Of a DNA stretch of 64,000 nt, positions 1-64,000 are shown piece by piece. Location: the NCBI RefSeq assembly GCF_026337845.1, contig NZ_JAOVZF010000146.1, positions 57,015 to 121,014 of the forward strand, in the 5' to 3' direction. The notes below the pieces were generated by a model. That model worked only from the letters and a program-made list of their open reading frames with translations. It was not told the origin of the DNA and did no database searches. Each line of letters starts with the position of its first letter. The first letter of the stretch is position 1. The position numbers and the translations under genes were made by a program. Source of the stretch: Paraliomyxa miuraensis. Lineage in GTDB: Bacteria > Myxococcota_A > Polyangia > Nannocystales > Nannocystaceae.

Positions 1-197
1 AGGGCACCGTGCAGGAGATCATGGGCATGCCCGATGGCTCGGTGCTCAAGCTGACCATCGCACGCTATTTCTCGCCCGACGACGCCGCCATCGATGGCGT
101 CGGCGTCACGCCCGACGTGGTGCTGACCACCGACCAAATGGAGCGGGCCGTCGACGAGGCACTCGCGGACCTCGGGCTGCGCCGGGCCGAACCCTAG
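1..197 (+). CDS. C-terminal fragment of an S41 carboxyl-terminal processing protease (tail-specific protease); 5' end lies upstream of the window
   Basis: The open frame runs in from position 1 and stops at TAG 195-197. The tail ...GSVLKLTIARYFSPDDAAIDGVGVTPDVVL... is typical of the Ctp/Prc family C-terminus. Confidence 0.55.
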   Translation, partial: GTVQEIMGMPDGSVLKLTIARYFSPDDAAIDGVGVTPDVVLTTDQMERAVDEALADLGLRRAEP

Positions 198-230
198 CGA
201 TCATCGGTGGCATGCGCGCGAGCCCGCCCC

Positions 231-1748
231 TCAGCAGCCCACGCCACCCCCGTGCGCCGAGGGCTGGCGCCACGAGCACGAGTTGAGGCAATCGTCGTTC
301 TCGTCGAGGTTGCCGTCGTCGCACTCCTCTTCGACCGAGTCGACCACACCATTGCCACAGCTGGGCGTGGGCGTGCAGCACAGCGCGCGCACGTATGTCT
401 CGTTGCACCCAAAGACGCTGGGGCAGCTCGACCGCGAGCTGCCGTAGCCGCAATTGACGGGAGGATCGTCCTGTAGGCTCGTCACTCCGTCGTAGGGCCC
501 CAGGGTGTAGTGACCGGCTCCGCTGCCGGCACGGCAGTAGATCTCCCCCACGACCACCTCGGGCGTGCCAAAGGCTCCCGTGGGTACGTTCCACCCCGTG
601 TTGCGGTTGACGTGTTGCGCCCGTGAGCACAGGCCCCAGCCCGGAGGGCACGCCAGCTCCAGGTCCTCCTCGCAGGTGACGTCGGCGGGGTCGTCGCAAA
701 GCACCGCCAGGCCGCTGGGGGCCACGGACACGGTGGTGAAGCCCGGCGCGCAATCACTCGGCCCGATCTCCCACTGGCAGGTGCTGTCACAGCCGTCTCC
801 ACCCAGCACGTTGCCGTCGTCGCACTGCTCGCCTGCCGGGCCGTTGATCACCCCGTCGCCGCACTCGGACGGCGTGCAATCGACGTCGCACCCGGGCGAG
901 GGGCCCATGTCATCGCACTGCTCGCCCGCCGCCATGTTGACGAGTCCGTCGCCGCACGAGGCCAGCGAGCAGTTGGCGTTGCAAAACGCGGTCTCGCCAC
1001 CGTCGTCGCAGACTTCCCCCGCGAGCCCGTTAGGATAGGCATCGCCACACTCGGCGGGCGTACAGTCGATGTCGCACGTCGCCGTCTGGCTGCCTTCGTC
1101 GCAGATCTCCCCGGCGGCCACGTTGAGCATGCCGTCCTGGCACTCCGCCAGCGTGCAGTCCACGTCGCACGTCGCCGACTCGCCACCATCGTCGCACTGC
1201 TCGCCCGCGGTCGCGTTGACCACTCCGTCGCCACACGATGCGGGCGTGCAGTCGTCGTTGCACGTGGTCGAGGGGCCGCCCTCGTCGCACGTCTCGCCGG
1301 CGGTCGGGTTGACGACCCCGTCGCCACACGCCGCCGCCGTGCAATCGGCGTTGCACGAGGCCGACTCGACCCCGTCGTCGCATGCCTCGCCGGCGGTCGG
1401 GTTGACGACCCCGTCGCCACACGCCGCCGCCGTGCAATCGGCGTTGCACGAGGCCGACTCACCCATGTCATCGCACGACTCGTCGCCCTCGACGACGCCA
1501 TTGCCACACCCGAGCCCGCCACCGCTGCTGTCGACGCTGGCCGTATCCTCGCTCGCCTCGCCCGTGCCCACGCCGGTCGTCGAGCCCGAGTCCATGGCGA
1601 AGGTGGTGACGCCGTCGGTCGTGGTCGCGCCGGTGGTGGTGCCCTCCGAGGTCGTCGAGACGGGAACGTCGTCACCGGAGCAAGCGGCAACGAGCCCCAG
1701 TGCGAGAGCGAACACGAAGTGGCCCGAGAAGCAACGCACCGATGACAT
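231..1748 (-). CDS. Secreted lipoprotein built from the Myxococcus cysteine-rich repeat (about 8 tandem units, [25 protein letters not shown])
   Basis: 505-aa ORF with high GC3. N-terminal signal peptide with lipobox (LVAACSG). Repeated 31-aa Cys-rich units match the TIGR02232-type Myxococcus repeat. Confidence 0.8.
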
Positions 1749-1885
1749 CGGGGGTCAGGGTATCACGGGCCCTTCCGTGTTCGTCCCGCACGCGCTCGGT
1801 TTCACCGTTCGTGGTCGCGCTGTTGGGCGTCGACTTCCTGGAGTCTACTCATGCCCTCGCCATGAACCGCGCGGGTACGGCTCGC

Positions 1886-3934
1886 TCACTGTGCGCCGGC
1901 CGCTGCCGCCTCGGGCTCGTCGGTCATGCCCAGCAGGCCCAGCAACCAGTCGTCGGGATGGTAGGCCCGCACGAGCGCGCAGCCGTCGACCAGGGTCACC
2001 CATGCCGCCTCGCCCTGCTGCGGGTCGTCGAAGCGGGCCACGAGCTCGTCCCCGGTCAGGGCCACGTTCATCACGACCATGTCCCACAGCGCTCGGTGGG
2101 CGCCGCGCAGCACGAGATCCAGACCGCGCTGCCACTGGAAGCAGTGCAGATCGTCGCCGTCCTCGAGCACGTCCACGTGATCCATGGTGATGCGCACGGG
2201 CGTGGTCCGATCGCGTGCGTCGAGCATGAAGCGAGCGGCGTGGTCCGACTGGAGGAACTTCTCCCCGTAGAAGTCGTGCACGAACGCCTCGTAGCGCCGG
2301 TAGACCTCCTCGCGCTCCTGCGTGGACATGGCGGGGTCGACCACGTGCAGGTGGTTGGACGGGTACTCGCTGTGCCACGACTCGACCGCCTCCGACCCGC
2401 ATCCCGAGGGCAGCACGCGCAGGCCAAACCGCTCGGGGGTGCGGCCGACCTCGGCCGACCGCGTGGCCTCGAAGCGAAACAGGTTGATGTCGGCCACGCA
2501 GTCGGCGTGGGCGCGAAACGACGCCAGCGACTGCATCGCGTCGGCAAAGGTCGTGGTGGGCAGATCCATGATGATGTTCATGTGGACCGTGATGCCGTTG
2601 TCGCGCGCGAGCCGGAGGAAGGCGCTGATCTCCGCCTCGGTCGAGGCCTTGCGCACCACCTTCAGCACCCGATCGGTCATGGTCTCCACGCCCACCACGA
2701 TCCGCTCGCACCCCGACCGGCGCATGATGGCGAAGGTCTCCTCGCCGAAGTGCCGCTCCACCATCACGAAGGAGCCCCAGCGGACGTCGAGCCCGCGCTC
2801 CAAGATCCGCAGCCCGGACTTCCGGGCGAAGGCGGGCGGCAGGGCCTCGGTGACGTAGGTGAAGCGGCGGATCCCGTGCGTCGCGATCTGGTGCTCCATC
2901 TCGTCGACGAAGCGATCCTCCGAGCGCGTGCGATAGCGGGGGTTGCCCTCATAGAGCTCCACGTAGTCGCAGTAGGCGCATCGCCCCCAGTAGCAACCCC
3001 GCGCCTGGACCACGCTCAAGATCGGGTCGGCCAGCCGCGCCAGGATCTCGGCGTCGTAGTGCGGGAACGCCAGCTCCTCGAGCGCGACCCCGGCCTCCGC
3101 GGGGTTGATCTGGACTCGCCCCTCGACGCGGCTGGCCACGCCCGAGACCTCGGCCGGCGCCCACTGCCGGCCCGCGACCTGCTCGCAGAGCGCCAGCAAG
3201 GGCCGCTCCCCCTCGAAGCGCACGATTGCGTCCACCGGCGCCGCCTCGAGCACCCGGGCCACATCGTCGGGCGCCATCAGGCTGAAGGTGGAACCGCCGA
3301 GCACGACGCGAACATCGGGCCGCACCTCGCCGATGCAGCGGGCCAGGATCAGGCTCGGCCCCAGCTGCGGGGCCATCGACGCGGAGATCCCGACCAGCGC
3401 GACATCGGGGGCGCCGCGCAGCCACGACAGGTACTCGCTCTGCCGATAGAAGCGGGCGTAGAACTCATGGATCTCGCTGCGGCCGAACGCCTCCGAGAGG
3501 CACGCGCCCACGCTTTGGTCCACGCGGTACGGCTGGCACAACCAGTGGAGCAGCATCCTTGGGTTGTAGCCGCGGGGGTAGTGCCCGCGTACGCGCCCCT
3601 GCTCGTCGTGGAAGGGCCGCTCGAGCCGCTGGATCACGCGCGCGGCCATGGCCGGCGAACTGGTGGGGGCGAACACCTCCCCGTCGAAGGCGAAGCCGTG
3701 CTCGAGCCGCTCGAGGTGCTCGGGCCGCAGCAGGTGCTCGAAGAGCCGGCTGTTGAGGTCGTGCTGCTCGGCGACGAAGCCATGCGCCCGTAGGTGCCCG
3801 GCCAGGACCGCCGTGGATGGGTAGTAGGCGCCGAACGAGGAGAACACCTGCGGCGGGAACACCAGCGAGACGAGCGGGGTCCCCGGCGCGGGCTCGACTG
3901 GAGGGTTGTGCGTACCTGGGTCGGCTTCGTTCAT
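1886..3934 (-). CDS. B12-binding domain radical SAM protein (class B rSAM, probable methyltransferase or other tailoring enzyme)
   Basis: N-terminal Rossmann-like cobalamin-binding region (LVSLVFPP..., VVLGGSTFSLMAPDD). Cys triad GCYWGRCAYC followed by the typical TRSEDRFVDEMEH stretch. Its stop abuts the start of the carbamoyltransferase gene. Confidence 0.8.
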   Translation of the reverse strand: MNEADPGTHNPPVEPAPGTPLVSLVFPPQVFSSFGAYYPSTAVLAGHLRAHGFVAEQHDLNSRLFEHLLRPEHLERLEHGFAFDGEVFAPTSSPAMAARVIQRLERPFHDEQGRVRGHYPRGYNPRMLLHWLCQPYRVDQSVGACLSEAFGRSEIHEFYARFYRQSEYLSWLRGAPDVALVGISASMAPQLGPSLILARCIGEVRPDVRVVLGGSTFSLMAPDDVARVLEAAPVDAIVRFEGERPLLALCEQVAGRQWAPAEVSGVASRVEGRVQINPAEAGVALEELAFPHYDAEILARLADPILSVVQARGCYWGRCAYCDYVELYEGNPRYRTRSEDRFVDEMEHQIATHGIRRFTYVTEALPPAFARKSGLRILERGLDVRWGSFVMVERHFGEETFAIMRRSGCERIVVGVETMTDRVLKVVRKASTEAEISAFLRLARDNGITVHMNIIMDLPTTTFADAMQSLASFRAHADCVADINLFRFEATRSAEVGRTPERFGLRVLPSGCGSEAVESWHSEYPSNHLHVVDPAMSTQEREEVYRRYEAFVHDFYGEKFLQSDHAARFMLDARDRTTPVRITMDHVDVLEDGDDLHCFQWQRGLDLVLRGAHRALWDMVVMNVALTGDELVARFDDPQQGEAAWVTLVDGCALVRAYHPDDWLLGLLGMTDEPEAAAAGAQ

Positions 3935-3937
3935 GAC

Positions 3938-5968
3938 TCACCCCACATGGACTCGGAGGACCCCGGCGCGACCGAGCTCCACGAGCGCCGTGCCCAGCTC
4001 TTCGGGCGACACGGCGCGTCGCCACGCACGAGCAACTTCCGCCCGCAGCGCCTCGCCATGGTGCCCCTCTCGAACGCCCCACAGGATCGCCGCCCACGGC
4101 TCCGGAAACTCCCGCACCAGGGTGCCCCACGGGGTCTCGATGCAGATCGAGAGCGGCATCGATCCATCGAGTACCTCCAGCACGTCACCGTCGTCGCGCG
4201 GCCGGACCTGCACGTCCCGCACGCGCTCGGACACCGCGTAGCCCAGCTCGAGGGGGGTGGTCACGCCGGGAGGGCGCTCGATCACCCGATCGTGCAACAC
4301 GCAGGCATCGAGCCCGCTGGTCAGCAGACAAAGCAGCGCGTCGTCGGGGGTCTCGACCAGCGGCTCGCCTCGCACGTTGAACGAAGTGTTGAGCAGCAGC
4401 GGCACGTTGGTCCGGGCGAAGAATCGCTCGATGAGCGCATGGAAGCGCGGCAGGACCTGCCGCGACACGGTCTGGATGCGCGCGGTGCCGTCGACGTGGA
4501 CCACCGCGGGAACCAGTTCGCGGCAGCTCGGGGCCACCGGGCAGATCCTCAGCATGAAGGGGCTGTCCTCCGTGGTCTCGCCCCAGTCGAACCACTGCGC
4601 CGCGTGCTCCTCGAGCACCGACGCCGCAAACGGCCGAAACCACTCACGCCGCTTGATCGCGGCGTTGAGCCGCTCCTTGGCCTCCGCGCGCCGTGGGTCG
4701 CACAGGATGCTGCGCTGACCCAGCGCGCGCGGCCCCAGCTCGCTGCCCCCCTGGAACCAGCCCAGGATCTGGCCGTCGAGGAGCCGGTCGACGACCTCCT
4801 CGACGACATCGTCACGCGAGGAGGCGGTCGGCCCCAGGGGCGGGTACTCGGTGCCCGTGGCGTCGCGGCGCAGCCGCGGGCGGGCGACCCTCACGGGCGC
4901 CGGCTGGCGATCGAGCCACCACTGCAGGCCGTAGTAGGCGGCCCCGATGGCCGTGCCGCTGTCCTCCGCGGCGGGGGTGATGAACACCTCCTCGAAGCCG
5001 GACTCGCGAATGATGCGCTCGTTGAGCAGGCCGTTGAGCGCCACGCCGCCGGCATAACACAGGTGCGGGTGCGGGCAGCGTCGACGGAGCTCGCCCACCA
5101 CCGCCAGCACGGCGTGCTCGAGGGCCGCCTGCGCGGACGCGGCCAGGTCGGCGTACTGCTCATGCCGGGCGGGCCAGCGCTCCTCGGTACGAAACAGCGT
5201 GCAGACCTCGTCGCGATAGTGCACCTGGCCGTCCGCGTCCACCTTCAGGAACGCGCTCGTGGGAATGGTGGGCCGACCGTAGGACGCCAGGCCCATCACC
5301 TTGCCGGCGTGCCGCGGGTTGCCGAAGATCTGCTGGGCGACCGCCGAGTAGAGCCCGCCCAGGCTCTCGAATCGAGGCATGCGACCGAGTTGCTCGTGGC
5401 CTCGCTCGAGCCACGCCCGCGACACCTGCTTGGCGAGGGGCGTGACCCGAAGCGCCGGGGCCCCGAGGCCGGTCGCCTCGTAGAGTGAGATCGCCTCGTA
5501 GCAAGGACCGTCACCGGCCCATGGGCCGCCCTCGACGATCGTGCGACGCTCGCTCGGATCGAGATCGACCAGAGGTGAGCCCACACCGTCGATGACCAGC
5601 ACCGCCGCGCGTTCGTAGCCCGCGCTCGCAATCGCGCTATGAGCATGTCCCAAGTGGTGGGACAACGACAGCAGACGCCCCTGTCGATGTAGTGGCTCGA
5701 ATTGCAAATTGTGCAAAGGATCGTGATCGGGTTCGCTGCGACCGGGGCACGAGCAGATCACCACGCAGTCCAGTTCGTCCACCCCGATTCCGGCGTGGGA
5801 TAGACAGTACGAGGTCGCCAGCGACGGCCGACCCGCGAAGATTCGTGTGCGCTTGACCCGTGTGAGGCGCTCTTCCTGGATCGCCACCACGAGCTCGGAG
5901 CCTCGCAGCAGGCACGCCGCGCCGTTGTGCGATGCATTGACGCCTAGAATCCATGGAGCAGTAGCCAC
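3938..5968 (-). CDS. NodU/CmcH-family carbamoyltransferase
   Basis: ILGVNASHNGAACLL... N-terminal carbamoyltransferase signature plus the C-terminal carbamoyltransferase domain. The track ORF begins with about 157 codons of low-complexity non-protein-like sequence. I placed the start at the in-frame GTG (MATAPWILGVN...), which has a GGGGA 12 nt upstream. Confidence 0.75.
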   Translation of the reverse strand: MATAPWILGVNASHNGAACLLRGSELVVAIQEERLTRVKRTRIFAGRPSLATSYCLSHAGIGVDELDCVVICSCPGRSEPDHDPLHNLQFEPLHRQGRLLSLSHHLGHAHSAIASAGYERAAVLVIDGVGSPLVDLDPSERRTIVEGGPWAGDGPCYEAISLYEATGLGAPALRVTPLAKQVSRAWLERGHEQLGRMPRFESLGGLYSAVAQQIFGNPRHAGKVMGLASYGRPTIPTSAFLKVDADGQVHYRDEVCTLFRTEERWPARHEQYADLAASAQAALEHAVLAVVGELRRRCPHPHLCYAGGVALNGLLNERIIRESGFEEVFITPAAEDSGTAIGAAYYGLQWWLDRQPAPVRVARPRLRRDATGTEYPPLGPTASSRDDVVEEVVDRLLDGQILGWFQGGSELGPRALGQRSILCDPRRAEAKERLNAAIKRREWFRPFAASVLEEHAAQWFDWGETTEDSPFMLRICPVAPSCRELVPAVVHVDGTARIQTVSRQVLPRFHALIERFFARTNVPLLLNTSFNVRGEPLVETPDDALLCLLTSGLDACVLHDRVIERPPGVTTPLELGYAVSERVRDVQVRPRDDGDVLEVLDGSMPLSICIETPWGTLVREFPEPWAAILWGVREGHHGEALRAEVARAWRRAVSPEELGTALVELGRAGVLRVHVG

Positions 5969-6130
5969 GACACGATTCGTCCCCGGCCTTGCGGCGCTGT
6001 TGGTCGTTTCCGTTCGGTCTCCGAGCGAAAATGACCCGACGTCGGCCGTCCCCTTCGAATCATCGACTTTCGAGGACGACGCCGAATAGGATACAGTGAG
6101 CCCCCAACGATACCAAGAGGTAGAGTACCG

Positions 6131-6484
6131 ATGAGCTGGTGGACCAAGGACCTCATCCTCGAGTTTCGCAAGAGGATGTTCACGGACGAGAAGTTTCGAG
6201 CGAAGTTCGTCTCCGATCCCACCGGGACCCTGCGTGCCATGGGCGCGAAGGTCCCCGAAGGTGCCCAGATCCCCGCGCCCACCCTCAAGGATCTCGAGGT
6301 GCGGATCGCCGAGATCAAGAAGTCGGTAGGCGACGACAAGATGCCCGAGCTGTGGTCGACCGATGGGCTCGAGCGCCTCGAGAAGGCGGGCATCCCCACT
6401 GCGAAACTCGGGATCCTCGGCGGGGCCAAGAAGCCCCACCTGCGCGCGGTGATCGAGTCGTTCAAGATCGTCGACGAGCCCTGA
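6131..6484 (+). CDS. Candidate RiPP precursor peptide with an NHLP-like leader (117 aa, GG motif, Cys-free C-terminal tail AKKPHLRAVIESFKIVDEP)
   Basis: AAGAGG ribosome-binding site 12 nt upstream of the ATG, and high GC3. The segment DEKFRAKFVSDPTGTLRAMGAKVPEG resembles the conserved core of nitrile-hydratase-leader-peptide family precursors. The ORF ends 17 nt before the rSAM/SPASM gene. Confidence 0.5.
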   Translation: MSWWTKDLILEFRKRMFTDEKFRAKFVSDPTGTLRAMGAKVPEGAQIPAPTLKDLEVRIAEIKKSVGDDKMPELWSTDGLERLEKAGIPTAKLGILGGAKKPHLRAVIESFKIVDEP

Positions 6485-6501
6485 GGCCCGAGCGATTTGC
6501 G

Positions 6502-7719
6502 ATGACGCGCCGCCGACACCAGACGCTCGTCCTCTCGTACACGCTGACCTGCAACGCTCGCTGTGCGCACTGCGTGTCGCTGGCGGGACCCAAGGTCAAG
6601 CGCCGCATGCCCCTGGCCGAGGCGCTCGAGATCTATACGGGCGCGGCGCGCTCGGGCCTCTTCGACACCGTGTACCTCACGGGGGGAGAGAACCTCCTGC
6701 ACCGGGACGATGTGCTGGAGCTGTGCCGGCACGGGACCGCGCTGGGGTTGCGCACGGAGGTGATCAGCAACGGCTTTTGGGCGCTCGACGTCGAGCGGGG
6801 TCTGGCCTTCCTCGCGCCCCTGGTCGAGGCGGGGCTCTCGACCCTCCAGATCTCGATCGATCACCACCACCTGCCCTACGTGGCGGCCCCGCGGGTCCGC
6901 CACGCGCTCGAGGTGGTACGCCGACTGGGGCTGCAGCCGCAGCTGTGCACTGCGATCGACCGCAAGGAGCCGGCCCCGCCGCCGGAGATCGAGGATCCGA
7001 TCCAGGCAGGCCGCCTGCGGCTCGACCAGGTCACCGCGGAGTCCTTCGATGCGCTGGTCGCCGCGGAGTGGGCGGCCATCGACCCCGACGTGGAGCAGCT
7101 GCTGGTGCTCTACGGGGTACCTCGCTCGGAGTGCGTCCCCGTCCACGTCAAGAGCAGCCTGCTGCGCGCGGGAGACCCCCGGGCCGAGGCGATCGTGGCT
7201 CGCTACGTGCACCCGAAGATCGTCGTGCACCACCAGTACACGGGTCCGGTCGGCCGCGGGGCGACGCTCGAGGCGCTACCCCGGTGGCACGTGGACCAGT
7301 GGCAGGACGAGAGCTGCCACCAGGCCGGCGAGTCACCGCTGGTCACCGCCGAGGGTGACGTGTTCCCCTGCTGCTCGAGCTGGGCCAACGAGCCCCAGAT
7401 GCGAACCACCCGCTGCTCCGGTGGCAACGTGGAGGAGATCACCCACGCCATCCGGCAGGATCCGATCGCGCGGTTCATGCACTACCAGGGCCCGCGCCAG
7501 CTGGTGGTGTTCCTGCGAGCGCAGGGCCACGACCTCCCGGAGCAGTACGGCAACATCTGCGACTTCTGCTCCTCGCTGCTGGCGCGCTTCTCTCGACCGC
7601 AGCTCGAGGCCTTCATCGAGCAGTATTATCAGGACCAGCCCCACCGGCGCACGTTTGCCACCCGCGGCCTGGTGTTCGACGCCCAGGTGCAGGATCACGA
7701 GGCGTTCTCGTCGATCTGA
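6502..7719 (+). CDS. Radical SAM/SPASM-domain peptide-modifying enzyme (putative maturase)
   Basis: CNARCAHC (CxxxCxxC) cluster near the N-terminus, and GGE motif. A C-terminal Cys-rich auxiliary-cluster region (CHQAG...FPCCSSW...TRCSGG...NICDFC) resembles a SPASM or twitch domain. The start ATG (MTRRRHQTLVLSY...) was chosen because the track ORF N-terminus overlaps the precursor in another frame. Confidence 0.85.
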   Translation: MTRRRHQTLVLSYTLTCNARCAHCVSLAGPKVKRRMPLAEALEIYTGAARSGLFDTVYLTGGENLLHRDDVLELCRHGTALGLRTEVISNGFWALDVERGLAFLAPLVEAGLSTLQISIDHHHLPYVAAPRVRHALEVVRRLGLQPQLCTAIDRKEPAPPPEIEDPIQAGRLRLDQVTAESFDALVAAEWAAIDPDVEQLLVLYGVPRSECVPVHVKSSLLRAGDPRAEAIVARYVHPKIVVHHQYTGPVGRGATLEALPRWHVDQWQDESCHQAGESPLVTAEGDVFPCCSSWANEPQMRTTRCSGGNVEEITHAIRQDPIARFMHYQGPRQLVVFLRAQGHDLPEQYGNICDFCSSLLARFSRPQLEAFIEQYYQDQPHRRTFATRGLVFDAQVQDHEAFSSI

Positions 7720-7777
7720 TCGAGGCCCAGGAGCTGGTCGAGTCGGTTGCGACCGACCGCGCTATGCTCTGGCCCGC

Positions 7778-8860
7778 ATGCCCTCGCCGAGGATCGCACG
7801 GCCCGAGCCCGCCGCGGCTCGAGACCGCCGCCACCATGGCGACGGCCACACGCGGACGCGAGGGCTCGTGGTCGGCCGCGCCGCGGGACTCGCTGCCCTC
7901 GCGGGTCTATCGGGCTGCGCGGGCGAGCTGACGGTGCTCGCCGCCATGGCCTTCGGCATGACCCTGGGCGCGTGGTTGCTGAGCGCGGGTCGTCAGCGTC
8001 GAGCGCTCTACGAGGCGGAGTATCTGCGCCGGGCCATCGCCACCGGCCAGCACCGCGAGCTCGAGGCCACCTTGCGTCGCGAGCTCGCGCTGGTCGAAGC
8101 CGGCGAGGCCGTGAGCCCCGAGCGTCAGTGGATGGCCCGCGCCCAGCTCGGCGGGCTGATGGTGGCCGAGTGGCGACTCGACGAGGCAAGGGGGATCTAC
8201 GCGGGCATTCCCCTCGGTGGCGGGGCCAAGGCACTGCCCGGCGATGTGCTCGATCCCCTGGCGCTGCCCGGCGATGCTCCCGCCGACGAAGACGAAGGAG
8301 CTCCGCCCGCGCCGATCGAGGCGCCCGCGAGCGAGGCCGAGCTCGCCCCTCATCTACGCGCCCTGGCCTCGTTCGGCCGCCACGAGCTGGCGGTGCTCAC
8401 CGAGGCTCCCAACGAGGCGCGGCTCGAGGCGATTCGCCGCGACCGCGACGAGTGCCTGCGCCACGTGCCCACCGTGTTCCGTGGCGATGTGGAGCTGGCC
8501 TGGAACGCGCTCGAGGGGCTGTGCCTCGTTCGCATGGGCCGGGCCCGCGAGGGCGTCGACCGGCTCGCGAGCGGGCTGTCGGCGCTCGAGTACAACCCGG
8601 CCCTGGTGGTCTACCTCTTCCACCTCGGGCAGGCCTATGAACACATTGGGGAGCGCAAGATGGCGGCAACGCGCTACGAGGAAGCCGCCAAGGCGTTCCC
8701 CGGCACCCGCCTGGCCAGCGAAGCGCAGGCCCGCCTGCGAGCGCTCGGATCCTCCGGAGGTGGTGAGGGCAGCATGTTCCGCGCGATGCTTCCCGAGGTC
8801 CCCGCCGCCAACTCCAGCAATGCGTCGTTCCCCATGGGCGACGACGAGCCCAAGACCTGA
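7778..8860 (+). CDS. Hypothetical lipoprotein or membrane protein with TPR-like helical repeats
   Basis: Internal start MPSPRIARPE..., then signal peptide and lipobox (LAALAGLSGC), then an alpha-helical Ala/Leu/Arg-rich region. The start is uncertain. Confidence 0.45.
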   Translation: MPSPRIARPEPAAARDRRHHGDGHTRTRGLVVGRAAGLAALAGLSGCAGELTVLAAMAFGMTLGAWLLSAGRQRRALYEAEYLRRAIATGQHRELEATLRRELALVEAGEAVSPERQWMARAQLGGLMVAEWRLDEARGIYAGIPLGGGAKALPGDVLDPLALPGDAPADEDEGAPPAPIEAPASEAELAPHLRALASFGRHELAVLTEAPNEARLEAIRRDRDECLRHVPTVFRGDVELAWNALEGLCLVRMGRAREGVDRLASGLSALEYNPALVVYLFHLGQAYEHIGERKMAATRYEEAAKAFPGTRLASEAQARLRALGSSGGGEGSMFRAMLPEVPAANSSNASFPMGDDEPKT

Positions 8861-9075
8861 CCCAGTCGGCCCGTTCCTGGCCGCTCCACGCCGCCGAACC
8901 GGCGCGCGTCCGGCTCGGTCCGTGAGCCGCCCTTGTCGCTCCAACCGGCTCGGATCCATGTTCCGCACGCAAATGGCCGAAACCCTTGGAATCTTGGCCG
9001 GCTTTGAAGTGCGAATTACGCGCTTTTACCAAAAAGAGGCCGAGCCGTTGATCGCTTGGTAAATTCTGAAACGCC

Positions 9076-9912
9076 GTGGTCACGAAGGACCGCAAGCCAG
9101 GCCGGCTCCGCCGGGCCCTCAAGACCGTCACCCACAGTGTGGAGTACGCCCGGCACCTTGCTCGGGGCAATCACTTCGCGGGTGACATCTCCTGGACCAA
9201 GCCCGGAAGCCCCCCGGTCGTTCTCGCGCACGGGTTCATGGGCACGCGCGGAACGATGATTCCGCTGACCCAGCGCTTCCAGTCCGACGGTCGAGTGGTG
9301 TTCAGCTACCACCACGGCACGTTCCAGCTGCGGTCGCTGCGGGCCTCCGCCCAGCAGCTGGTCGATCACCTCGGACGACTCGAGCGCGAGCTGGGGGTCG
9401 AGCGGGTCGACGTGGTGGGCTTCAGCATGGGCGGTCTCATTGCCCTGCATGCGCTCAAGTTCCTGCAGGCCCAGCGCTGGATCCGTCGCCTGGCTCTATT
9501 GGGCTCGCCCACCAGCGGCACCTGGGTGGGCCTGGCCGGGGTGGGCACGGTGGGCCTGGTGAGCCCCTCGGTGTGGCAGGTGCTGCCCACCAGTCCCTTC
9601 CTCCGCGACCTTCGCGATGCCCCCATGCCGCCCGGAGTGCGGGTCCGTCAGGTCAGCGCCGCCGAGGATGCCTTCTGCCCGCGACCCGAGCTGCTCGAGG
9701 GCGTGGACGGAGAGCGAGACTACCTGGTGCTGCCCGGCGGACACTCGTCGCTGGTGGTCACGCGGCCGTTCTACAACAAGCTGCGCGAGTTCTTCGACGA
9801 GCCCGAGCCCGAGCCGGCGACGGTGGTGGGCACGGTGTGCAGCAGCGGGCTCGAGTCCATGCCTGCTGCTGCGGCCGAGGGATCGCCGACCGACTCGGGC
9901 GCAGCCGCGTAG
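9076..9912 (+). CDS. Alpha/beta-hydrolase fold lipase/esterase (lipase class 2 / PGAP1-like)
   Basis: VVLAHGFMG oxyanion motif and GFSMGG nucleophile elbow. GTG start without a clear ribosome-binding site. Confidence 0.7.
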   Translation: MVTKDRKPGRLRRALKTVTHSVEYARHLARGNHFAGDISWTKPGSPPVVLAHGFMGTRGTMIPLTQRFQSDGRVVFSYHHGTFQLRSLRASAQQLVDHLGRLERELGVERVDVVGFSMGGLIALHALKFLQAQRWIRRLALLGSPTSGTWVGLAGVGTVGLVSPSVWQVLPTSPFLRDLRDAPMPPGVRVRQVSAAEDAFCPRPELLEGVDGERDYLVLPGGHSSLVVTRPFYNKLREFFDEPEPEPATVVGTVCSSGLESMPAAAAEGSPTDSGAAA

Positions 9913-9970
9913 GTTCACGGCCCGCTCGCAGCACCCGACTCGGGCCGCTGCGACCTGCTCCGCATGCGCG

Positions 9971-10915
9971 CTACATCGGCAGCACGCACGCGCCCACGTT
10001 CTCGTAGCCCGGCGGGGCCAAGCCGGGCTCGTACCACGGCGTGCACACTTGCCCCGGCAGGCATGGCGGCATGAGATCGTCGAGCGCACAGAACGGAGTG
10101 CAACAACCATTCCCCATGCAATCGGGAACGACATCCGCGCTGGCACAGAAATTCCCGCCGTCGCACACGTTGATGTACTCGCACGGATCGCCAGGCTCCC
10201 CCATGTCGCCCGAGGCATCGACCGCGCACATGAATTCGTCGTTGATCGGGTAGCAGGCCCTGCCGTCGTTGCAGTCCTGCAGCAGCGGGTCGCAGTGGGG
10301 CAGGCACAGCGCCAGCACGCCATCGCTGCTCAGCAAGCACGTGGAATTCTCGTCCTCGCAAAACGGGTTCTCCTCCGAGCCCACGCAGAACGCCACACAG
10401 GTGCCTTCGTTGGTGTCCGGGTCCACGTCCCAGCACATCAGGCCGTAGTCGCAGCTGTCGACCCCGCTCACCCCGCTGCCCTCCACCACGCACGCCTCGC
10501 CCAGGCCATCGGGATCTTCGGCCACCGGAGAGCAGCGGGTGGCGTTCCACGAGTTGCCGCCGTCGTTGGCCCACGGCATGCACTTCTCACCTTCGGGGCA
10601 GTCTTGCTCGAAGATTCCGCACTGGTCTCCCCAGTCGAGGTCATCGGGCTGCGGGATGAAGTTGCTCCACGTCTCGTCGCCCGGCGACTCGCCGAAGGTC
10701 TCGCTCGCGGTCGTGCTGGTGGTGGTAATCGTGGTCCCGGCCGTGGTGCCCGGCGACGTGGTGCTCGGCACCGTGGTGCTCGGCGGAGGGATGCTTGTGG
10801 TGCTGCCCTCGTCTCCCGAGCCCGTCTCGTCGTCGAGCTGGACGATGGGACCACAGGCCCCGCCAATCCCCATCGCAATCACGACCACACCCCATCCCCG
10901 AGTCCAGGACCTCAT
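9971..10915 (-). CDS. Cysteine-rich secreted lipoprotein (hypothetical)
   Basis: Signal peptide with lipobox, then a Ser/Thr/Pro-rich linker, then a domain with more than 30 Cys. High GC3. Confidence 0.65.
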   Translation of the reverse strand: MRSWTRGWGVVVIAMGIGGACGPIVQLDDETGSGDEGSTTSIPPPSTTVPSTTSPGTTAGTTITTTSTTASETFGESPGDETWSNFIPQPDDLDWGDQCGIFEQDCPEGEKCMPWANDGGNSWNATRCSPVAEDPDGLGEACVVEGSGVSGVDSCDYGLMCWDVDPDTNEGTCVAFCVGSEENPFCEDENSTCLLSSDGVLALCLPHCDPLLQDCNDGRACYPINDEFMCAVDASGDMGEPGDPCEYINVCDGGNFCASADVVPDCMGNGCCTPFCALDDLMPPCLPGQVCTPWYEPGLAPPGYENVGACVLPM

Positions 10916-11003
10916 GGACTCCGGGATAGCACGACTGGTGTTGGATTGGTTGGGATTATTCGAAAAGAGTGTTTTCGTGAGGGCCAGCTCGCCGGATTCG
11001 CGT

Positions 11004-12584
11004 TCACGTCGGCAGGTACGCCAGCATCAGCCCGTTGGTCAGGTTGGGCGCATCGCAGCTGTACTGGAAGCCGGTGAGCGGGTTCTGCTGCACGCCCGAG
11101 GTGGCCCCGGCTCCGCTGTTGCCCGGGTCGCCCACGCTGATGGTGTCCGGGTAGCAGACCTGGATCGAGCCGTCTTGCTGGAACATGGCCTGGACCCGGA
11201 TGAGGTCGGCGACGCTCCCGCCATAGAACGGCACGTCCCACTGCACCACGAAGCGCTGGTTGGGCGCCGCCCCCAGGGTCTGGTAGCGCACCGCACCGGC
11301 CGAGCTGGGATCGAGATCGGTCCAGAACGGCGCGAGGATGTAGTTGGTGACCGGGCTGAACGTGTCACCCGGCATGCACACGTTGAGGTAGTCGAGGTAG
11401 TCGGTCGAGTTGAAGTAGATCGCACCGTTGGAGGCGATCGTGGCCTGGGTGAACGGCACGCCATAGAACGTGAACGTAAAGCCCATCGGCACGCCGACCT
11501 CGTCGTCGTCGTCGAGGAACGCATTGGTCCCGGAGGCGCTGATGTCGTCGCAGGGCAGCGGCATCGGGTTCAGCGAGATGCCCGTGTAGAAGGCGTCGCT
11601 GCCGAACGGGACCCCGGGGATGTCGCAGCCCGAGAAGTCGAATTGGCAGCCGGGGGTGCACGCCAGCACCCCGCCCATCAGCCCCAGGCTGGCGCAGCTC
11701 GCCCCGCCCAGGTTCATGCCATCGCAGGCCTCGCCGGCGTCGACGATGGCGTTGCCGCACGTGTTGCACCCCGAGATGTCGAAGGCGCTGCAGTCGGCGT
11801 CGCACGCCAGCACGCCGCCCACGTAGCCCTGGCTCACGCACGTCTCCCCGCCGAGGTCGACGCCATCACACGGCTCGATGCCATCGATGAGATCGTTGCC
11901 GCACTGGATGCAGCTGGCCACGTCGTAGGACAGGCAATCGGCGGAGCAGCCCAGCTGGCCGCTCGAGTAGCCCTGGCTCATGCACGTCTGGCCGAGCAGC
12001 ACGATCGAGTCGCAGACCTCGTCGCCATCGACGATGACGTTGCCGCAGGTGCCACAGTCGCTGGTGTCGAGCGCGCTGCAATCGAGCGCGCAGGTGATCG
12101 TGCCGCTGTCGAAGCCCTCGCCCTCGCAGGTGACGCCGCCCACGTCGGCTCCATCGCAGACCTCGCTGCCCTCGACGACCCCGTTGCCGCAGTTGAACAT
12201 CGCGCACGCGCGGGTGTCGTAGCCCGAGCAATCGGCGGCACAGGCCAGCTGCCCCGAGTCGAAGCCCTGGCTCGCGCAGGTCTCCCCGGACAGCTCGTCG
12301 CCATCACAGACCTCGTCGCCATCGAGCATGCCGTTGCCACAGGTCTGCACGTCCGTGGTGCTCGAGTCGGGATCGATCGAGGTCGAGCCGGTCGAGGAGC
12401 TCTCGTCCGCGACGGTGGTCGAGTCGGGATCGACATCGGTGGTGAGCGGCGGAGTGGCGGGACCGGTGCTGCCGTCGTCCGAGCTGCTGCCGTCGACGGG
12501 GACGGGCGGGATGTCGATGCCGGGACAGGCGGTGAGCAGGCCGGCGCCCGCGAGCATGACCAAGGAGAGGGGGCGGCGTGTCAT
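11004..12584 (-). CDS. Lipoprotein with six Cys-rich repeats (CGNG..DG.E.CDG....G.TC.S.G..GG.L.C..DCS.D.S.C) and a C-terminal beta-rich domain
   Basis: Start moved to MTRRPLSLVMLAGAGLLTAC (lipobox). Tandem repeats of about 48 aa are a variant of the Myxococcus cysteine-rich repeat. Confidence 0.75.
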   Translation of the reverse strand: MTRRPLSLVMLAGAGLLTACPGIDIPPVPVDGSSSDDGSTGPATPPLTTDVDPDSTTVADESSSTGSTSIDPDSSTTDVQTCGNGMLDGDEVCDGDELSGETCASQGFDSGQLACAADCSGYDTRACAMFNCGNGVVEGSEVCDGADVGGVTCEGEGFDSGTITCALDCSALDTSDCGTCGNVIVDGDEVCDSIVLLGQTCMSQGYSSGQLGCSADCLSYDVASCIQCGNDLIDGIEPCDGVDLGGETCVSQGYVGGVLACDADCSAFDISGCNTCGNAIVDAGEACDGMNLGGASCASLGLMGGVLACTPGCQFDFSGCDIPGVPFGSDAFYTGISLNPMPLPCDDISASGTNAFLDDDDEVGVPMGFTFTFYGVPFTQATIASNGAIYFNSTDYLDYLNVCMPGDTFSPVTNYILAPFWTDLDPSSAGAVRYQTLGAAPNQRFVVQWDVPFYGGSVADLIRVQAMFQQDGSIQVCYPDTISVGDPGNSGAGATSGVQQNPLTGFQYSCDAPNLTNGLMLAYLPT

Positions 12585-12640
12585 TCGACGACTGTACTTC
12601 CGGGCTCGGGACCATGGCCAGCATCGAGACGCCGTTCCCG

Positions 12641-14059
<1,419 letters not shown>

Positions 14060-14250
14060 CAACGGACCGCGATCGGGCGGCTCTCCGCCCTTGGATGGCG
14101 GCGGCTCGCCCCGCACGGTGGTGCTGCGGTCGGACCAGGTCAGCAGGCAGCGCGACATGGTGTATCACGCACCGTCAGCGGTGCATGATGTACCGTATCA
14201 ACACGGTGCATTGTGCACCATTACCACAAGAAAGCTCAATGATTCCATGG

Positions 14251-14266
14251 TGGCACGGGATCTGCT
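14251..14266 (+). promoter_or_regulatory. Sigma-54 (-24/-12) promoter candidate TGGCACgggatCTGCT upstream of rtcB
   Basis: TGGCAC, then 5 nt, then CTGCT fits the YTGGCACG-N4-TTGCW consensus. It lies between rtcR and rtcB, as expected for an RtcR-controlled promoter. Confidence 0.5.
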
Positions 14267-14281
14267 CTTCCGGGCGGCATC

Positions 14282-15511
14282 ATGGGCACTCCCAGCATCC
14301 ACGCCGCTCCCGAGGTCTCGGTGATCGAGGGTCCCGGCGTTCACATCGAAGTCGACGCGGTCTCGCAGCTGCGTCGAGTCGCCGGCCTTCCGGGGTGCGT
14401 GCGTGCGGTGGGCATGCCCGATCTGCACCCGGGCCCGGGCATCCCCATCGGCATGGTCACCGCCTCGGCCACCCACGTGCATCCCACCCTGGTGGGCAGC
14501 GACGCGGGCTGCGGGGTCACGGCCGTGGTCACGCGGCGCGTGGTGCCGCAGGCCAAGCAGCTGCGGCGCATCGAGCGAGCCACGGTGGATCCCGATCCCT
14601 TGCCGGTCGATTCCCTCGAGGCGCTCGAGGCCGCCTGGCACGGAGGACCACGCGGCTTGGCCAATCTCGCCGGCATGCCCGAGGCGTTCGGCGAGTGGGT
14701 CGCCACGGTGCCATGGGGCGAGCCCCTCGGCCCGAGCGGTCCCATCCCCGAGGCGCTGCACGAGGCTCGCTTCGGCGAGGCGCTCGGCACCACCGGCGGT
14801 GGCAACCACTTCATCGAGCTCGGTCGCGTGGACCAGGTGCTCGACGACGACGCCCTGCCCGGCCTGCGCCGCGGGGCGCACGTGGTGATGGCCCACTCGG
14901 GCTCGCGCGGCCTGGGCTATGCGCTGGTGCAGCGCTGGCAGGAGCGAGCGCTCGGCGAGCCCGAGGAGATCGCCACCTACCTCGGCGAGCTCGCTGGCTG
15001 CTGCCGCTTTGCGCAGGCCAACCGCGCCTTGCTGGTGTGGCGGCTGCTCGAGGCGGTGGGCGCCGCCCGGGTCGATCGCCTCGGCGGCACCCTCGATCTC
15101 GTGCACAACGACGTGCGTCCCGGCGAGAGCCCGCAGGCACCGTGGGTGCACCGCAAGGGGGCCGCCCCCGCCCGTGCGGGCGAGCTGACCATCACCCTGG
15201 GCAGCCGCGGCAGTCCCAGCTGGATCCTCCGCGGTCGCGGCGACCAGGCGCACCTGTGCTCGGTGGCCCATGGTGCGGGTCGACGGATTCCCCGTGCCGA
15301 GGCCAAGGCTCGCCTGTCCCATCGCTACCGACGAAGCGATCTCACCCGCACGCCGCTGGGCGGCCACGTGCTGTGCGACCGCCAGGAGCTGCTGTGGGAG
15401 GAGCACCAAGACGTCTACAAGCCCATCGAGCCGGTGGTGGCGGCTCTCGAGCAGGCCGGGGTGGCCACCCGCGTGGCGGCCCTCGTGCCCCTGGTGACGG
15501 TGAAGCGATGA
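14282..15511 (+). CDS. rtcB: RtcB-family RNA 3'-phosphate ligase (short RtcB2-type, 409 aa)
   Basis: Conserved GGGNHFIEL, HNDV and HGAGR motifs. Translationally coupled (ATGA) to prfH. The annotated ATG is only about 16 nt after the sigma-54 -12 element, so the true start may be the GTG at about 14321 (V14), which has a GAGG 5 nt upstream. Confidence 0.9.
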   Translation: MGTPSIHAAPEVSVIEGPGVHIEVDAVSQLRRVAGLPGCVRAVGMPDLHPGPGIPIGMVTASATHVHPTLVGSDAGCGVTAVVTRRVVPQAKQLRRIERATVDPDPLPVDSLEALEAAWHGGPRGLANLAGMPEAFGEWVATVPWGEPLGPSGPIPEALHEARFGEALGTTGGGNHFIELGRVDQVLDDDALPGLRRGAHVVMAHSGSRGLGYALVQRWQERALGEPEEIATYLGELAGCCRFAQANRALLVWRLLEAVGAARVDRLGGTLDLVHNDVRPGESPQAPWVHRKGAAPARAGELTITLGSRGSPSWILRGRGDQAHLCSVAHGAGRRIPRAEAKARLSHRYRRSDLTRTPLGGHVLCDRQELLWEEHQDVYKPIEPVVAALEQAGVATRVAALVPLVTVKR

Positions 15512-16167
15512 GCACCCTGCACACCCTTCGAATCGGGGCGGGCCGCGGTCCGCGAGAGGCCCGACGCTTCGTGGTCATGCTGACGCAGGCGCTGTGCGAG
15601 CGCCTGCAGGCCAGCGGAGCCCAGGTCGAGGCGATCGAGGCGCACGGCGATCCCAGCGCCCCCGGGCGCGTGCTCGTGCGCGTGCGCGGTGATGGATCCG
15701 GGTTGAACGGCTGGGTGGGCACGCACCAGCTCACCGCCGACCTGCGAGGGCCTCATGCGCGGCGTCGCTGGTTCGCGGCCATCGAGCACGATCGTCCGGA
15801 GGGCTCGGCGCCGATCGTACTGGCACGGTCCGACCTCGAGATCCGCTTCGTACGCTCGCGTGGGCCCGGCGGCCAGAACGTGAACAAGCGATCGACGGCG
15901 GTGCAGATCACCCATCGGCCCACCGGGATCGCGGTGCAGCACGACGCTCACCGCAGCCAGTCCCGCAACCGGGCCGCGGCGCTGCAGGCCCTGCAGCGCG
16001 CGGTCACCCGACACCTCCACGAGGCCCAGGCCTCGACCCGCGCGCTCGAGGCCTGGCAGGCCCGGCGCGACCTGCCCACCCATCGACCCGTGATGCAATG
16101 GCAGCTCGATCCCCATCGGCCGGACACGATCGTTCCACAGACTCAGAAGGCTTCCAATGCGACGTGA
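15508..16167 (+). CDS. prfH: Peptide chain release factor homologue PrfH (RF-H)
   Basis: GGQ motif (RSRGPGGQNVNKRSTAVQITH). About 219 aa, truncated relative to RF1/RF2. ATGA overlap with the rtcB stop. Confidence 0.85.
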   Translation: MSTLHTLRIGAGRGPREARRFVVMLTQALCERLQASGAQVEAIEAHGDPSAPGRVLVRVRGDGSGLNGWVGTHQLTADLRGPHARRRWFAAIEHDRPEGSAPIVLARSDLEIRFVRSRGPGGQNVNKRSTAVQITHRPTGIAVQHDAHRSQSRNRAAALQALQRAVTRHLHEAQASTRALEAWQARRDLPTHRPVMQWQLDPHRPDTIVPQTQKASNAT

Positions 16168-16705
16168 CATGGACAAGGTGCTGTGCGAGCGCCCCCGCGG
16201 AGGCATGCGGGTCAAGCGACGCAGCCGTGCGCGCGGGCGCTCGAGCCTCTCGCGGATCCCCGGTGCACGCATGGCGCTGCTGCCGTGGGAGGACCATCCA
16301 CGATTCGAGCCCATCAGCCGGCATCGCGGCGGTACCAAGTGGCTCGGCGAACACCTGGGCCCGCTGCGTCGCTGGCTGCTCTCGCAGGTGGGTCGGCGCT
16401 GGGACGACGTCTACTCCGAGCTGCGCGCCAACATCAGCCCCAACAACGCAGTTCAGCTCCACATCTGGCAGCACGCCCAGCACTACGTGGCCCGCGCCGT
16501 GGCGCTCGTGGGCGGCAAGCCCCATCACGACCTCGGTGACGATCGAGCGTATCGGCGGGGCCATCCCGTGAGCGCTCGTCAGTGCCCGGTCTATGTTTGC
16601 CCACGAAGTGGGATCGTCCGCCGTACCCCCGTGACCCCCCGCAAGAAGAAGGCCAAGCCGAGCGAGCAAGCGTCGGGAGAGCGCCGCGCGATGATCGTTG
16701 GGTGA
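16157..16705 (+). CDS. Hypothetical Arg-rich protein, possible third gene of the rtcB-prfH operon
   Basis: 182-aa ORF with high GC3 overlapping the prfH stop by 11 nt. No domain recognised. Confidence 0.4.
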   Translation: MRRDMDKVLCERPRGGMRVKRRSRARGRSSLSRIPGARMALLPWEDHPRFEPISRHRGGTKWLGEHLGPLRRWLLSQVGRRWDDVYSELRANISPNNAVQLHIWQHAQHYVARAVALVGGKPHHDLGDDRAYRRGHPVSARQCPVYVCPRSGIVRRTPVTPRKKKAKPSEQASGERRAMIVG

Positions 16706-16762
16706 TCGAGATCATCGCGTGGTGATCGTTCGGGACGATCTCCCGCAGAGCGAGGGGCTTCC

Positions 16763-17011
16763 ATGCCGATCGGTTCGTGCTATTACGCGCGCATGGCACC
16801 TCCTTCCACCGACGAGCTGGGCAAGATCATCTACGAGACCGGTCGGCTCGCCGAGCTCGAGAAGGCCATCGAAGGTGACGACCCGATGGGCGTGGTGGTG
16901 GTCTTGCAGGACGTCGGCGTGAGCAACGAGGTCATCAGCCGCATGCTGCTCGAGCTCGACAAGGAGTACCTGCTGGCCCTGGTCGACGCCGCCCACGCCG
17001 CCAAGGGCTAG
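16763..17011 (+). CDS. Small hypothetical protein (82 aa)
   Basis: GAGGGG 6-11 nt upstream of the ATG, with protein-like codon usage. Confidence 0.35.
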   Translation: MPIGSCYYARMAPPSTDELGKIIYETGRLAELEKAIEGDDPMGVVVVLQDVGVSNEVISRMLLELDKEYLLALVDAAHAAKG

Positions 17012-17892
17012 GACGTGGGCCAGGCCCCCTCGATGAGCTCGGCAAGCTCGCGCGCCGAGGCCGGGCGACGGTGCGGGTCCTTGTGCAGCGCCTGTAGGAT
17101 CACGGCCTCGATGCTCTCGAGGCCTCGGCCGGGCGGCAGGTAGCGCGTGGGTGGAACGACCTCCGAGTTGGTGTGGGCCTGCATCCACGAGATCGGGACC
17201 CGCTTCCACTTGTCCACCACCGCGCTGACCGGCTCGTCGGCGATGAAGGGGGTGTGCCCGGTGATCAGCTCGTAGAAGATCATGCCCAGGCTGTACACGT
17301 CGGCCGCGGGCGTGAGCGTCATGGTTCGCAGCTGCTCGGGCTGGGCGTAGTGGGCGGTGCCCACCAGCATGTGGCTGCCGGTGGCGTCGTGCCCGATGAC
17401 CGAGCTGTCGTCCCATGAGCGGGCCAGGCCGAAGTCGAGCACGCGCACCAGCACGCGCTCGTCCACGAACACGTTGGCCGGCTTGAGGTCGCGGTGAACG
17501 ATTCCCCGATCGTGGGCCTCGCACAGGCCCAGGCAGCACTGGTGGATCACGTGGCAGGACCACGCGGGATCGAGCGGCCGATCGAAGTCGTGCCACTTGT
17601 CGAGGGGAAGCCCCTGCAGCAGCTCCATCAGCACGTAGACGTGGCCGTCGCGACGCAGGCCGCAGTCGTACACGCGCACCGCGTGCGGGTTGGTGAGCGT
17701 TCGCATGATCGCCACCTCTCGCAGCGCACGCTGGGCGGTATCGATCTGGGTGATCGGAGCGAGCGAGACCTTGAGCGCCATCGGCTCGGATGAGCGCGGC
17801 GTCATGACCTTGTAGACGTGACCGAAGCTCCCCGAGCCGATGTGCTCGAGGATCTCGAATGCGCCGTAGCGCTGGCCTGGCTTCATGACCAC
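17008..17892 (-). CDS. Serine/threonine protein kinase (catalytic domain only, 294 aa)
   Basis: GSGSFGHVYK glycine loop, ALK lysine, HRDLKPAN catalytic loop, DFG and APE motifs. Confidence 0.85.
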   Translation of the reverse strand: MVMKPGQRYGAFEILEHIGSGSFGHVYKVMTPRSSEPMALKVSLAPITQIDTAQRALREVAIMRTLTNPHAVRVYDCGLRRDGHVYVLMELLQGLPLDKWHDFDRPLDPAWSCHVIHQCCLGLCEAHDRGIVHRDLKPANVFVDERVLVRVLDFGLARSWDDSSVIGHDATGSHMLVGTAHYAQPEQLRTMTLTPAADVYSLGMIFYELITGHTPFIADEPVSAVVDKWKRVPISWMQAHTNSEVVPPTRYLPPGRGLESIEAVILQALHKDPHRRPASARELAELIEGAWPTS

Positions 17893-18208
17893 GGGCGGAG
17901 CTCGTCCCGCATGATAGTGGCGCGCGCGACGTCGCCCATGAAAGAGGGGCGGCTACTGTCGAGGCCACCCGGGATCCTCGATTTGGCCCCGATTCGGGGC
18001 GGATCGGCCCTCCCGCGGCCCCGGATCGGCAACTCGAGTAGCCACTTTGGTGTCGTCCAGGTGTCGCCGGTGGCCACGGGACTTGCCAGTGAGGGGAGTC
18101 CCACGCCAGATCCCGAGATTTCGACGGATTGGGAGCCCTTCGATCTTGGCACGGGCATCGCATGGGGGCCGCGCATCCTCTGACCGCACGAGCGGGAAGG
18201 AGTCTGTC

Positions 18209-18361
18209 ATGAGCATCTTCACCATTCTCACCTATGCGATGCTGATCCTGGTCGTGGCGACCGGCGTGGCCCAATTGCCCCGAGGCCTGGCCCGGGAGCT
18301 GGGCATCCGCTGGAATCGCCGCCGGTCCGCGCGCCGAATCTCGGCGCAGTCGTCCCGCTAG
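18209..18361 (+). CDS. Small hydrophobic membrane protein (50 aa), hypothetical
   Basis: Strong GGGAAGGAG ribosome-binding site about 8 nt upstream of the ATG. One predicted transmembrane helix, then a basic tail. Confidence 0.3.
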   Translation: MSIFTILTYAMLILVVATGVAQLPRGLARELGIRWNRRRSARRISAQSSR

Positions 18362-19221
18362 CGAATCATCGTCCAGGTCTGCCCGTGCCGGCAGAAGATC
18401 GCCGTGAAGCGGCCGGTCATGCGGGGGTTGCCCTTCACGCCGAGCGCGATCGGTCCCTTGCCGTGCGCGTCGACGAGGTGGGCGAGCTTGCCGAACCCCA
18501 GCAGCTCGAGCGACAGCTCGCCGGGGTCGGGGAACGGCATGGCCTCCACGTCGGGGTCGCCCAGCGTCTGGGCCACCCCGAGCATGCGGTGGGCGGTGGC
18601 CTCGTCGGGCAGGAAGTAGGCGCGCTGCCAGTCCCTGGCCTGCGGGGTGGCGGCGGCCTGCAGCCCGGGCACGTCCTTGGCCTGGATCGCCGACCACAAC
18701 GCACGGGTCTGCGCGAGCACGTCGTCGAAGGTGGCGGGCTCGTGGGTCAGCGTGTCGGCGCCAAGCCAGCTCCACGGGGCGAACGGCGTGGCCAGGACCA
18801 CGGGGATCCGCGCCCGGACCACGTCGCCCGCACCCACCTGCACCACCGGCTCGGCGCGCTCGGGGGTGACCGAGCGCGAGAAGGCGGTGTCGGCCGCGAG
18901 CTCGGACGTGGCGAACACCAGTCGGCCGCGCTCTTGCACCACCGAGCCTCCCGGAGCATCACGCACGCGCAGCACGATGGTGGCCTCGCCCGCCGGGTGG
19001 TGCTCGCCCGTCTTGGCCGAGGGGCGCACCACGGCCCCCAGGTGGTTGTGCCCCGTCACCACGTGCGGGTTGACGTCGAAGCTCGTCTCCACGTGGCCGC
19101 CCGAGACCCGCATCACGGGCACGTCGTTGGCCCGGACCTCGAGGTCGAGGCCGCTGGTGGTCACCGCCACCTCGAACACCGGGGTTCCCGTGCTTCCGAG
19201 CGGGGTCTGGCCGTCCGTCAT
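18358..19221 (-). CDS. Hypothetical protein (287 aa), co-oriented with the SDR gene
   Basis: This is the C-terminal 287 codons of the 944-aa track ORF. Only this part is protein-like (start MTDGQTPLGST... at 19221, 11 nt after the SDR stop). The upstream part is antisense to the Cys-rich gene. Confidence 0.5.
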   Translation of the reverse strand: MTDGQTPLGSTGTPVFEVAVTTSGLDLEVRANDVPVMRVSGGHVETSFDVNPHVVTGHNHLGAVVRPSAKTGEHHPAGEATIVLRVRDAPGGSVVQERGRLVFATSELAADTAFSRSVTPERAEPVVQVGAGDVVRARIPVVLATPFAPWSWLGADTLTHEPATFDDVLAQTRALWSAIQAKDVPGLQAAATPQARDWQRAYFLPDEATAHRMLGVAQTLGDPDVEAMPFPDPGELSLELLGFGKLAHLVDAHGKGPIALGVKGNPRMTGRFTAIFCRHGQTWTMIR

Positions 19222-19232
19222 CGAGCGCGAGT

Positions 19233-20033
19233 CTACCCCATCGAGTCGAGGTTCATGCCCTGGGGAAGGCACGCGCCCCCGTCGGCCACGATCACGGTGC
19301 CCGTGATCAGCGAGGCGGCGTCGGAGGCCAGGAACAGCGCCACGTCGGCGATCTCCTCGATGAGGCCGAACCTGCGCAGGGGGATCGACCGGAGCGCCCG
19401 CTCGCGCTGATCGGCGGGCAGCAGCCGCGCGACGCCCTCGGTGTCGTCGATCGGTCCGGGCGCGATGCCGTTGACCCGCACTCCGGCCGGGCCCCACTCG
19501 AGCGCCATCCCGCGCGTGGTGGCATCGACCGCGGCCTTGGCCGCCGCCGCGTGGACCTGCAGCATCGTGGCTCCGTAGTGCAGGGTGGCCGAGATGTTGA
19601 TGATGCTGCCGCCCGCTTGGCCCAGCGCTCGCTCGAACGCGGCCCGCGAGACGTTGAAGGTCCCGAGCGCGTCGATGTCGAGCACGGTGCGAAAGCCGTT
19701 GCTCGACAGCTGCGCGGCCGGGCACAGGAAGTTGCCGGCCGCGCCATTGACCACGATGTGCAGCTCGCCGGCCCGCTCGAGCAGCCCGTCGACGATGCCC
19801 TCCACGGTTGCGTAGTCGCGCACGTCCCCCGGCAGCGCCCACGCGCGGCCGGGCCCTCGTGCGCTCAGCTCCGCGGCGGCCGCCTCGAGGCGCTCGACCT
19901 TGCGACCCACGATGCCCACGCTCGCGCCATGGGCCACGAACGCGGCGGCAATGCCCTTGCAGATCCCCGAGCCTCCGCCGGTGACGAGCGCAACCTTGCC
20001 GTGGAGGAGATCGGGTCGAAACGTGGTGCTCAT
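19233..20033 (-). CDS. SDR-family NAD(P)-dependent oxidoreductase
   Basis: TGGGSGIG cofactor-binding motif and NGAAG. Typical SDR length of 266 aa. Confidence 0.85.
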   Translation of the reverse strand: MSTTFRPDLLHGKVALVTGGGSGICKGIAAAFVAHGASVGIVGRKVERLEAAAAELSARGPGRAWALPGDVRDYATVEGIVDGLLERAGELHIVVNGAAGNFLCPAAQLSSNGFRTVLDIDALGTFNVSRAAFERALGQAGGSIINISATLHYGATMLQVHAAAAKAAVDATTRGMALEWGPAGVRVNGIAPGPIDDTEGVARLLPADQRERALRSIPLRRFGLIEEIADVALFLASDAASLITGTVIVADGGACLPQGMNLDSMG

Positions 20034-20118
20034 GCGCGCGTGCTCCTGGACCTTCGTCGGGCTCGTCGGCGATCATGCCGGCATCGTGCTTGGATCTCCA
20101 CGCATCGCCTTCGATCAC

Positions 20119-21657
20119 GTGGGCCTCGAGCCGGGCCGCCCCTCGGGTCACCGTCCACACCACCCGTCGCGTCACCGCGGCTTGCTGCTGTCGGGGCTGC
20201 TGCTCGCCGGGCTCGCGTGCGGAGACGACTCGCTCACGCCCGTGGGCTCGGGCTCGGGCTCGGGCAGTGACACCGGGGACGAGCTCGTCACCACCGCGGT
20301 CGTCGACAGCAGCAGCGGAGACCAGAGCACCTCCACCACCGAGTCGGTCGACGAGACGACCGCGCCTCCGGCGTGTGGTGATGGGATCGTCGATGCCGGC
20401 GAGGACTGCGACGACGGGGTCGAGTCGGCCACGTGCAACGCCGATTGCACCGCGGCCGCATGTGGAGACGGCTCGATCAACGCGACCGCCGGTGAGCAGT
20501 GCGACGACGGGATCGAGTCGGCCACCTGCAACGCCGACTGCACGGCGGCGGCGTGCGGAGACGACGTGCTCAACGAGACCGCGGGCGAGACCTGCGACGA
20601 CGGAGGCGAGTCGACGGCATGCAACGCCGATTGCACGGCGGCGGCGTGTGGAGACGGCGTGCTCAACGAGACCGCGCTCGAGTCGTGCGACGACGGCAAC
20701 CCCGACGACTTCGACTTCTGCAGCAACCAGTGCATGCCGGCGCCCGCGCTGGTGCTGGCGGGCATGCACGTGCTCGACACCGACACCGGGGAGCTCGACG
20801 GGGTGCCGCAGACGAGCTGGGATCCCGCGAGCGCCACCTGGTATCTCACCGGGCTGGAGCTCGAGGCGGGGGCATCCCTGCGCGTGATCGGCAGCGCTCC
20901 GCTGACGATCTTGGTCGAGGGCGAGGTGCTCGTGGCGGGGCTGCTCGACGTCTCGGGGGAGAACGGCACCAACCCCAGCGGTGGAGGCATCGATTGCAAC
21001 TCGGCCGGCCAGGGAGGGCAGGGGGGCCCCGGAGGCTTCGCCGGGGGTGATGGTGCGGGCCTGGGAGGCTCGGGCACCGAGAACGGTCGTGCCGGCGAGG
21101 CGCCGGAGATGGTCGCGGTCGCCGGGGGTGGACAGGCCAACGCGGTGATCGATCTGGTGTTCGGAGCGGGCGGCGGTGGCGGAGGTGGCCATGCCATGGC
21201 CGGCTCCAATGGCCTGGGCAACGCCGGCGGGGTGGGGGGCTCGGGCGGCGAGGCGTACGCCAGCCTGCCCCCGCTCGTGGGCGGTGGCGGAGGCGGTGGC
21301 GGAAGCGTGGAGAAGGATGGCGCGCTGGGTGCCGGCCTCGATCCCACCGACGACGAGGGCGCGGGCGGTGGTGGTGGTGGCGGTGCGATCGCGATCGAGG
21401 CCACGGTGGCGATCACCGTGACCGGCGACATCGATGCCTCGGGGGGCAACGGCGGCAACGATGCCGGCTGCGAGGGCGCGACCGGTGGCGGCGGCGGCGG
21501 AGCCGGGGGCGCGATCATGCTGGCTTCGCCCATGACCAACGTCGCGGGCGGCGCCCTCGACGTCTCCGGGGGCAACGGGGGCGTGTCGGTCTACGGCGGC
21601 GGCGCGGTCAACCTTCGCGGGGGCAACGGCGCGGCGGGTCGCGTGGCGGTGATGTGA
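20119..21657 (+). CDS. Lipoprotein with four Myxococcus cysteine-rich repeats and a C-terminal Gly-rich beta-helix-like domain
   Basis: The repeats [26 protein letters not shown] are nearly identical to the unit in the 231-1748 protein. Signal peptide with lipobox (LLLAGLAC). I chose the GTG start at 20119 because the earlier ATG lies only 19 nt from the divergent SDR start. The C-terminus is poly-Gly rich. Confidence 0.7.
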   Translation: MGLEPGRPSGHRPHHPSRHRGLLLSGLLLAGLACGDDSLTPVGSGSGSGSDTGDELVTTAVVDSSSGDQSTSTTESVDETTAPPACGDGIVDAGEDCDDGVESATCNADCTAAACGDGSINATAGEQCDDGIESATCNADCTAAACGDDVLNETAGETCDDGGESTACNADCTAAACGDGVLNETALESCDDGNPDDFDFCSNQCMPAPALVLAGMHVLDTDTGELDGVPQTSWDPASATWYLTGLELEAGASLRVIGSAPLTILVEGEVLVAGLLDVSGENGTNPSGGGIDCNSAGQGGQGGPGGFAGGDGAGLGGSGTENGRAGEAPEMVAVAGGGQANAVIDLVFGAGGGGGGGHAMAGSNGLGNAGGVGGSGGEAYASLPPLVGGGGGGGGSVEKDGALGAGLDPTDDEGAGGGGGGGAIAIEATVAITVTGDIDASGGNGGNDAGCEGATGGGGGGAGGAIMLASPMTNVAGGALDVSGGNGGVSVYGGGAVNLRGGNGAAGRVAVM

Positions 21658-21667
21658 CGCCTACGGC

Positions 21668-23407
21668 TCAGGAGCCGCTGGTCAGCACGTACTTGTTGCC
21701 GGTCTTGAGCAGATCCTGCTCCTCCCACCACTTGAATTCGCCCTCGTAGCCCTCCTTGAGCTCCCAGATGAACTTGCCCGAGGCCCACACCGCACACTCG
21801 AACTTGCACTCGAGCAGCACGAACTTGCCCACCAGGAACACGCCCTGGCTGTCGTGATCGAGCTGCAAGCGCACGGCGAAGCCGGTGTTGCCCTTGACCT
21901 CGGCCCCGAACGCGAACCCGAACCAGCCCGTGGAGCCGAACGAGGCCCTGGCCTCGAAGATCACCTTGAGCGCGCCCTGGATCATGCCGTTGACGCTGGC
22001 TCGGGCCAGCTCGGGCTTCTTCTTGGCCCCGATCTCGCCCGCGATGAGCCCCTGGAAGGCCAGGAAGATCTCGAAGACCTGATCTCGTTCCTTGGCCCAC
22101 TCGCGCACCTTGGCCAGGCCCTTGGCGATGATCGCGAACTGGGTCTTGCCCAGCGCCTTGATGAGCACGTCGAGGATCTCGATGCGCAGCTCGAGGCCGA
22201 TGAGCGGGTCGGCCTTGAGCATCACGCTCCACTCGGTGCCGACGGTGGTCTTGCCCTCGATCTCGGTGTACTGGCCCTTGTACTCGAGCTGCAGGTTGGG
22301 GAACAGCGGCCGGAGCGTGACCCCGGTGAAGGTGAAGAAGTACTCGACGAACTTGTCGATGGCCCGCTTGATCAGGCGGTTGAACGCCGCCCACTTCTTG
22401 ATCTTGTCCTCGTACTTGAGGCCGAGCGACTCGGAGCGGCCGCCGTACTTGACCTTGCCCTCGAGCTCGAACTTCCACTCGGTATGGGCCGGGCGCCCGC
22501 GCTTCTCGTGGTAGCCGCGCTGCTGTGCCAGCTCCATCTTGCCGTCGACGCGATCGTCGGTGTTGAGCGCCAGCACCAGCTTGGCCTCGACCTGCAGCTC
22601 CGGGTACACGCGCACGAGCGCATGGACCCCGTGGCCGGTGCACGCCTGCGGGGACAGGGTGAACTCGGCCGGGCCCATGTTCCAGGCCCAGAAGTAGTCG
22701 AGCAGGCGCGAGCTGTCGATGCGCGAGTAGAACACCTGCACCTTCAGCTCGCCGTCGGGCAGGGTCTGCCGCACGCCGGGCCCGGTGACCGACAGGACCT
22801 TGGGCTGGTGGACGCCGCACGCGGCCGCGGTCCACTCGGGCTTGACCGTGATCGTGTCGGCGTGGTCCTGGTCGCCGGCCACCACCTCGAGCGTGCGGTC
22901 GGACTGCGCCGTGCCCACCTCGAGGCGCAGGGCGGCCTTGCGCTTGCCCACGTGGCTGCACTCGTAGGTGACCACGGCCAGGATGCACTCGATGACCGGC
23001 GCCGGTGCGGGCTCGGACTCCTTGGGGGGCGAGGAGGAGGTGCTCCCATCCTGCTGGGTGAGCGTGGCCAGCGGTGAGGGCTCGCTGTCGAGCAGCTCCA
23101 TCGACGGGCGCTCGCGGATGCAGGCCATGACCATGATCTCGCCCGAGGCCACCTCGCGCGAGAACAGCTCGAGCAGCCGGCTCTCGGGCAGCGACCACAG
23201 GTCGGCGCCCAGCTGCGGCACGGCCCGCATCAGCGCCCGCCGCAGGGCCTCGAGGTTGCTGGGGTGATCGACGATCCAGTCGAAGGTGCGACTCCACGAC
23301 TCCGCCTCTTGCAGCGTCACCGTCGAGGCGGCGCCGGCCTTGGCCGGGTCGAACCGCGTCGAGAGCTCGTAGAGCTCGCCAAAGGGACCTAGGAGCAGCT
23401 CGGACAC
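21668..23407 (-). CDS. Hypothetical protein with a Lys-rich, beta-strand-like C-terminal half
   Basis: Long minus-strand ORF with high GC3. The first 70 codons of the track ORF look non-coding, so the start is uncertain (GTG at 23407 or ATG at 23524). No recognised domain. The Lys/Glu/Phe-rich C-terminal half is unusual for this genome. Confidence 0.5.
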   Translation of the reverse strand: MSELLLGPFGELYELSTRFDPAKAGAASTVTLQEAESWSRTFDWIVDHPSNLEALRRALMRAVPQLGADLWSLPESRLLELFSREVASGEIMVMACIRERPSMELLDSEPSPLATLTQQDGSTSSSPPKESEPAPAPVIECILAVVTYECSHVGKRKAALRLEVGTAQSDRTLEVVAGDQDHADTITVKPEWTAAACGVHQPKVLSVTGPGVRQTLPDGELKVQVFYSRIDSSRLLDYFWAWNMGPAEFTLSPQACTGHGVHALVRVYPELQVEAKLVLALNTDDRVDGKMELAQQRGYHEKRGRPAHTEWKFELEGKVKYGGRSESLGLKYEDKIKKWAAFNRLIKRAIDKFVEYFFTFTGVTLRPLFPNLQLEYKGQYTEIEGKTTVGTEWSVMLKADPLIGLELRIEILDVLIKALGKTQFAIIAKGLAKVREWAKERDQVFEIFLAFQGLIAGEIGAKKKPELARASVNGMIQGALKVIFEARASFGSTGWFGFAFGAEVKGNTGFAVRLQLDHDSQGVFLVGKFVLLECKFECAVWASGKFIWELKEGYEGEFKWWEEQDLLKTGNKYVLTSGS

Positions 23408-23634
23408 GCTGCCGCCATGATAACGGCTCCCGCCCGATCGCGGGGGCTCGCGAAAGCCCTCGCGGGTAGCGCACCTGGAGGACGCATCCGCTCCGAGGAC
23501 GGGACCCTGCGCAGAGCCGCGCATGCCGAAGCCCCGCCATTTTCCACCCGCGCCCACCCGGCGCTCACACCATGGGGGACCGATGGTGCGTAGAAGCGGC
23601 GGGATCGGTACAGTCGCCACCCGCTCAGACCGTC

Positions 23635-25980
23635 ATGCGCAACCGCAAGCTCGCCCGCCTCGGCCCCCTCACCTTGCTCCTGGCTCTGGCCCCGACCCTC
23701 GCGTCCACGGGCTGTGCCAGCGGGCGCCGAGCATTCCCCGCCACCTCCACCAACCTCGAGCTCGAGCGCGTCGTGCTCTATCGCAACGGCGTCGGCTACT
23801 TCGAGCGCCACGGCGAGGTCGACGACTCGACCCTGCGCATTCGCGTGCGCCGCGATCAGATCAACGATCTGCTCAAGAGCCTGACCGTGGTCGATGCCAA
23901 CGGCCAGGCCGTGAGCGTGTCGATGCCGCTGGACCCCGAGACGTGGGCCGCGGCCGCCCTGTCGGCGTTGACCCCGGGCAGCGGCAGCCTGGCGCAGCTA
24001 CTCGACGGCCTGCGCGGTACCGACGTCACCCTGCACACGACGCTGGGCCGCGTTCGCGGTCGGGTGGTGCTGGTGGAGCGGATCATCGACGAGCCCGATC
24101 CCGACGCCGCTTCGGGCTGGCCGCGCGGCGGCGGCGGCGGTGATGGGCCCTCGCAGCGCGACTTCAAGGTCACGCTCATGAGGGGCAACGAGCTCCAGGT
24201 GGTGCGCCTGTCCAAGGTCCGCGACGTGACGCTGCACGACGGCGACCTCGCCATGCAGCTCCACCGCCGTCTCGACGCCAGCTCGGGCGAGGGCATGTTC
24301 CAGCAGGTCGAGGTGGCGATCGAGCTGGTGGGCGCCAAGAGCCACGACGTGAGCGTGAGCTACGTGGTCTCGGCCCCGATGTGGAAGCCCACCTATCGCG
24401 TGGTGCTGCCCGAGGACGGCAAGGGCCAGGCGCTGCTCCAGGGCTGGGCCGTGGTCGACAACGTGAGCGGCGAGGACTGGTCGAACGTGAGCATGTCGCT
24501 GACCTCGGGCGAGCCGATCGCGTTCCAGTACGATCTGCACACCCCGCGCACCGTGTTCCGCAGCGATCTCACCGAGTCCGGCGTGCGCAAGCGGGCCACG
24601 GTGGCGATGGGCGAGACCACCTACGGCACCTACGACGAGGCGATGGCCGAGCCCGAGCCCGAGGCGGCTGCGGCCTACGACTATGAGGCCGACGACATGG
24701 CCGGGGGCGACGGGGACTACTGGGCCGAGGCGGAGGAGGAGCGCGAGTACAAGGCCGACAAGAACGCCAAGGCCAAGCGCAAGCCGGCCGAGCCGAAGCC
24801 GAGCGGCGCCCCCAGCAGCGGCTACGGTCGGGCCAGCGCCGCCTCGGGCCCCATGCCCCCGCCGGCTGCCAATGCACCGAGCCCCGTCGACCTCGAGGCC
24901 CTGCGGCGCAGCACGCTGGCCGACGCCCGCGCCAAGCAGGTCAGCGGCATGACCCGCTACGACCTCGAGCAGCGCGTGACCGTGCCCAACGGCAGCGCCA
25001 CCATGGTGGCGATCCTCAACCGCCAGGTGGAGGCCGAGCAGACCTTCCTCTACCGGCCCGGGGGCGCGGGCATCGGCTACGACGCCAATCCCTACCGGGT
25101 GGTGCGGTTCAAGAACAGCACGCCGTTCGTGCTCGAGCCCGGGCCCATCAGCATCTACACCGGGGGCAGCTTCGTGGGCGAGGGCCTCTCGGAGGCCGTG
25201 AGCACGGGCACCAGCGCCACGATTCCGTTCGCGGTGGAGCCGGGCATCATGGTCAGCTCGTCCGCGCAGTACTCGGGCGACGAGATGCACCTCCTGCGGA
25301 TCTCGCGAGGCGTGCTCGAGGTGGAGAGCTTCTCGCGCACGACCACCACCTGGTCGGTGAAGGGCAAGACCGACAAGGACGGCTACAACGTGCTGGTGCG
25401 CCACGGGAAGGCCGGCTGGAACTACGAGCTGATCGATCCGCCCAAGGGCACCGAGGTGCTGCCCGACGGGTACTTGATCCCCGTGGACGTGCCCAAGGGC
25501 AAGACCGAGGGCAGCACGGTGGTGGTGGAGCAGACGCCCTCGACCACCACGATCAGCATCTGGGACGGTCGCGCGCTGGGCCTGATGGAGAAGCTGGTGC
25601 TGTCGGCCGAATTGCCGGCCGACATGCGCAGCAAGATCCAGCCCGTGGTCGACCTTCGGCGGGAGATCGGCCGCATCGACACGGAGATCGACGGACTCAA
25701 GGCGCAGCAGATCGAGCTCGACCAGCGGGCCAACGAGACCCGGCAGAACCTCGAGGCGATCAAGAAGGACCCCAAGGCCGATGCGCTGCGCAAGAAGCTC
25801 AGCGACCGCCTGGAGGACTTCACGTCCGAGGGCGATCGCATCGGTCGCAAAGTGGTGGAGCTGCAGAGCCAGCGGCTCGAGAAGAAGATCGCCCTCGAGG
25901 ACCTGCTCGAGAACCTCGACATCAGCGCGCCTCCGCGGAGCCCCTCGCGAGACAAGAGCGGACCCAGCAAGGGCAAGTAG
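23635..25980 (+). CDS. DUF4140/DUF4139-family lipoprotein (mucoidy-inhibitor-A-like)
   Basis: Start at MRNRKLARLGPLTLLLALAPTLASTGC (lipobox). The architecture matches DUF4139-containing proteins. C-terminal coiled-coil and Lys-rich tail. Confidence 0.7.
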   Translation: MRNRKLARLGPLTLLLALAPTLASTGCASGRRAFPATSTNLELERVVLYRNGVGYFERHGEVDDSTLRIRVRRDQINDLLKSLTVVDANGQAVSVSMPLDPETWAAAALSALTPGSGSLAQLLDGLRGTDVTLHTTLGRVRGRVVLVERIIDEPDPDAASGWPRGGGGGDGPSQRDFKVTLMRGNELQVVRLSKVRDVTLHDGDLAMQLHRRLDASSGEGMFQQVEVAIELVGAKSHDVSVSYVVSAPMWKPTYRVVLPEDGKGQALLQGWAVVDNVSGEDWSNVSMSLTSGEPIAFQYDLHTPRTVFRSDLTESGVRKRATVAMGETTYGTYDEAMAEPEPEAAAAYDYEADDMAGGDGDYWAEAEEEREYKADKNAKAKRKPAEPKPSGAPSSGYGRASAASGPMPPPAANAPSPVDLEALRRSTLADARAKQVSGMTRYDLEQRVTVPNGSATMVAILNRQVEAEQTFLYRPGGAGIGYDANPYRVVRFKNSTPFVLEPGPISIYTGGSFVGEGLSEAVSTGTSATIPFAVEPGIMVSSSAQYSGDEMHLLRISRGVLEVESFSRTTTTWSVKGKTDKDGYNVLVRHGKAGWNYELIDPPKGTEVLPDGYLIPVDVPKGKTEGSTVVVEQTPSTTTISIWDGRALGLMEKLVLSAELPADMRSKIQPVVDLRREIGRIDTEIDGLKAQQIELDQRANETRQNLEAIKKDPKADALRKKLSDRLEDFTSEGDRIGRKVVELQSQRLEKKIALEDLLENLDISAPPRSPSRDKSGPSKGK

Positions 25981-26103
25981 GCGCCGTCGATTCCAGTAGG
26001 CTGGGCTCCGGGGCAGGCTGGCCCCGGGGCAGGCTGCGGGAGCGACGCATCGTCATTCTCGAGCGAGCGTCTGGCGGCAACTGCCCTATACTCTGCCCCG
26101 CTC

Positions 26104-26664
26104 ATGTCTGTCGCTGCGGACTCCCGGCCCCGTTCCTCGTCCCGCCGTGCCGTGCTCGCGCTCCTCGTGGGGGGCCTGTGGGCCGTCGTTGCGTGTGCAC
26201 CCAAGGTCAATGCCCAGCGCACGCCCGACTACGACCTCGAGGCCGCCAAGGCCTACGCGTGGGTCACCGAAGATCTCGTGCTCATCGAGCTCGGCGAGGA
26301 TCAGCCCAACGTGCGCACCAAGGACAACGAGCGCTTGATCCGGGAGGCGGTGAATCGCGAGCTGGCCGCGCGCGGGTTCCAGCTGGTTCCCAAGGAGCAG
26401 GCCCAGGTGCTGGTGGCGTTCTCGGTGGGCGTGCGGGTGCGCTACCGGGTGGAGGGCGTCGATCCCAGCTCGATCACCGCGACCGGCCCCGGGGAGCCAC
26501 AGACCAAGGGCACGCTCAACATCTACCTCATCGATCGCGCCACCGAGGCGGAGGTCTGGCATGGCTGGACCTCCAAGTGGCTGCACAAGGGCGACGACCC
26601 GGCAGCGGTGATCGACGAGGCGGTCCGCAAGATCATGGCTGCCTACCCGAACGACGCCCCGTAG
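26104..26664 (+). CDS. DUF4136-like lipoprotein (hypothetical)
   Basis: Signal peptide with lipobox (VVAC). Size and pattern are consistent with the DUF4136 family. Confidence 0.5.
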   Translation: MSVAADSRPRSSSRRAVLALLVGGLWAVVACAPKVNAQRTPDYDLEAAKAYAWVTEDLVLIELGEDQPNVRTKDNERLIREAVNRELAARGFQLVPKEQAQVLVAFSVGVRVRYRVEGVDPSSITATGPGEPQTKGTLNIYLIDRATEAEVWHGWTSKWLHKGDDPAAVIDEAVRKIMAAYPNDAP

Positions 26665-26740
26665 GTCGCGCCCGGGGTGCGGGCGCGGGAGGGGCTCTTC
26701 GGATTGGTGCGAGCGGTCTCGCGGCGGGCCGCCCGGGCCC

Positions 26741-27247
26741 TCAGCCCGAGGCCGTGAGCTCGCGCTTCATCCACCGCACGAGCCCGCCGTCGTAGGTCCG
26801 CCACGAGCGATCGGGCGCATGGAACCGGACGGTGAGGACCTTGCGAGAGTTCGACTCCTTGGAGATCGGCGCGCCGATGAGCATGCCGAGCACCAGCCCC
26901 GCCGCCCAGCCGTCGCCCTTCTTGGCCACCGCGGTGCGCAGCGCCGCCGAGGGCACCGCCCCGTGGGGCGCCTCGTCTTGCAGCACCGGGCGCTTCTTGG
27001 GCGGAGCATCGAGCTTCTGCAGGCGGGCCACGCCGTCCTCGCTCACCTCGAGCATGAAGTCCTGGTTCATCTCGCGGAACGAGAAGTGCTGCCCGGCGTG
27101 ATCGAGCGGCGTGAGCTCGAGGGGCAGCTCGCCGATGCGGAGCTGTGCCACCTCGGCGAGGTCGTCGGCGAACACCACGAGCTCGTGGTAGCGCTTGCCA
27201 CGGCTCAGCAGGCCGGAGGCGAGATCGGGGAGCTTGAGCTGCGACAT
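26741..27247 (-). CDS. Hypothetical protein (168 aa) immediately downstream of the RelA/SpoT-domain gene
   Basis: 3-nt gap from the upstream gene, with high GC3. Candidate partner (antitoxin or regulator) of the toxSAS-like protein. Confidence 0.45.
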   Translation of the reverse strand: MSQLKLPDLASGLLSRGKRYHELVVFADDLAEVAQLRIGELPLELTPLDHAGQHFSFREMNQDFMLEVSEDGVARLQKLDAPPKKRPVLQDEAPHGAVPSAALRTAVAKKGDGWAAGLVLGMLIGAPISKESNSRKVLTVRFHAPDRSWRTYDGGLVRWMKRELTASG

Positions 27248-27250
27248 CGA

Positions 27251-28357
27251 CTACTTCTTCCAGCCCAGGATGGCGTTCTTCATGTCGTTGGTGGGACCCC
27301 GCCAGCTCTTGGCGAGATCCTGGAACTCCGGCCCGAAGGTCGGCATGAGGGCCAGGGTGTAGCAGAGCACGTCGTCGTCGCCGCCGGTCTCGTGAAGACC
27401 CAGCTCGCCCGCGACCTCGACCCCACGCTCGAGCATCTCGGCCGTGGTGCCCAGGCCCGCCAGCGCGCCGGAGGTCAGGGGCTCGATCACCGAGTCCATC
27501 AGCCGGAACAGCCGCATGAAGTCACCCGTGAGGGTGTGCCCCACCGAGTGCTCGAGCGCGTGCCGCAGATCCTCGGGGCTCTCGAGCGGGTGGTTGGCAT
27601 CGAGCAGTCGGCGACGGCGGGCGTCGAGCAGCCGCTCCACGGCGCGGTCGGTGAGCCGCGACAGGTGCAGCAGGTCGTCGATGCCCTCGTGGACCTCGCG
27701 CGGGATGTCCTCGGCGTCGGGCCGGTAGGCGATGTCGGACTCGAGCTCGTTGAAGATGTGCGACGAGATCGACGCGACCTGGACCTCGACGATCGAGCCT
27801 CGCAGCGACGGCCGGTCGAACGACTCGTCGAGGTCGACGAGCGCACGGCTGGCCCGTGCGCGATCGGCCTTGTGCTCGATGGGGTTGGGTACGTCGGCCA
27901 GCGGGAACCGCCGCAGGATCAGCTCGAACGCCGCCTGCTCGTCGACCGGGTGGTAGACGATCACACGCGCTCGCGCGAGATCGGGTACCAAGCGGTTGAG
28001 CTCGGTGGTCAGCCGTGTGTACGTGAGGGTCGGGCTCGAGGGCTCGTCGGCGGATCGCTGCTCGGCGAGGGTGCGTCGCACCTCGTCGGGATGCTTGGCA
28101 CGCGACAGCACCAAGGCCTTGATGCCTGCTGCGCGCAGCTCGCGGCGCAAGCGGTGCTCGAGCACTGCTCCTGCCTCTTCGTAGCGGGCCATCGAGTCGC
28201 GATAGAGACCGACGACCACCTCGATCTCACCCGGGGTAATCAAGCGTGGTGCTGTGGCGCCTTCCACGGGGCGAAGCATCGCATAGGTGGGGGCCGAAAG
28301 ACGAATATCGACCGTCGAAATCGTCGCCCCCGCGGCCGGCGGCCTCGAGCCGGGCAC
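27251..28357 (-). CDS. RelA/SpoT-domain (nucleotidyltransferase, alarmone-synthetase-like) protein
   Basis: LVLSRAKHPDEVRRTL matches the R.K...S..EK motif, DLARARVIV matches DL.G.R.I., and VEVQVASISSHIFNELESDIAYR matches the EIQIRT..QH.WAE.EHD..YK synthetase motif. An extra domain of about 170 aa follows. Confidence 0.65.
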   Translation of the reverse strand: MPGSRPPAAGATISTVDIRLSAPTYAMLRPVEGATAPRLITPGEIEVVVGLYRDSMARYEEAGAVLEHRLRRELRAAGIKALVLSRAKHPDEVRRTLAEQRSADEPSSPTLTYTRLTTELNRLVPDLARARVIVYHPVDEQAAFELILRRFPLADVPNPIEHKADRARASRALVDLDESFDRPSLRGSIVEVQVASISSHIFNELESDIAYRPDAEDIPREVHEGIDDLLHLSRLTDRAVERLLDARRRRLLDANHPLESPEDLRHALEHSVGHTLTGDFMRLFRLMDSVIEPLTSGALAGLGTTAEMLERGVEVAGELGLHETGGDDDVLCYTLALMPTFGPEFQDLAKSWRGPTNDMKNAILGWKK

Positions 28358-28468
28358 CCGGACGGATGTACAGGTCAGACATCGCCGTACGCCGAAGGGC
28401 GAGACCCGCCGTGCAGGTCTCGCCCTCTCGTGCCCTCGGTGGGGCGACCGGCCCTCGGCGACTCGGTG

Positions 28469-29788
28469 CTACCCGATGGGATTGCCCACGTTGCTGAGGG
28501 CGAAGCCGGTCATGTCGCTGTAGGTGTAGGGCAGGTTGAAGCCGGTCACGGTGTCGATCTGCCCGGTGACCGGGTTCACGCGGTAGGCCTCGTTGTTGTA
28601 GATGGCCGGGCCCCACACGTTGCCCTGGAAGTCGATGCTGATGCCGTGCACGTAGCTCGGTAGATCGATCGTCTGGACCACGGCCATGGTGTTGATGTCG
28701 ACCCCGACCATCGGGTCGTTGGCCAGCCACAGGGTGCCCATGCCGTCTTCCATGCAGCCACCGCTGCCGCCGGCGTAGGCCGTTTGCCAGGTCTCGGTGA
28801 TGGGATCGAAGCGGCCGACGTTGCTGCTGCAGGTCCACACCTGACCGAGCGAGTCCACCGTCATGCCGTAGCCGCTGGTGGCCATGGGCCAGGTGCTCAC
28901 CGAGAGATCGGACAGACGCACCCGCACCAGGTAGCCCTGGCTCAGCTGACTGCCCCAGAAGTTGCCGTCGGAGTCCACCGCGCCGCCGTAGATCCCGTAG
29001 AAGTTCGGGTTGACGCCGGGAATGGGCACGGTGGCCTCGACCACGCCGGTCTCGCCGTCCATCAGCACCACGTCGATGCTGCCGTTGGCGCCCGAGGTCC
29101 AGACCTTGGTGTCCTCGTAGCGGCACGTGCCCGTGTTGAACGTGCCCTGGGTCCACTGCACGGGCCGCTGCGAGGCGTAGGCGAACGGGGTGTGCCAGGC
29201 GATGCAGCCGTCGGGCCAGGCCTTGACGTCGCCGGCCCCCGTGGAGGTGTTGGCCGGGTTGTCGCAGCGCTCGGGGATCGCATAGATCTTGGTGACGCCG
29301 CCCGAGCGGTTGGCCACCGCCACGTCGCCGTTGAGGTTGACCGAGGTTCGCGACGGGTTGCCGTTGGAGTCGGGACGCACGACGTAGCGGCCCTCCTCGA
29401 TCAGCGTCTGGGTGTCGACCTTGGAGATCGAGCCCGAGTTGCTGTTGGCGATCCAGATGTACGAGAAGTCGGGGGCTCCGCCGCCTCCGCCTCCGCCTCC
29501 ACCTCCGCAGCCGACGTTGGCGTCGGGCTGGGTGCCGAGGTCGAACTTGACGTCGCCGTCTCCGCTGCTGTCGACCCCCGAGTTGTTGCCCGTGCCGTTG
29601 GTCGTGCCGCTGTTGGAATCCTCGTCCTGACCCGTGGCGCTGTCGGTGTTGCTGGCGGCCGTGATCGTGGTGGGGATTCCTCCGTCACCCTCTCCATCGC
29701 CGCGACCATCACCGTCGCCTCCGCAGGCCAGCGCGAGCGCAGGCACGACTGCCACACAAAGACGCCCCATCGAGCTATGCATCCCCAT
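28469..29788 (-). CDS. Secreted beta-propeller lipoprotein (YVTN/NHL-like repeats) with a poly-Gly linker
   Basis: Start at MGMHSSMGRLCVAVVPALALAC (lipobox). Asp/Gly-rich linker with a G11 run, then repeated beta-strand motifs. Confidence 0.55.
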   Translation of the reverse strand: MGMHSSMGRLCVAVVPALALACGGDGDGRGDGEGDGGIPTTITAASNTDSATGQDEDSNSGTTNGTGNNSGVDSSGDGDVKFDLGTQPDANVGCGGGGGGGGGGAPDFSYIWIANSNSGSISKVDTQTLIEEGRYVVRPDSNGNPSRTSVNLNGDVAVANRSGGVTKIYAIPERCDNPANTSTGAGDVKAWPDGCIAWHTPFAYASQRPVQWTQGTFNTGTCRYEDTKVWTSGANGSIDVVLMDGETGVVEATVPIPGVNPNFYGIYGGAVDSDGNFWGSQLSQGYLVRVRLSDLSVSTWPMATSGYGMTVDSLGQVWTCSSNVGRFDPITETWQTAYAGGSGGCMEDGMGTLWLANDPMVGVDINTMAVVQTIDLPSYVHGISIDFQGNVWGPAIYNNEAYRVNPVTGQIDTVTGFNLPYTYSDMTGFALSNVGNPIG

Positions 29789-29972
29789 CGCGGGACCATC
29801 GTAGGCCCTTCCTGGCACGGCATGCAAACCGATCTTTGGCGTGACATGCGGTTTGTGCAGATCGCACACCGTGAGCTTCACGCCCATCGTGACGACGGCG
29901 AGACTCGACCTCGAAGCGGGACGAGTTCGTGCGCGGTCACGCCTTGGGGGCCATGGACCCCGTGGGATGCGC

Positions 29973-31349
29973 TCAATCGCGCCGACGCCAAAGACCCAGC
30001 GTCAAGAGCACGAGCAATGCCGTTCCCGGCCCCGTGCCGGTGCTCGAATCACCGCGTGTGCCGTCCGTGGCCCGGCAGGCACATCCTTCGTCACCCGAGT
30101 CGTCGAGCTCGGGACCCGTGGTGGCCGCGCCCGTGCCGGCTCCCGTGCCCCCGGGGAGATCGTCCCCCGTGCCCTCTCCCGCGGTGGGATCGCCCCCGGT
30201 GCTGTCGTCCGCTCCCGTCTCGTCGGAGCCCTCCATGGGGCCGTTGACGATCACGAACGTGACCTCGGCCGAGGCCGGATTGCCGCCCTCGTCGACGATG
30301 TCGACCCGGATGGTGTGCGGGCCGTTGCCGAGCCCGTGGCCCATTGGGGCATCGCCACCATTGACCGGGAAGGTGTGGGTGGCGTTGATGAGCGAGACGT
30401 CGGCCGCCTCGGCGTCGTCGAAGTACACCGTGGTCGCCAGCACGGCGGGACGGCGGTCGTCGTCGAGCGTGACCGTGAGCTCGAAGTCGGTCTCGTAGTC
30501 GAGCTCCTGGCCGTCGAGGGGCGAGTCGATCGTCACCAGGGGCGCCACCTGGTCGGGAATCGGGGGCCCGAACAGCAGCAGCATCTCCTGGTAGGAGTTC
30601 TGCTGGTTGGCGTTGCAGAACATGGTGTGGACCGAGTTGCAGGCCGCGTTGGTGGGGTTCAGGGCGACGTCGGCCACCACCGTGCTGCAGGTGTCCTGGT
30701 ACTTGGGATCACTGGCTCCCCCGGTGGAGGGGAACAGGTTGTCGGAGGGGTCGTCGACGTGCTCGAGGCCCCAGGTGTGGGCGGCCTCCTGGTGGATGAC
30801 GGTGGCCTGGATGTTGGCGTTGTCGTTGACGAGGAACGAGAAGCTCGTGATGTTGGGGTTGGTGTTGCTGCAGTCGATGCCCGGTGCCACGCCCCCCACG
30901 CCCGGTGGGCCTCCGCCGTTGGGGACGCCGGCAACCACCATTGCATAGGGATTGCCCGCGGGCGGTCGTTCGCCCACCACGATCACCCCGAAGTCCTCCA
31001 CGTCCTCGCGGGTGGCCTGGATGATCGCCGCGCGCGTGGCGGGGCTGCCGGGGTGCTCGAGGAACTGCGTGTTGGGGAAGATCGTGGTGCAGTCCTGCAG
31101 CGAGTTGTTGCCGCAGCCGCCGTTCATGAACGGCCCCTCGAAGTTCACGTACAGCACGGTCGGGGTGTTGAACCCCGCCTGGACGTCGGGCTCGTGGCCC
31201 AGGCCCATGTGCATCGGGGGACGGGCCGGGTCGGTGATCGGCATCACCGGAGGGGGATCGAGCGGCTGTGGCTCCGGCGCCGCGGGAACGACCACACCCG
31301 AGCCCGCAATCCACGCCGTCGCGGCCAACCAAGAGATAACCAAAGCCAT
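29973..31349 (-). CDS. Secreted zinc metalloprotease with a MYXO-CTERM sorting domain
   Basis: HQEAAHTWGLEH is an HExxHxxGxxH zincin motif. The C-terminal GCACRA...ALLVLLTLGLWRRRD tail is the MYXO-CTERM signature. Confidence 0.8.
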   Translation of the reverse strand: MALVISWLAATAWIAGSGVVVPAAPEPQPLDPPPVMPITDPARPPMHMGLGHEPDVQAGFNTPTVLYVNFEGPFMNGGCGNNSLQDCTTIFPNTQFLEHPGSPATRAAIIQATREDVEDFGVIVVGERPPAGNPYAMVVAGVPNGGGPPGVGGVAPGIDCSNTNPNITSFSFLVNDNANIQATVIHQEAAHTWGLEHVDDPSDNLFPSTGGASDPKYQDTCSTVVADVALNPTNAACNSVHTMFCNANQQNSYQEMLLLFGPPIPDQVAPLVTIDSPLDGQELDYETDFELTVTLDDDRRPAVLATTVYFDDAEAADVSLINATHTFPVNGGDAPMGHGLGNGPHTIRVDIVDEGGNPASAEVTFVIVNGPMEGSDETGADDSTGGDPTAGEGTGDDLPGGTGAGTGAATTGPELDDSGDEGCACRATDGTRGDSSTGTGPGTALLVLLTLGLWRRRD

Positions 31350-31487
31350 CGTGCTGCCCTCCGCGGCGATCTTGCGGGGTCGCCTGCGCAGGCGTCAAGC
31401 GCTGCGTCGTCCCGCCCGGGTGTGCTCACGGGGCGGGACGTGAGGGCGCCGCAGGTGCGTGCGCTCGGTCGTCCGATCTCGATCGGC

Positions 31488-31847
31488 TCAGGACTTGTCG
31501 GCCTCGTCGGCGGGCTCGTCCGCGGGCGCGTCGGCCTTCGCATCGCCCTCGCCGGCCTTGACCGCGGCGCTGCCGTCGTCCTTGGCCTCCTTGCCGCAGG
31601 CACCCTCGCCACATGCGGCCTCCTTGGCGGCCGCCTTGTCGGCGCCGCACTGGCCCTCGCCGCAGGCGTGCTCACCGGCCTTCGCGTCGGCCTTGGCATC
31701 GGCCTTCACGTCGGTCTTGGCATCGGCCTTCTTCTCGTCCTTCTTGACCTCGGCCGCATCCTTCTTGGCATCGTCCTTGTCGCAGGCGTTGAGCACGAGG
31801 CCGCTGCCGAGCAGGGCAAGGGCGGTCGAGATGGTCTTGATGTCCAT
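31488..31847 (-). CDS. Small Lys/Ala/Asp-rich lipoprotein with two CGEG.CG motifs
   Basis: Signal peptide with lipobox (LVLNAC). Low-complexity KADAKAD repeats, plus ACGEGQCGA and ACGEGACG motifs that could bind metal. Confidence 0.45.
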   Translation of the reverse strand: MDIKTISTALALLGSGLVLNACDKDDAKKDAAEVKKDEKKADAKTDVKADAKADAKAGEHACGEGQCGADKAAAKEAACGEGACGKEAKDDGSAAVKAGEGDAKADAPADEPADEADKS

Positions 31848-32007
31848 GGGCGATCGTCTCCGTTCCGGTGGGGGATGGTCCGTGCGAGGACCGGACGCGA
31901 ATCGTACGGAGGCCCGGTCGGCAAGGGAAGCGGGAACGACCAGGGCCGCCGGAACGGGAGATGCGGCCCCGCCCGGCTCGGAGCGCCGCGGGAAGGGTCC
32001 ACGCCGC

Positions 32008-32745
32008 TCAGTCTTCGAGCGCCTTCTGGGTGAGGCGAATGAGCCGGGGGGTCTCGGTGACCAGCTTCTCGAGGTCGATGGTGCGGGTCGAGCGGTAGAC
32101 GAAGCCGACCAGGTGATCCTCGTGGCGCCACATCACCAGGTAGCCGCGCTCCTTGACCTGCGTGGTCCCGGAGAGGCCGTCGATCTGCTTGAAGCCCACC
32201 GTCACGTCGTCGACCACCTGCACCCGGGGCATGTCGCCGATGGCCTGGTCGATGGCGGCGGGATCGTCGTGCACCTTCTGGAAGATCGGCTCCACCACCG
32301 TCTCGCTGTCGGTTGCATCGGCGAGCACCTTGGCGGCCTCGAGCGCCACGGGAGCCAGCTGTACGCCGTTGACGAGCACCGTCTCGATCGTGAGCACGGA
32401 ATCCGCCCCGCTGGCCTGACCCTCGAGCCACGACTTGGCCGTCTGGCTCAGCTCGCCATCGTTGGTGAGATCGTGGAACAGCGCCTTCGCGCCCGACTTG
32501 GTGGCATCGGCGAGGTCGCTCGCGGCCTGCTTGGACTTGTCGGCCAGCTCGCCGGCGGCCTTCTTGGACGCGTCGGCGGCCTCGTCGGCCAGCTCGCCCG
32601 CCTTCTTCTTCGAGGCATCGAGCGCCTGCTGCGAGGCCTCGCGAGCCGCTTGCTCGCCGGCCTTGACGGTGTCGTCGGCCGAGTCGCACGAGAGCGGACC
32701 GAGCAGGAGGAGAGCCGAGGCGAGGCGAGCGCGGCGCGTGGGCAT
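32008..32745 (-). CDS. Hypothetical lipoprotein (N-terminal coiled-coil, Ala/Lys/Asp-rich)
   Basis: Start at MPTRRARLASALLLLGPLSC (lipobox). The upstream 98 codons of the track ORF overlap the tRNA-Ser region and are not coding. Confidence 0.5.
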   Translation of the reverse strand: MPTRRARLASALLLLGPLSCDSADDTVKAGEQAAREASQQALDASKKKAGELADEAADASKKAAGELADKSKQAASDLADATKSGAKALFHDLTNDGELSQTAKSWLEGQASGADSVLTIETVLVNGVQLAPVALEAAKVLADATDSETVVEPIFQKVHDDPAAIDQAIGDMPRVQVVDDVTVGFKQIDGLSGTTQVKERGYLVMWRHEDHLVGFVYRSTRTIDLEKLVTETPRLIRLTQKALED

Positions 32746-32785
32746 CGGCCGAGCACGATAGCAGGCGGCGGTGGCTTCGAAGAAC

Positions 32786-32821
32786 GAAGACCTCCGACCG
32801 GAATCCCGGCGGAGGTCTTTC
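32786..32821 (-). terminator. Hairpin (GACCTCCG / CGGAGGTC stem) followed by a T-containing tract, downstream of tRNA-Ser
   Basis: An inverted repeat forming an 8-10 bp GC-rich stem lies immediately 3' of the tRNA on the minus strand. Confidence 0.4.
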
Positions 32822-32825
32822 GTTG

Positions 32826-32912
32826 CGGAACGGGAGGGATTCGAACCCTCGGTAGAGTTTCCCCTACGCAGATTTAGCAAACCTGTGCCTTCAGCCACTC
32901 GGCCACCGTTCC
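32826..32912 (-). tRNA. tRNA-Ser (anticodon GCT)
   Basis: Reverse complement reads GGAACGGTGGCCGAGTGGCTGAAGGCACAGGTTTGCTAAATCTG...GAGGGTTCGAATCCCTCCCGTTCCG. Acceptor, D, anticodon (GCT) and T arms are present, with a long variable arm typical of Ser tRNAs. Confidence 0.85.
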
Positions 32913-33058
32913 ACAGGTCCCGGGGTGCTCGGGGCACCCTTTCCAAATTGGCGCTTTGCTGGTTTGCGGGGGCGGGAAGGTAACCGCGGTCGGGGGGCCC
33001 TGGCAAGCGGGGGCACCGGGGGCTGCTCCTTGCTGGCACGGGCGGCGGTGGGCATGCT

Positions 33059-33808
33059 GTGGCCGCGATGGGGCAGCGCGGCAGGAGGCTCTGGCGGGGC
33101 TTGGCCGAGCTCGGGATGGCCTTTGGCGGGCTCGTGCTCGGCTACGTGGTGGTCGCGGCGGGGATGAGCGCCGTGGGCCTGGGCTCCGGGCCGCTCGCCT
33201 TGCTGGCGGGGCCCCTGATCACCGGGGTGGCGGCGGCCTTCTACGGCAAGATCGGGCCGCTGTGGGCTGCGATGGCCAGGGGGCAGGAGGACGAGCCCGA
33301 CCCCGATCCCGCTCCTTGGCACGAGCCACCGGTCGCTGGCTTGGGGACGGCACTGGTCACGGTGCCCCTGGGGGTGCTCGCGGCGCTGGGGGGGAGCATC
33401 CTCTTGGGGCTGCTGCTCGAGCAGCTCGGGATGCGGGTGCAGGAGCAGTCGAGCGTCCTGGAGATCACCGAGGGGGTTGTCGCCCGAGGATTCGACCTGC
33501 AGGCGAGCATGCTGGTGCTCGCGGCGCTCGTGCTGGCGCCCATCGCCGAGGAGTGGCTGTTTCGGGGCTTGCTGTTTCGCCGGGTCACCGCCGTCTCCGG
33601 GCGCGGGCTGGCCTACGCCGTCAGCGCGCTGGGCTTTGCGGCAATCCACGGCAACCCGGCCGGCTTCGTGGTCTATCTATGGCTGGGGTTGGTGTTCGCG
33701 GCGGTGTTGGAGCGCAGTGGACGGCTGTGGACCGCGGTGCTGGTGCACATGGGGAACAATGGGTTCGTGCTGGCGCTGCTGTTCAGCGGCAGCGAGCTGG
33801 CCGGGTAG
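33059..33808 (+). CDS. CPBP-family intramembrane glutamic endopeptidase (CAAX protease-like)
   Basis: EEWLFRG, FAAIHG and HMGNN motifs, with several transmembrane helices. Confidence 0.8.
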   Translation: MAAMGQRGRRLWRGLAELGMAFGGLVLGYVVVAAGMSAVGLGSGPLALLAGPLITGVAAAFYGKIGPLWAAMARGQEDEPDPDPAPWHEPPVAGLGTALVTVPLGVLAALGGSILLGLLLEQLGMRVQEQSSVLEITEGVVARGFDLQASMLVLAALVLAPIAEEWLFRGLLFRRVTAVSGRGLAYAVSALGFAAIHGNPAGFVVYLWLGLVFAAVLERSGRLWTAVLVHMGNNGFVLALLFSGSELAG

Positions 33809-33927
33809 GGCGCGACGGGGAGGTCGGGGAGGCCGGGGAGGGCGTGAGGGATCGCTCGCGCTGGTGGGTGAACGGGGTTGCGAGGTGGCACCGGGATGGG
33901 TAGTCTCCGCGACCCACGAGCGCTCAT

Positions 33928-34001
<74 letters not shown>

Positions 34002-34008
34002 CTGCGAG

Positions 34009-34037
34009 AAGCCCCCTTCGAGGGGCTTTTCTGTTTT
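34009..34037 (+). terminator. Rho-independent terminator after tRNA-Arg (AAGCCCC-cttcga-GGGGCTT plus TTTTCTGTTTT)
   Basis: 7-bp GC stem, 6-nt loop and a T-tract immediately 3' of the tRNA. Confidence 0.7.
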
Positions 34038-34192
34038 CGGGGAGCGGCCGGGAGTTCGCAGGGAGTTCGGGTGAGCGCGGCGGTCGTGGCCCCCGGCCCC
34101 GGGTCTCGCCGGGCGCATCCTGGGGCCGCTGGGGCGCCGAGAAAGGGCACGTGCTCGGAGGCTGGCTGTCGGGCTCTGGCGCCGCGTGACTG

Positions 34193-35263
34193 CTACTTCG
34201 CGGCTTCGCCACCGACGGCCGTGTCGCCTGCCGACCGCAGGCGAGCGAATGCCTCGCACGCTGCATCGTCTCCGAGCTTGCACCCCGCCTTGTAGAACGC
34301 CGCGGCCTTCTTGGCGTTGGGCTCGATCCCCTCGCCCGTTTCCAAGGCGGTCGCAGCGTGCACACAGGCGGCAGCGTTGCCGGCCTTGCACGCCCTCGCC
34401 GTGTACTCGAGCGATTCGACGTAGGCCCCGGCGTCATAGCGCTGCCGTGCAAGGGCAAGGCACGCGTCTGCGCTACCGTCGTCACAGGCCGCGCTCAGAT
34501 CCCCCGGTAGCGGGGTCGCACGGGGATCGACACATGGCGAGGAAGCCCCCCAATCCTCGGACGCCGCGAGGGCCTCTCCGTAGTGCTCGCATGCTGGTAC
34601 CGAGGGGAAGCAAGCAACGATGCTTGCGCCGTCGCTGGCCCTGCTCGCCTCCGAGCACACGACGTTGGCCGTGGGGCTACACAACGATCTGATCTGCAAC
34701 CCAGCAGGGAGGAGATACTCGGCGTAGGCGTTGCATTCCTCCAAGGTCGACCGACAGCCGCCCGTTTCGCGGCCGTCCGCATCGCCCAAGAAACACCACT
34801 GCTCGGAGATTTCCTGCTGGGGAGGCACGGCATCCGGTGACTCTTCCGCTGGACCCGTCGCTACACAACGCACGTAACCCTCGGCGCGCGACTTGTCGAA
34901 TTGGATCTCCGGCGCTTCCGTGATCGTGCCCTCCACGTAGGTGGTATTGCCGTGGGTGGTTGCAGTCGCGTCGATCTGGTCCGACCCGATCGTCTGCGAG
35001 TGCGTGGTCGTGGCCGCGGAGTGACTGATGATCTGGTATTTGGACGGTCCCCCGCAGATCTCCGCGGCGCGCTGGTGCCAGCCGGCGATGACCTCGTCGC
35101 GAGACGTGAACCCGTTGCCCTCGAAGCTCACGAAGTGCACGCTCGGTTGGGCTTCGAAGTCGCTGTAGCCCCCTCGAAAGCCGGAGCTTGCGGGGGCGTA
35201 GGGCGTCTTTACCCAGCAAGCCGCGGCGAACGGAATGACCAGCGGGATCAGAAGCCGGCGCAT
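34193..35263 (-). CDS. Cys-rich lipoprotein with C-terminal Sel1/TPR-like repeats
   Basis: Start at MRRLLIPLVIPFAAAC (lipobox). The C-terminal AYVESLEYTARACKAGNAAAC / AAAFYKAGCKLGDDAACEAF stretch resembles Sel1 repeats. The upstream 216 codons of the track ORF are not coding. Confidence 0.55.
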   Translation of the reverse strand: MRRLLIPLVIPFAAACWVKTPYAPASSGFRGGYSDFEAQPSVHFVSFEGNGFTSRDEVIAGWHQRAAEICGGPSKYQIISHSAATTTHSQTIGSDQIDATATTHGNTTYVEGTITEAPEIQFDKSRAEGYVRCVATGPAEESPDAVPPQQEISEQWCFLGDADGRETGGCRSTLEECNAYAEYLLPAGLQIRSLCSPTANVVCSEASRASDGASIVACFPSVPACEHYGEALAASEDWGASSPCVDPRATPLPGDLSAACDDGSADACLALARQRYDAGAYVESLEYTARACKAGNAAACVHAATALETGEGIEPNAKKAAAFYKAGCKLGDDAACEAFARLRSAGDTAVGGEAAK

Positions 35264-35668
35264 CCGAGGATCTCTACCATGACCGAGCCCACGGGCGTTA
35301 CGGCAAGGATCCCGGCGACCCGTGACCATGACCCTTTCGAGCCACGTCCCCCCGATCTCGTCTCGGCCTGGGCCGACCCGGAGGCGCTGGGGCTCCCCGC
35401 GATGACCGAGCCGCAGACGGCGACCTCGCCGTGTTCCTGGCCAACAACGACGCGCCCGAGGTGAACGCGCTCTTCGACGCCTACCGTCCGTGAACACCAC
35501 GGGTGCTGGCGCCGAACTCGAAGCTGCGGGGGAGGGTGGTAGAGGTGGCGGTGGACCGGGCGGACGGGCCCAGGCACCGACCCCGTGCCGCGCTACTTCG
35601 TCGATCTCTGATCCCGAGGGTCCCAAACCCCGCCAAACCGCCCCTGGGACCCCTCGGATCGCTGCTCC

Positions 35669-35700
35669 TTGACATGTGACCAAAAGGTCACCTATTGTCC
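35669..35700 (+). promoter_or_regulatory. Sigma-70-like promoter (TTGACA, 18-nt spacer, TATTGT) with an embedded perfect palindrome GTGACCaaaaGGTCAC, putative ArsR operator
   Basis: The -35 and -10 hexamers and the 6-4-6 inverted repeat in the spacer sit directly upstream of the ArsR-family gene. ArsR/SmtB repressors bind inverted repeats that overlap their own promoters. Confidence 0.5.
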
Positions 35701-35705
35701 CCGGT

Positions 35706-36035
35706 GTGCCGGAGGTCGCCAGCGACGACGCCGTGTTCAAGGCGCTGGCCGACCGTACGCGACGCTCACTTCTCGACCGCCTGTTCGAGCGCGATGGCGC
35801 GAGCCTGGGCGAGCTCGAGGCCGAGCTGAGCATGTCTCGCTTCGGCGTGATGAAGCACCTGCGGATCCTCGAGGACGCAAACCTCGTGATCACCCGCAGG
35901 TCCGGCCGCAAGAAGCTGCACTACCTGAACCCAGTCCCGATTCGACTGATCCACGACCGTTGGATCGACAAGTACACCGAGCGACGAGTCTCGATGCTCG
36001 TCGACCTCAAGACCAAGCTGGAGTCACGAGAATGA
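35706..36035 (+). CDS. ArsR/SmtB-family transcriptional regulator
   Basis: The FKALADRTRRSLLDRL...LSMSRFGVMKHLRILEDANLV helix-turn-helix is typical of ArsR. The track start (GTG 35676) lies inside the promoter spacer, so I chose the GTG at 35706. The transcript may be leaderless. Confidence 0.75.
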   Translation: MPEVASDDAVFKALADRTRRSLLDRLFERDGASLGELEAELSMSRFGVMKHLRILEDANLVITRRSGRKKLHYLNPVPIRLIHDRWIDKYTERRVSMLVDLKTKLESRE

Positions 36036-36526
36036 GCACCACCACCGATCCTGCCACCACGAAGATCTTCGAGATCTACATCAAGGCCCCCGCCTCCGAG
36101 ATCTGGACCGCGATCACCGATCCCGAGTGGACGGCGCGGTACGGCTACAAGGGCCCGTCCCAGTACGAGCTGCGCCCCGGCGGCGCCTTTCGAGCCCATG
36201 CCACGCCGGGGATGCGCGAGATGGGCCTGCCCGACGTCGTCGTCGACGGCGAGGTGCTCGAGGTCGACCCGCCGCGCAAGCTGGTGCAGACCTACCGCTT
36301 CCTGTTCAACGAGGAGACCAAGGCCGAGGGCTTCTCGCGCCTGACCTGGGAGATCAACGAGACCGGGGCGGGCTTCTGCCGCGTCACCATCACGCACGAG
36401 CTCGAGGGGCTGCCGGGCATGGCCGGGGCGGTCTCCAGCAAGTTCAACGAGCAGGGCGGCGGCGGCTGGGGCTGGATCCTCAGCGACCTCAAGTCCCTGC
36501 TCGAGACCGGCAAGGCGATGGCCTGA
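36032..36526 (+). CDS. SRPBCC-superfamily protein (AHSA1 / activator of Hsp90 ATPase-like)
   Basis: 164 aa. ATGA overlap with the ArsR stop. This ArsR plus SRPBCC pairing is a common two-gene cassette. Confidence 0.75.
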   Translation: MSTTTDPATTKIFEIYIKAPASEIWTAITDPEWTARYGYKGPSQYELRPGGAFRAHATPGMREMGLPDVVVDGEVLEVDPPRKLVQTYRFLFNEETKAEGFSRLTWEINETGAGFCRVTITHELEGLPGMAGAVSSKFNEQGGGGWGWILSDLKSLLETGKAMA

Positions 36527-36535
36527 CGAGCCGCG

Positions 36536-36640
36536 TCACCGGGGGAGCCGAGGCGCTCGATCACACGCGGCACCACGCTCCGCGTGCTCACCTCGGCTCC
36601 GCCCGCTCGATCATCCTCGTCGAGGTACCAGATCGCCGCT
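36536..36640 (-). pseudogene. Remnant of the 3' end of an SGNH-hydrolase gene (paralogous to 37684-38424)
   Basis: About 80% nucleotide identity over some 65 nt with 37681-37770 (gccgaggcgctcga.cac..gcggcaccacg...). The minus-strand translation RAGGAEVSTRSVVPRVIERLGSPGD matches the C-terminus RSGAKVLARHVVPQVVERLGATE of the intact gene. Confidence 0.5.
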
Positions 36641-37587
36641 CACGCGGCGATCGAGATCGCGACCTTGCCGGTGCTGCGGCCCCGCTCGACGTAGGCGTGG
36701 GCCTCGGCGATCTTCTCGAGGGGATAGGTGCGATCGAGGACCACGCGGACCTCGTTGCGCTCGAACCACCCCGCCAGGGCCTCGACGTCGCTGCCGCGCG
36801 GGACCACGTACATGGACTTGTAGGGCTTGCTGGGCAGGAGCTTGCTCAGCAGGGCGCGGAGCATGATCTTGGGGTTGGAGGCGACCTCCACGCAGCGGCC
36901 CCCCGCGACCAGCAATCGGCGGGCCGCGAACACGCCGATGTTGCCGACGCAGTCGATGATCACGTCGTAGGCCGCCCGGGCGGCGAAGGGATCCTGCTTG
37001 GTGTAGTCGATGACCTCGTCGGCGCCCAGGCTCAGCAGCAGCTCGCGCTTGGAGGTGCTGCCGACCGCCGTGACGTGACAGCCGAGGGCCTTGGCGATCT
37101 GCACGGCGAAGGTCCCCACTCCTCCCCCGGCGCCGTTGATCAGCACCCGCTCGCCGGGGCGCACCGCGACCACGCTGGTGAGCGCCTGCTGGGCGGTGAG
37201 ACCCGAGCCCGGGCTGGCGCCCGCCTCCTCCCACGACAGCGAGGCCGGCTTCTTCGCCGCGGCCGCGGCGTCGATCACCGCATACTCGGCATGCGCACCG
37301 CAGACGCGGATGTCGATGAAGCCGAACACCTCGTCGCCCACGGCGAAGCCCTCGACCTCGCGGCCCACGCCCTCGACCACCCCGGCGAAGTCGACCCCCA
37401 GCGGGGTCGGCAGCCGCAGGCGGATGAAGGAGCGCAGGGCCCCGCTGCGGATGGCGCAGTCGACGGGGTTGACCGATGACGCCCGCACCCGGACGAGCAG
37501 CTGCCGGGGCCCGGGGGTCGGCTTGTCGACCTCGCGGATCTCGAGGGCTTCGGGACGACCATACTGGGAGATGACGGCGGCTCGCAT
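36640..37587 (-). CDS. Zinc-type alcohol dehydrogenase / NADPH:quinone oxidoreductase (MDR superfamily)
   Basis: Start MRAAVISQYGRPEALEIREV.... GAGGGVG NAD(P)-binding motif. About 315 aa. Confidence 0.85.
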   Translation of the reverse strand: MRAAVISQYGRPEALEIREVDKPTPGPRQLLVRVRASSVNPVDCAIRSGALRSFIRLRLPTPLGVDFAGVVEGVGREVEGFAVGDEVFGFIDIRVCGAHAEYAVIDAAAAAKKPASLSWEEAGASPGSGLTAQQALTSVVAVRPGERVLINGAGGGVGTFAVQIAKALGCHVTAVGSTSKRELLLSLGADEVIDYTKQDPFAARAAYDVIIDCVGNIGVFAARRLLVAGGRCVEVASNPKIMLRALLSKLLPSKPYKSMYVVPRGSDVEALAGWFERNEVRVVLDRTYPLEKIAEAHAYVERGRSTGKVAISIAA

Positions 37588-37683
37588 GGTCCCATCATGA
37601 TGGATTCCCATCGGAGAACAATGGGATTGGATTCCGTTCAATGATGAATCAGAGTTGACAATCGGCCGCTCGGGCCGGCGCCG

Positions 37684-38424
37684 TCACTCCGTGGCGCCGA
37701 GGCGCTCGACCACCTGCGGCACCACGTGCCGCGCGAGCACCTTGGCTCCGCTGCGGCTGTAGTGGATCCCGTCGGGCGAGCGCACCCGCACCAGCCGGCC
37801 GTCGACCTTCATCTCGTCGACGTAGTTGCCGCGGTCGTCCGAGAGCGCCGAGCGCGTCTCGATGAACCATCCGTTGGCGCGTGCCGCCATGCGCTCCTCG
37901 AAGATCGCGTTCATCCGCTGCATGCGAAGGTCGAGCTTGCTCTGCCGCATGGCGGGCATGCCCATCCAGAACAGCTGCTCGCCGTCGGGCATCACGGCGT
38001 CGGCGAAGGCGTCGACGCGACGGCCGTACTCCTCGCTCCACGCCTCGTTGGTCCAGCGGATCCACTCCACGTCGGACTCGGGGGGCATGCGCAGGCCCTG
38101 ACCGTCGTTGCCCCCGAACATCACGATCGTGGCGTGCGGCCGAAACTCGGCGTGAGCCTCGGCCGCGACCTTCGGCCAGTCGTAGAAGTCGGGCCGGGCC
38201 AGCCCCGAGGCGCTCTTGGACTTGCGCTCGGTGACGTGGCCCGCGGCCTGCAGCCCGTCGCTCAGCTCCTTGCCCAGCGCTCCCACCATCGCGCTGCCAC
38301 CCACGATCAGCACGCGGAGGTCCTCGGTGCTCGCCCCGGCGCGTCGCGGCACGAACGGCAGCGCCAGCCCGGCGGAGAGACCCAGCACGAAGGTACGGCG
38401 ATCGGTGAGCTGCGATCGGGACAT
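37684..38424 (-). CDS. SGNH/GDSL-family hydrolase with a Tat signal peptide
   Basis: Start at MSRSQLTDRRTFVLGLSAGLALPF (twin-arginine motif). GGSAM block I and GGNDG block III of SGNH hydrolases. Confidence 0.7.
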   Translation of the reverse strand: MSRSQLTDRRTFVLGLSAGLALPFVPRRAGASTEDLRVLIVGGSAMVGALGKELSDGLQAAGHVTERKSKSASGLARPDFYDWPKVAAEAHAEFRPHATIVMFGGNDGQGLRMPPESDVEWIRWTNEAWSEEYGRRVDAFADAVMPDGEQLFWMGMPAMRQSKLDLRMQRMNAIFEERMAARANGWFIETRSALSDDRGNYVDEMKVDGRLVRVRSPDGIHYSRSGAKVLARHVVPQVVERLGATE

Positions 38425-38520
38425 CGACGCGACCTTAGACCACGCGCGCGACGGGGGAAACATTTCGCGTGGAGCAAAGACGCGCTGCGTACCTCGGTAC
38501 CAGCTCACCGCTCGCTCGGC

Positions 38521-39264
<744 letters not shown>

Positions 39265-39407
39265 GTGCGACCGGAGCTGCAACGATCGATCCAGCCGCTT
39301 CGCGGTCCGAGCGTGGCGGCTGCGAGGTCCATCCGTGTCGAGCGAACACACCCTGCTCGCGAGCGCACGGGTTGGAATCCATGCCGCCGGCGCGGTCCAA
39401 GCCCTCG

Positions 39408-40577
39408 ATGACCCGCCCAGCGCGCGTTGGACTCCCCTTGCTGCTCCTGTCCCTCTCCTGCGGAGGCCCAGACGACGGCGGTGGTACCGACACCGATGGC
39501 ACGTCCGTCGTCGGGTTGTTCGAGGGCCTGTTCGACGACGTGGTGACCGGCTTCAACTTCCCCTTCGACATCGCGATCGCTCCGGGCAAGGCGCTGGAGG
39601 ATCAAGAGACCGAGGGAGAGGACGATCCCGCCTACGACGATCTCATCGCGCCCGGGGTGATCGTGGTCGCCAACTACGGCACGTCGGAGCTGATGCTCGC
39701 GGGCGACCCCACGGGCGGCAGCGGTGGTGCCGCCACGCCGTTGCTCGATGGCACGGCCGAGGGCTTGATGGGGGCCACTGCGGTCGCGATCACCCCCGAT
39801 CGCTTCGTATGGGCCACGTTCGAGCAAGGCGGGGTCGATGGCAACGGCGGGATCGCGATCCTCGATCCCGACGGCGCGCTGGTGCAGGTCATCGACGGCG
39901 GGGTCGATGCGATGGCGTTCGCCAACCCGGGCGGGATCTGCTTCGGCGGCGCCACCGACGATGGCAACGGAGCGCTCGTCGACTCGTTCGTGTTCGTGAT
40001 CAACCTCGGCGACGGCACGGCCTGGCGCATCGATGCCGACGACACTGCGGGCGCCAACCCGGTGGTGACGCGCGTGGGCACCGGGCTGGCCCGGGGAACC
40101 CCGGGCAGCCCCGGCTCCCCGGGCAACGGGATCACCACCTCGAGCGAGCTACCCCAGGGCGGCGCGCGAGGCTGTGCCTTCCACGAGGGCAACCTCTACG
40201 TCGCCGACGCCCAGAACGCACGCATCGTGCGGTTCGATGGAGCCCACGACGACGGCGAGATCACGGGCGTGGCGCTCGAGGATACCCCCGCCGAGCTGGT
40301 GACCTACCCGACGGACGTCACGGTCAACGACGAAGGGTTCCTCATCGTGATCAGCTACGACAACGCGCACGCATTCGTGACCCTCGAGCTTCCGGGCGGT
40401 GGGTTCGTGGACAACGGCCTGCACGATCTCAACGTCAACGCGGGCAACTACGGTACCGCGGTGGCGTTCGAGACGATCTGGTTCACCCGAGCCAACAACA
40501 AGAACGGCAGCCTGCGCGCGGTGACCCCCGACCAGAGTCATCCGCCGGGCACCTACGAGCCGTTCCCACCGCAGTGA
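39408..40577 (+). CDS. Lipoprotein with NHL/SMP-30-like beta-propeller repeats
   Basis: Start at MTRPARVGLPLLLLSLSC (lipobox), with Gly/Asp-rich repeated blades. Confidence 0.5.
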   Translation: MTRPARVGLPLLLLSLSCGGPDDGGGTDTDGTSVVGLFEGLFDDVVTGFNFPFDIAIAPGKALEDQETEGEDDPAYDDLIAPGVIVVANYGTSELMLAGDPTGGSGGAATPLLDGTAEGLMGATAVAITPDRFVWATFEQGGVDGNGGIAILDPDGALVQVIDGGVDAMAFANPGGICFGGATDDGNGALVDSFVFVINLGDGTAWRIDADDTAGANPVVTRVGTGLARGTPGSPGSPGNGITTSSELPQGGARGCAFHEGNLYVADAQNARIVRFDGAHDDGEITGVALEDTPAELVTYPTDVTVNDEGFLIVISYDNAHAFVTLELPGGGFVDNGLHDLNVNAGNYGTAVAFETIWFTRANNKNGSLRAVTPDQSHPPGTYEPFPPQ

Positions 40578-40587
40578 GCCCAGCCGG

Positions 40588-41823
40588 CTATGCCGGTGAA
40601 GCATGCTCGGGGTGCTGGAGCCGCACGCACAGCACCCGGCCGCCCTTCCACTCGCCGGGGGCCGGGGCCATCGCCTTCTTCAGGTTGTTCCACACCACGC
40701 GGTCCGAGCCGAACGCATCGGCCTCGGTGGCCGACCAGTAGCTGCGACGCTCGAGCATGTTGCTGCCGCTGAGGGTGCGGAACTCGCCCGCGGTGGGCAG
40801 GCGCCAGCCCTTGACGCCATCGATGTCGAGCGCCTCGCAGTGGGCCTGGGCGTCGGCCCAGCTCATCAGGTTCACGCGGGACTTGCGACGGACCTTGCGC
40901 CTGGCCTCGGGCGAGACGAGCAGGATGTCGAGCGCTCGGATCTTGCGCTGCATCAGCGCCTCGTGCACGAGCTGACCATCGTCGTCGTCGGCCGGCTCGG
41001 GGGCGAGGATGGGCCTGGCGGCGACCTCGAGCATGGGCTCGGCTTCGGCGGTGGAGTCGGAGGCGTCGGCCGGCGCGGAGGGCTCGTTGCCGGGTCGTCG
41101 AGCCGCTGCGGACTCCGTCGTCTCTCCGGCGGCGGCCTCGGCCACGAGCGGGGCCTCACCATCGCGGGCGGCGGCGAGGCCCAGCATCACGACCAGGCCC
41201 AGGCCCAGCGCCGCCGTCGAGCCCATCGCGAGCGCCCAGCGTCGTCGCGAGCGTCCAGGGAGCTCGAACGGGTCGACCGAGTCGTCACGTCGAGTCGGGG
41301 ACTGCATGGGCTGACCCTGGCGCTGGAGGCCCGGTCCCATCGGAGCGAGCCGAGCGGATCCCGGGGGTTGCGTGGGCGGAGCGGTGATCGCCGCAATCGC
41401 CGGGACGGAGGAGGAGTGGAGCATGGGAATCGGAGGCGGGGAAACCACGCGAGTGCCGACGGTCATGTGCTCCACGTCGCGGATCAGCCGATCGACCTTG
41501 GTCCAGTCGACCACGCCCGTCCACACGCTGGTGTCCGGGATGCCGAGCGATTGCAGGTCTTGCCGCAGCGCCTCGAGCTCCAACGAGGGCAGCGTCGGGC
41601 CCCCACACGCCACGTAGACGGCCCGCGTGCCGTGGCGCTGCCCGGCCTCGCGCCAGCGCAGCCGAGACTCGTCGAGCCCGGAAATCAGCTCCACGTGGTG
41701 CTCCTGGGCCGCCAGTGCCTCGACCAGCGGAGCCATGCTTCCACGCTGAGCCTTGGCACAACCCAGCACCACCGTATGGGCACCTCGCACCGATGGGGAA
41801 AGGGATACCGATGCTGCTTTCAT
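40588..41823 (-). CDS. Single-pass membrane protein with a C-terminal DUF1566 (Lcl C-terminal-like) domain
   Basis: SWADAQAHCEALDIDGVKGWRLPTAGEFRTL matches the DUF1566 core. Central transmembrane helix (WALAMGSTAALGLGLVVMLGLAAA). The N-terminal cytoplasmic domain has no recognised fold. Confidence 0.55.
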   Translation of the reverse strand: MKAASVSLSPSVRGAHTVVLGCAKAQRGSMAPLVEALAAQEHHVELISGLDESRLRWREAGQRHGTRAVYVACGGPTLPSLELEALRQDLQSLGIPDTSVWTGVVDWTKVDRLIRDVEHMTVGTRVVSPPPIPMLHSSSVPAIAAITAPPTQPPGSARLAPMGPGLQRQGQPMQSPTRRDDSVDPFELPGRSRRRWALAMGSTAALGLGLVVMLGLAAARDGEAPLVAEAAAGETTESAAARRPGNEPSAPADASDSTAEAEPMLEVAARPILAPEPADDDDGQLVHEALMQRKIRALDILLVSPEARRKVRRKSRVNLMSWADAQAHCEALDIDGVKGWRLPTAGEFRTLSGSNMLERRSYWSATEADAFGSDRVVWNNLKKAMAPAPGEWKGGRVLCVRLQHPEHASPA

Positions 41824-42015
41824 ACCGCCCTACCGATCACCTCCTAGCGTACTCCGTCGAGCCCGATTCGTACCGTTTCGACCTGGGCCAGGATCATCGG
41901 GATCTCCCTTCGATCGCGATCCCATGGGCTTGAAATGATGGTAGCGATGATTGCCCGTCGCTTCGATGTGTACCCCTGCGGAGCACGTGGTCGCAGAGGT
42001 ACCCTCGTTGGTGCC

Positions 42016-42894
42016 ATGACCGCTTCGCCCGATCAGCCGTCGACGCTTCGCTACACCACCGAGGGGCGCATCGCGACCATCACCCTCGATCGTCCCGATC
42101 GCCTCAACGCGATCGACGAGCACATGCCCGGTGAGCTGCAGGCCGCGGTGGAGCGTGCGGCCAACGACGACGCCGTGCACGTGGTGGTGCTGCAAGGCGC
42201 CGGACGGGCCTTCTGTGCCGGCTACGATCTGATGCGGTTTGCAGAGGCCCCGGGCAGCAACGCCGGCGTGCAGCCGATGCCCTGGGAGCCGATGGTCGAC
42301 TTCTCGCTCATGCATCGCTTCACGCAGCAGTTCATGTCGCTGTGGCGCAGCCCCAAGCCCAGCATCGCCAAGGTGCACGGCCACGCGGTGGCCGGCGGCA
42401 GCGACATCGCGCTGTGCTGCGACCTGGTGGTGATGGCGGAGGACGCCAAGATCGGCTACCCACCCGCGCGCGTGTGGGGCTGTCCCACCACCGCGATGTG
42501 GATCCATCGCGTGGGCCCGGTGCATGCCAAGCGTCTGCTGCTGACCGGCGATCTCATCGACGGTCGCGAGGCCCACCGCATCGGGCTGGTCAACGAGGTG
42601 GTGCCGGCCGAGGCGCTCGACGACGCGGTGGCGGCCCTGGCCCGGCGCGTGGCGGCGGTTCCCCGGGCGCAGCTGGCCATGCACAAGCTGCTGGTCAACC
42701 AGGCCTGCGATGCGACCGGGCTGCCCAACACGCAGATGATCGCCACGCTGTTCGATGGCATGGCGCGGCACAACCCGCCGGGGCTGGCCTTCAAGGCGCG
42801 GGCCGAGCAGGTGGGCTTTCGCCAGGCGGTCGCCGAGCGCGACGGCGGCGAGCCGATCCCGCAGCATCCCGACGAGCTGTCGAACCCGCGCTGA
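42016..42894 (+). CDS. Enoyl-CoA hydratase/isomerase (crotonase) family protein
   Basis: ITLDRPDRLNAI and VVVLQGAGRAFCAGYDL motifs. Start at MTASPDQ.... Confidence 0.85.
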   Translation: MTASPDQPSTLRYTTEGRIATITLDRPDRLNAIDEHMPGELQAAVERAANDDAVHVVVLQGAGRAFCAGYDLMRFAEAPGSNAGVQPMPWEPMVDFSLMHRFTQQFMSLWRSPKPSIAKVHGHAVAGGSDIALCCDLVVMAEDAKIGYPPARVWGCPTTAMWIHRVGPVHAKRLLLTGDLIDGREAHRIGLVNEVVPAEALDDAVAALARRVAAVPRAQLAMHKLLVNQACDATGLPNTQMIATLFDGMARHNPPGLAFKARAEQVGFRQAVAERDGGEPIPQHPDELSNPR

Positions 42895-43061
42895 GGCTCG
42901 CGTTCTTGCACGTGGGCTCGAGCAGCTTCGTGCGTCGGCGCGCGCAGGAGCTCCGAGCGAAGGGCGATGACGACCATCGCTGCGCCGAAGCGCGCACGCG
43001 GCCGTCGGGGTCGTGATCGCCGTCACCCACGGTCGGTCCCCGCGCGCACCGGTAGGGATGG

Positions 43062-43694
43062 ATGATGGAAGTCGTGACCATGCGCAACATCATCGTGGCC
43101 GCCGCGTTGCTCGGCGGGGTGCTGCTCCATTCTCCCGTCGTGCACGGCCTGGGCGAGCCAGGGGTGACCGAGCGACCCGGGGCGCTCGAGACGTTCACGA
43201 GCACCCAGGCCGAGCTCACCGCGCTGGTCGATGCGCACGCGCCCGCCAAGGACGTGCAGGCGCTGGTGGACGGGCTGCTCGACTACCGCTTCATCATGCA
43301 GGCCGCGCTCGGGGGTCCCGCGCAGTACGAGGCCCGCTGCGCGCCGCGTTGCGACGAGCTGCAGGCGCTGCTGACCGCGCTCGTGCGACGCACCTACGTC
43401 GAGCGGATCACGACGAGCGGGCGGGGCACGGTCGAGGTCGTCGCCCATCACGTGCGGGACAAGGCCACCAAGATCGACACGCGCGTGCGCTGGGTCGAGC
43501 AAGGGCAGACCAAGGTGGTCTCGGTCGACTACGTGATGCACGAGGTCGGTGGCCGCTGGCTCGTGCGCGACTTGATCACCGAAGGCGTGAGCCTGGCCAA
43601 GAACTACCGCTACGAGCTCCTGCGGCTCCACGCGGAGGGAGGGATCGACCTCGTCATCACCCGGCTCGAGCGCAAGCTCCACGAGTCGCGCTAG
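43062..43694 (+). CDS. MlaC/Ttg2D-like periplasmic lipid-binding protein
   Basis: Signal peptide, about 210 aa, with architecture typical of toluene-tolerance Ttg2D/MlaC proteins. Moderate confidence. Confidence 0.55.
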   Translation: MMEVVTMRNIIVAAALLGGVLLHSPVVHGLGEPGVTERPGALETFTSTQAELTALVDAHAPAKDVQALVDGLLDYRFIMQAALGGPAQYEARCAPRCDELQALLTALVRRTYVERITTSGRGTVEVVAHHVRDKATKIDTRVRWVEQGQTKVVSVDYVMHEVGGRWLVRDLITEGVSLAKNYRYELLRLHAEGGIDLVITRLERKLHESR

Positions 43695-43788
43695 GCGGGC
43701 CGAGAGGCGCGGACGGGTTGCCGTGGCGATCACTCGGATCGACTCCCCGTGGGCGCTCACTGGATAGACCTGCTAAAAGGGGATGCGC

Positions 43789-44532
43789 ATGCCCGAGCGA
43801 CGCCTCCGACTCGTGACCTGGAACGTGTGGTTCGGCCAGTGGAGGCGAGAAGAGCGACAGGCTGCGCTGTGGGCCGAGATCGAGCGGCTCGAGCCCGACG
43901 TCGTCTGTCTGCAGGAGGTCGTGCCCGAGCACCTCGCCGGGCCCGAGATCGAGCGGCTTCGGGCGCGCGGCTGGTGGGTCAGCGACGAGGCGCTGTACGA
44001 CTACGACGTGGTCGTGCTCTCGCGCGTGCCCGTGCGCTCGAGCGAGCGGATGCCGCTGCCCTCGATGATGGGCCGCGAGCTGCTGACCTCGTGGCTGGCC
44101 GGCGAGCCGCCGCTGATCGTCGCTACGGTCCACCTCGAGAGCACCGCGGAGATGACCGAGTTCCGCCTCGTGCAGCTGGAGCAGATCTCCAGCCGACTCG
44201 AGTCCGAGCGCGACATCGTCCTGGTCGGCGACATGAACTTCCCGGCCGAGCCGGACCGGCCGGAGAGCGCCGCGCTCGCCGACTGGACCGACGCCTGGGC
44301 GCAGGTTCGCGGCGACGAGCCCGGCTACACCATCGACACCACCGTCAACCGCATGCGCTGGCTGGCCAAGCGCAAGCACGATCACCGGCGCATCGATCGG
44401 GTGTTCGTTCGCAGCGATCGCTGGCGGGTCGAGGCGATCGAGATCGTCGGCACGACGCCGCTGCCCGGTGATCCGCTGACCTTCGTCTCGGATCACCTCG
44501 GCCTATGCGCCGACCTCGTCGCCGACGGTTAG
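43789..44532 (+). CDS. Endonuclease/exonuclease/phosphatase (EEP) family protein
   Basis: LVTWNVWFG and DVVCLQEV N-terminal motifs, VGDMNF, and the C-terminal SDHLGL motif. Confidence 0.8.
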   Translation: MPERRLRLVTWNVWFGQWRREERQAALWAEIERLEPDVVCLQEVVPEHLAGPEIERLRARGWWVSDEALYDYDVVVLSRVPVRSSERMPLPSMMGRELLTSWLAGEPPLIVATVHLESTAEMTEFRLVQLEQISSRLESERDIVLVGDMNFPAEPDRPESAALADWTDAWAQVRGDEPGYTIDTTVNRMRWLAKRKHDHRRIDRVFVRSDRWRVEAIEIVGTTPLPGDPLTFVSDHLGLCADLVADG

Positions 44533-44644
44533 ACTGAGCCGGTGTGCCGCCCTCCGGCCACCCCAAGGCCTGGTTGGTACGGCCAGCCCTGCACACAACC
44601 ACGCCCCTCGAACGCCGTACTACGGTTCGGCCGGCCGCGGGTGT

Positions 44645-44929
44645 ATGCTCCGGCCCGCCGTGCCCACGGTGAGCTTCACCGCCAACCTCCAGCGCCACGT
44701 CTCGTCGCCTCGGGTGACCGTGTCCGGCTCGACGGTGGCCGAGTGTCTGGCGGAGGCGTTCGACCACGACCCGCGCCTGCGCGGCTACGTGCTCGACGAG
44801 CACGGCGCCCTGCGCAAGCACATGAACGTGTTCGTCGACGGCGAGCAGATCCAGGATCGCCGGGGCCTGGCAGACGCCGTGCGCCCCGACTCGGAGCTCT
44901 ACGTGATGCAGGCCCTCTCGGGAGGCTGA
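44645..44929 (+). CDS. MoaD/ThiS-family ubiquitin-like sulfur-carrier protein (C-terminal Gly-Gly)
   Basis: 94 aa, ends ...ALSGG followed directly by the stop. Beta-grasp size. The start is uncertain (ATG 44645 or a downstream GTG). Confidence 0.6.
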   Translation: MLRPAVPTVSFTANLQRHVSSPRVTVSGSTVAECLAEAFDHDPRLRGYVLDEHGALRKHMNVFVDGEQIQDRRGLADAVRPDSELYVMQALSGG

Positions 44930-44939
44930 AGGAACGACC

Positions 44940-46043
<1,104 letters not shown>

Positions 46044-46052
46044 CCCCGGGTC

Positions 46053-46817
46053 TCACTCGTCGGTCGTCGGCGCGGCGCTCGGCTCGAGCCCACACGCCCG
46101 CGCAACCGCGTCGCGGTAGGCCAGCCAGCGCGCCAGGACGATCTCCATGCCGTCGACCACCGCCGGGCGACGAGCGTCGGGCACGTGGTCGAGCACCATC
46201 CGCCACGCCGCGGCCCGGTGATCGCCCTCGACCATGCGATGGACCTTGGTCAGGGCCAGCGACGACAGCGGCAGCCCGTAGTGGACGACCAGCGGGTGCT
46301 GCTCCAGCGGAGGCTCGGGGCGGCGGGGAGCGCCGGGGTCGAGCTCGCCTCGCTCGTAGCGGGTGCCCTCGACGAAGATCGTGGTGACCGCGGTGGCGAG
46401 CTCCCAGCCCGCGTCGGTGGTGGTGTCGTCGAGCGCAGCGCGGTAGGCGGCCGCGGCCGGGAGCAGCTCCACGCGGCCGAAGCGGGCCAGATCCATGCCC
46501 AGGCCGCGCGGGTACTCGAGGAACAGCTCGGCGTGAGGGCGTCCTCGCGAGAGCCGACCGGTCTCCTCCTCGTAGAGGTTCTCGGCCAGATCGCGACGCA
46601 CCTCGTCGATCGGGCACTGCACATAGGCGCGGCCCAGCAGCACCGCAAAGTCGCGCACGTAGGTGCCGTACTCCTGCTCGAGGTGCACGTGCAGGCGGTC
46701 GGCGGCCACCTCGCCCCGCGTGAACGCCGACCACGCCCAGTGGACCTTGCGCTCCATCACCCCGAGCAACGCTTCTCGAAACTCGTCTCGGTTCATTCGC
46801 TTCGTCAAAGGTTGCAT
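46053..46817 (-). CDS. Heme-oxygenase-like fold protein (TenA/PqqC family)
   Basis: Helical protein of about 254 aa with conserved acidic/His residues that resembles the TenA/PqqC superfamily. Start set at MQPLTKRMNRDEF.... Confidence 0.5.
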   Translation of the reverse strand: MQPLTKRMNRDEFREALLGVMERKVHWAWSAFTRGEVAADRLHVHLEQEYGTYVRDFAVLLGRAYVQCPIDEVRRDLAENLYEEETGRLSRGRPHAELFLEYPRGLGMDLARFGRVELLPAAAAYRAALDDTTTDAGWELATAVTTIFVEGTRYERGELDPGAPRRPEPPLEQHPLVVHYGLPLSSLALTKVHRMVEGDHRAAAWRMVLDHVPDARRPAVVDGMEIVLARWLAYRDAVARACGLEPSAAPTTDE

Positions 46818-46974
46818 CGTCGCATGGGGTCCACAAGCACACCGTGCCATTCGCGACGAGCGAAACGGCACGACTGTGGACGAGCCGCACGGTACTCGAG
46901 GGCGCGCCGGCTCGCCGCGGCGTCGAGATCGCTTGCCGACGGGCTGGCACGGTTCCTGAACCCATGCGATCGCG

Positions 46975-47352
46975 ATGAGGTTCGACTACATCCGCGCGCT
47001 CGATCCTCCCGATGACGAGGAGCCCGTGGCGCCGCTCGAGCCGGTGCTCTCCGTGCAGCCTCCCCTCGAGGTCGACGACGAGGATCTCGACCAGCTGGTC
47101 TCGAGCGTGCGCCATGGGGCCGACCAGCGGTCGCGCAAGAACGTCGTCGTCACGTCCAAGGGGGCCGCCGAGAAGTGGCCCTCGTTCCTGGGCGTGTCGC
47201 TGTCGAGCGCTCGTCTCGAGCCGGCGAGGGTCGAGCCGCCGCCTGCGACGACCGAGGCTTCGCCGCGGGGGTGGGCGAGCGCGGGCATGGTCACGATGGC
47301 GTTGGCTCTGCTGGCGACGGCGGTGTTCGGTGCGTTCGTGATCTTGCGGTGA
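46975..47352 (+). CDS. Hypothetical acidic protein with a C-terminal transmembrane anchor
   Basis: High GC3. Acidic N-terminus and hydrophobic tail (MVTMALALLATAVFGAFVIL). Confidence 0.4.
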   Translation: MRFDYIRALDPPDDEEPVAPLEPVLSVQPPLEVDDEDLDQLVSSVRHGADQRSRKNVVVTSKGAAEKWPSFLGVSLSSARLEPARVEPPPATTEASPRGWASAGMVTMALALLATAVFGAFVILR

Positions 47353-47401
47353 GCGTCTCTTCGATCGTGCATCGCGAGACGGCGAGCGCCCGCGTGTGAG
47401 G

Positions 47402-47800
47402 TCAGGACGGGCTGTGGCGCAGGCGCCGGGCCGCCGCGAATCCCAGCCATGCCGCGGGCAGCGGCGCCGCGATGCCCACCACCCACAGCCACGCGGGCGA
47501 CGGGATCATCGCCAGGTTGGCGACGTCGGCGGCCAGGAAGAACAGCCCCACCACGAGCGCGGGCACGGGGCCGGGCGGCTTGCCCACCAGCGTGCAGACC
47601 AGCCCGCCCGCCAGCGGACCCAGCGTCCATGCGAGGGCCACCAGTGCGATGGCGCCCACGGGCACCAGCGCCAGGTTCGGTGCGGCCGGATCGAAGCCGG
47701 CCTGGGGCGGAAACATCGCGTGGCCCAGTCCCTCCACGAGCATCACCACCAGCCCCGCGGCCACGATGCCCAGCACCAACCCGCCGATCCTTCGTCCCAT
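47402..47800 (-). CDS. Hypothetical integral membrane protein (4 predicted transmembrane helices)
   Basis: Strongly hydrophobic, periodic transmembrane pattern that is unlikely by chance. Opposite strand to the track ORF 47396-50371. Confidence 0.4.
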   Translation of the reverse strand: MGRRIGGLVLGIVAAGLVVMLVEGLGHAMFPPQAGFDPAAPNLALVPVGAIALVALAWTLGPLAGGLVCTLVGKPPGPVPALVVGLFFLAADVANLAMIPSPAWLWVVGIAAPLPAAWLGFAAARRLRHSPS

Positions 47801-47891
47801 GGGGCCTGTCTAGGACGAATCGGAGGGGCCGACAAGCGGGGCCCGCATCGGTCACGGTACAGTGTCCGCGGCGAGGGCGACGAGGGCCGCG

Positions 47892-48698
47892 ATGATCATC
47901 GTGACGGGAACGAAGCGCTCGGGGACCTCGATGTGGATGCAGATCCTCACCGCGGCCGGCCTGCCCGCGTTCGGCGAGGCGTTCCCCCGCAACTGGGATC
48001 GCACGCTCAAGGACGCCAACCCCGACGGGTTCTACGAGTCGGTCCTGCGCGAGGGCATCTACTACCGCACCAACCCCCACCCACAGTCGGGGGCGTTCTT
48101 CCACCCCAGCCAGGTCGAGCGCCACGTGGTCAAGGTGTTCATCCCGGGGCTGGTGCGCACCGACCTGGCCTACATCGGCAAGGTGGTCGCCACCATGCGT
48201 CACTGGCGGGAGTACCAGCGCTCGCTCGAGCGGCTCCATCGCATCGAGGACGAGCAGCGAGGTCCGCAGGCTCCCCCGCCCGAGCGCATGCCGCCATGGC
48301 TCGAGTGGTGGGACGAGTGCTTCATGCTCATGCGCGAGATCCTGGTGCGACGGCATGCGATCCACGTGCAGTCGTACGATGGGCTCCTGGCCGATCCCAC
48401 CGGAGTGATCACGCGGGTGGTCGAGTGGCTCGCGCTGCCCGACCTCGACGTGGCGGCGGCCATCGGCGCCGTGCGCCCGGGCAATCGTACGCAGCACCGC
48501 CCCGAGGTCGACGGCGTGCCCGAGCACCTGGCCAGGGTGTTCGACGAGCTCTACGCCAGCATCGACGAGCACCACGGCCTGCCCAGGTCGCTGATGGAGA
48601 CGCTCAACGCCACCAGCCGCGAGCTGGCGCCGCAGGTCGCCGAGCACCGCAAGCGCATGGCCATGCAGCAGCGCGCCCGGCAGGGGTTGCCAGCCTAG
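47892..48698 (+). CDS. Sulfotransferase-family protein
   Basis: TGTKRSGTS matches the 5'-PSB (P-loop-like PAPS-binding) motif, plus the RHW.EY 3'-PB-like region. Start at MIIVTG.... Confidence 0.65.
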   Translation: MIIVTGTKRSGTSMWMQILTAAGLPAFGEAFPRNWDRTLKDANPDGFYESVLREGIYYRTNPHPQSGAFFHPSQVERHVVKVFIPGLVRTDLAYIGKVVATMRHWREYQRSLERLHRIEDEQRGPQAPPPERMPPWLEWWDECFMLMREILVRRHAIHVQSYDGLLADPTGVITRVVEWLALPDLDVAAAIGAVRPGNRTQHRPEVDGVPEHLARVFDELYASIDEHHGLPRSLMETLNATSRELAPQVAEHRKRMAMQQRARQGLPA

Positions 48699-48952
48699 GC
48701 CAGGTCGCTGATGGAGACGCGGAGGTGCTCGCGCGCCTGTTGCGCGACAGGCCATGGGCGTTGCTCGGCTCGAATGTGCTCCTTGCGGCGAGTCACCCGA
48801 TCCCGAGCATGGGAGCGGTAGGCACGACACCGGTGTCCAACGCCGTTCGGCTGCCCGCGACAGCCGTGTCGCGATCGGGCTCCGATCCCCCGAATTCACC
48901 CCCTCCGAGCCCCAGCCGCCCTTGGCGCGGGGTTTGCTGTAGGCTCGGGGCC

Positions 48953-50371
48953 ATGGATTGGCCTCGGTTGGAGACGAACTGGTGGAACCTGACCCTGGGC
49001 GCGGCCGCGACCTCGGTGCTGGCGGTTGGCTGTGGACCACTGATCACGCTCGACGAGGAGACCGAGTCCGACTCGGTCGCGGACGCCACCGAGGGTGACA
49101 CCGAGGTCGACCCCACCACGACCGTCGAGTGCAACAACGGCAGCGATTGCCCGGCCGGCTACGAGTGCATCGACAACGTCTGCATCCCCTACGACTACTA
49201 CTGCGCGGAGGGGGGCTGCTGCTACGAGTACTGCTGCTACGACGACTGCTGCTACGGCGAGTGCTACTACGCCGAGTGTTACTCCGACGAGGAGTGCGGC
49301 CCCATGGGGCTGTGCAACACCAACTACGGCTACGGCAATTGCGAGGTGGCGATACCGCTGCCCAGCTGTGATGGTGAAGCCGAGCTGCTCCCGCTCGAGC
49401 TCCCGGTGGGCGATGGCGAGTTCGTCTCGATGGCGTTCGTCGACGCCAACGCCGACGGCATGGACGATCTGGTGGTCGCGCGCGAGGGCCTGGTGGAGCT
49501 GCACCTGGGCCCCGGCGACGCGGGCCCGCAGCCGCTGCCCGTTCCCCCGGGCTCGCAGGTGGTCGACATCGTGTCGGGCGACTTCGACGGCGACGGGGAT
49601 CCCGATCTGGTGGCCTCCACCGACGACGGGCACCTGCTGACCTTGCTCAGCGACGGTGCGGGCGGCTATGGGCTGCTCGATCAACCGCTCGGCCTGGTGC
49701 TGTACGATCTGGCGGCGATCCAGTGGAACGGCGACGGCACCCTCGACCTGGCTGGTGCTTCGAACGATGGCGCGGCGATCGTGCAGCTCGGCGGCGGCAT
49801 GGGGAACTTCGTCGCCAGCGCCACGCTGCCCACCTACGGCTTCGTGACGTCGCTGACCCGCACCAGCTACGTCGCCGATGCCTACGACGACCTGTGGGTC
49901 CAGGACGACGCGGCCGGGCAGCTGTTCCTGGGTGACTTCTCGGGCGATCTGACCCTCGACTCGGTCTTGAACGGCGCCTACCACGGGCCACGCAAGCTGC
50001 TGTCCTCGAACTTCGACGCCTCGGCCGCCGATGACGTGCTGGGCGTCACGCCCAAGGAAGGCTGGGTCCTGCTCGAGGCCTGGCAAAACGGTGACGTGGG
50101 GCCGTACTACATCGCGCTCGAAGGCAACGGCTCACAGGCCGACGTGGGCGACTTCGATGGCGACGGGATCCCCGACGTGGTGGTGAATACCGGCGAGTCG
50201 CTGACCTTCGGCTACGGCGGTCAGAACGTGCCGTTGCTGCTGCTGTGCACCTCGCAGTACTTCCACGGCTTCCCGGCGCAGGCGCTGGCGGCCGGTGACT
50301 TCGACGGCAACGGTCGCGACGACGTGGCCGTGGCGGAGGCCGGCGTGGTGATCGTGATCCTCGGCTTCTAG
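48953..50371 (+). CDS. FG-GAP/VCBS-repeat lipoprotein with a Cys/Tyr-rich segment
   Basis: Start MDWPRLETNWWNLTLGAAATSVLAVGC (lipobox). FG-GAP-like DFDGDGDPDLV repeats. Unusual CCYEYCCYDDCCYGECYYAECY stretch. Confidence 0.7.
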   Translation: MDWPRLETNWWNLTLGAAATSVLAVGCGPLITLDEETESDSVADATEGDTEVDPTTTVECNNGSDCPAGYECIDNVCIPYDYYCAEGGCCYEYCCYDDCCYGECYYAECYSDEECGPMGLCNTNYGYGNCEVAIPLPSCDGEAELLPLELPVGDGEFVSMAFVDANADGMDDLVVAREGLVELHLGPGDAGPQPLPVPPGSQVVDIVSGDFDGDGDPDLVASTDDGHLLTLLSDGAGGYGLLDQPLGLVLYDLAAIQWNGDGTLDLAGASNDGAAIVQLGGGMGNFVASATLPTYGFVTSLTRTSYVADAYDDLWVQDDAAGQLFLGDFSGDLTLDSVLNGAYHGPRKLLSSNFDASAADDVLGVTPKEGWVLLEAWQNGDVGPYYIALEGNGSQADVGDFDGDGIPDVVVNTGESLTFGYGGQNVPLLLLCTSQYFHGFPAQALAAGDFDGNGRDDVAVAEAGVVIVILGF

Positions 50372-50398
50372 CCGCGGGAATCGGGGGGCATCGACGAG

Positions 50399-52315
50399 AT
50401 GGTGCGCGACGTCGCTGGCTGGAGTCTCGCCACCGTGCTGCTCGGTGGGGGAGCGCTGGCCTGTGGCGATGGCGTACCCGCGCTCGGCGGCGGCAGCGGC
50501 GATCAGGACACCGACGCGCTCCTGCCTCCGCCCGAGATCGTGGCGGCCCCCGACGCGGTGGCCCGGGGCAGTCGGCTCTACGTGATGGTCGACCTGCCGA
50601 TGCACATGGTGCTGCTCGACATCGATGGCCAGCTCCTCGACGGTCCACGGGAGCCGCTGCAGGCCGACCTGCCCGGTGCGATCGTGCCGCTGCCCGACGA
50701 CCTCGAGGTGGGTTCGGCCACCCTGTTCGTGCGGCGCCGCGCCCAGCCCGAGTCGGTGGCCGAGCACGCGCTGACGGTGGTGGAGCCGCGCTTCGTCGAC
50801 GTGGCCGAGCCGATCGGCCTGGCCCACGTGCACGACGTGACCGGCAGCCCGGACGAGTGCGCCGAGAGCCACACCGGGCTCGCGTTCGGCGACTACGACG
50901 GCGACGGCGACGTGGATGCCTACGTGGGCCAGGTGGGCCGAGACGGCGTGCTGCATCGCAACGTGGGCGACCGCGATGGTGACGGCCTGCCCGAGTTCGA
51001 GGATGCGACCGCGGCCGCGGGCCTGCACGATGTGGAGCTGTCCGCGGTGGCCATGGCCACGTTCGTCGACCTCGAGGGCGACGGCGATCTCGACCTGTTC
51101 GTGGGCCGCCGTGGGACCAACGTGGTGCTGCGCAATCGCCTGGTGCCGTCGGGCCAGCCCGGCTTCGACGACGTGACCCTCGAGGTGGGGCTGGGCGTGG
51201 AGAGCCAGCGCACCATGGGGGTGGCGTTCGGCGACTACGATGCCGACGACGACCTCGACCTCTACGTGGTCAACCACGCCTACTGCTTCCCCGCCCTGGG
51301 CAGCGAGATCCGGGCGCGGGATCACCTCTATCGCAATGACGGCGGGGTGTTCGTCGAGCGCACCGAGGCGCTCGGGGGTGGCACGGCCCAGGTGATCGAC
51401 TCGGTGGGGTTCTCGGCCGTGTGGATCGACGTCGAGCGCGACGGCGATCAGGATCTGGTGGTCATCAACGACGACGTGGGCGGCATGATCAGCGAGCCCA
51501 ATGCCCTGTGGCGCAACGACGGCCCGGGGCAGGGGTGGACGTTCACCAACGTGGCGGAGGAGTCCGGAGTGGGGCTCGCCCGCGTCAACGGCATGGGCCT
51601 GGCGCTGGGCGACGTCGATGGCGACGGCATGGTCGACCTGGCCTTCACCAACATCGGGGAGAACGTGCTGCTGCTCAATGCGGGCGACGGGACGTTCGTC
51701 GACGTCTCGCTCGACGCGGGGATCGAGCGCCGCCGGCTGCCCTGGGATCGGCCGTCGATCACCTGGGCCCCGCACCTGTGGGACCACGACGACGACGGCG
51801 ATCTCGACCTCTACTTCAGCGGGGGCCGCATCAAGGGCAGCCAGCCGGTGCCCGATGCCTTCTTCGACAACCGCGGCGACGGGACGTACGAGGATCTCAC
51901 CTGGGCCTCGGGACTGAACGATCCCGCCCATGGCAAGGGCTCGGCCCTGGTCGATCTCGACGGCGACGGGGCGTGGGAGCTGGCCACCGCCGTGTGGGGC
52001 GGCACGCTGCGCGTGTATCACAACCGCATGGATCGGTCCGTCACCGGACATCACTGGCTCGACGTGGAGCTGCGCGGGCGTGGGGGCAATCGAGCGGCGG
52101 TGGGGGCGATCGTGGAGCTGACCACCGAGGCGGGCACCCAGACCTGCTTCCACACGGGGCGCCCGTCGCTGGGTGGGGGCGGGGATACGGCGTGCCACTT
52201 TGGTCTGGGGTCGCACGCGGAGGCGATCGCGCTGCGCATCGTGTGGCCCGACGGCACCGCGACCGAGCCCGCGCCGCCGGCGGTCGATCGACGCGTGCGC
52301 TACGATCAGCCCTGA
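50399..52315 (+). CDS. CRTAC1-family protein (FG-GAP/VCBS repeats plus a C-terminal ASPIC/UnbV domain)
   Basis: Lipobox (GALAC). Multiple DGDGD.D repeats. The C-terminal HWLDVELRGRGGNRAAVGA...GGGGD region matches ASPIC/UnbV. Confidence 0.8.
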   Translation: MVRDVAGWSLATVLLGGGALACGDGVPALGGGSGDQDTDALLPPPEIVAAPDAVARGSRLYVMVDLPMHMVLLDIDGQLLDGPREPLQADLPGAIVPLPDDLEVGSATLFVRRRAQPESVAEHALTVVEPRFVDVAEPIGLAHVHDVTGSPDECAESHTGLAFGDYDGDGDVDAYVGQVGRDGVLHRNVGDRDGDGLPEFEDATAAAGLHDVELSAVAMATFVDLEGDGDLDLFVGRRGTNVVLRNRLVPSGQPGFDDVTLEVGLGVESQRTMGVAFGDYDADDDLDLYVVNHAYCFPALGSEIRARDHLYRNDGGVFVERTEALGGGTAQVIDSVGFSAVWIDVERDGDQDLVVINDDVGGMISEPNALWRNDGPGQGWTFTNVAEESGVGLARVNGMGLALGDVDGDGMVDLAFTNIGENVLLLNAGDGTFVDVSLDAGIERRRLPWDRPSITWAPHLWDHDDDGDLDLYFSGGRIKGSQPVPDAFFDNRGDGTYEDLTWASGLNDPAHGKGSALVDLDGDGAWELATAVWGGTLRVYHNRMDRSVTGHHWLDVELRGRGGNRAAVGAIVELTTEAGTQTCFHTGRPSLGGGGDTACHFGLGSHAEAIALRIVWPDGTATEPAPPAVDRRVRYDQP

Positions 52316-52335
52316 CCGGCGGTCGGGACACCCGA

Positions 52336-52378
52336 CGGGCTGGCCGGGGCGGCTGGCCGAGGCGGCTGGCCGAGGCGT
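52336..52378 (+). repeat. Tandem direct repeat (GGCTGGCCGAGGC x2 plus a degenerate third copy) in the intergenic region upstream of the rSAM gene
   Basis: Observed sequence gggctggccggggcggctggccgaggcggctggccgaggcg. Confidence 0.5.
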
Positions 52379-52390
52379 TGGGCATGCGCC

Positions 52391-53254
52391 ATGATGGCCC
52401 GCCGCGCGATGACCCGACTCACCGTCACCGATCACGACCGCGATGCCGCGGGCCTGACCTATGTGTACCCGGTGGTCTCTCGTCGGGCCGGGGGCGTGTC
52501 GGTGGGGATCAACCTGAACCCCAACAACGCCTGCAACTGGCGCTGCGTGTACTGCCAGGTGCCGGGGCTCGTGCGCGGCGCGGCGCCGCCCATCGACGTG
52601 GATCGGCTCGAGGCCGAGCTGCGCGGGTTCCTGGGGCGAGCACAGCGCCAGGAGTGGCTCGAGCGCAACGTCGAGGAGCCCTACCGCCGCGTGGTCGACG
52701 TGGCGTTCTCGGGCAACGGCGAGCCCACCACCAGCGATCAGCTCGACGAGATCGTCGCGCGCGTGCTCGACGTGCTGCACGGCGAGGGGCTCGCCGACCT
52801 GAACAAGGTGCTCATCACCAACGGGTCGCAGCTGCATCGGCCGGCGGTCCAGCCCGCGGTGGAGCGGCTGGGCCGGGCGGGCGGCGAGGCGTGGTTCAAG
52901 TTCGACAGCGCCACCGCGGCCGGGCGCAAGGCGATCAACGATGCGGCCGGGTCGCCGCAGCGTGCCCGCGAGAACCTGCGGATCTGCGCCGGCCTGTGCC
53001 GCACGCGGATCCAGACCTGCGTGATCGCCATCGATGGCGAGCCCCCGAGCGAGGCCGAGCAGTCGGCCTACCTCGCGTTCCTGGCCGAGGAGCTCGCCGC
53101 GGGCACCGCCCTCCACGACGTGCTGCTCTACGGCATGGCCCGGCCGCCGCAGCAGCCGGGAGCGCAGCGGCTGTCGCGGCTACCCGATGCGTGGCTGGAG
53201 GGCTTCGCCGCGCGGATCCGCGGCGTGGGGCTCCCGGTCATCGTGCGCGCGTGA
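52391..53254 (+). CDS. Small radical SAM protein (287 aa)
   Basis: CNWRCVYC (CxxxCxxC) and FSGNGEPT (GGE-like SAM-binding motif). Its 3' end overlaps the convergent downstream gene by about 75 nt. Confidence 0.75.
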   Translation: MMARRAMTRLTVTDHDRDAAGLTYVYPVVSRRAGGVSVGINLNPNNACNWRCVYCQVPGLVRGAAPPIDVDRLEAELRGFLGRAQRQEWLERNVEEPYRRVVDVAFSGNGEPTTSDQLDEIVARVLDVLHGEGLADLNKVLITNGSQLHRPAVQPAVERLGRAGGEAWFKFDSATAAGRKAINDAAGSPQRARENLRICAGLCRTRIQTCVIAIDGEPPSEAEQSAYLAFLAEELAAGTALHDVLLYGMARPPQQPGAQRLSRLPDAWLEGFAARIRGVGLPVIVRA

Positions 53255-54340
53255 CAGCAGGCGGGTCAGTACGGGCGCGACCACCCGCTCGGCCACGTCG
53301 AGCTCGATCCGTGCGAGCTCGGCCGCGTCGAGCAGACCGTGGATCGCGACGTCGGGCTCGGGCGTGGGCGTCTGCCGGACGCGAGCCCGACGCTCGGCGA
53401 GCGCGAGCGCGAACGCGTCGGCGAGCGGCTCGGCCAGCGCTCGATCGCGCTGCAGCGCCCACCGCAAGGTGGCCCACGCCAGGGCGGCATGACGGGTCTC
53501 GTCCTCCGCGATCGTCTCGCTCACCTCGACCGCCCGACCGGTGGCCCTGGCGGTGGCCACCTGCGCGGCCGCGGCCGCGGCTCCCTCACCCAGGCAGCCC
53601 TCGAGCAATGCGTCGATCGCCACCTGCTCCAGGGTGACGGAGCGCCAGGGCACGGCGGGCAGCGGGCCCAGGTCCCACGCCTCTTCGTCATCGAGGTCGC
53701 CCAGCGTGCGAGCGAGGTCGAGGGCCAGGCGTGCGTGGGCGATCTCGTCGAGGGCCGCGCGATGGCAGCCCTCGAGCAGGTGTGGCGGAGCGCCCAGGGT
53801 CATCAGCTCGAGGCTCGCCCGGGAGAACGCGGCCACCGACGCATGCTCGGCGCGTGCGAGCTCGAGCCAGCGCGCGGCCGCATGGCGGCGGTTGGTGTCG
53901 CGATCGGCTGCGAGCGCAGCCGTGGCCCGAGACCAGTGCCGACCTCGCGTCACCTCGGCCAGCACCCACTGGCCCTCGTGCTGCAAGGGCCGACCCGCGA
54001 CCGCATTGCAGCCCTGTCTGTGGCTGACCCACTCGTCGGCGTCGCTGCACGCGTCGGGCCAGGTCCAGCCGGGATCGCAGGTGGCCGCATCGGCTTCGAT
54101 CTCGGCCAGCCGGGCCTCGAGCGCCTCGAGACACTCGTCCGCCTTGCTGGGACGGTAGCGCACGCAATCGTCCTTCGCGTAGCCCGAGACCTCGTCGCAC
54201 ATCAGACCCTCGGCGCCGCAGGCCTCGTCGATCTCGCACGCCAGCCGCTCGCGCTCCGCGGTGAAGGTTTCGAAGTCGCTCCCACAACCCGCTGCGATCA
54301 GCATCGTGAGGAGGAGGTGGTGGATCACGTCCTTGTTCAT
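53180..54340 (-). CDS. Lipoprotein with a ferritin-like (ExxH diiron-like) helical domain
   Basis: Start at MNKDVIHHLLLTMLIAAGC (lipobox). Paired AEHASVAAF and EDETRHAAL motifs typical of ferritin-like four-helix bundles. Confidence 0.5.
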   Translation of the reverse strand: MNKDVIHHLLLTMLIAAGCGSDFETFTAERERLACEIDEACGAEGLMCDEVSGYAKDDCVRYRPSKADECLEALEARLAEIEADAATCDPGWTWPDACSDADEWVSHRQGCNAVAGRPLQHEGQWVLAEVTRGRHWSRATAALAADRDTNRRHAAARWLELARAEHASVAAFSRASLELMTLGAPPHLLEGCHRAALDEIAHARLALDLARTLGDLDDEEAWDLGPLPAVPWRSVTLEQVAIDALLEGCLGEGAAAAAAQVATARATGRAVEVSETIAEDETRHAALAWATLRWALQRDRALAEPLADAFALALAERRARVRQTPTPEPDVAIHGLLDAAELARIELDVAERVVAPVLTRLLSRAHDDREPHAADPRGEALQPRIG

Positions 54341-54507
54341 GGTGTAGTCCAGTCCAGCTCGATGGCAGTCCAATGATGACCGAGTCGGCGCACGGCCTCG
54401 ACCCGAGAGTGCCCGCGGGGTCGAGATCGGATCACCGGACCGCGAAAACATCGTTACGGACATGATTTCCGGTGCGAGGCGGCTGGATCGGGGTGATACT
54501 TCCGGCC

Positions 54508-54894
54508 ATGGCTCGCCTGACCCCTTGTCCCTCGTGTCATGCTCATGTGCTCGTCGGTGATCGTGCGTGCCCGCACTGCGGCGCGTTGCTGCGCAGCACG
54601 GCCGCGCCGCGGGTTGCGACGCTTGCGGTCGGCCTGACCCTCGCCAGCTGCATCATGGCCGAGCCGGCCTATGGCCTCCCGGATCCGAGCACCTCGGGCA
54701 CCGGAGGTACGGCCGGGACGACGGGGAGCACCGAGGGGGCGACCGACGGCATGACCGAGGGGATGACCACCACGGCGAGCACGGGAGCCGAGTCGGGCGG
54801 CACGGACACCGGCGGCACGGACACCGGTGGCACCACGGCCGACGGCAGCTCGGGCCCCGAGCCCGACTACGGCGTGGCGACCACCAGCGGCTAG
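54508..54894 (+). CDS. Zinc-ribbon (CPSCH...CPHCG) lipoprotein with a Thr/Gly/Ser-rich tail, paralogue A
   Basis: MARLTPCPSCHAHVLVGDRACPHCGALL, then lipobox (LTLASC), then a low-complexity TGG/TGS-rich region. Paralogue of 57326-57781. Confidence 0.5.
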   Translation: MARLTPCPSCHAHVLVGDRACPHCGALLRSTAAPRVATLAVGLTLASCIMAEPAYGLPDPSTSGTGGTAGTTGSTEGATDGMTEGMTTTASTGAESGGTDTGGTDTGGTTADGSSGPEPDYGVATTSG

Positions 54895-55982
54895 CCTCGG
54901 CCAACCGTCGGGTCGCCGTCGAGCTTGGTCTCGGTCGCCATCAGCTCCACCACGAAGCGGCACCCCTGCGGGGGTCGATTGATCACCCGGACGGCACCGC
55001 CGTGCGCCTCTACGGCCTGCTTGACGATCATCAAGCCGAGCCCGAAGCCGCTGCGATCCGCGTTGGCCTGCACGAACGGCTGGAACATCCGCGCGGGCAG
55101 GTCCTCGGGCAGCCCGCCGCAGTCGTCCTCGACCTCGAAGCGCATGCGGTCGCCCACGTACTGGGTGCGGATGACGACGGCTCCGCCCTCGCGGCTGAAC
55201 TTGATGCCATTGACCACGAGGTTGGTCAGCGCCGAGACCATCAGCTTGCGGTCCACGCTCACCACGAGGTCCACGCCCTCGGTCATCAGCTCGATGTCCC
55301 GTCGATCCGCGAGCATCGAGGCGTTGGCGATCACCTCGCGCAGCAGCTCGGCGGTGCGCTCCGGCGTGCACTGCAGCTCGGGTGCGCCGAACAGCCGCGC
55401 CTCGACCAGCGAATTGTCCACGAGGTGAACGAGCTGGTCGTGGGCCCGCTGCACGCGCTCGAGCAGCCCCGCGCGATCGCCCCGCCCCACCATCAAGAGC
55501 TGTGTGGCCAAGCGCGCGGTGTGGAGCGGGGTGCGGAGCTCGTGGGCCACGAACGAGAAGTGCCGCGAGGCCTCCTCCGCGAGCTGGCGATCGCGTAGCT
55601 GGGCGTAGGCCCGTACCGACTCGGCGGTGCCACGGCCGATGATGCGCGCGAGCACGCTGGCCTCCCGCGGCGAGAGCGAGTGCCGCAGCTCGGCCATGAG
55701 CTCGAAGATGGTCTCACCGACCATGCCGAGCTCCTCGGCCAGCCCCCCGATGTCGAAGCCCATCTCGACGCGGTGGCGGCCGTGCGCCGCGGCGCCGCGA
55801 GTGTCCGTCCACTGCTCGGGCGGGAGGTCGAGCTGCTCGACGATCTCATCGAGGAACTCGGGCAGGTCGTTGACGATCTGCGGCTTCTGGGAGGGTTCCA
55901 GCCCGAGGCGCTTTGCGGTCTTCCATGACCAGCGTTCGATGATCGAGTCCTTGTGCTGCCGGATCAGGAGAGAGAGCTTCAC
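54891..55982 (-). CDS. Sensor histidine kinase (RsbRD-N-like N-terminal domain, HisKA, HATPase_c)
   Basis: H-box FVAHELRTPLH. N, G1 (DDCGGL) and G2 (GFGLGL) boxes. Start moved to the GTG at V16 (VKLSLLIRQHKDSIIERW), because the upstream codons overlap the neighbouring gene's region. The start is uncertain. Confidence 0.8.
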   Translation of the reverse strand: MKLSLLIRQHKDSIIERWSWKTAKRLGLEPSQKPQIVNDLPEFLDEIVEQLDLPPEQWTDTRGAAAHGRHRVEMGFDIGGLAEELGMVGETIFELMAELRHSLSPREASVLARIIGRGTAESVRAYAQLRDRQLAEEASRHFSFVAHELRTPLHTARLATQLLMVGRGDRAGLLERVQRAHDQLVHLVDNSLVEARLFGAPELQCTPERTAELLREVIANASMLADRRDIELMTEGVDLVVSVDRKLMVSALTNLVVNGIKFSREGGAVVIRTQYVGDRMRFEVEDDCGGLPEDLPARMFQPFVQANADRSGFGLGLMIVKQAVEAHGGAVRVINRPPQGCRFVVELMATETKLDGDPTVGRG

Positions 55983-56182
55983 GGGTCCGCCTTCCAGGCG
56001 CAGGCCGCACCGTGGGGGATGGCCCACGGATCTGGAGCGCCATGCGTGAACACAGACCTGTAGCAGACGATGCGCGCGAGTCGACCTCGGCGTTCCCTTC
56101 TTCGACCGTGGACCGGAGTCGACCGTGGGGACGCTTCACTCGGCTGGCCGGCCGTCGAGCGGCATGCCGCTCGCGGGGGTCG

Positions 56183-57244
56183 TCAGGATTCCCGCCGCAG
56201 CTGCTGCACCAACGCCTGCAGCAGGGGTCGCAGCGCGGCCCACAGCGGCCGCGCCAGCCCGGGTTGCCATGGATCTCGTGGCCAGACGTCGTGGCGCTGC
56301 GCATGGGCGGCCGCCCTGGCTTGCTCCGACCGCGTGATGGCCATGGTGCACAGCAGCTCGTCGTCGAGCTCGACCTCGTCGACCACGGCCGCCGCCGCCT
56401 CTCGGGTGACCTCACGCTCGGGATCGACCACCGTGGCCACGACCTTGACGCACTGCATCACCCGCAGACCAATCGATTGCCGTGGAGGAAAGAGCGGCGG
56501 CGGGGCCGGAGACACGGGGTCCGGATCGCCGATCGCGGCGAGCTCGGCCTCGAGCGGCCCGAAGATGTCCAGCCCGTCCATGGGTCGGTCGATGAAGACC
56601 TCGAGCTTGGTGCCGAGTGCCTCGCTGGCGACCCGGGAGAGCTCGGCCTCGATCGGAGCGAGCACGGTGCCGTTCAACGCCTCCGCCGGGATCTCGTAGT
56701 ACCCGAGTAGCGGTGTCAGCTCCAGCGACATTGCATCCGAGGTCGAGGGCAGCACGGAGACGGGCTCGGCCCACACGAGCGCTGCGCTCGTGGGGAGGGT
56801 CGAGCAAGAGTGGCAACTCGATCGCACCTCGAGCCAGCGCTCACATCCTGTACAGCGCCACTGTACCCCGCCCACGATGTCCCGTAGTTCTGGATCGTAG
56901 GCGACCCAGCCGCTCTGCCCGCAGAGCGCCCGAACGATGGTGTCGACGAATCGCGGCTCGCCGTGGTCGGCTTCTCGCAGCACCGACACCGTGGCCCGAT
57001 CCTCGCCGAGGCTCAGCGAGAACGGCGCATCGGGAGCTTGCATGGTGATCGCATGCGGGTCGTCGGTCTGGTCGATGCCGGGCCAAAGGCATTGGACGAG
57101 GTCGGCCAGCGCGCGGGCGCGAGCCCGCGGGTGCTTGAGCGACCGGCGGTGCGGCTTGGCGCGCTCGACCCACTCGAGGATCGACGTGAGCGACAAGGGA
57201 TCGAGCTGCTCGTCGCGAGGGATCAGGTGGATCGGAGACGGCAC
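56183..57244 (-). CDS. Hypothetical protein (353 aa)
   Basis: High GC3 ORF upstream of and co-oriented with the histidine kinase. No recognised domain. Confidence 0.5.
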   Translation of the reverse strand: MPSPIHLIPRDEQLDPLSLTSILEWVERAKPHRRSLKHPRARARALADLVQCLWPGIDQTDDPHAITMQAPDAPFSLSLGEDRATVSVLREADHGEPRFVDTIVRALCGQSGWVAYDPELRDIVGGVQWRCTGCERWLEVRSSCHSCSTLPTSAALVWAEPVSVLPSTSDAMSLELTPLLGYYEIPAEALNGTVLAPIEAELSRVASEALGTKLEVFIDRPMDGLDIFGPLEAELAAIGDPDPVSPAPPPLFPPRQSIGLRVMQCVKVVATVVDPEREVTREAAAAVVDEVELDDELLCTMAITRSEQARAAAHAQRHDVWPRDPWQPGLARPLWAALRPLLQALVQQLRRES

Positions 57245-57325
57245 GGGAGCGGGCGGGCGACCGTATCACCTGCGGTGTTCACGTTGGGCTGGCCCGCCCG
57301 CCCGTCCCTGGGGCATGATGTGCAC

Positions 57326-57781
57326 ATGGCTCGCTTGACCCCTTGTCCCTCGTGCCACGCCCACGTGTTCGTCGACGACCGTCGCTGCCACAGCTGCGGC
57401 GCGGCGCTGCACACCACCACCGCGCCCGTCGTCACCTCGATGCTGCTCGGCTTGATGCTCGCCGGCTGCCCGGGTGACAAGGAGGACGACACGGGCGCGA
57501 CCACCCACGAGTCGCACGACGGCTCCGGCACCCACGGCACGACCATGGGCAGCGACACCGGCTCGACCACCGCCGACTCGATCAGCGGCAGCGGCGACGT
57601 GGAGTACGGGACGCCCGACACCGGCATCGACGATGCGACGGCGTCGGGGACCTCGGGATCGGACACGCTCGGCGAGCCGGAGTACGGCGTGCCCGAGACC
57701 AGCACCACCTCGGGCTCGGGCACCGACTCGGTCGGCGAGCCGGAGTACGGCGTGCCCGAGACCAGCACCGGCTCGGGCTGA
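57326..57781 (+). CDS. Zinc-ribbon lipoprotein with a Thr/Gly/Ser-rich tail, paralogue B
   Basis: MARLTPCPSCHAHVFVDDRRCHSCGAAL, then lipobox (LMLAGC), then TGS-rich repeats with EPEYGVPETST x2. The first 14 aa are identical to paralogue A. Confidence 0.5.
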   Translation: MARLTPCPSCHAHVFVDDRRCHSCGAALHTTTAPVVTSMLLGLMLAGCPGDKEDDTGATTHESHDGSGTHGTTMGSDTGSTTADSISGSGDVEYGTPDTGIDDATASGTSGSDTLGEPEYGVPETSTTSGSGTDSVGEPEYGVPETSTGSG

Positions 57782-57857
57782 AGGCCGAGTCAGCGCGCTC
57801 GCACGATGCTCGGGAGAGTGGCTCGTCGCCCGCCACCATCGCAGCGGTCAGCGCAGC

Positions 57858-58157
57858 TCAGAGTCGAGAGGCCCAGTACCCAGGCCTGCGTTTCATGTGT
57901 GCGACGGCGATCACCAGCACGCCATCCCCATGTGTGTAGACCAGGCGAAAGGGGAAGCGCTGAAGGTTGAACACACGCGCCGGGGCGTATCCGACCCACA
58001 CGGGCCACGCCAGGGGACGCTCGACGATGCGATCCACACCGCCGTAGACGGCGTCCTCGAATCCGTCACCGAGGCCGAGCTGTTGGCGCTCGTACCACGC
58101 GACGGCATCGGCGAACTCGTCTGCGGCCTCCGGGTGGAAGACGGCAGGCCCCGTCAC
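57858..58157 (-). CDS. Type II toxin, RelE/ParE family
   Basis: FHPEAADEFADAVAWYE N-terminus is typical of ParE/RelE-like toxins. 99 aa. ATGA overlap with the upstream antitoxin gene. Confidence 0.75.
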   Translation of the reverse strand: MTGPAVFHPEAADEFADAVAWYERQQLGLGDGFEDAVYGGVDRIVERPLAWPVWVGYAPARVFNLQRFPFRLVYTHGDGVLVIAVAHMKRRPGYWASRL

Positions 58158-58402
58158 TCCGACCGGGCCTTGCGGCGCTGCGCGACGACCTCGTGGACTT
58201 GGCTCAGCGTAAGGGGGACCACGGCGCCAGAGCGAACCTCGTCATGCCGTCGTTGGATCTCTGCCGTCCACGCGCCGTGGACGTCGGGGTCGTCGTCGGG
58301 GTCGTCGTCGTCCTCGAGCCCGCGGACGAGCTCGAGGGCAAAGAGCGCCCGCTCCTTCCGCGGAAGCTTTCTGCTCTCGATGATGAGCTGGTCGAGCTTC
58401 AT
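58154..58402 (-). CDS. Putative addiction-module antitoxin component (CHP02574-like)
   Basis: MKLDQLIIESRKLPRKERALFALELVRGLEDDDD...GAWTAEIQRRHDEV matches the putative addiction module component family. Sits directly upstream of the ParE-like toxin. Confidence 0.65.
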   Translation of the reverse strand: MKLDQLIIESRKLPRKERALFALELVRGLEDDDDPDDDPDVHGAWTAEIQRRHDEVRSGAVVPLTLSQVHEVVAQRRKARSE

Positions 58403-58450
58403 GATCGTCACCCAGGCTATCACGGTCGGGCCGCCGTGGCTCCCGCGCTA

Positions 58451-59707
58451 CTACCCCAGCACGGGCAACGACCGCCGCGAGGGCTCCGGCGGCGCCTCCG
58501 TCGACCACGGTTCCTCGCGCAGCTCGAACCTCCCGAAGTCGTACGGATCCCCCGGTGCCCGCACCGCATGCACCAGCACCTCGCGCACGCCCTGCTTTCG
58601 CAGCGTGCTGGCGCGGTGGTAGCAAAACGGGTTGTTCCCCCGTCGCCCCAGCGTGCTGTGGCTGGTGAACGAGCACCCGGCTCGGCACACGTCGGCGTAG
58701 TAGCAGCCGGCACAAAAGCCCCACAGCTCCTCGCGGGTGCGGTCGCGGGTGAACTTCATCGCCTCGCCCGACTCCCAGATCTCCTCGAGGCTCAGCTCGC
58801 GTACGTTGCCGCCCACATAGGGCGCGGTGGGCAGCGAGGGGCAGCCCTTGATCACTCCGTCGGACTCGATGCCCATCACGTACTGGCCCGCCTGGCAGCC
58901 CGAGAAGAAGCGATCGGCGCGATCGGGCCGCGAGCGCAGCATGTGCTCGTGCGGCCCGTAGTAGCCCATGTTGTTGCCCAGCGTCACGTGGAACGCCTTG
59001 TGCGGCGGCGTGCCGCTCTGCTGCGCTCGCGCCACCGCATCGGCCTCGATCTCGGCCAGCGTGTCGATGATCCCCATGATCATGTAGGGCTGCACGATCC
59101 ACTCGGGACGATCGGCCGCCCTCCCCATGGGTGCGGTGAGCTGCGCCCGCCACACCGCGACCCCGGCCGCCTCGAGCTCCGCCGCGATCTCCCGCAGCTG
59201 CCCCATGTTGAGCCGGTTGACCTGGGTGTTGCTGGTCACGACCATCCCCGCCGCGCGCCCGTTCTCCACCGCTCGCAACGCGGCCGCGTGGCTGCCGGGG
59301 CTGGCCCGCAGGGTGTCGTGCACCGCCTCGGTGCCGTCGATCGACACCCCGATCGCCGCCAGCCCCGCCTTGCGCAGGCGCCTGGCCCGGTCGGCCGTGA
59401 GCCCGCGTCCGCCGGTCTGCATGGTCACGCGCACCCCTTGCTTGGCCAGGTGCTCGACCAGCTCGTACACGTCGCTGCGCAGGTAGGCCTCGCCGCCGAT
59501 CAGCGTGACCTCGCGCGTGCCCAGCCTCACCAGCGCATCGGCCACTTCGAGCAGCTCGGCGGTGGACAGCTCGTCGTCGCGCACGGGGCCGGCTCGCGAG
59601 CCGCAGTGATCGCAGGCATGGTCGCAGCGCAAGGTGATCTCCCAGACCGCGTAGATGGGTCGCGGGCGATCTTGGTCCTGAGGACGGATGGTGCGGGGGC
59701 TCGACAT
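58451..59707 (-). CDS. Radical SAM/SPASM-domain protein (maturase-like), orphan
   Basis: CDHACDHC (CxxxCxxC) and GGEAYL. C-terminal SPASM-like Cys cluster (GCQAG...KGCPS...FCAGCYYADVCRAGC...FCYHR). Start set at MSSPRTIRPQ.... The upstream 118 codons of the track ORF are Arg/Pro-rich non-coding. Confidence 0.8.
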   Translation of the reverse strand: MSSPRTIRPQDQDRPRPIYAVWEITLRCDHACDHCGSRAGPVRDDELSTAELLEVADALVRLGTREVTLIGGEAYLRSDVYELVEHLAKQGVRVTMQTGGRGLTADRARRLRKAGLAAIGVSIDGTEAVHDTLRASPGSHAAALRAVENGRAAGMVVTSNTQVNRLNMGQLREIAAELEAAGVAVWRAQLTAPMGRAADRPEWIVQPYMIMGIIDTLAEIEADAVARAQQSGTPPHKAFHVTLGNNMGYYGPHEHMLRSRPDRADRFFSGCQAGQYVMGIESDGVIKGCPSLPTAPYVGGNVRELSLEEIWESGEAMKFTRDRTREELWGFCAGCYYADVCRAGCSFTSHSTLGRRGNNPFCYHRASTLRKQGVREVLVHAVRAPGDPYDFGRFELREEPWSTEAPPEPSRRSLPVLG

Positions 59708-59787
59708 GAGCGGTGTTCGGAGTATCGCATGCCCGAGCCGACGGCGGGGGGCTTGTCGTGCCCTGCGATCCATGGTCCCGTCCCGCC

Positions 59788-60510
59788 ATGCCCGATGCGC
59801 GCGGAAGCTCGCCTTCGCCCTGGACCGTGGTGGGCGAGCCCACCATCGAAGAGACCAACGAGCACATGTGGATCGTCCGCGGACACGTGCCCCGGATGCC
59901 GCTGGGGCGCTACATGGTGGTCGTTCGCATGGAGGACGGCCGCTTGCTCGTCCACAACGCGGTGGCGCTGCCCGAGGCCGACATGAAGCGCCTCGAGGAC
60001 TGGGGCGAGGTGGCCTACCTCGTGGTGCCCAACGGCTTCCATCGCATGGATGCCAAGGCATTCGCCGACCGCTACCCCAACGCCAAGGTGGTCGCTCCGG
60101 TCGGGGCCCGGCCCAAGGTCGAGGAGGTCGTCCCGGTCGATCTCACCTACGATCGCTTCGAGGGCGACGGCGTGGTCTCGCTGCGGCACGCCGCGGGCAT
60201 CGACGAGAAGGAAGGCGTGATGACGGTGACCGCCGAGGACGGCAAGACCATGGTGTTCACCGATCTATTGTTCAACGTGCCGCACCAGCGGGGCCTGATG
60301 GGGCTGGTGATCCGCCTGATGGGCTCCACCGGCGGGCCCAAGGTCACGTGGCTGTTTCGCAAGGTGGCGCTGCGCGACAAGGAGGCGCTGCGAGGCTTCA
60401 TGCAGCAGCTCTCGGGCACCGAGGGGCTCGTGCGCCTGGTCCCCGGCCACGGCGTGGTGATCGACGAGGCTGCGAGCCAGACCCTGGCCGCGGTGGCGGA
60501 GCGGCTCTAG
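59788..60510 (+). CDS. DUF4336-like / metallo-hydrolase-like protein (hypothetical)
   Basis: 241 aa from MPDARGSS..., with high GC3. Pattern is similar to the DUF4336 family. Confidence 0.5.
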   Translation: MPDARGSSPSPWTVVGEPTIEETNEHMWIVRGHVPRMPLGRYMVVVRMEDGRLLVHNAVALPEADMKRLEDWGEVAYLVVPNGFHRMDAKAFADRYPNAKVVAPVGARPKVEEVVPVDLTYDRFEGDGVVSLRHAAGIDEKEGVMTVTAEDGKTMVFTDLLFNVPHQRGLMGLVIRLMGSTGGPKVTWLFRKVALRDKEALRGFMQQLSGTEGLVRLVPGHGVVIDEAASQTLAAVAERL

Positions 60511-60541
60511 ACCCGAGCCGCCTGGCGAGCGCGGCGAGGCT

Positions 60542-61114
60542 TTGGCAAAGTCATCCGACATGGGCAATCCGATCGCCGCCAGCACTCAGGACTTCCTCGC
60601 CGGGCTCAACGTCACGGTCCGCGAGACGGCCGAGGAGTCGGTGAGCAACAACTCGCTGCGCGTGTCGGGCATGCAGCTGACGCTCGAGGAGGAGCTCAAC
60701 CTGGCCAAGGCGGTCCTGCTCATCGCGTCGGCCGACGGCCTGTCCAAGCAGGAGCGCGGCGCGCTGCAGTTCCTGATGATCATGTCGGGCATCCCCAACC
60801 AGATCCAGCGCAGCGTGCTCGACTTCGATCCCGAGGGCGTCACCCTCGACCACGTGAGCGAGCTGTTCGAGCGGGGCAGCCGCAAGGCGGCCTACGTGCT
60901 CTCGGGGGCCACCACCGTGGCCTCGTTCGACGGTCTGTCGGTGCTCGAGCGAGAGCAGGCGCGGGAGCTCGGCGAGCAGCTGGGCCTGTCCAAGTCGTTG
61001 GTCACCGCGCTCATCGACAACGCCTGCGAGCTGGGGGCCGCGATGGCCGGCGGCGACCGGACCGAGGTGGAGGCGCTGGAGAAGGCGCGACAGCTGCTCC
61101 TGACCTCCGCCTGA
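60542..61114 (+). CDS. TerB-like domain protein (hypothetical)
   Basis: Two helical repeats with an AKAVLLIASADG...E motif reminiscent of TerB / DjlA N-terminal domains. Confidence 0.45.
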   Translation: MAKSSDMGNPIAASTQDFLAGLNVTVRETAEESVSNNSLRVSGMQLTLEEELNLAKAVLLIASADGLSKQERGALQFLMIMSGIPNQIQRSVLDFDPEGVTLDHVSELFERGSRKAAYVLSGATTVASFDGLSVLEREQARELGEQLGLSKSLVTALIDNACELGAAMAGGDRTEVEALEKARQLLLTSA

Positions 61115-61201
61115 GCCCCCACGCGAGCGGTCGACCGGGTGCCCTGCGCGCGCTTGTCCCCGCACGGGCCCCGCGCGTAGAGTACGAGGTGCTCGGTCGC
61201 C

Positions 61202-63358
61202 ATGATGACGCTCCTTCGGTCCCGCTGGTCATTGCTGCTCGCCGCCATCCCGACGCTCGGGTGTGGCAGCGACAACCTGCTCAGCCACGAGTACGGCAAT
61301 CCCGATGCCACCACGACCTACGGGCAGGACGACGGCCCGCAGGGGGGCACGGCCGCCACCGGGGACACCGGGGTCGAGACCACCGACACGCCGTTCTGCG
61401 AGAAGGTCGACTGCGGCGAGGGAGGTACCTGCAACGAGGCCGAGCAGACCTGCGATTGCAGCGAGGGCTACGTCTACGATCCCATGGCTCAGACCTGCGT
61501 GGTCGATGCGTGCGCGGGGGTCGAGTGTGGCTTTGGCGAGCTGTGCGAGGGCGCCGATGGCTCGTGTCAGGCCGCGTGCTCGCCCGACCGCACGGTGGGC
61601 GACTTCGAGTTCTGCGCGCAGAAGACCAGCACCGCGGTGGGGATCATCGTGCGCTATCAAGGCGCGGGCTCGCTCGACCTGGGGGCCAGCACCATTCGTC
61701 TCAACGACGACGAGCTGCCGGCCGAGGCCGTGGAGGTCGATCCGGGCTCGGGCGACATGGCGATCTCGGCCACGGGTCTGGCGCCGAGCAAGTACAGCTT
61801 CTTGCTGCGCATGCGCACCGACGGCGGTCAGGACGTGCGCCCGCTGTTCGTGCCGCAGTGGCTGGGGCAGGGCATGCGCTACGCCGACTTCTCGTGGAAG
61901 GACGGGATCATGTACCAGATCATGACCGACCGCTTCCTGAACGGGGATCCATCGAACGACATCGACAACTCGCAGGGCACGCTGGCCGAGGTCAACGACG
62001 TGCGGAGCCAGTGGCAGGGCGGTGACTTCCGCGGGATCATCCAGAAGATCGAGGACGGCTACTTCGAGGACATGGGCATCAACGCGCTGTGGATCAGCTC
62101 GCCGCTGCTCAACTCGCACAACTCGCAGCCCGCGGTGGGCCTGGGCGACGACCGTCGCTTCTCCAGCTATCACTCGTACCACCCCATCGTCACCGGCTAC
62201 ACGCACCTCGACGACTTCGGCTACGAGAACCCGATCGAGACCGCGTTCGGCACCCCCGCGGAGCTGCACGAGCTGGTCCGCAAGGCTCATGCGCGTGGGA
62301 TCCGGGTGGTCCCGGACTTCGTGACCAACCACGTGCAGAGCGAGGCCCAGATCTACGCCGACCACCCCGAGTGGTTCTTCACCTACAACCCCTGCGACGG
62401 CAACTGGGACGCGCACCGCATCGATTGCTGGTTCACCACCCAGATGCCCGACTTCGACTACGGCGGCAATCCGCAGGCGATCCAGACGGTGGTCGATCAC
62501 GCGCTGTGGATGATCCAGGAGTTCAACTTCGACGGCTTTCGGGCCGACGCGCTCAAGCACATGGACGATGCGTTCGTGCGGGCGCTCAAGACCGCGGTGG
62601 TCGCCGAGATCGAGACCACGGTGGAGAACCACGATCTGTCCGAGGAAGCCACCGTGTTCTACATGGTGGGCGAGTCGCTCGGCGGCTGGGCGCGCTACCA
62701 CGTGCGCGCCGACATGGTGCAGGGGCAGGTCGACGAGGACTACTATCAGCGCACCAAGAATTCGCTGCTCACCTACAGCCAGAGCGTGCAGGACCTGGCG
62801 AATTTCGCGATCCCCAACGACACCGCCTATCTCACTCCGCAGCCCACGGTGGCGGGCGGGGTGGGGGGATACGCCGGAGCGATCATGGGCAACTTCTTCG
62901 GCAACCACGACCAGGTACGGGCGCTGACCGAGGCCGGCGGCGCTCACAATCGCCTGCGGCTGGCGCAGACGTTCCTGTTCACCTCGCCGAGCAACATCCC
63001 CATGCTCTACCAGGGTGACGACATCGGAACCTTCGGCGGGCAGGATCCCGACAACCGTGCCATGCACCGGTTCACGGGGCTGTCCGGGGACGAGCAGGAC
63101 TCGCTGGAGAACGCCCGCATGGTGGGCCTGCTGCGCGAGGAGCATCCGGCGCTGCGCCGTGGCACGCGGCAGACCGAGTACGTCGAGCCCTACTTCTGGG
63201 TGTATCGAGTCGAGCATCAGGGCGACGTGGTCTACGTGGCGATCAACCGCGACAGCGACAAGTCGTGGGAGCCGCCCGGGGGCTACGTGGACGCCCTGGG
63301 GAACTGCTCCGGGGGCACCGTGCCGTCGGAGCGCAGCTGCGTGTTCGTGGAGCAGTAG
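61202..63358 (+). CDS. GH13 alpha-amylase-family lipoprotein with an N-terminal Cys-rich (EGF-like) region
   Basis: Lipobox (IPTLGC). GH13 regions DFVTNH, GFRADALKH, catalytic Glu region (YMVGE) and FFGNHD. Confidence 0.8.
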   Translation: MMTLLRSRWSLLLAAIPTLGCGSDNLLSHEYGNPDATTTYGQDDGPQGGTAATGDTGVETTDTPFCEKVDCGEGGTCNEAEQTCDCSEGYVYDPMAQTCVVDACAGVECGFGELCEGADGSCQAACSPDRTVGDFEFCAQKTSTAVGIIVRYQGAGSLDLGASTIRLNDDELPAEAVEVDPGSGDMAISATGLAPSKYSFLLRMRTDGGQDVRPLFVPQWLGQGMRYADFSWKDGIMYQIMTDRFLNGDPSNDIDNSQGTLAEVNDVRSQWQGGDFRGIIQKIEDGYFEDMGINALWISSPLLNSHNSQPAVGLGDDRRFSSYHSYHPIVTGYTHLDDFGYENPIETAFGTPAELHELVRKAHARGIRVVPDFVTNHVQSEAQIYADHPEWFFTYNPCDGNWDAHRIDCWFTTQMPDFDYGGNPQAIQTVVDHALWMIQEFNFDGFRADALKHMDDAFVRALKTAVVAEIETTVENHDLSEEATVFYMVGESLGGWARYHVRADMVQGQVDEDYYQRTKNSLLTYSQSVQDLANFAIPNDTAYLTPQPTVAGGVGGYAGAIMGNFFGNHDQVRALTEAGGAHNRLRLAQTFLFTSPSNIPMLYQGDDIGTFGGQDPDNRAMHRFTGLSGDEQDSLENARMVGLLREEHPALRRGTRQTEYVEPYFWVYRVEHQGDVVYVAINRDSDKSWEPPGGYVDALGNCSGGTVPSERSCVFVEQ

Positions 63359-63405
63359 GGCCCGGCTTGGCCGGGCGTCCCACGAGTGGGATCTGCAAGT
63401 GACGA

Positions 63406-64000
63406 TCAGCTATCCGTGGTGAGCCGAGCCCACGCGCGTTCCATGTCCTCGGGCACGGGTGCCGAGAAGCAAAGGCGTCGACCGTCGCGGTGGTCGAGCT
63501 CGAGGCGCGCCGCATGCAGCAGGGGCCGCGCCTGCTCCGGCCACGTGGATCGGCGTGGGGGCCCGTAGACGCCGTCGTAGTAGAGCGGGTGTCCCACCGC
63601 GGCCAGGTGCGCGCGGATCTGGTGCTTGCGTCCCGTGTGCAGGGTGATCGCCAGGCGGCAGGCGTGGTCGGTGCTCACGAGTACGCGCCAGTCGGTGCGC
63701 GACGGTCTGCCGCCCTCGCCCACGACCACCGGCCTGTCGGCGGGGGTATGGATCGGCAGCTCGATCGAGCCCTCGCCCTCCATGCAGCCGTGCACGACGG
63801 CCACGTAGTGCTTGTTGGTGGTGCGCGCGGCGAACTGTCGCGTGTAGAAGTCGATGAGCGTCCGTCGCTTGGCCAGCGCCACCACCCCGCTGGTGGTGCG
63901 GTCGAGCCGATGTAGCACCGAGGGCTCGACGCCGGGGTCGGGTCGCTCGACCGCGTAGTGGTGCTGGAGTCGTCGCAGCAGGTTGCGGTACTGGCACGTC
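63406..64000 (-). CDS. RluA-family pseudouridine synthase, C-terminal part (N-terminus beyond the window end)
   Basis: HRLDRTTSGVV catalytic-Asp motif. The frame stays open to position 64000. Confidence 0.75.
   Translation of the reverse strand, partial: TCQYRNLLRRLQHHYAVERPDPGVEPSVLHRLDRTTSGVVALAKRRTLIDFYTRQFAARTTNKHYVAVVHGCMEGEGSIELPIHTPADRPVVVGEGGRPSRTDWRVLVSTDHACRLAITLHTGRKHQIRAHLAAVGHPLYYDGVYGPPRRSTWPEQARPLLHAARLELDHRDGRRLCFSAPVPEDMERAWARLTTDS

Follow-up and report, generated by a model that had tools for sequence, protein, structure and literature searches.

Proteusins such as the polytheonamides, landornamide and the aeronamides carry an NHLP leader and are modified by a PoyD-type epimerase, which bears a C-terminal RRE, and by the B12-dependent C-methyltransferases PoyB/C. 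PoyD-type enzymes are associated with these NHLP-leader peptides, and EpeE/YydG with the epipeptides of Firmicutes, which have short leaders. The epipeptide system of B. subtilis comprises a 49-aa precursor (YydF/EpeX), the radical SAM enzyme YydG/EpeE, the protease YydH and the ABC transporter YydIJ. Ribosomal peptides are known to acquire D-amino acids by these two radical SAM routes, which reviews have treated as unrelated, and the evolution of both systems has been raised as a question (PMC8326336). PoyD-type epimerases are described as having neither an auxiliary cluster nor homology to EpeE (PMC8326336, PMC13012085).

Here, we describe a four-gene block from Paraliomyxa miuraensis, in a stretch of 64,000 nucleotides that we refer to as the window, which has features of both systems. 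Its 405-aa radical SAM enzyme is homologous to EpeE in its core as well as in its C-terminal twitch-type (T-SPASM) domain, and the two enzymes share the CxxxCxxC motif, four auxiliary-cluster cysteines and the H-donor cysteine of a PCC motif. Val and Ile, which are the residues that EpeE epimerises (PMC13012085), are abundant in the predicted core peptide. In contrast to the short leader of the 49-aa epipeptide precursor, however, the 117-aa precursor of the window has what is predicted to be a folded NHLP-clan leader, and the host belongs to the Myxococcota rather than the Firmicutes. The block also adds a B12-radical SAM enzyme and a carbamoyltransferase, and lacks genes resembling yydHIJ. 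The likeness to proteusins lies in the large structured leader, which appears related to nitrile hydratase alpha (with fold matches at E ≥ 1), in the Gly-Gly junction, and in a predicted chemistry that would include both D-residues and B12-dependent C-methylation. Yet the leader fails the TIGR03793 cut-off, and the B12 enzyme falls outside the TIGR03975 subfamily. An earlier sequence-only reading of this DNA had recognised no described RiPP class in the enzyme set, and we likewise found no description of it in the literature. We consider it rather probable that the block is a self-contained RiPP cluster, a hybrid of proteusin and epipeptide systems, whose product carries D-residues and is probably methylated and carbamoylated.

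Re-reading of the sequence places the four genes at 1886-7719 of the window, two on each strand around a 162-bp divergent spacer (Table 1). On the minus strand, the promoter-proximal carbamoyltransferase gene and the distal B12-type radical SAM gene are separated by 3 nt, and thus abut each other and diverge from the precursor as had been proposed. On the plus strand, the 117-aa open reading frame includes the leader-like motif DEKFRAKFVSDPTGTLRAMGAKVPEG, has GILGG at residues 94-98, continues into the 19-aa tail AKKPHLRAVIESFKIVDEP, and is free of Cys throughout, again as first read. The proposed coupling of this frame to the downstream radical SAM gene stands only in part. The two are indeed separated by 17 nt (GGCCCGAGCGATTTGCG), between the precursor stop codon at 6482-6484 and the ATG at 6502, but the AAGAGG ribosome-binding site (6115-6120) lies outside this gap, 10 nt before the precursor ATG, and belongs to the precursor itself. 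The divergent spacer showed no sigma-70 consensus, terminator, riboswitch or unusual fold. The locus is absent from the published cluster inventory of P. miuraensis.

Table 1. Features of the four-gene block, in window coordinates.
Feature	Position	Strand	Remarks
B12-binding-domain radical SAM protein	1886..3934	-	682 aa, WP_266215898.1; putative peptide C-methyltransferase
NodU/CmcH-family carbamoyltransferase	3938..5968	-	676 aa, GTG start, identical to RefSeq WP_323137371.1
Divergent intergenic region	5969..6130	.	exactly 162 bp; contains the AAGAGG ribosome-binding site of the precursor
Precursor ORF	6131..6484	+	117 aa; stop 6482-6484
Precursor leader part, residues 1-98	6131..6424	+	most likely an NHLP-clan helical domain, GILGG at end
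Predicted core peptide AKKPHLRAVIESFKIVDEP, residues 99-117, and stop codon	6425..6484	+	
EpeE/YydG-like radical SAM enzyme, twitch-type auxiliary cluster domain	6502..7719	+	405 aa, WP_266215901.1; putative peptide C-alpha epimerase
Signature cysteines of the 405-aa enzyme (auxiliary cluster and H-donor)	7315..7572	+	C272, C290, C291, C353, C356
Block conserved with Myxococcales MAG GCA_020431265.1 (cluster boundaries)	1870..7742	.	

The four genes had been grouped from their positions in one genome, and their conservation in a second bears the grouping out. A related Myxococcales MAG, GCA_020431265.1, keeps exactly the four-gene block at 90-95% DNA identity, spread over three contigs: L100, which carries the B12-type gene (93% identity to window 3723->1870), L001 (90%, 4571-6563) and L005 (95%, 6657-7742). 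The homology stops 16 nt past the stop codon of the B12-type radical SAM gene on L100 and 23 nt past that of the 405-aa enzyme, and beyond both ends the sequences of MAG and window are unrelated. Since the outer stop codons of the two divergent operons mark the exact limits of the MAG block, the operons are inherited together. The same boundaries exclude the TPR lipoprotein and alpha/beta hydrolase genes, which had been suggested as processing or export components: with similarity lost no more than about 20 nt beyond the outer stop codons on either side, these genes lie outside the cluster, and neither occurs in any sister cluster. Synonymous codon changes outnumber non-synonymous ones in all four genes (68/50 in the B12-type radical SAM gene, and 64/40, 13/12 and 36/17 in the others). 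The conserved block contains no protease or transporter gene.

The precursor belongs to a very rare family, with nine members recovered by a profile search of 5.8 billion proteins. Those with a named phylum come from Myxococcota and Planctomycetota, and the remainder from unclassified metagenome contigs. The leader is homologous in eight distinct cluster lineages, at 22-36% identity to the window precursor. Both family alignments show no variation at R13, D19, R23, F26, P30, G38, P42, R58, G67 or the junction Gly, and the second Gly of GILGG, G98, is invariant in alignment A6. The window tail aligns with a C-terminal family motif, TISAFGT(L/I)DW, in which I108 and F111 match the TISAF-type members and D115 is invariant. 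The small frame thus has homologues with a common leader, junction and C-terminal motif. Moreover, an EpeE-like radical SAM gene adjoins a family member at every locus with enough DNA to judge (L003, L007/L097, L050/L089-94, L051, L052, L095 and L098). The genes that accompany the family most regularly encode B12-radical SAM enzymes (in L003, L007, L089, L052 and L095), and the sister clusters, as in proteusin systems, encode TIGR03975 methyltransferases, a HemK-like N-methyltransferase and, in L003, an NHLP-type C39 ABC exporter (TIGR03796, 658 bits). No homologue of this exporter was found in the 64-kb window.

Do the carbamoyltransferase and the B12-type enzyme act on the same peptide? The carbamoyltransferase has intact NodU/CmcH Kae1-like N-terminal and YrdC-like C-terminal catalytic domains (Pfam Carbam_trans_N, 1e-31, 110.6 bits; Carbam_trans_C, 8e-65, 218 bits; both above cut-off), and the HHLGHAHS metal motif can be read in its translation. 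Its best solved relatives, GdmN, NovN and TobZ (from 1.7e-72, for GdmN, to 3e-59), share both catalytic domains, but act on polyketide or aminoglycoside hydroxyls rather than peptides, whereas the window enzyme sits in a RiPP cluster. Peptide carbamoylation has precedent in CgnI, from the crocagin pathway, and in StdF, an enzyme that turns Lys into homocitrulline (PMC13174530). By description, CgnI (Chondromyces) and StdF (Streptomyces thermodiastaticus) resemble the window enzyme in being NodU/CmcH-family proteins encoded in RiPP clusters. StdF, however, is fused to an S8/S53 peptidase and partnered by YcaO/TfuA and MNIO proteins, where the window enzyme instead has a C-terminal extension of ~110 aa (residues about 567-676) that gave no Pfam or PDB match. 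Crocagin, for its part, involves no radical SAM enzymes, and the window block has two. A role for the carbamoyltransferase in tailoring the peptide is plausible.

The 682-aa protein, named in RefSeq as a B12-binding domain-containing radical SAM protein, scores above the Pfam cut-off for Radical_SAM (9e-13, 49 bits), a domain found in both radical SAM proteins of the block, and below it for B12-binding (5.7e-6, 26.6 bits vs 32.1). Its best NCBIfam model is TIGR03975, for RiPP radical SAM C-methyltransferases, again below cut-off (3e-33, 115 bits vs 281.85). The sister-cluster enzymes exceed that cut-off (457-514 bits), have the Cx7Cx2C motif of the PoyB/PoyC type (GCWWGx5CxFC), and are only 22-24% identical to the window enzyme, whose cluster motif is Cx4Cx2C (GCYWGRCAYC). 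As it belongs to a different subfamily from these enzymes, what ties it to the peptide is its position in the operon, and peptide C-methylation is a plausible function.

These two enzymes could instead form a unit of their own, serving a small molecule or another substrate beside a minimal pair of precursor and EpeE-like enzyme. Small molecules are the usual NodU/CmcH substrates, the carbamoyltransferase is absent from most sister clusters (the window lineage and L003 are the only places where it occurs with the precursor family), and the B12 enzyme, besides its separate subfamily, has as its nearest fetched homologue a gene (L025) that adjoins MgtE, with no evident RiPP context. We nonetheless think such a division unlikely. 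The MAG block is bounded exactly by the outer stop codons of both operons, and holds no other biosynthetic gene able to build a small-molecule scaffold; B12-radical SAM genes recur with the family as noted above; and L003 encodes, in the middle of a homologous cluster, a carbamoyltransferase 37% identical to that of the window over 580 aa.

The chemistry of the 405-aa enzyme was addressed by family models, sequence searches and structure. Its best NCBIfam model is TIGR04078 (YydG; 5e-24, 85.2 bits vs a cut-off of 300), making it a superfamily-level homologue of YydG and not an equivalog. Its best PDB sequence matches are the EpeE entries 8ai1-8ai6, over both domains (5.5e-17 with the single sequence, 6e-30 with a family profile), and in a Foldseek search of its AF2 model the top nine matches are all EpeE (5e-11), the next match being at 2e-5. 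EpeE is its only close characterised relative. Beyond the CxxxCxxC motif (C17/C21/C24; residues 17-24, nt 6550-6573), C272, C290, C291, C353 and C356 align with EpeE C206, C222, C223, C289 and C292, in the numbering fixed by the D210A entry 8ai6. C290 and C291 lie in an FPCCSS motif (nt 7369-7374), and C291 is the equivalent of the EpeE H-donor C223. The five signature cysteines are invariant in alignments A2 and A5, and 134 of the 140 full-length top representatives show the pattern C-x(8-30)-CC-x(35-110)-CxxC. A ~90-aa insertion (residues about 150-240) is absent from EpeE. A PoyD-type assignment was rejected: the window enzyme has the auxiliary-cluster cysteines of the EpeE type and significant homology to EpeE, which set it apart from PoyD-type enzymes as the literature describes them.

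The sequence-only reading had instead inferred, from the Cys-free precursor, that this enzyme crosslinks the tail through C-C, C-O or C-N bonds, as in streptide, triceptides or darobactin. SPASM and twitch radical SAM enzymes are often crosslinkers, and aromatic residues are found in the family motif (F111 in the window; F and W in TISAFGTLDW). Furthermore, EpeE is a distant homologue (17-18% identical when the structures are aligned), P0017, a close subfamily member, has Asn where the H-donor Cys is expected, and EpeE Asp210, the proposed proton relay beside the auxiliary cluster (PMC13012085), aligns with Ser278 in a column that is not conserved in the family, where the local alignment is shifted by two residues. 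Against crosslinking, models for known maturases (PqqE, StsB sactisynthase, nif11 maturase 3, GDL-motif and SCM maturases) reach at most about 35 bits, over the N-terminal core only, compared with 85 for YydG, and EpeE ranks first by at least six orders of magnitude in both the PDB sequence and fold searches. The Pfam SPASM match is below cut-off (0.022, 15.5 bits vs 21.5), and the enzyme has a single CxxC-containing auxiliary motif, twitch-like, rather than a full SPASM domain with two auxiliary clusters; on these grounds we rejected assignment to the SPASM maturases of streptide, darobactin, triceptides, sactipeptides or ranthipeptides. The window core contains no Trp, the HLR and FKI triads pointed out in the tail are not conserved in the precursor family, and the CC signature with its H-donor Cys is widely retained. 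We therefore regard crosslinking as quite unlikely, and the 405-aa enzyme as a putative peptide C-alpha epimerase of the EpeE type, with which a Cys-free core fits exactly.

The precursor itself was examined at the level of coding, selection and structure. The frame has the character of a coding sequence (GC3 0.87-0.90), and its C-terminal tail is the part under the strongest purifying selection: against the 90%-identical L001, codons 77-117 show seven synonymous and no non-synonymous changes, and the tail is identical in P0001 and altered at two residues in P0002. In the AF2 model, residues 6-85 form helices (pLDDT about 80-89) and the core tail is disordered (pLDDT < 55). The best Foldseek matches of the leader are the proteusin precursor 8tb1, Os1348 and nitrile hydratase alpha, all at E ≥ 1. 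Of the two leader models that had been suggested as a check, TIGR03793 matched residues 14-47 only, with a score of 22.9 bits (cut-off 50.9), and TIGR03798 (Nif11 leader) did not match the small frame. Other NHLP-clan models were also sub-threshold, over the same residues only (NF038399, 4e-5; TIGR04509, 7e-5). Thus, the proposed NHLP-like leader holds at the level of the clan, below curated thresholds, and the leader is most likely an NHLP-clan helical domain in that sense.

That the 117-aa protein is an NHLP-like accessory or regulatory protein, with the radical SAM enzyme acting on something else, is very improbable: although it is long for a precursor, with about 85 residues predicted to be folded, has no linked protease or exporter, and has a counterpart in L098, where a leader-like domain is fused to the radical SAM enzyme itself, its disordered tail is its most constrained part, sister clusters hold two or three paralogous copies with the same leader and end motif, L003 has an NHLP-type cleavage and export ABC transporter, and proteusins as a rule have large structured leaders (PMC10858898, PMC12537861). 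The family of leader and tail, with a radical SAM neighbour in every usable context, supports the original view of a RiPP-type cluster with this frame as its precursor.

Taking the mechanism of EpeE (PMC13012085) as a template, the proposed pathway would run as follows. The helical NHLP-clan leader (residues 1-98) would display the disordered tail of 19 aa to the enzymes. The 405-aa enzyme, encoded on the same transcript, would cleave SAM at its CxxxCxxC cluster, in the manner of EpeE/YydG, and the resulting 5'-deoxyadenosyl radical would take the C-alpha hydrogen from a hydrophobic core residue, for which V107/I108 and I113/V114 are candidates. Cys291 could then give a hydrogen back from the opposite face, yielding a D-residue, and a single auxiliary [4Fe-4S] cluster (C272, C290, C353, C356) may re-reduce the thiyl radical. 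From carbamoyl phosphate and ATP, the carbamoyltransferase would form carbamoyl-AMP and transfer the carbamoyl group to the peptide (+43 Da). Candidate acceptors are the hydroxyl of Ser109, the one Ser of the core, or the epsilon-amine of one of its three Lys residues (K100, K101, K112); Lys is absent from the L003 cores. The B12-type radical SAM enzyme may methylate an unactivated carbon (+14 Da), and a protease encoded elsewhere would be expected to cut off the leader near G98.

More tentatively, in a proposal that falls a little short of probable, the block could be the minimal member of an undescribed, multi-phylum RiPP class, in which EpeE-type (twitch-domain) epimerases act on NHLP-clan leaders and the product is also carbamoylated, and C-methylated by a new Cx4Cx2C subfamily of B12-radical SAM enzymes. 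The absence of the locus from the strain's published inventory indicates a gap in the rules by which clusters are currently mined. With four genes, a 19-aa core and a strain in culture, the window version is the simplest to reconstitute. How EpeE-like enzymes recognise a leader, how the new subfamily of B12-radical SAM enzymes works and how peptides are carbamoylated could all be studied with it. If the proposal is true, this would be only the third known RiPP pathway with a carbamoyltransferase, and a natural bridge that joins epipeptides to proteusins. The window locus and its sister clusters pair an EpeE-type enzyme with an NHLP-clan leader, and so the evolutionary question raised by the two radical SAM routes to D-amino acids becomes open to experiment.

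Because G+C content in the window is ~70%, its ORFs were screened by third-position GC. The four genes of the putative RiPP cluster that had been described from sequence alone are encoded as proposed, and each product exactly matches a P. miuraensis RefSeq protein (table below). The B12-type radical SAM and carbamoyltransferase genes lie 3 nt apart, a divergent spacer of 162 bp separates the carbamoyltransferase gene from the precursor ORF, and the gap from the precursor stop to the start of the EpeE-like radical SAM gene is 17 nt. The precursor has no Cys, and its C-terminal end is GILGG followed by AKKPHLRAVIESFKIVDEP. Two points of the original description required correction. The AAGAGG placed in the 17-nt gap instead precedes the precursor ORF and serves it, and the promoter-proximal gene on the minus strand is the carbamoyltransferase gene, not that of the B12 enzyme. 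A regulatory search found no sigma-70 consensus, no terminator above shuffle expectation and no Rfam family; within the 162-bp spacer there was no inverted repeat and no unusual RNA fold (z-score only -1.4).

Features of the window, and contigs of the Myxococcales MAG GCA_020431265.1 aligned to it
Feature	Window position	Strand	Details
Cys-rich acidic repeat protein	231-1748	-	matches TIGR02232 (myxo_disulf_rpt) and DUF4215
B12-type radical SAM gene	1886..3934	-	682 aa; WP_266215898.1
C-terminal extension, B12 enzyme	1886-2260		residues ~560-682
Carbamoyltransferase gene	3938..5968	-	GTG start, 676 aa; WP_323137371.1
C-terminal extension, carbamoyltransferase	3938-4270		residues ~567-676
AAGAGG	6115-6120		ahead of precursor ORF
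Precursor ORF	6131..6484	+	117 aa; WP_266215900.1 ('hypothetical protein')
EpeE-like radical SAM gene	6502..7719	+	405 aa; WP_266215901.1
TPR-like lipoprotein	7868..8860		
Alpha/beta hydrolase	9076..9912		
Cys-rich acidic repeat protein	9971-11026	-	recognised from translation only
Cys-rich acidic repeat protein	11004-12656	-	recognised from translation only
Sigma-54 activator	12641-14158	-	Sigma54_activat 1e-68
RtcB RNA ligase	14282-15511	+	6e-67
tRNA-Ser(gct) and tRNA-Arg(acg)	32825-34002	- and +	flank the Rce1-like CPBP gene
Rce1-like CPBP protease gene	32984-33808		
Radical SAM gene	52316-53254	+	
Radical SAM gene	58451-60142	-	
MAG contig L100	3723->1870		93% identity
MAG contig L001	4571-6563		90% identity
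MAG contig L005	6657-7742		95% identity

The four genes behave as one unit, as had been suggested: they are co-inherited at 90-95% identity in a Myxococcales MAG (GCA_020431265.1), where they are spread over three contigs, and codon comparison with this MAG indicates purifying selection on all four. Beyond window positions 1870 and 7742 the MAG sequence is unrelated, its right flank carrying Cupin_8/JmjC and AMP-binding genes and its left flank other genes. From these unrelated flanks, we infer that the conserved unit consists of these four genes and no more. The TPR-like lipoprotein and the alpha/beta hydrolase, previously considered as components, fall outside this block and are absent from all sister clusters (loci carrying a precursor-family member beside an EpeE-like radical SAM gene), and both were rejected on conservation grounds. 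Secreted Cys-rich acidic repeat proteins are encoded on both sides of the block. The sigma-54 activator gene is divergent from that of the RtcB RNA ligase, the usual RtcR/RtcB-like arrangement, and this pair is not connected with the RiPP block. Contig L001 tracks the window up to the radical SAM CxxxCxxC codons (L001:2010), past which it carries an unrelated 292-aa radical SAM/SPASM gene and an SDR gene; the window-type 3' half of the radical SAM gene is found on L005, from the same MAG. Either the contig is chimeric or the MAG has a second variant of the cluster.

Several lines of evidence relate the block's plus-strand radical SAM enzyme to EpeE/YydG, the epimerase of the Bacillus epipeptide system. 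Among NCBIfam models, that of the YydG peptide epimerase fits it best (5e-24, 85 bits, below the equivalog cut-off of 300 bits). EpeE/YydG also ranks first in a PDB sequence search (5.5e-17 with the single sequence), and with the family profile the match is 6e-30 and takes in the twitch-type C-terminal domain as well as the radical SAM core. The nine best Foldseek matches of an AF2 model (pLDDT 69) are all EpeE structures (5e-11 to 4e-10), with the next match at 2e-5. The alignment was made to the D210A mutant entry 8ai6, which fixes EpeE numbering, and places window C272, C290, C291, C353 and C356 at EpeE C206, C222, C223, C289 and C292. All five are invariant in the radical SAM family alignments, and EpeE C223 is the residue that experiments support as hydrogen donor (PMC13012085). 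EpeE Asp210 appears not to be conserved in the window enzyme family, and the window subfamily carries an insertion of ~90 residues. A HMMER scan of 1.84 billion representatives returned 2,064 relatives at E < 1e-10 and only five full-length close relatives; the C...CC...CxxC signature is kept in 134 of the 140 top full-length representatives, and YydG was the best, sub-threshold model in all ten sampled representatives. The sequence-only reading had favored crosslinking of the core. Crosslinking is unlikely, as YydG is the best model and crosslinking or cofactor maturase models reach at most 38 bits, over the N-terminal core only. C-alpha epimerisation is the best-supported reaction.

Among the homologs, the closest-subfamily enzyme P0017 (L098:2012-3658, GCA_037024535.1) has a fused N-terminal leader-homologous domain of ~100 aa and reads FPCN in place of FPCC, which puts Asn at the position equivalent to donor C223. 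Just upstream of its gene is a normal precursor ending ...AYTISAFSVIDW. The apparent loss of CxxxCxxC in a second homolog, P0005, is a gene-call artefact, since the reading frame extended upstream contains the motif. Elsewhere, the window encodes two more radical SAM proteins close to an FG-GAP/ASPIC protein and a histidine kinase, and one of the two has a SPASM domain (Radical_SAM 8e-24, SPASM 6e-9).

With the 117-aa ORF alone as query, only two close homologs were found among 5.8 billion protein clusters, and a metagenome scan with the precursor alignment confirmed no relative. Distant leader relatives were reached by anchoring on the radical SAM enzyme alignment instead, and in several loci they lie directly beside homologous radical SAM enzymes. 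L003, a metagenomic contig, has three of them; L007/L097 (a Planctomycetota MAG), L052 and L095 have two each; and L050/L089-94, L051 and L098 have one each. A nine-member profile searched against the whole database retrieved only nine proteins; judged by sequence, the family is thus real but very rare. The expectation of a conserved leader was borne out, as one of ~70 residues is common to the members. Neither family alignment shows variation at R13, D19, R23, F26, P30, G38, P42, R58 or G67, or at the Gly of the leader-core junction. Most members end in the motif TISAFGT(L/I)DW, with which the window's VIESFKIVDEP aligns at I108, F111 and D115. Relative to the MAG, precursor codons 77-117 differ by 7 synonymous and 0 non-synonymous changes, and linker codons 43-76 by 5 synonymous and 11 non-synonymous changes.

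The leader had been described as NHLP-like, which holds at the level of the clan: all family members match TIGR03793, TIGR04509 and NF038399 at their N-terminal 30-40 residues, with scores short of the curated cut-offs. An AF2 model derived from nine sequences predicts a helical bundle at residues 6-85 (pLDDT ~80-89) and a disordered tail. The proteusin precursor NMR structure 8tb1, Os1348 and a nitrile hydratase alpha subunit make up its five best PDB fold matches; they are thematically consistent but statistically weak (all E >= 1). Based upon the sub-threshold model matches and these weak fold matches, we place the leader in the NHLP clan as an uncurated branch rather than as a member of TIGR03793. 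A Chloroflexia MAG has a tandem array of four EpeE-like radical SAM genes together with an NHLP-related precursor (L008:6250-12801) that passes TIGR04509 (36.4 bits, cut-off 34) and has a hydrophobic, Val/Gly/Ala-rich tail. Weak leader-like ORFs also occur directly upstream of EpeE-like genes at three other loci (L010, L014 and L054).

Both catalytic domains of the carbamoyltransferase score above Pfam cut-offs, and GdmN, NovN and TobZ are its nearest relatives with solved structures. Among fetched relatives the closest, 37% identical over 580 residues, is encoded within L003, the one sister cluster that has a carbamoyltransferase. There are two precedents for RiPP carbamoylation: crocagin, and StdF, which yields homocitrulline from Lys (PMC13174530). 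The window B12-type enzyme has a Cx4Cx2C motif and matches TIGR03975 (RiPP C-methyltransferases) below cut-off (3e-33), whereas every sister-cluster B12 enzyme has Cx7Cx2C and scores 457-514 bits; it is their analogue rather than their orthologue. Its putative role on the peptide is argued from its 3-nt coupling with the carbamoyltransferase gene and from block conservation. L025, its nearest fetched homolog, has MgtE, a glycosyltransferase and three other radical SAM/SPASM genes as neighbors, which were uninformative about function. It is plausible that methylation and carbamoylation act on the same peptide. Both tailoring enzymes carry C-terminal extensions of ~110-120 aa, that of the carbamoyltransferase being absent from the L003 enzyme. 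Searches for an RRE/PqqD-like domain in the extensions matched nothing in Pfam (E up to 10) or among PDB sequences; the extensions are possible candidates for leader-binding domains.

A tblastn search of the 64-kb window with the full set of L003 cluster proteins detected only the three enzyme homologs and no exporter or protease, and the ~190-aa accessory protein conserved in sister clusters has no homolog there. At a distance of 25 kb, the Rce1-like CPBP protease gene is not regarded as linked to the block; sister cluster L095 is also adjoined by an Rce1-like gene. Four sister loci (L003, L089, L095 and L097; e.g. L089:48-12203) share a fixed sub-operon in the order HemK-like methyltransferase, EpeE-like radical SAM, ~190-aa family-less protein and TIGR03975 B12-radical SAM. 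To these the large clusters add two EpeE-like and two B12 enzymes, together with one to three precursors, and some also encode an aminotransferase/GFO-IDH fusion, glycosyltransferases, or AMP-binding/PCP proteins.

The proposed RiPP-type cluster is a real finding, and its interpretation as such is well supported. Like epipeptides, the family has an EpeE-type enzyme, but epipeptides are described as having short leaders, whereas the leader here is of the NHLP clan. In the literature, NHLP leaders belong to proteusins, whose epimerases PoyD and OspD are set apart as lacking both EpeE homology and EpeE's auxiliary cluster. Larger members of the family also carry a proteusin-style set of TIGR03975 methyltransferases, a HemK-like N-methyltransferase and an NHLP ABC exporter. 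In the literature covered, with most subscription journals outside it, there was no account of a proteusin/RiPP and carbamoyltransferase combination matching the block, nor of matching EpeE-/YydG-like enzymes or core sequences; the genome paper on the P. miuraensis strain lists 17 clusters, and the block is not among them. The block is best read as a cross of the epipeptide and proteusin types that includes a rare tailoring enzyme, and it is compact and experimentally tractable.

Follow-up and report, generated by a model that had tools for sequence, protein, structure and literature searches.

Two adjacent minus-strand genes of Paraliomyxa miuraensis, here called A and B, were analyzed within a 64,000-nt stretch of genomic DNA (the window), and on balance we favour the reading that they are a vertically inherited, domesticated and non-enzymatic derivative of a two-gene toxSAS-like module, kept as an A:B pair. 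This reading is probable because the key catalytic residues of A have been lost and both genes have nevertheless been kept by selection. The features of the locus are as follows.

26741..27247, minus strand: gene B (WP_266215918.1, 168 aa), the partner of A
27248..27253, minus strand: A–B junction, the TAG stop of A and 3 nt, followed by the ATG of B
27251..28267, minus strand: gene A, RSH/SAS-like (WP_266215919.1, 338 aa as annotated in Paraliomyxa miuraensis)
27254..27601, minus strand: C-terminal domain of A, family-specific and all-alpha, with conserved LTGDF, DDV and SWRGP motifs
27602..28267, minus strand: SYNTH (synthetase-fold) domain of A, residues 1–222 of the 338-aa protein
27722..27787, minus strand: EVQVASISSHIFNELESDIAYR, catalytic Glu and Gln kept, the His of EH replaced by S207 and the Lys of YK by R212
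27845..27865, minus strand: degenerate G-loop DRARASR, compared with S-G-Y-R-A-T-H (Tyr to Ala, His to Arg, Gly to Arg)
27965..27982, minus strand: DLARAR, Mg-binding Asp D126 kept, the invariant Gly of DxxGxR replaced by Arg
28061..28102, minus strand: donor-site motif RAKHPDEVRRTLAE, R86 and K88 kept, K96 replaced by T and R99 by E
28396..28426, minus strand: GC-rich hairpin separating A from the 472-aa gene upstream (−39.2 kcal/mol, z −5.7)

The original prediction described A as a 368-aa protein. The gene is real, but this length is only that of the maximal ORF, which opens at GTG 28357; the annotated start is GTG 28267, and an alternative ATG lies at 28279, the position equivalent to that at which orthologs of A begin. 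Structure prediction, which had been proposed as a check, gave A the SYNTH (nucleotidyltransferase-like) fold of the RSH/SAS superfamily, with a long, conserved N-terminal helix bearing RLRRELR, and the predicted model contains only this domain and the helical C-terminal domain. The HD hydrolase, TGS and ACT domains were rightly said to be missing, as none appeared among the Pfam matches or in the model, which is the architecture of an SAS. An extra C-terminal domain had also been correctly foreseen, but it spans about 115 aa (223–338 in the 338-aa numbering) and not about 170 aa.

The Pfam model PF04607 (RelA_SpoT) did not match the window copy of A even at E<=1 and matched homologs of A sharing 34–50% identity, so the RSH membership of the window copy rests on transitive homology together with the fold. 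A profile of the A family matches RelQ/RelP sequences at about E 1e-10. Searches of both window proteins against Pfam, NCBIfam and PADLOC returned nothing meaningful, the sole match being a sub-threshold one to EccE. A single-sequence search of the PDB with A returned only DHFR, which was rejected as a chance match; a profile of the C-terminal domain found no significant match among PDB sequences.

The active site of A (residues in the 368-aa numbering) is intact across most of the family and degenerate in the window's clade. K96, G129, R131, Y167, H171, Q193, H207, Y211 and K212 are invariant in 65/65 divergent homologs and intact in all locus sequences outside the clade, down to 28% identity, whereas nearly all of them have been replaced in the clade (nine or more members). 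The window copy carries A167, R171, S207 and R212 where all 65 other homologs have Y, H, H and K, and the triphosphate-binding basic helix has been lost throughout the clade, with K96, R98, R99 and K100 gone. Of the donor-site signature R-x-K-x3-S-x3-K-x2-R, the window copy retains R86 and K88, together with D126, and the Ser, Lys and Arg are E92, T96 and E99; the combination of a G-loop acceptor Tyr, GY..H and EH..YK that marks a competent SAS or toxSAS is absent. The motifs named in the original prediction were therefore only partly found. For R.K...S, R86 and K88 are present but the literal motif is not, the sequence being RAKHPDE with Glu at the Ser position; DL.R.RVIV and EVQV...H...E do occur, as DLARARVIV and EVQV..H..E, but are degenerate relative to DLAGCR and EVQV..H..ELEHDI.YK. 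In addition, the net charge of A is about −18 in the window's clade and −4 in intact homologs. Judged from these substitutions, the window copy of A is probably catalytically dead.

R86, K88, D126, E191 and the HxFNEL..D helix (H200–D208) are kept throughout the clade, Q193 is kept in the window copy, and 35 of 54 family-conserved columns of A are retained by all clade members. Given the retained D126, E191, Q193, R86/K88 and HxFNEL..D helix, A may still bind ATP to some extent or have a changed activity.

The clade with degenerate A is monophyletic and branches from within the intact part of the family. Within it, dN/dS was 0.15–0.27 for A, with similar values for both domains (SYNTH 0.25), and 0.33–0.41 for B, at dS of 0.5–0.9, and both ORFs are intact in all members across 58–90% amino-acid identity. 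A and B are thus under purifying selection in the clade. Gene order around the pair is conserved in four loci (L006, L007, L033 and L034), which represent one syntenic chromosomal site. The degeneration also extends to B: in the same clade, the glycine fraction of its first zipper segment has fallen from 0.21 to 0.05, and the segment has gained charged residues and prolines.

The claim that a 168-aa ORF is tightly linked downstream of A held, B being a real gene that starts 3 nt after A, and the suggested co-occurrence check showed B to be strictly co-conserved with A, the stop codon of A usually overlapping the start of B. In the genome and metagenome loci examined, every full-length A is immediately followed by B, and A lies upstream in 17 of the 18 B-seeded loci that could be assessed (those with upstream sequence). 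The junction in relatives is mostly a 4-nt overlap of stop and start, or a gap of a few nucleotides. Such a conserved, often overlapping bicistronic operon with a small neighbour gene is a hallmark of toxSAS modules. A scan of the locus for sigma-70 promoters and T-tract terminators found nothing and did not call the hairpin at 28396..28426, which from its position and predicted stability may be a terminator or the boundary of the A–B transcription unit.

A and B belong to a small, mostly myxobacterial and apparently undescribed family. Among 1.84 billion representatives, profile matching gave 94 hits (clusters), every one with the same architecture and almost all myxobacterial. The sites of intact homologs are varied; several adjoin type I R-M systems, an integrase and WYL regulator, or helicase/PLD and BREX/Wadjet-type genes. 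When 67 neighbouring ORFs of intact homologs were checked with Pfam and PADLOC, the result was mixed, with some R-M, BREX and Wadjet-type genes and many housekeeping genes, and for this reason the association with defence islands is anecdotal and is taken as suggestive only. Nonetheless, the co-conserved overlapping pair and the R-M, integrase and BREX/Wadjet-type contexts of intact relatives make the family as a whole resemble toxSAS toxin-antitoxin or defence modules. The proposal of a toxSAS-like module is thus partly supported, for the family and not for the window copy.

We propose that the ancestral module, found mainly in Myxococcota, would have combined a competent RelA/SpoT-type pyrophosphokinase carrying the family-specific helical C-terminal domain with a glycine-zipper partner, about 170 aa long and translationally coupled to the enzyme; the module's architecture and context suggest a toxSAS-like toxin-antitoxin or abortive-infection pair. 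In the lineage of Paraliomyxa and related Nannocystaceae-type genomes, the enzyme lost its acceptor site and triphosphate-binding helix and turned highly acidic, and most likely became unable to pyrophosphorylate nucleotides or tRNA. As both proteins are kept intact by purifying selection despite these losses, A and B probably now act as a non-catalytic protein pair, presumably in a complex; scaffolding, sensing and regulation are conceivable roles.

Gene B bears on a different reading of the ancestral or intact module, possibly residual in the window, in which A synthesises a signal and this product triggers B, a membrane-active glycine-zipper effector and no antitoxin, following an abortive-infection logic like that of CBASS/Pycsar. 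The predicted fold of B is alpha/beta, with a central glycine-zipper-derived segment at residues about 92–130 and invariant W149, Y152 and G154. The glycine-zipper models PF13488, PF05433 and PF13441 match 14, 6 and 5 of 102 B-family members, respectively, and do not match the window B; the 14 matches to Gly-zipper_Omp and the 6 to the 2TM glycine-zipper model favour an effector, as do the UniRef name “Glycine zipper domain-containing protein” of one family member (P0101) and the joint degeneration of the A active site and the B zipper. Against it, AF2 models the second zipper segment not as a TM helix but as a beta-strand buried in the fold (pLDDT about 88), the zipper segments are marginal for TM (Kyte-Doolittle 1.2 and 1.7), and B has no signal peptide. 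One locus (L050) encodes a fusion of a B-like domain with a Tad2-like nucleotide-sponge domain. The fusion hints at a role connected with nucleotides, but fits equally well with B as an inhibitor domain reused for anti-defence; no relatives of this fusion were found in phage genomes, and PHROG annotation of its neighbourhood was uninformative. We regard a membrane effector as conceivable though rather unlikely.

A broader proposal, to which we give similarly limited credence, is that the A–B family is an unrecognised alarmone-synthetase conflict module, in which the obligate glycine-zipper partner would either found a new class of antitoxins or be a membrane effector triggered by a nucleotide. 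The Paraliomyxa lineage would then represent an exaptation to a stand-alone pseudo-synthetase in which the ATP-site residues that were kept, and three new arginines, are still in use. Together with B, this pseudo-synthetase would sense a nucleotide or alarmone as a receptor, or would serve as a decoy or an immunity factor when active modules enter the cell.

The three arginines, R129, R166 and R171, are fixed in 9/9 clade members and could reflect a new ligand instead of simple loss. They are central to the idea that A has been neo-functionalised as a nucleotidyl- or pyrophospho-transferase, whose acceptor pocket they would have remodelled for another, probably anionic substrate, possibly B. 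Consistent with this, D126, E191, R86, K88 and H200–D208 are invariant in the clade, and selection on the SYNTH domain is as strong as that on the C-terminal domain. However, former active-site positions vary among clade members (A/Q/H/L at 167, A/S/N/T at 207, R/K/Q/S/D/A at 212 and Q/K/S at 193), which fits relaxed constraint and not a new fixed site, and the ATP-triphosphate helix without its four basic residues and the net charge of −18 also argue against a transferase. A new enzymatic activity is thus unlikely, and we retain the reading of a non-enzymatic pair.

The original prediction had instead likened the pair to toxSAS toxin-antitoxin or fused CapRel-type defence modules; on that reading, A would be an active toxSAS with B as its antitoxin, or a CapRel-type fused defence protein, that pyrophosphorylates tRNA or makes (pp)pApp. 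The SAS fold, the tightly coupled bicistron, an architecture that predicts toxicity when conserved (Jimmy et al. 2020, PMC7229694), and the intact relatives beside R-M systems or mobile-element genes would agree with this. The active site does not. By motif spacing, FaRel2 R64/K66/S70/K74/R77/D90/Y128 (residues from PMC11782079) correspond to R86/K88/E92/T96/E99/D126/A167 of the window copy. In FaRel2, Y128 stacks on the acceptor base, and the Y128A, Y128F and D90G variants are inactive (PMC11782079). The window copy naturally bears the equivalent of the inactivating Tyr-to-Ala change, has Thr and Glu in place of K74 and R77, and has lost other motif residues. Its acidity is unlike that of tRNA- or nucleotide-binding SASs, and its locus is fixed, chromosomal and syntenic, with no relatives of A found in viral contigs or phage collections and only partial SYNTH matches in plasmids. 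The CapRel alternative fails on an all-alpha C-terminal domain without a pZFD, and B matched neither a known toxSAS antitoxin fold or class (pZFD, Tis1-like, SAH, Panacea/DUF4065) nor any PADLOC model. The sequence evidence thus argues against the window copy being an active toxin, which we consider improbable. A dying toxin-antitoxin locus without current function is hardly credible: the lost catalytic residues of A and the frameshifted or truncated copies elsewhere in the family (L018, L024, L025 and L027, with read-through in L023) would suit it, but in the clade both ORFs are intact despite the divergence, dN/dS of 0.15–0.41 is seen at substantial dS, synteny is conserved, and the 35 family-conserved columns are kept.

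Literature searches found no paper joining glycine zipper with RelA SpoT and alarmone, and none on a stand-alone pseudo-SAS. If A is indeed an exapted pseudo-synthetase, no stand-alone pseudo-SAS kept by selection would have been documented before it. The toxSAS/alarmone field gains an SAS family, apparently not described before, whose C-terminal domain is unique and whose obligate partner is of a new type. The module exists in two versions, one mobile and active-looking, the other domesticated and catalytically degenerate, which amounts to a natural experiment; comparing them could reveal whether B is an antitoxin or an effector and how toxic enzymes that modify nucleotides come to be tamed and put to new use. 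In annotation, a RelA/SpoT-like gene should not be named a toxin or a (p)ppGpp synthetase merely from its fold or its operon structure.

Among known systems, the housekeeping small alarmone synthetases RelQ/SAS1 and RelP/SAS2 (PDB 5dec, 6ewz, 6fgk, 2be3 and 3l9d) differ from the window copy of A, which lacks their G-loop Tyr and His, DxxGxR Gly, EH..YK His and Lys, and basic helix, and has in addition a helical domain of about 115 aa and an obligate downstream partner. Even an intact homolog of A scored far below the cutoff of the NCBIfam model for YjbM.

With the toxSASs FaRel2/ATfaRel2, FaRel, PhRel, PhRel2 and CapRel (Jimmy et al. 2020, PMC7229694), the family shares an SAS gene in a conserved, often overlapping two-gene operon and, for several intact members, a defence or mobile context. 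On the other side, B falls in none of the pZFD, Tis1-like, SAH and Panacea classes, the A-family profile finds no FaRel2, CapRel or Tas1 sequence at E<=1, and the window copy lacks the residues required for toxicity. When compared with the fused CapRel(SJ46) (PDB 7ztb), 171 of 344 CapRel residues align, in the SYNTH domain only. CapRel ends in a pseudo-Zn-finger domain that bears a YXXY motif and gates its ATP site, whereas the window copy has no such element and its all-alpha C-terminus is unique to the family; moreover, a separate partner gene is always present in the A–B family. An earlier classification placed the SASs of delta-proteobacteria in bdRel and capRel (Atkinson et al. 2011, PMC3153485). 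Intact members also match the candidate defence family PDC-S33 of PADLOC, weakly and over SYNTH (E 1e-5 to 3e-10, about 130 of 349 profile positions), and the window copy does not match it.

An RSH catalytic domain that has become inactive and is kept for a structural or regulatory role has a precedent in the long RSHs, for instance in RelA, whose hydrolase domain is inactive (written RelA[hS]; Atkinson et al. 2011, PMC3153485). Unlike in RelA[hS], the degenerate domain of A is the synthetase of a stand-alone SAS, and A retains no active domain.

The RelA/SpoT-like protein gene (A) and its small downstream partner gene (B) lie in tandem on the minus strand of the window (GC ~70%), behind a hairpin:

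27251..28357 (-): A, maximal ORF of 368 aa counted from the first GTG, ending in TAG
26741..27247 (-): B, 168 aa, with its ATG start 3 nt past the A stop
28396-28426 (-): GC-rich 14-bp hairpin without a T-tract, between the 472-aa gene and A; -39.2 kcal/mol, z -5.7 vs shuffles

An exact-sequence look-up identified A as WP_266215919.1, annotated as “nucleotidyltransferase family protein”, and B as WP_266215918.1, a hypothetical protein and the annotated neighbor of A in Paraliomyxa miuraensis. Both ORFs of the original prediction, 3 nt apart, are present, and its 368 aa (the numbering used here for residues of A) is the maximal form only: annotated A has 338 aa, and ortholog starts lie near ATG 28279 or GTG 28267. 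The hairpin was uncalled by a T-tract terminator scan of the locus and could act as a terminator or regulatory stem; since so stable a structure separates the upstream gene from A, it suggests that A-B is a separate transcription unit.

No Pfam, NCBIfam or PADLOC model matched window A. A search of 5.8 billion proteins returned 78 relatives; every relative with 34-50% identity (E 1e-36 to 3e-89) carried PF04607 (RelA_SpoT), and the nine closest (73-90% identity) lacked it. Among PDB sequences, the A family profile matched only RelQ/RelP-type small alarmone synthetases (SASs), with E values of 4e-11 to 1e-7. The original prediction had named a GlnE/GlnD-like nucleotidyltransferase fold as the finding that would overturn it. 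A scored 17.2 against B. subtilis RelQ and 16.5 against RelP, compared with at most 8.1 against any nucleotidyltransferase other than RelA/SpoT homologs (RSHs), and Foldseek agreed with the RSH/SAS assignment, so the comparison does not show a GlnE/GlnD-like fold. The scores were 13.6 against CapRel (171 residues aligned, the synthetase part only), 10.8 against Tas1 and 7.6 against FaRel2. A is a member of the RSH/SAS fold family; window A itself has neither the PF04607 signature nor the full set of catalytic residues. The C-terminal domain (CTD) is specific to the A family: in a search of 1.84 billion representatives, its profile matched no more than 94 proteins, with the domain at the same place behind the synthetase domain in every full-length match, and no sequence relatives of it were found in the PDB.

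Searches with HMMs for A and B found a B homolog directly downstream and on the same strand at every locus with a full-length A (~20 distinct genome/assembly loci from Nannocystaceae, Enhygromyxa, Haliangium, Polyangiaceae and Kofleriaceae and from MAGs of Bradymonadia and Planctomycetota), the two genes typically overlapping by 4 nt or lying a few nt apart. Conversely, a B-seeded search of 21 metagenomic loci found A directly upstream in 17 of the 18 with upstream sequence. A few copies are decayed: A is frameshifted or truncated at L018, L024 and L027, and L025 holds an A fragment and no B. In a Kofleriaceae MAG (L023:1608-2825, +), one ORF reads through from an A lacking the CTD into a complete B; its synthetase domain covers HMM positions 8-201 and keeps the catalytic residues. 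A genuine fusion, a deletion or an error of assembly could explain this ORF. A 207-aa ENA protein from a short contig of 845 nt (P0076) carries a PF07228 (SpoIIE phosphatase) annotation and aligns to 23% of A with 88% identity; its gene call may be chimeric or may overlap another gene.

Nine positions of A (K96, G129, R131, Y167, H171, Q193, H207, Y211 and K212) are invariant in 65 of 65 divergent homologs, and all sequences derived from loci outside the window clade keep them intact, down to 28% identity. Within this clade (window A, P0002-P0010, L006, L007, L033/L034/L039, L036 and L037), formerly invariant positions are replaced, often variably:

K96 to T or D
G129 to R
R131 to T, R or K
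G166 to R
Y167 to A, Q, H or L
H171 to R
Q193 to Q, K or S
H207 to A, S, N or T
K212 to R, K, Q, S, D or A

In FaRel2, R64, K66, S70, K74 and R77 bind the ATP triphosphate, D90 binds Mg2+, and Tyr128 of the G-loop stacks against the base of the acceptor; the Y128A, Y128F and D90G mutants lack activity (PMC11782079). The A family matches the R-x-K-x3-S-x3-K-x2-R spacing of FaRel2 exactly, and by this spacing the window equivalents of R64/K66/S70/K74/R77/D90/Y128 are R86, K88, E92, T96, E99, D126 and A167. Window A keeps the Arg/Lys pair and the predicted Mg-binding Asp, has lost two triphosphate ligands, and carries at A167 a natural version of the Tyr-to-Ala change with which toxSASs are killed in experiments. 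The basic helix K96, R98, R99, K100 has become T/D, E/V/A, D/E/Y, Q in the clade, and the net charge of A has moved from about -4 to about -18. Intact homologs (divergent A proteins with catalytic residues kept) share 54 columns with conservation of at least 95%; 35 of these persist in all clade members (the N-terminal RLRRELR helix, RAKHP, D126, E191, HxFNEL..D and CTD motifs), and the 19 lost or loosened fall nearly all within catalytic motifs. Judging from these residues, window A has probably lost its activity.

Window B matched no Pfam family; among 102 B family members, 14 matched Gly-zipper_Omp and six a 2TM glycine-zipper model, and one is named “Glycine zipper domain-containing protein” in UniRef. 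Three parts make up B: alpha/beta structure at the N-terminus, a pair of segments rich in Gly/Ala, and a C-terminal beta part in which W149, Y152 and G154 are invariant. Within the clade, the glycine fraction of zipper segment 1 falls from 0.21 to 0.05, and charged residues and prolines are gained. Since the A active site and the B zipper degenerate in the same clade, functional elements of the two partners changed together. The only B found without A upstream, in metagenome contig Ga0335070_10000098 (L050:2977-3765, +; 262 aa, HMM E 3e-28), continues at its C-terminus into a fused Tad2-like domain (PF11195, 32 bits vs cutoff 25). Phages use Tad2 to soak up the signalling nucleotides of Thoeris; B-like domains could be inhibitor modules reused in anti-defence or have a nucleotide-related role, as judged from a single case in uninformative gene context.

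The degenerate sequences form a monophyletic clade that branches from within the intact ones, so their state is derived. Within this clade, dN/dS is 0.15-0.27 for A (synthetase domain 0.25, CTD 0.29) and 0.33-0.41 for B, at dS of 0.5-0.9; this purifying selection and the conserved synteny argue against a pseudogene. The clade neighborhood comprises, in order, a 343-aa ORF, an HvfA-like peptide, two secreted proteins, A, B, DUF4136 and DUF4139:

31488-31847 (-): HvfA-like peptide following the 343-aa ORF, 119 aa, secreted, Lys/Ala/Asp-rich, CGEGxCG repeats
29973-31349 (-): 458-aa secreted protein, metzincin-type zinc motif HEAAHTWGLEH, MYXO-CTERM (TIGR03901, 21.1 bits vs cutoff 20)
28469-29887 (-): 472-aa secreted protein with a poly-glycine run, no Pfam family
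26104-26664 (+): DUF4136 lipoprotein, convergent with B, conserved beside the pair in clade loci
23572-25980 (+): DUF4139 protein, 802 aa, likewise convergent and conserved

Conservation of this neighborhood at the clade's other loci indicates vertical inheritance at one chromosomal site. The peptide, conserved in syntenic L006, L007 and L033, is a match to NF050137 (24.3 bits vs cutoff 19.5), the oxazolone/thioamide RiPP metallophore domain of the HvfA family, and the MYXO-CTERM signal fits a myxobacterial origin. The 472-aa gene immediately precedes A-B in the window, L006, L033 and L034, with a faint SGL (beta-propeller) match in the L033/L034 ortholog and no tblastn match in L007.

In contrast to this single site, intact homologs occupy varied ones. 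They adjoin type I R-M genes (L001, L004, L030/31), PLD/helicase genes (L028), an RHS toxin (L029) and an eCIS (L002), and type I MTase/HsdR, BrxC/D and DUF3375 occur among further loci. At L005:3945-4988 (+), on a 2.3-Mb contig, an HTH-WYL-WCX regulator lies 13 nt before intact A-B, and an integrase and an excisionase-like HTH_17 gene adjoin, a layout typical of regulated defence cassettes carried by integrative elements. Since many neighbors are housekeeping genes, the association with defence islands is only suggestive. Searches of viral contigs, phage genomes and plasmids turned up no relatives beyond partial matches to the synthetase domain on plasmids.

We lean towards an ancestral toxSAS-like two-gene unit, in which an active pyrophosphokinase would be coupled to its partner and have a toxin or defence role, and a domesticated form in the window lineage, in which A would be a pseudo-synthetase that acts non-enzymatically with B, the two presumably in physical association. 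The ancestral module may possibly have paired a signal synthase with a glycine-zipper membrane effector rather than a toxin with an antitoxin; this concerns the ancestral logic and is compatible with the domesticated A-B pair. Somewhat less probable is that A has been retooled and still works as an enzyme, by means of D126, E191, R86 and K88, which it retains, and three newly fixed arginines. An active toxSAS or CapRel-like system, as originally predicted, is improbable given A167, the lost triphosphate ligands and the vanished basic helix, and a decaying remnant, against which the same selection and synteny speak, is the least credible.

Compared with known systems, A-B has the operon architecture used as the toxSAS criterion by Jimmy et al. 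2020 (PMC7229694), but B falls outside the known antitoxin classes, and unlike CapRel, A has no pZFD in its CTD. A 2011 classification assigned the SASs of delta-proteobacteria to bdRel or capRel (PMC3153485). Our literature search found no paper on a SAS with a glycine-zipper partner or on a stand-alone pseudo-SAS. Window A is most likely not the active toxin of the original prediction, but A-B brings to light an apparently undescribed family of SAS-partner pairs and offers a clear example of how such a pair is domesticated.
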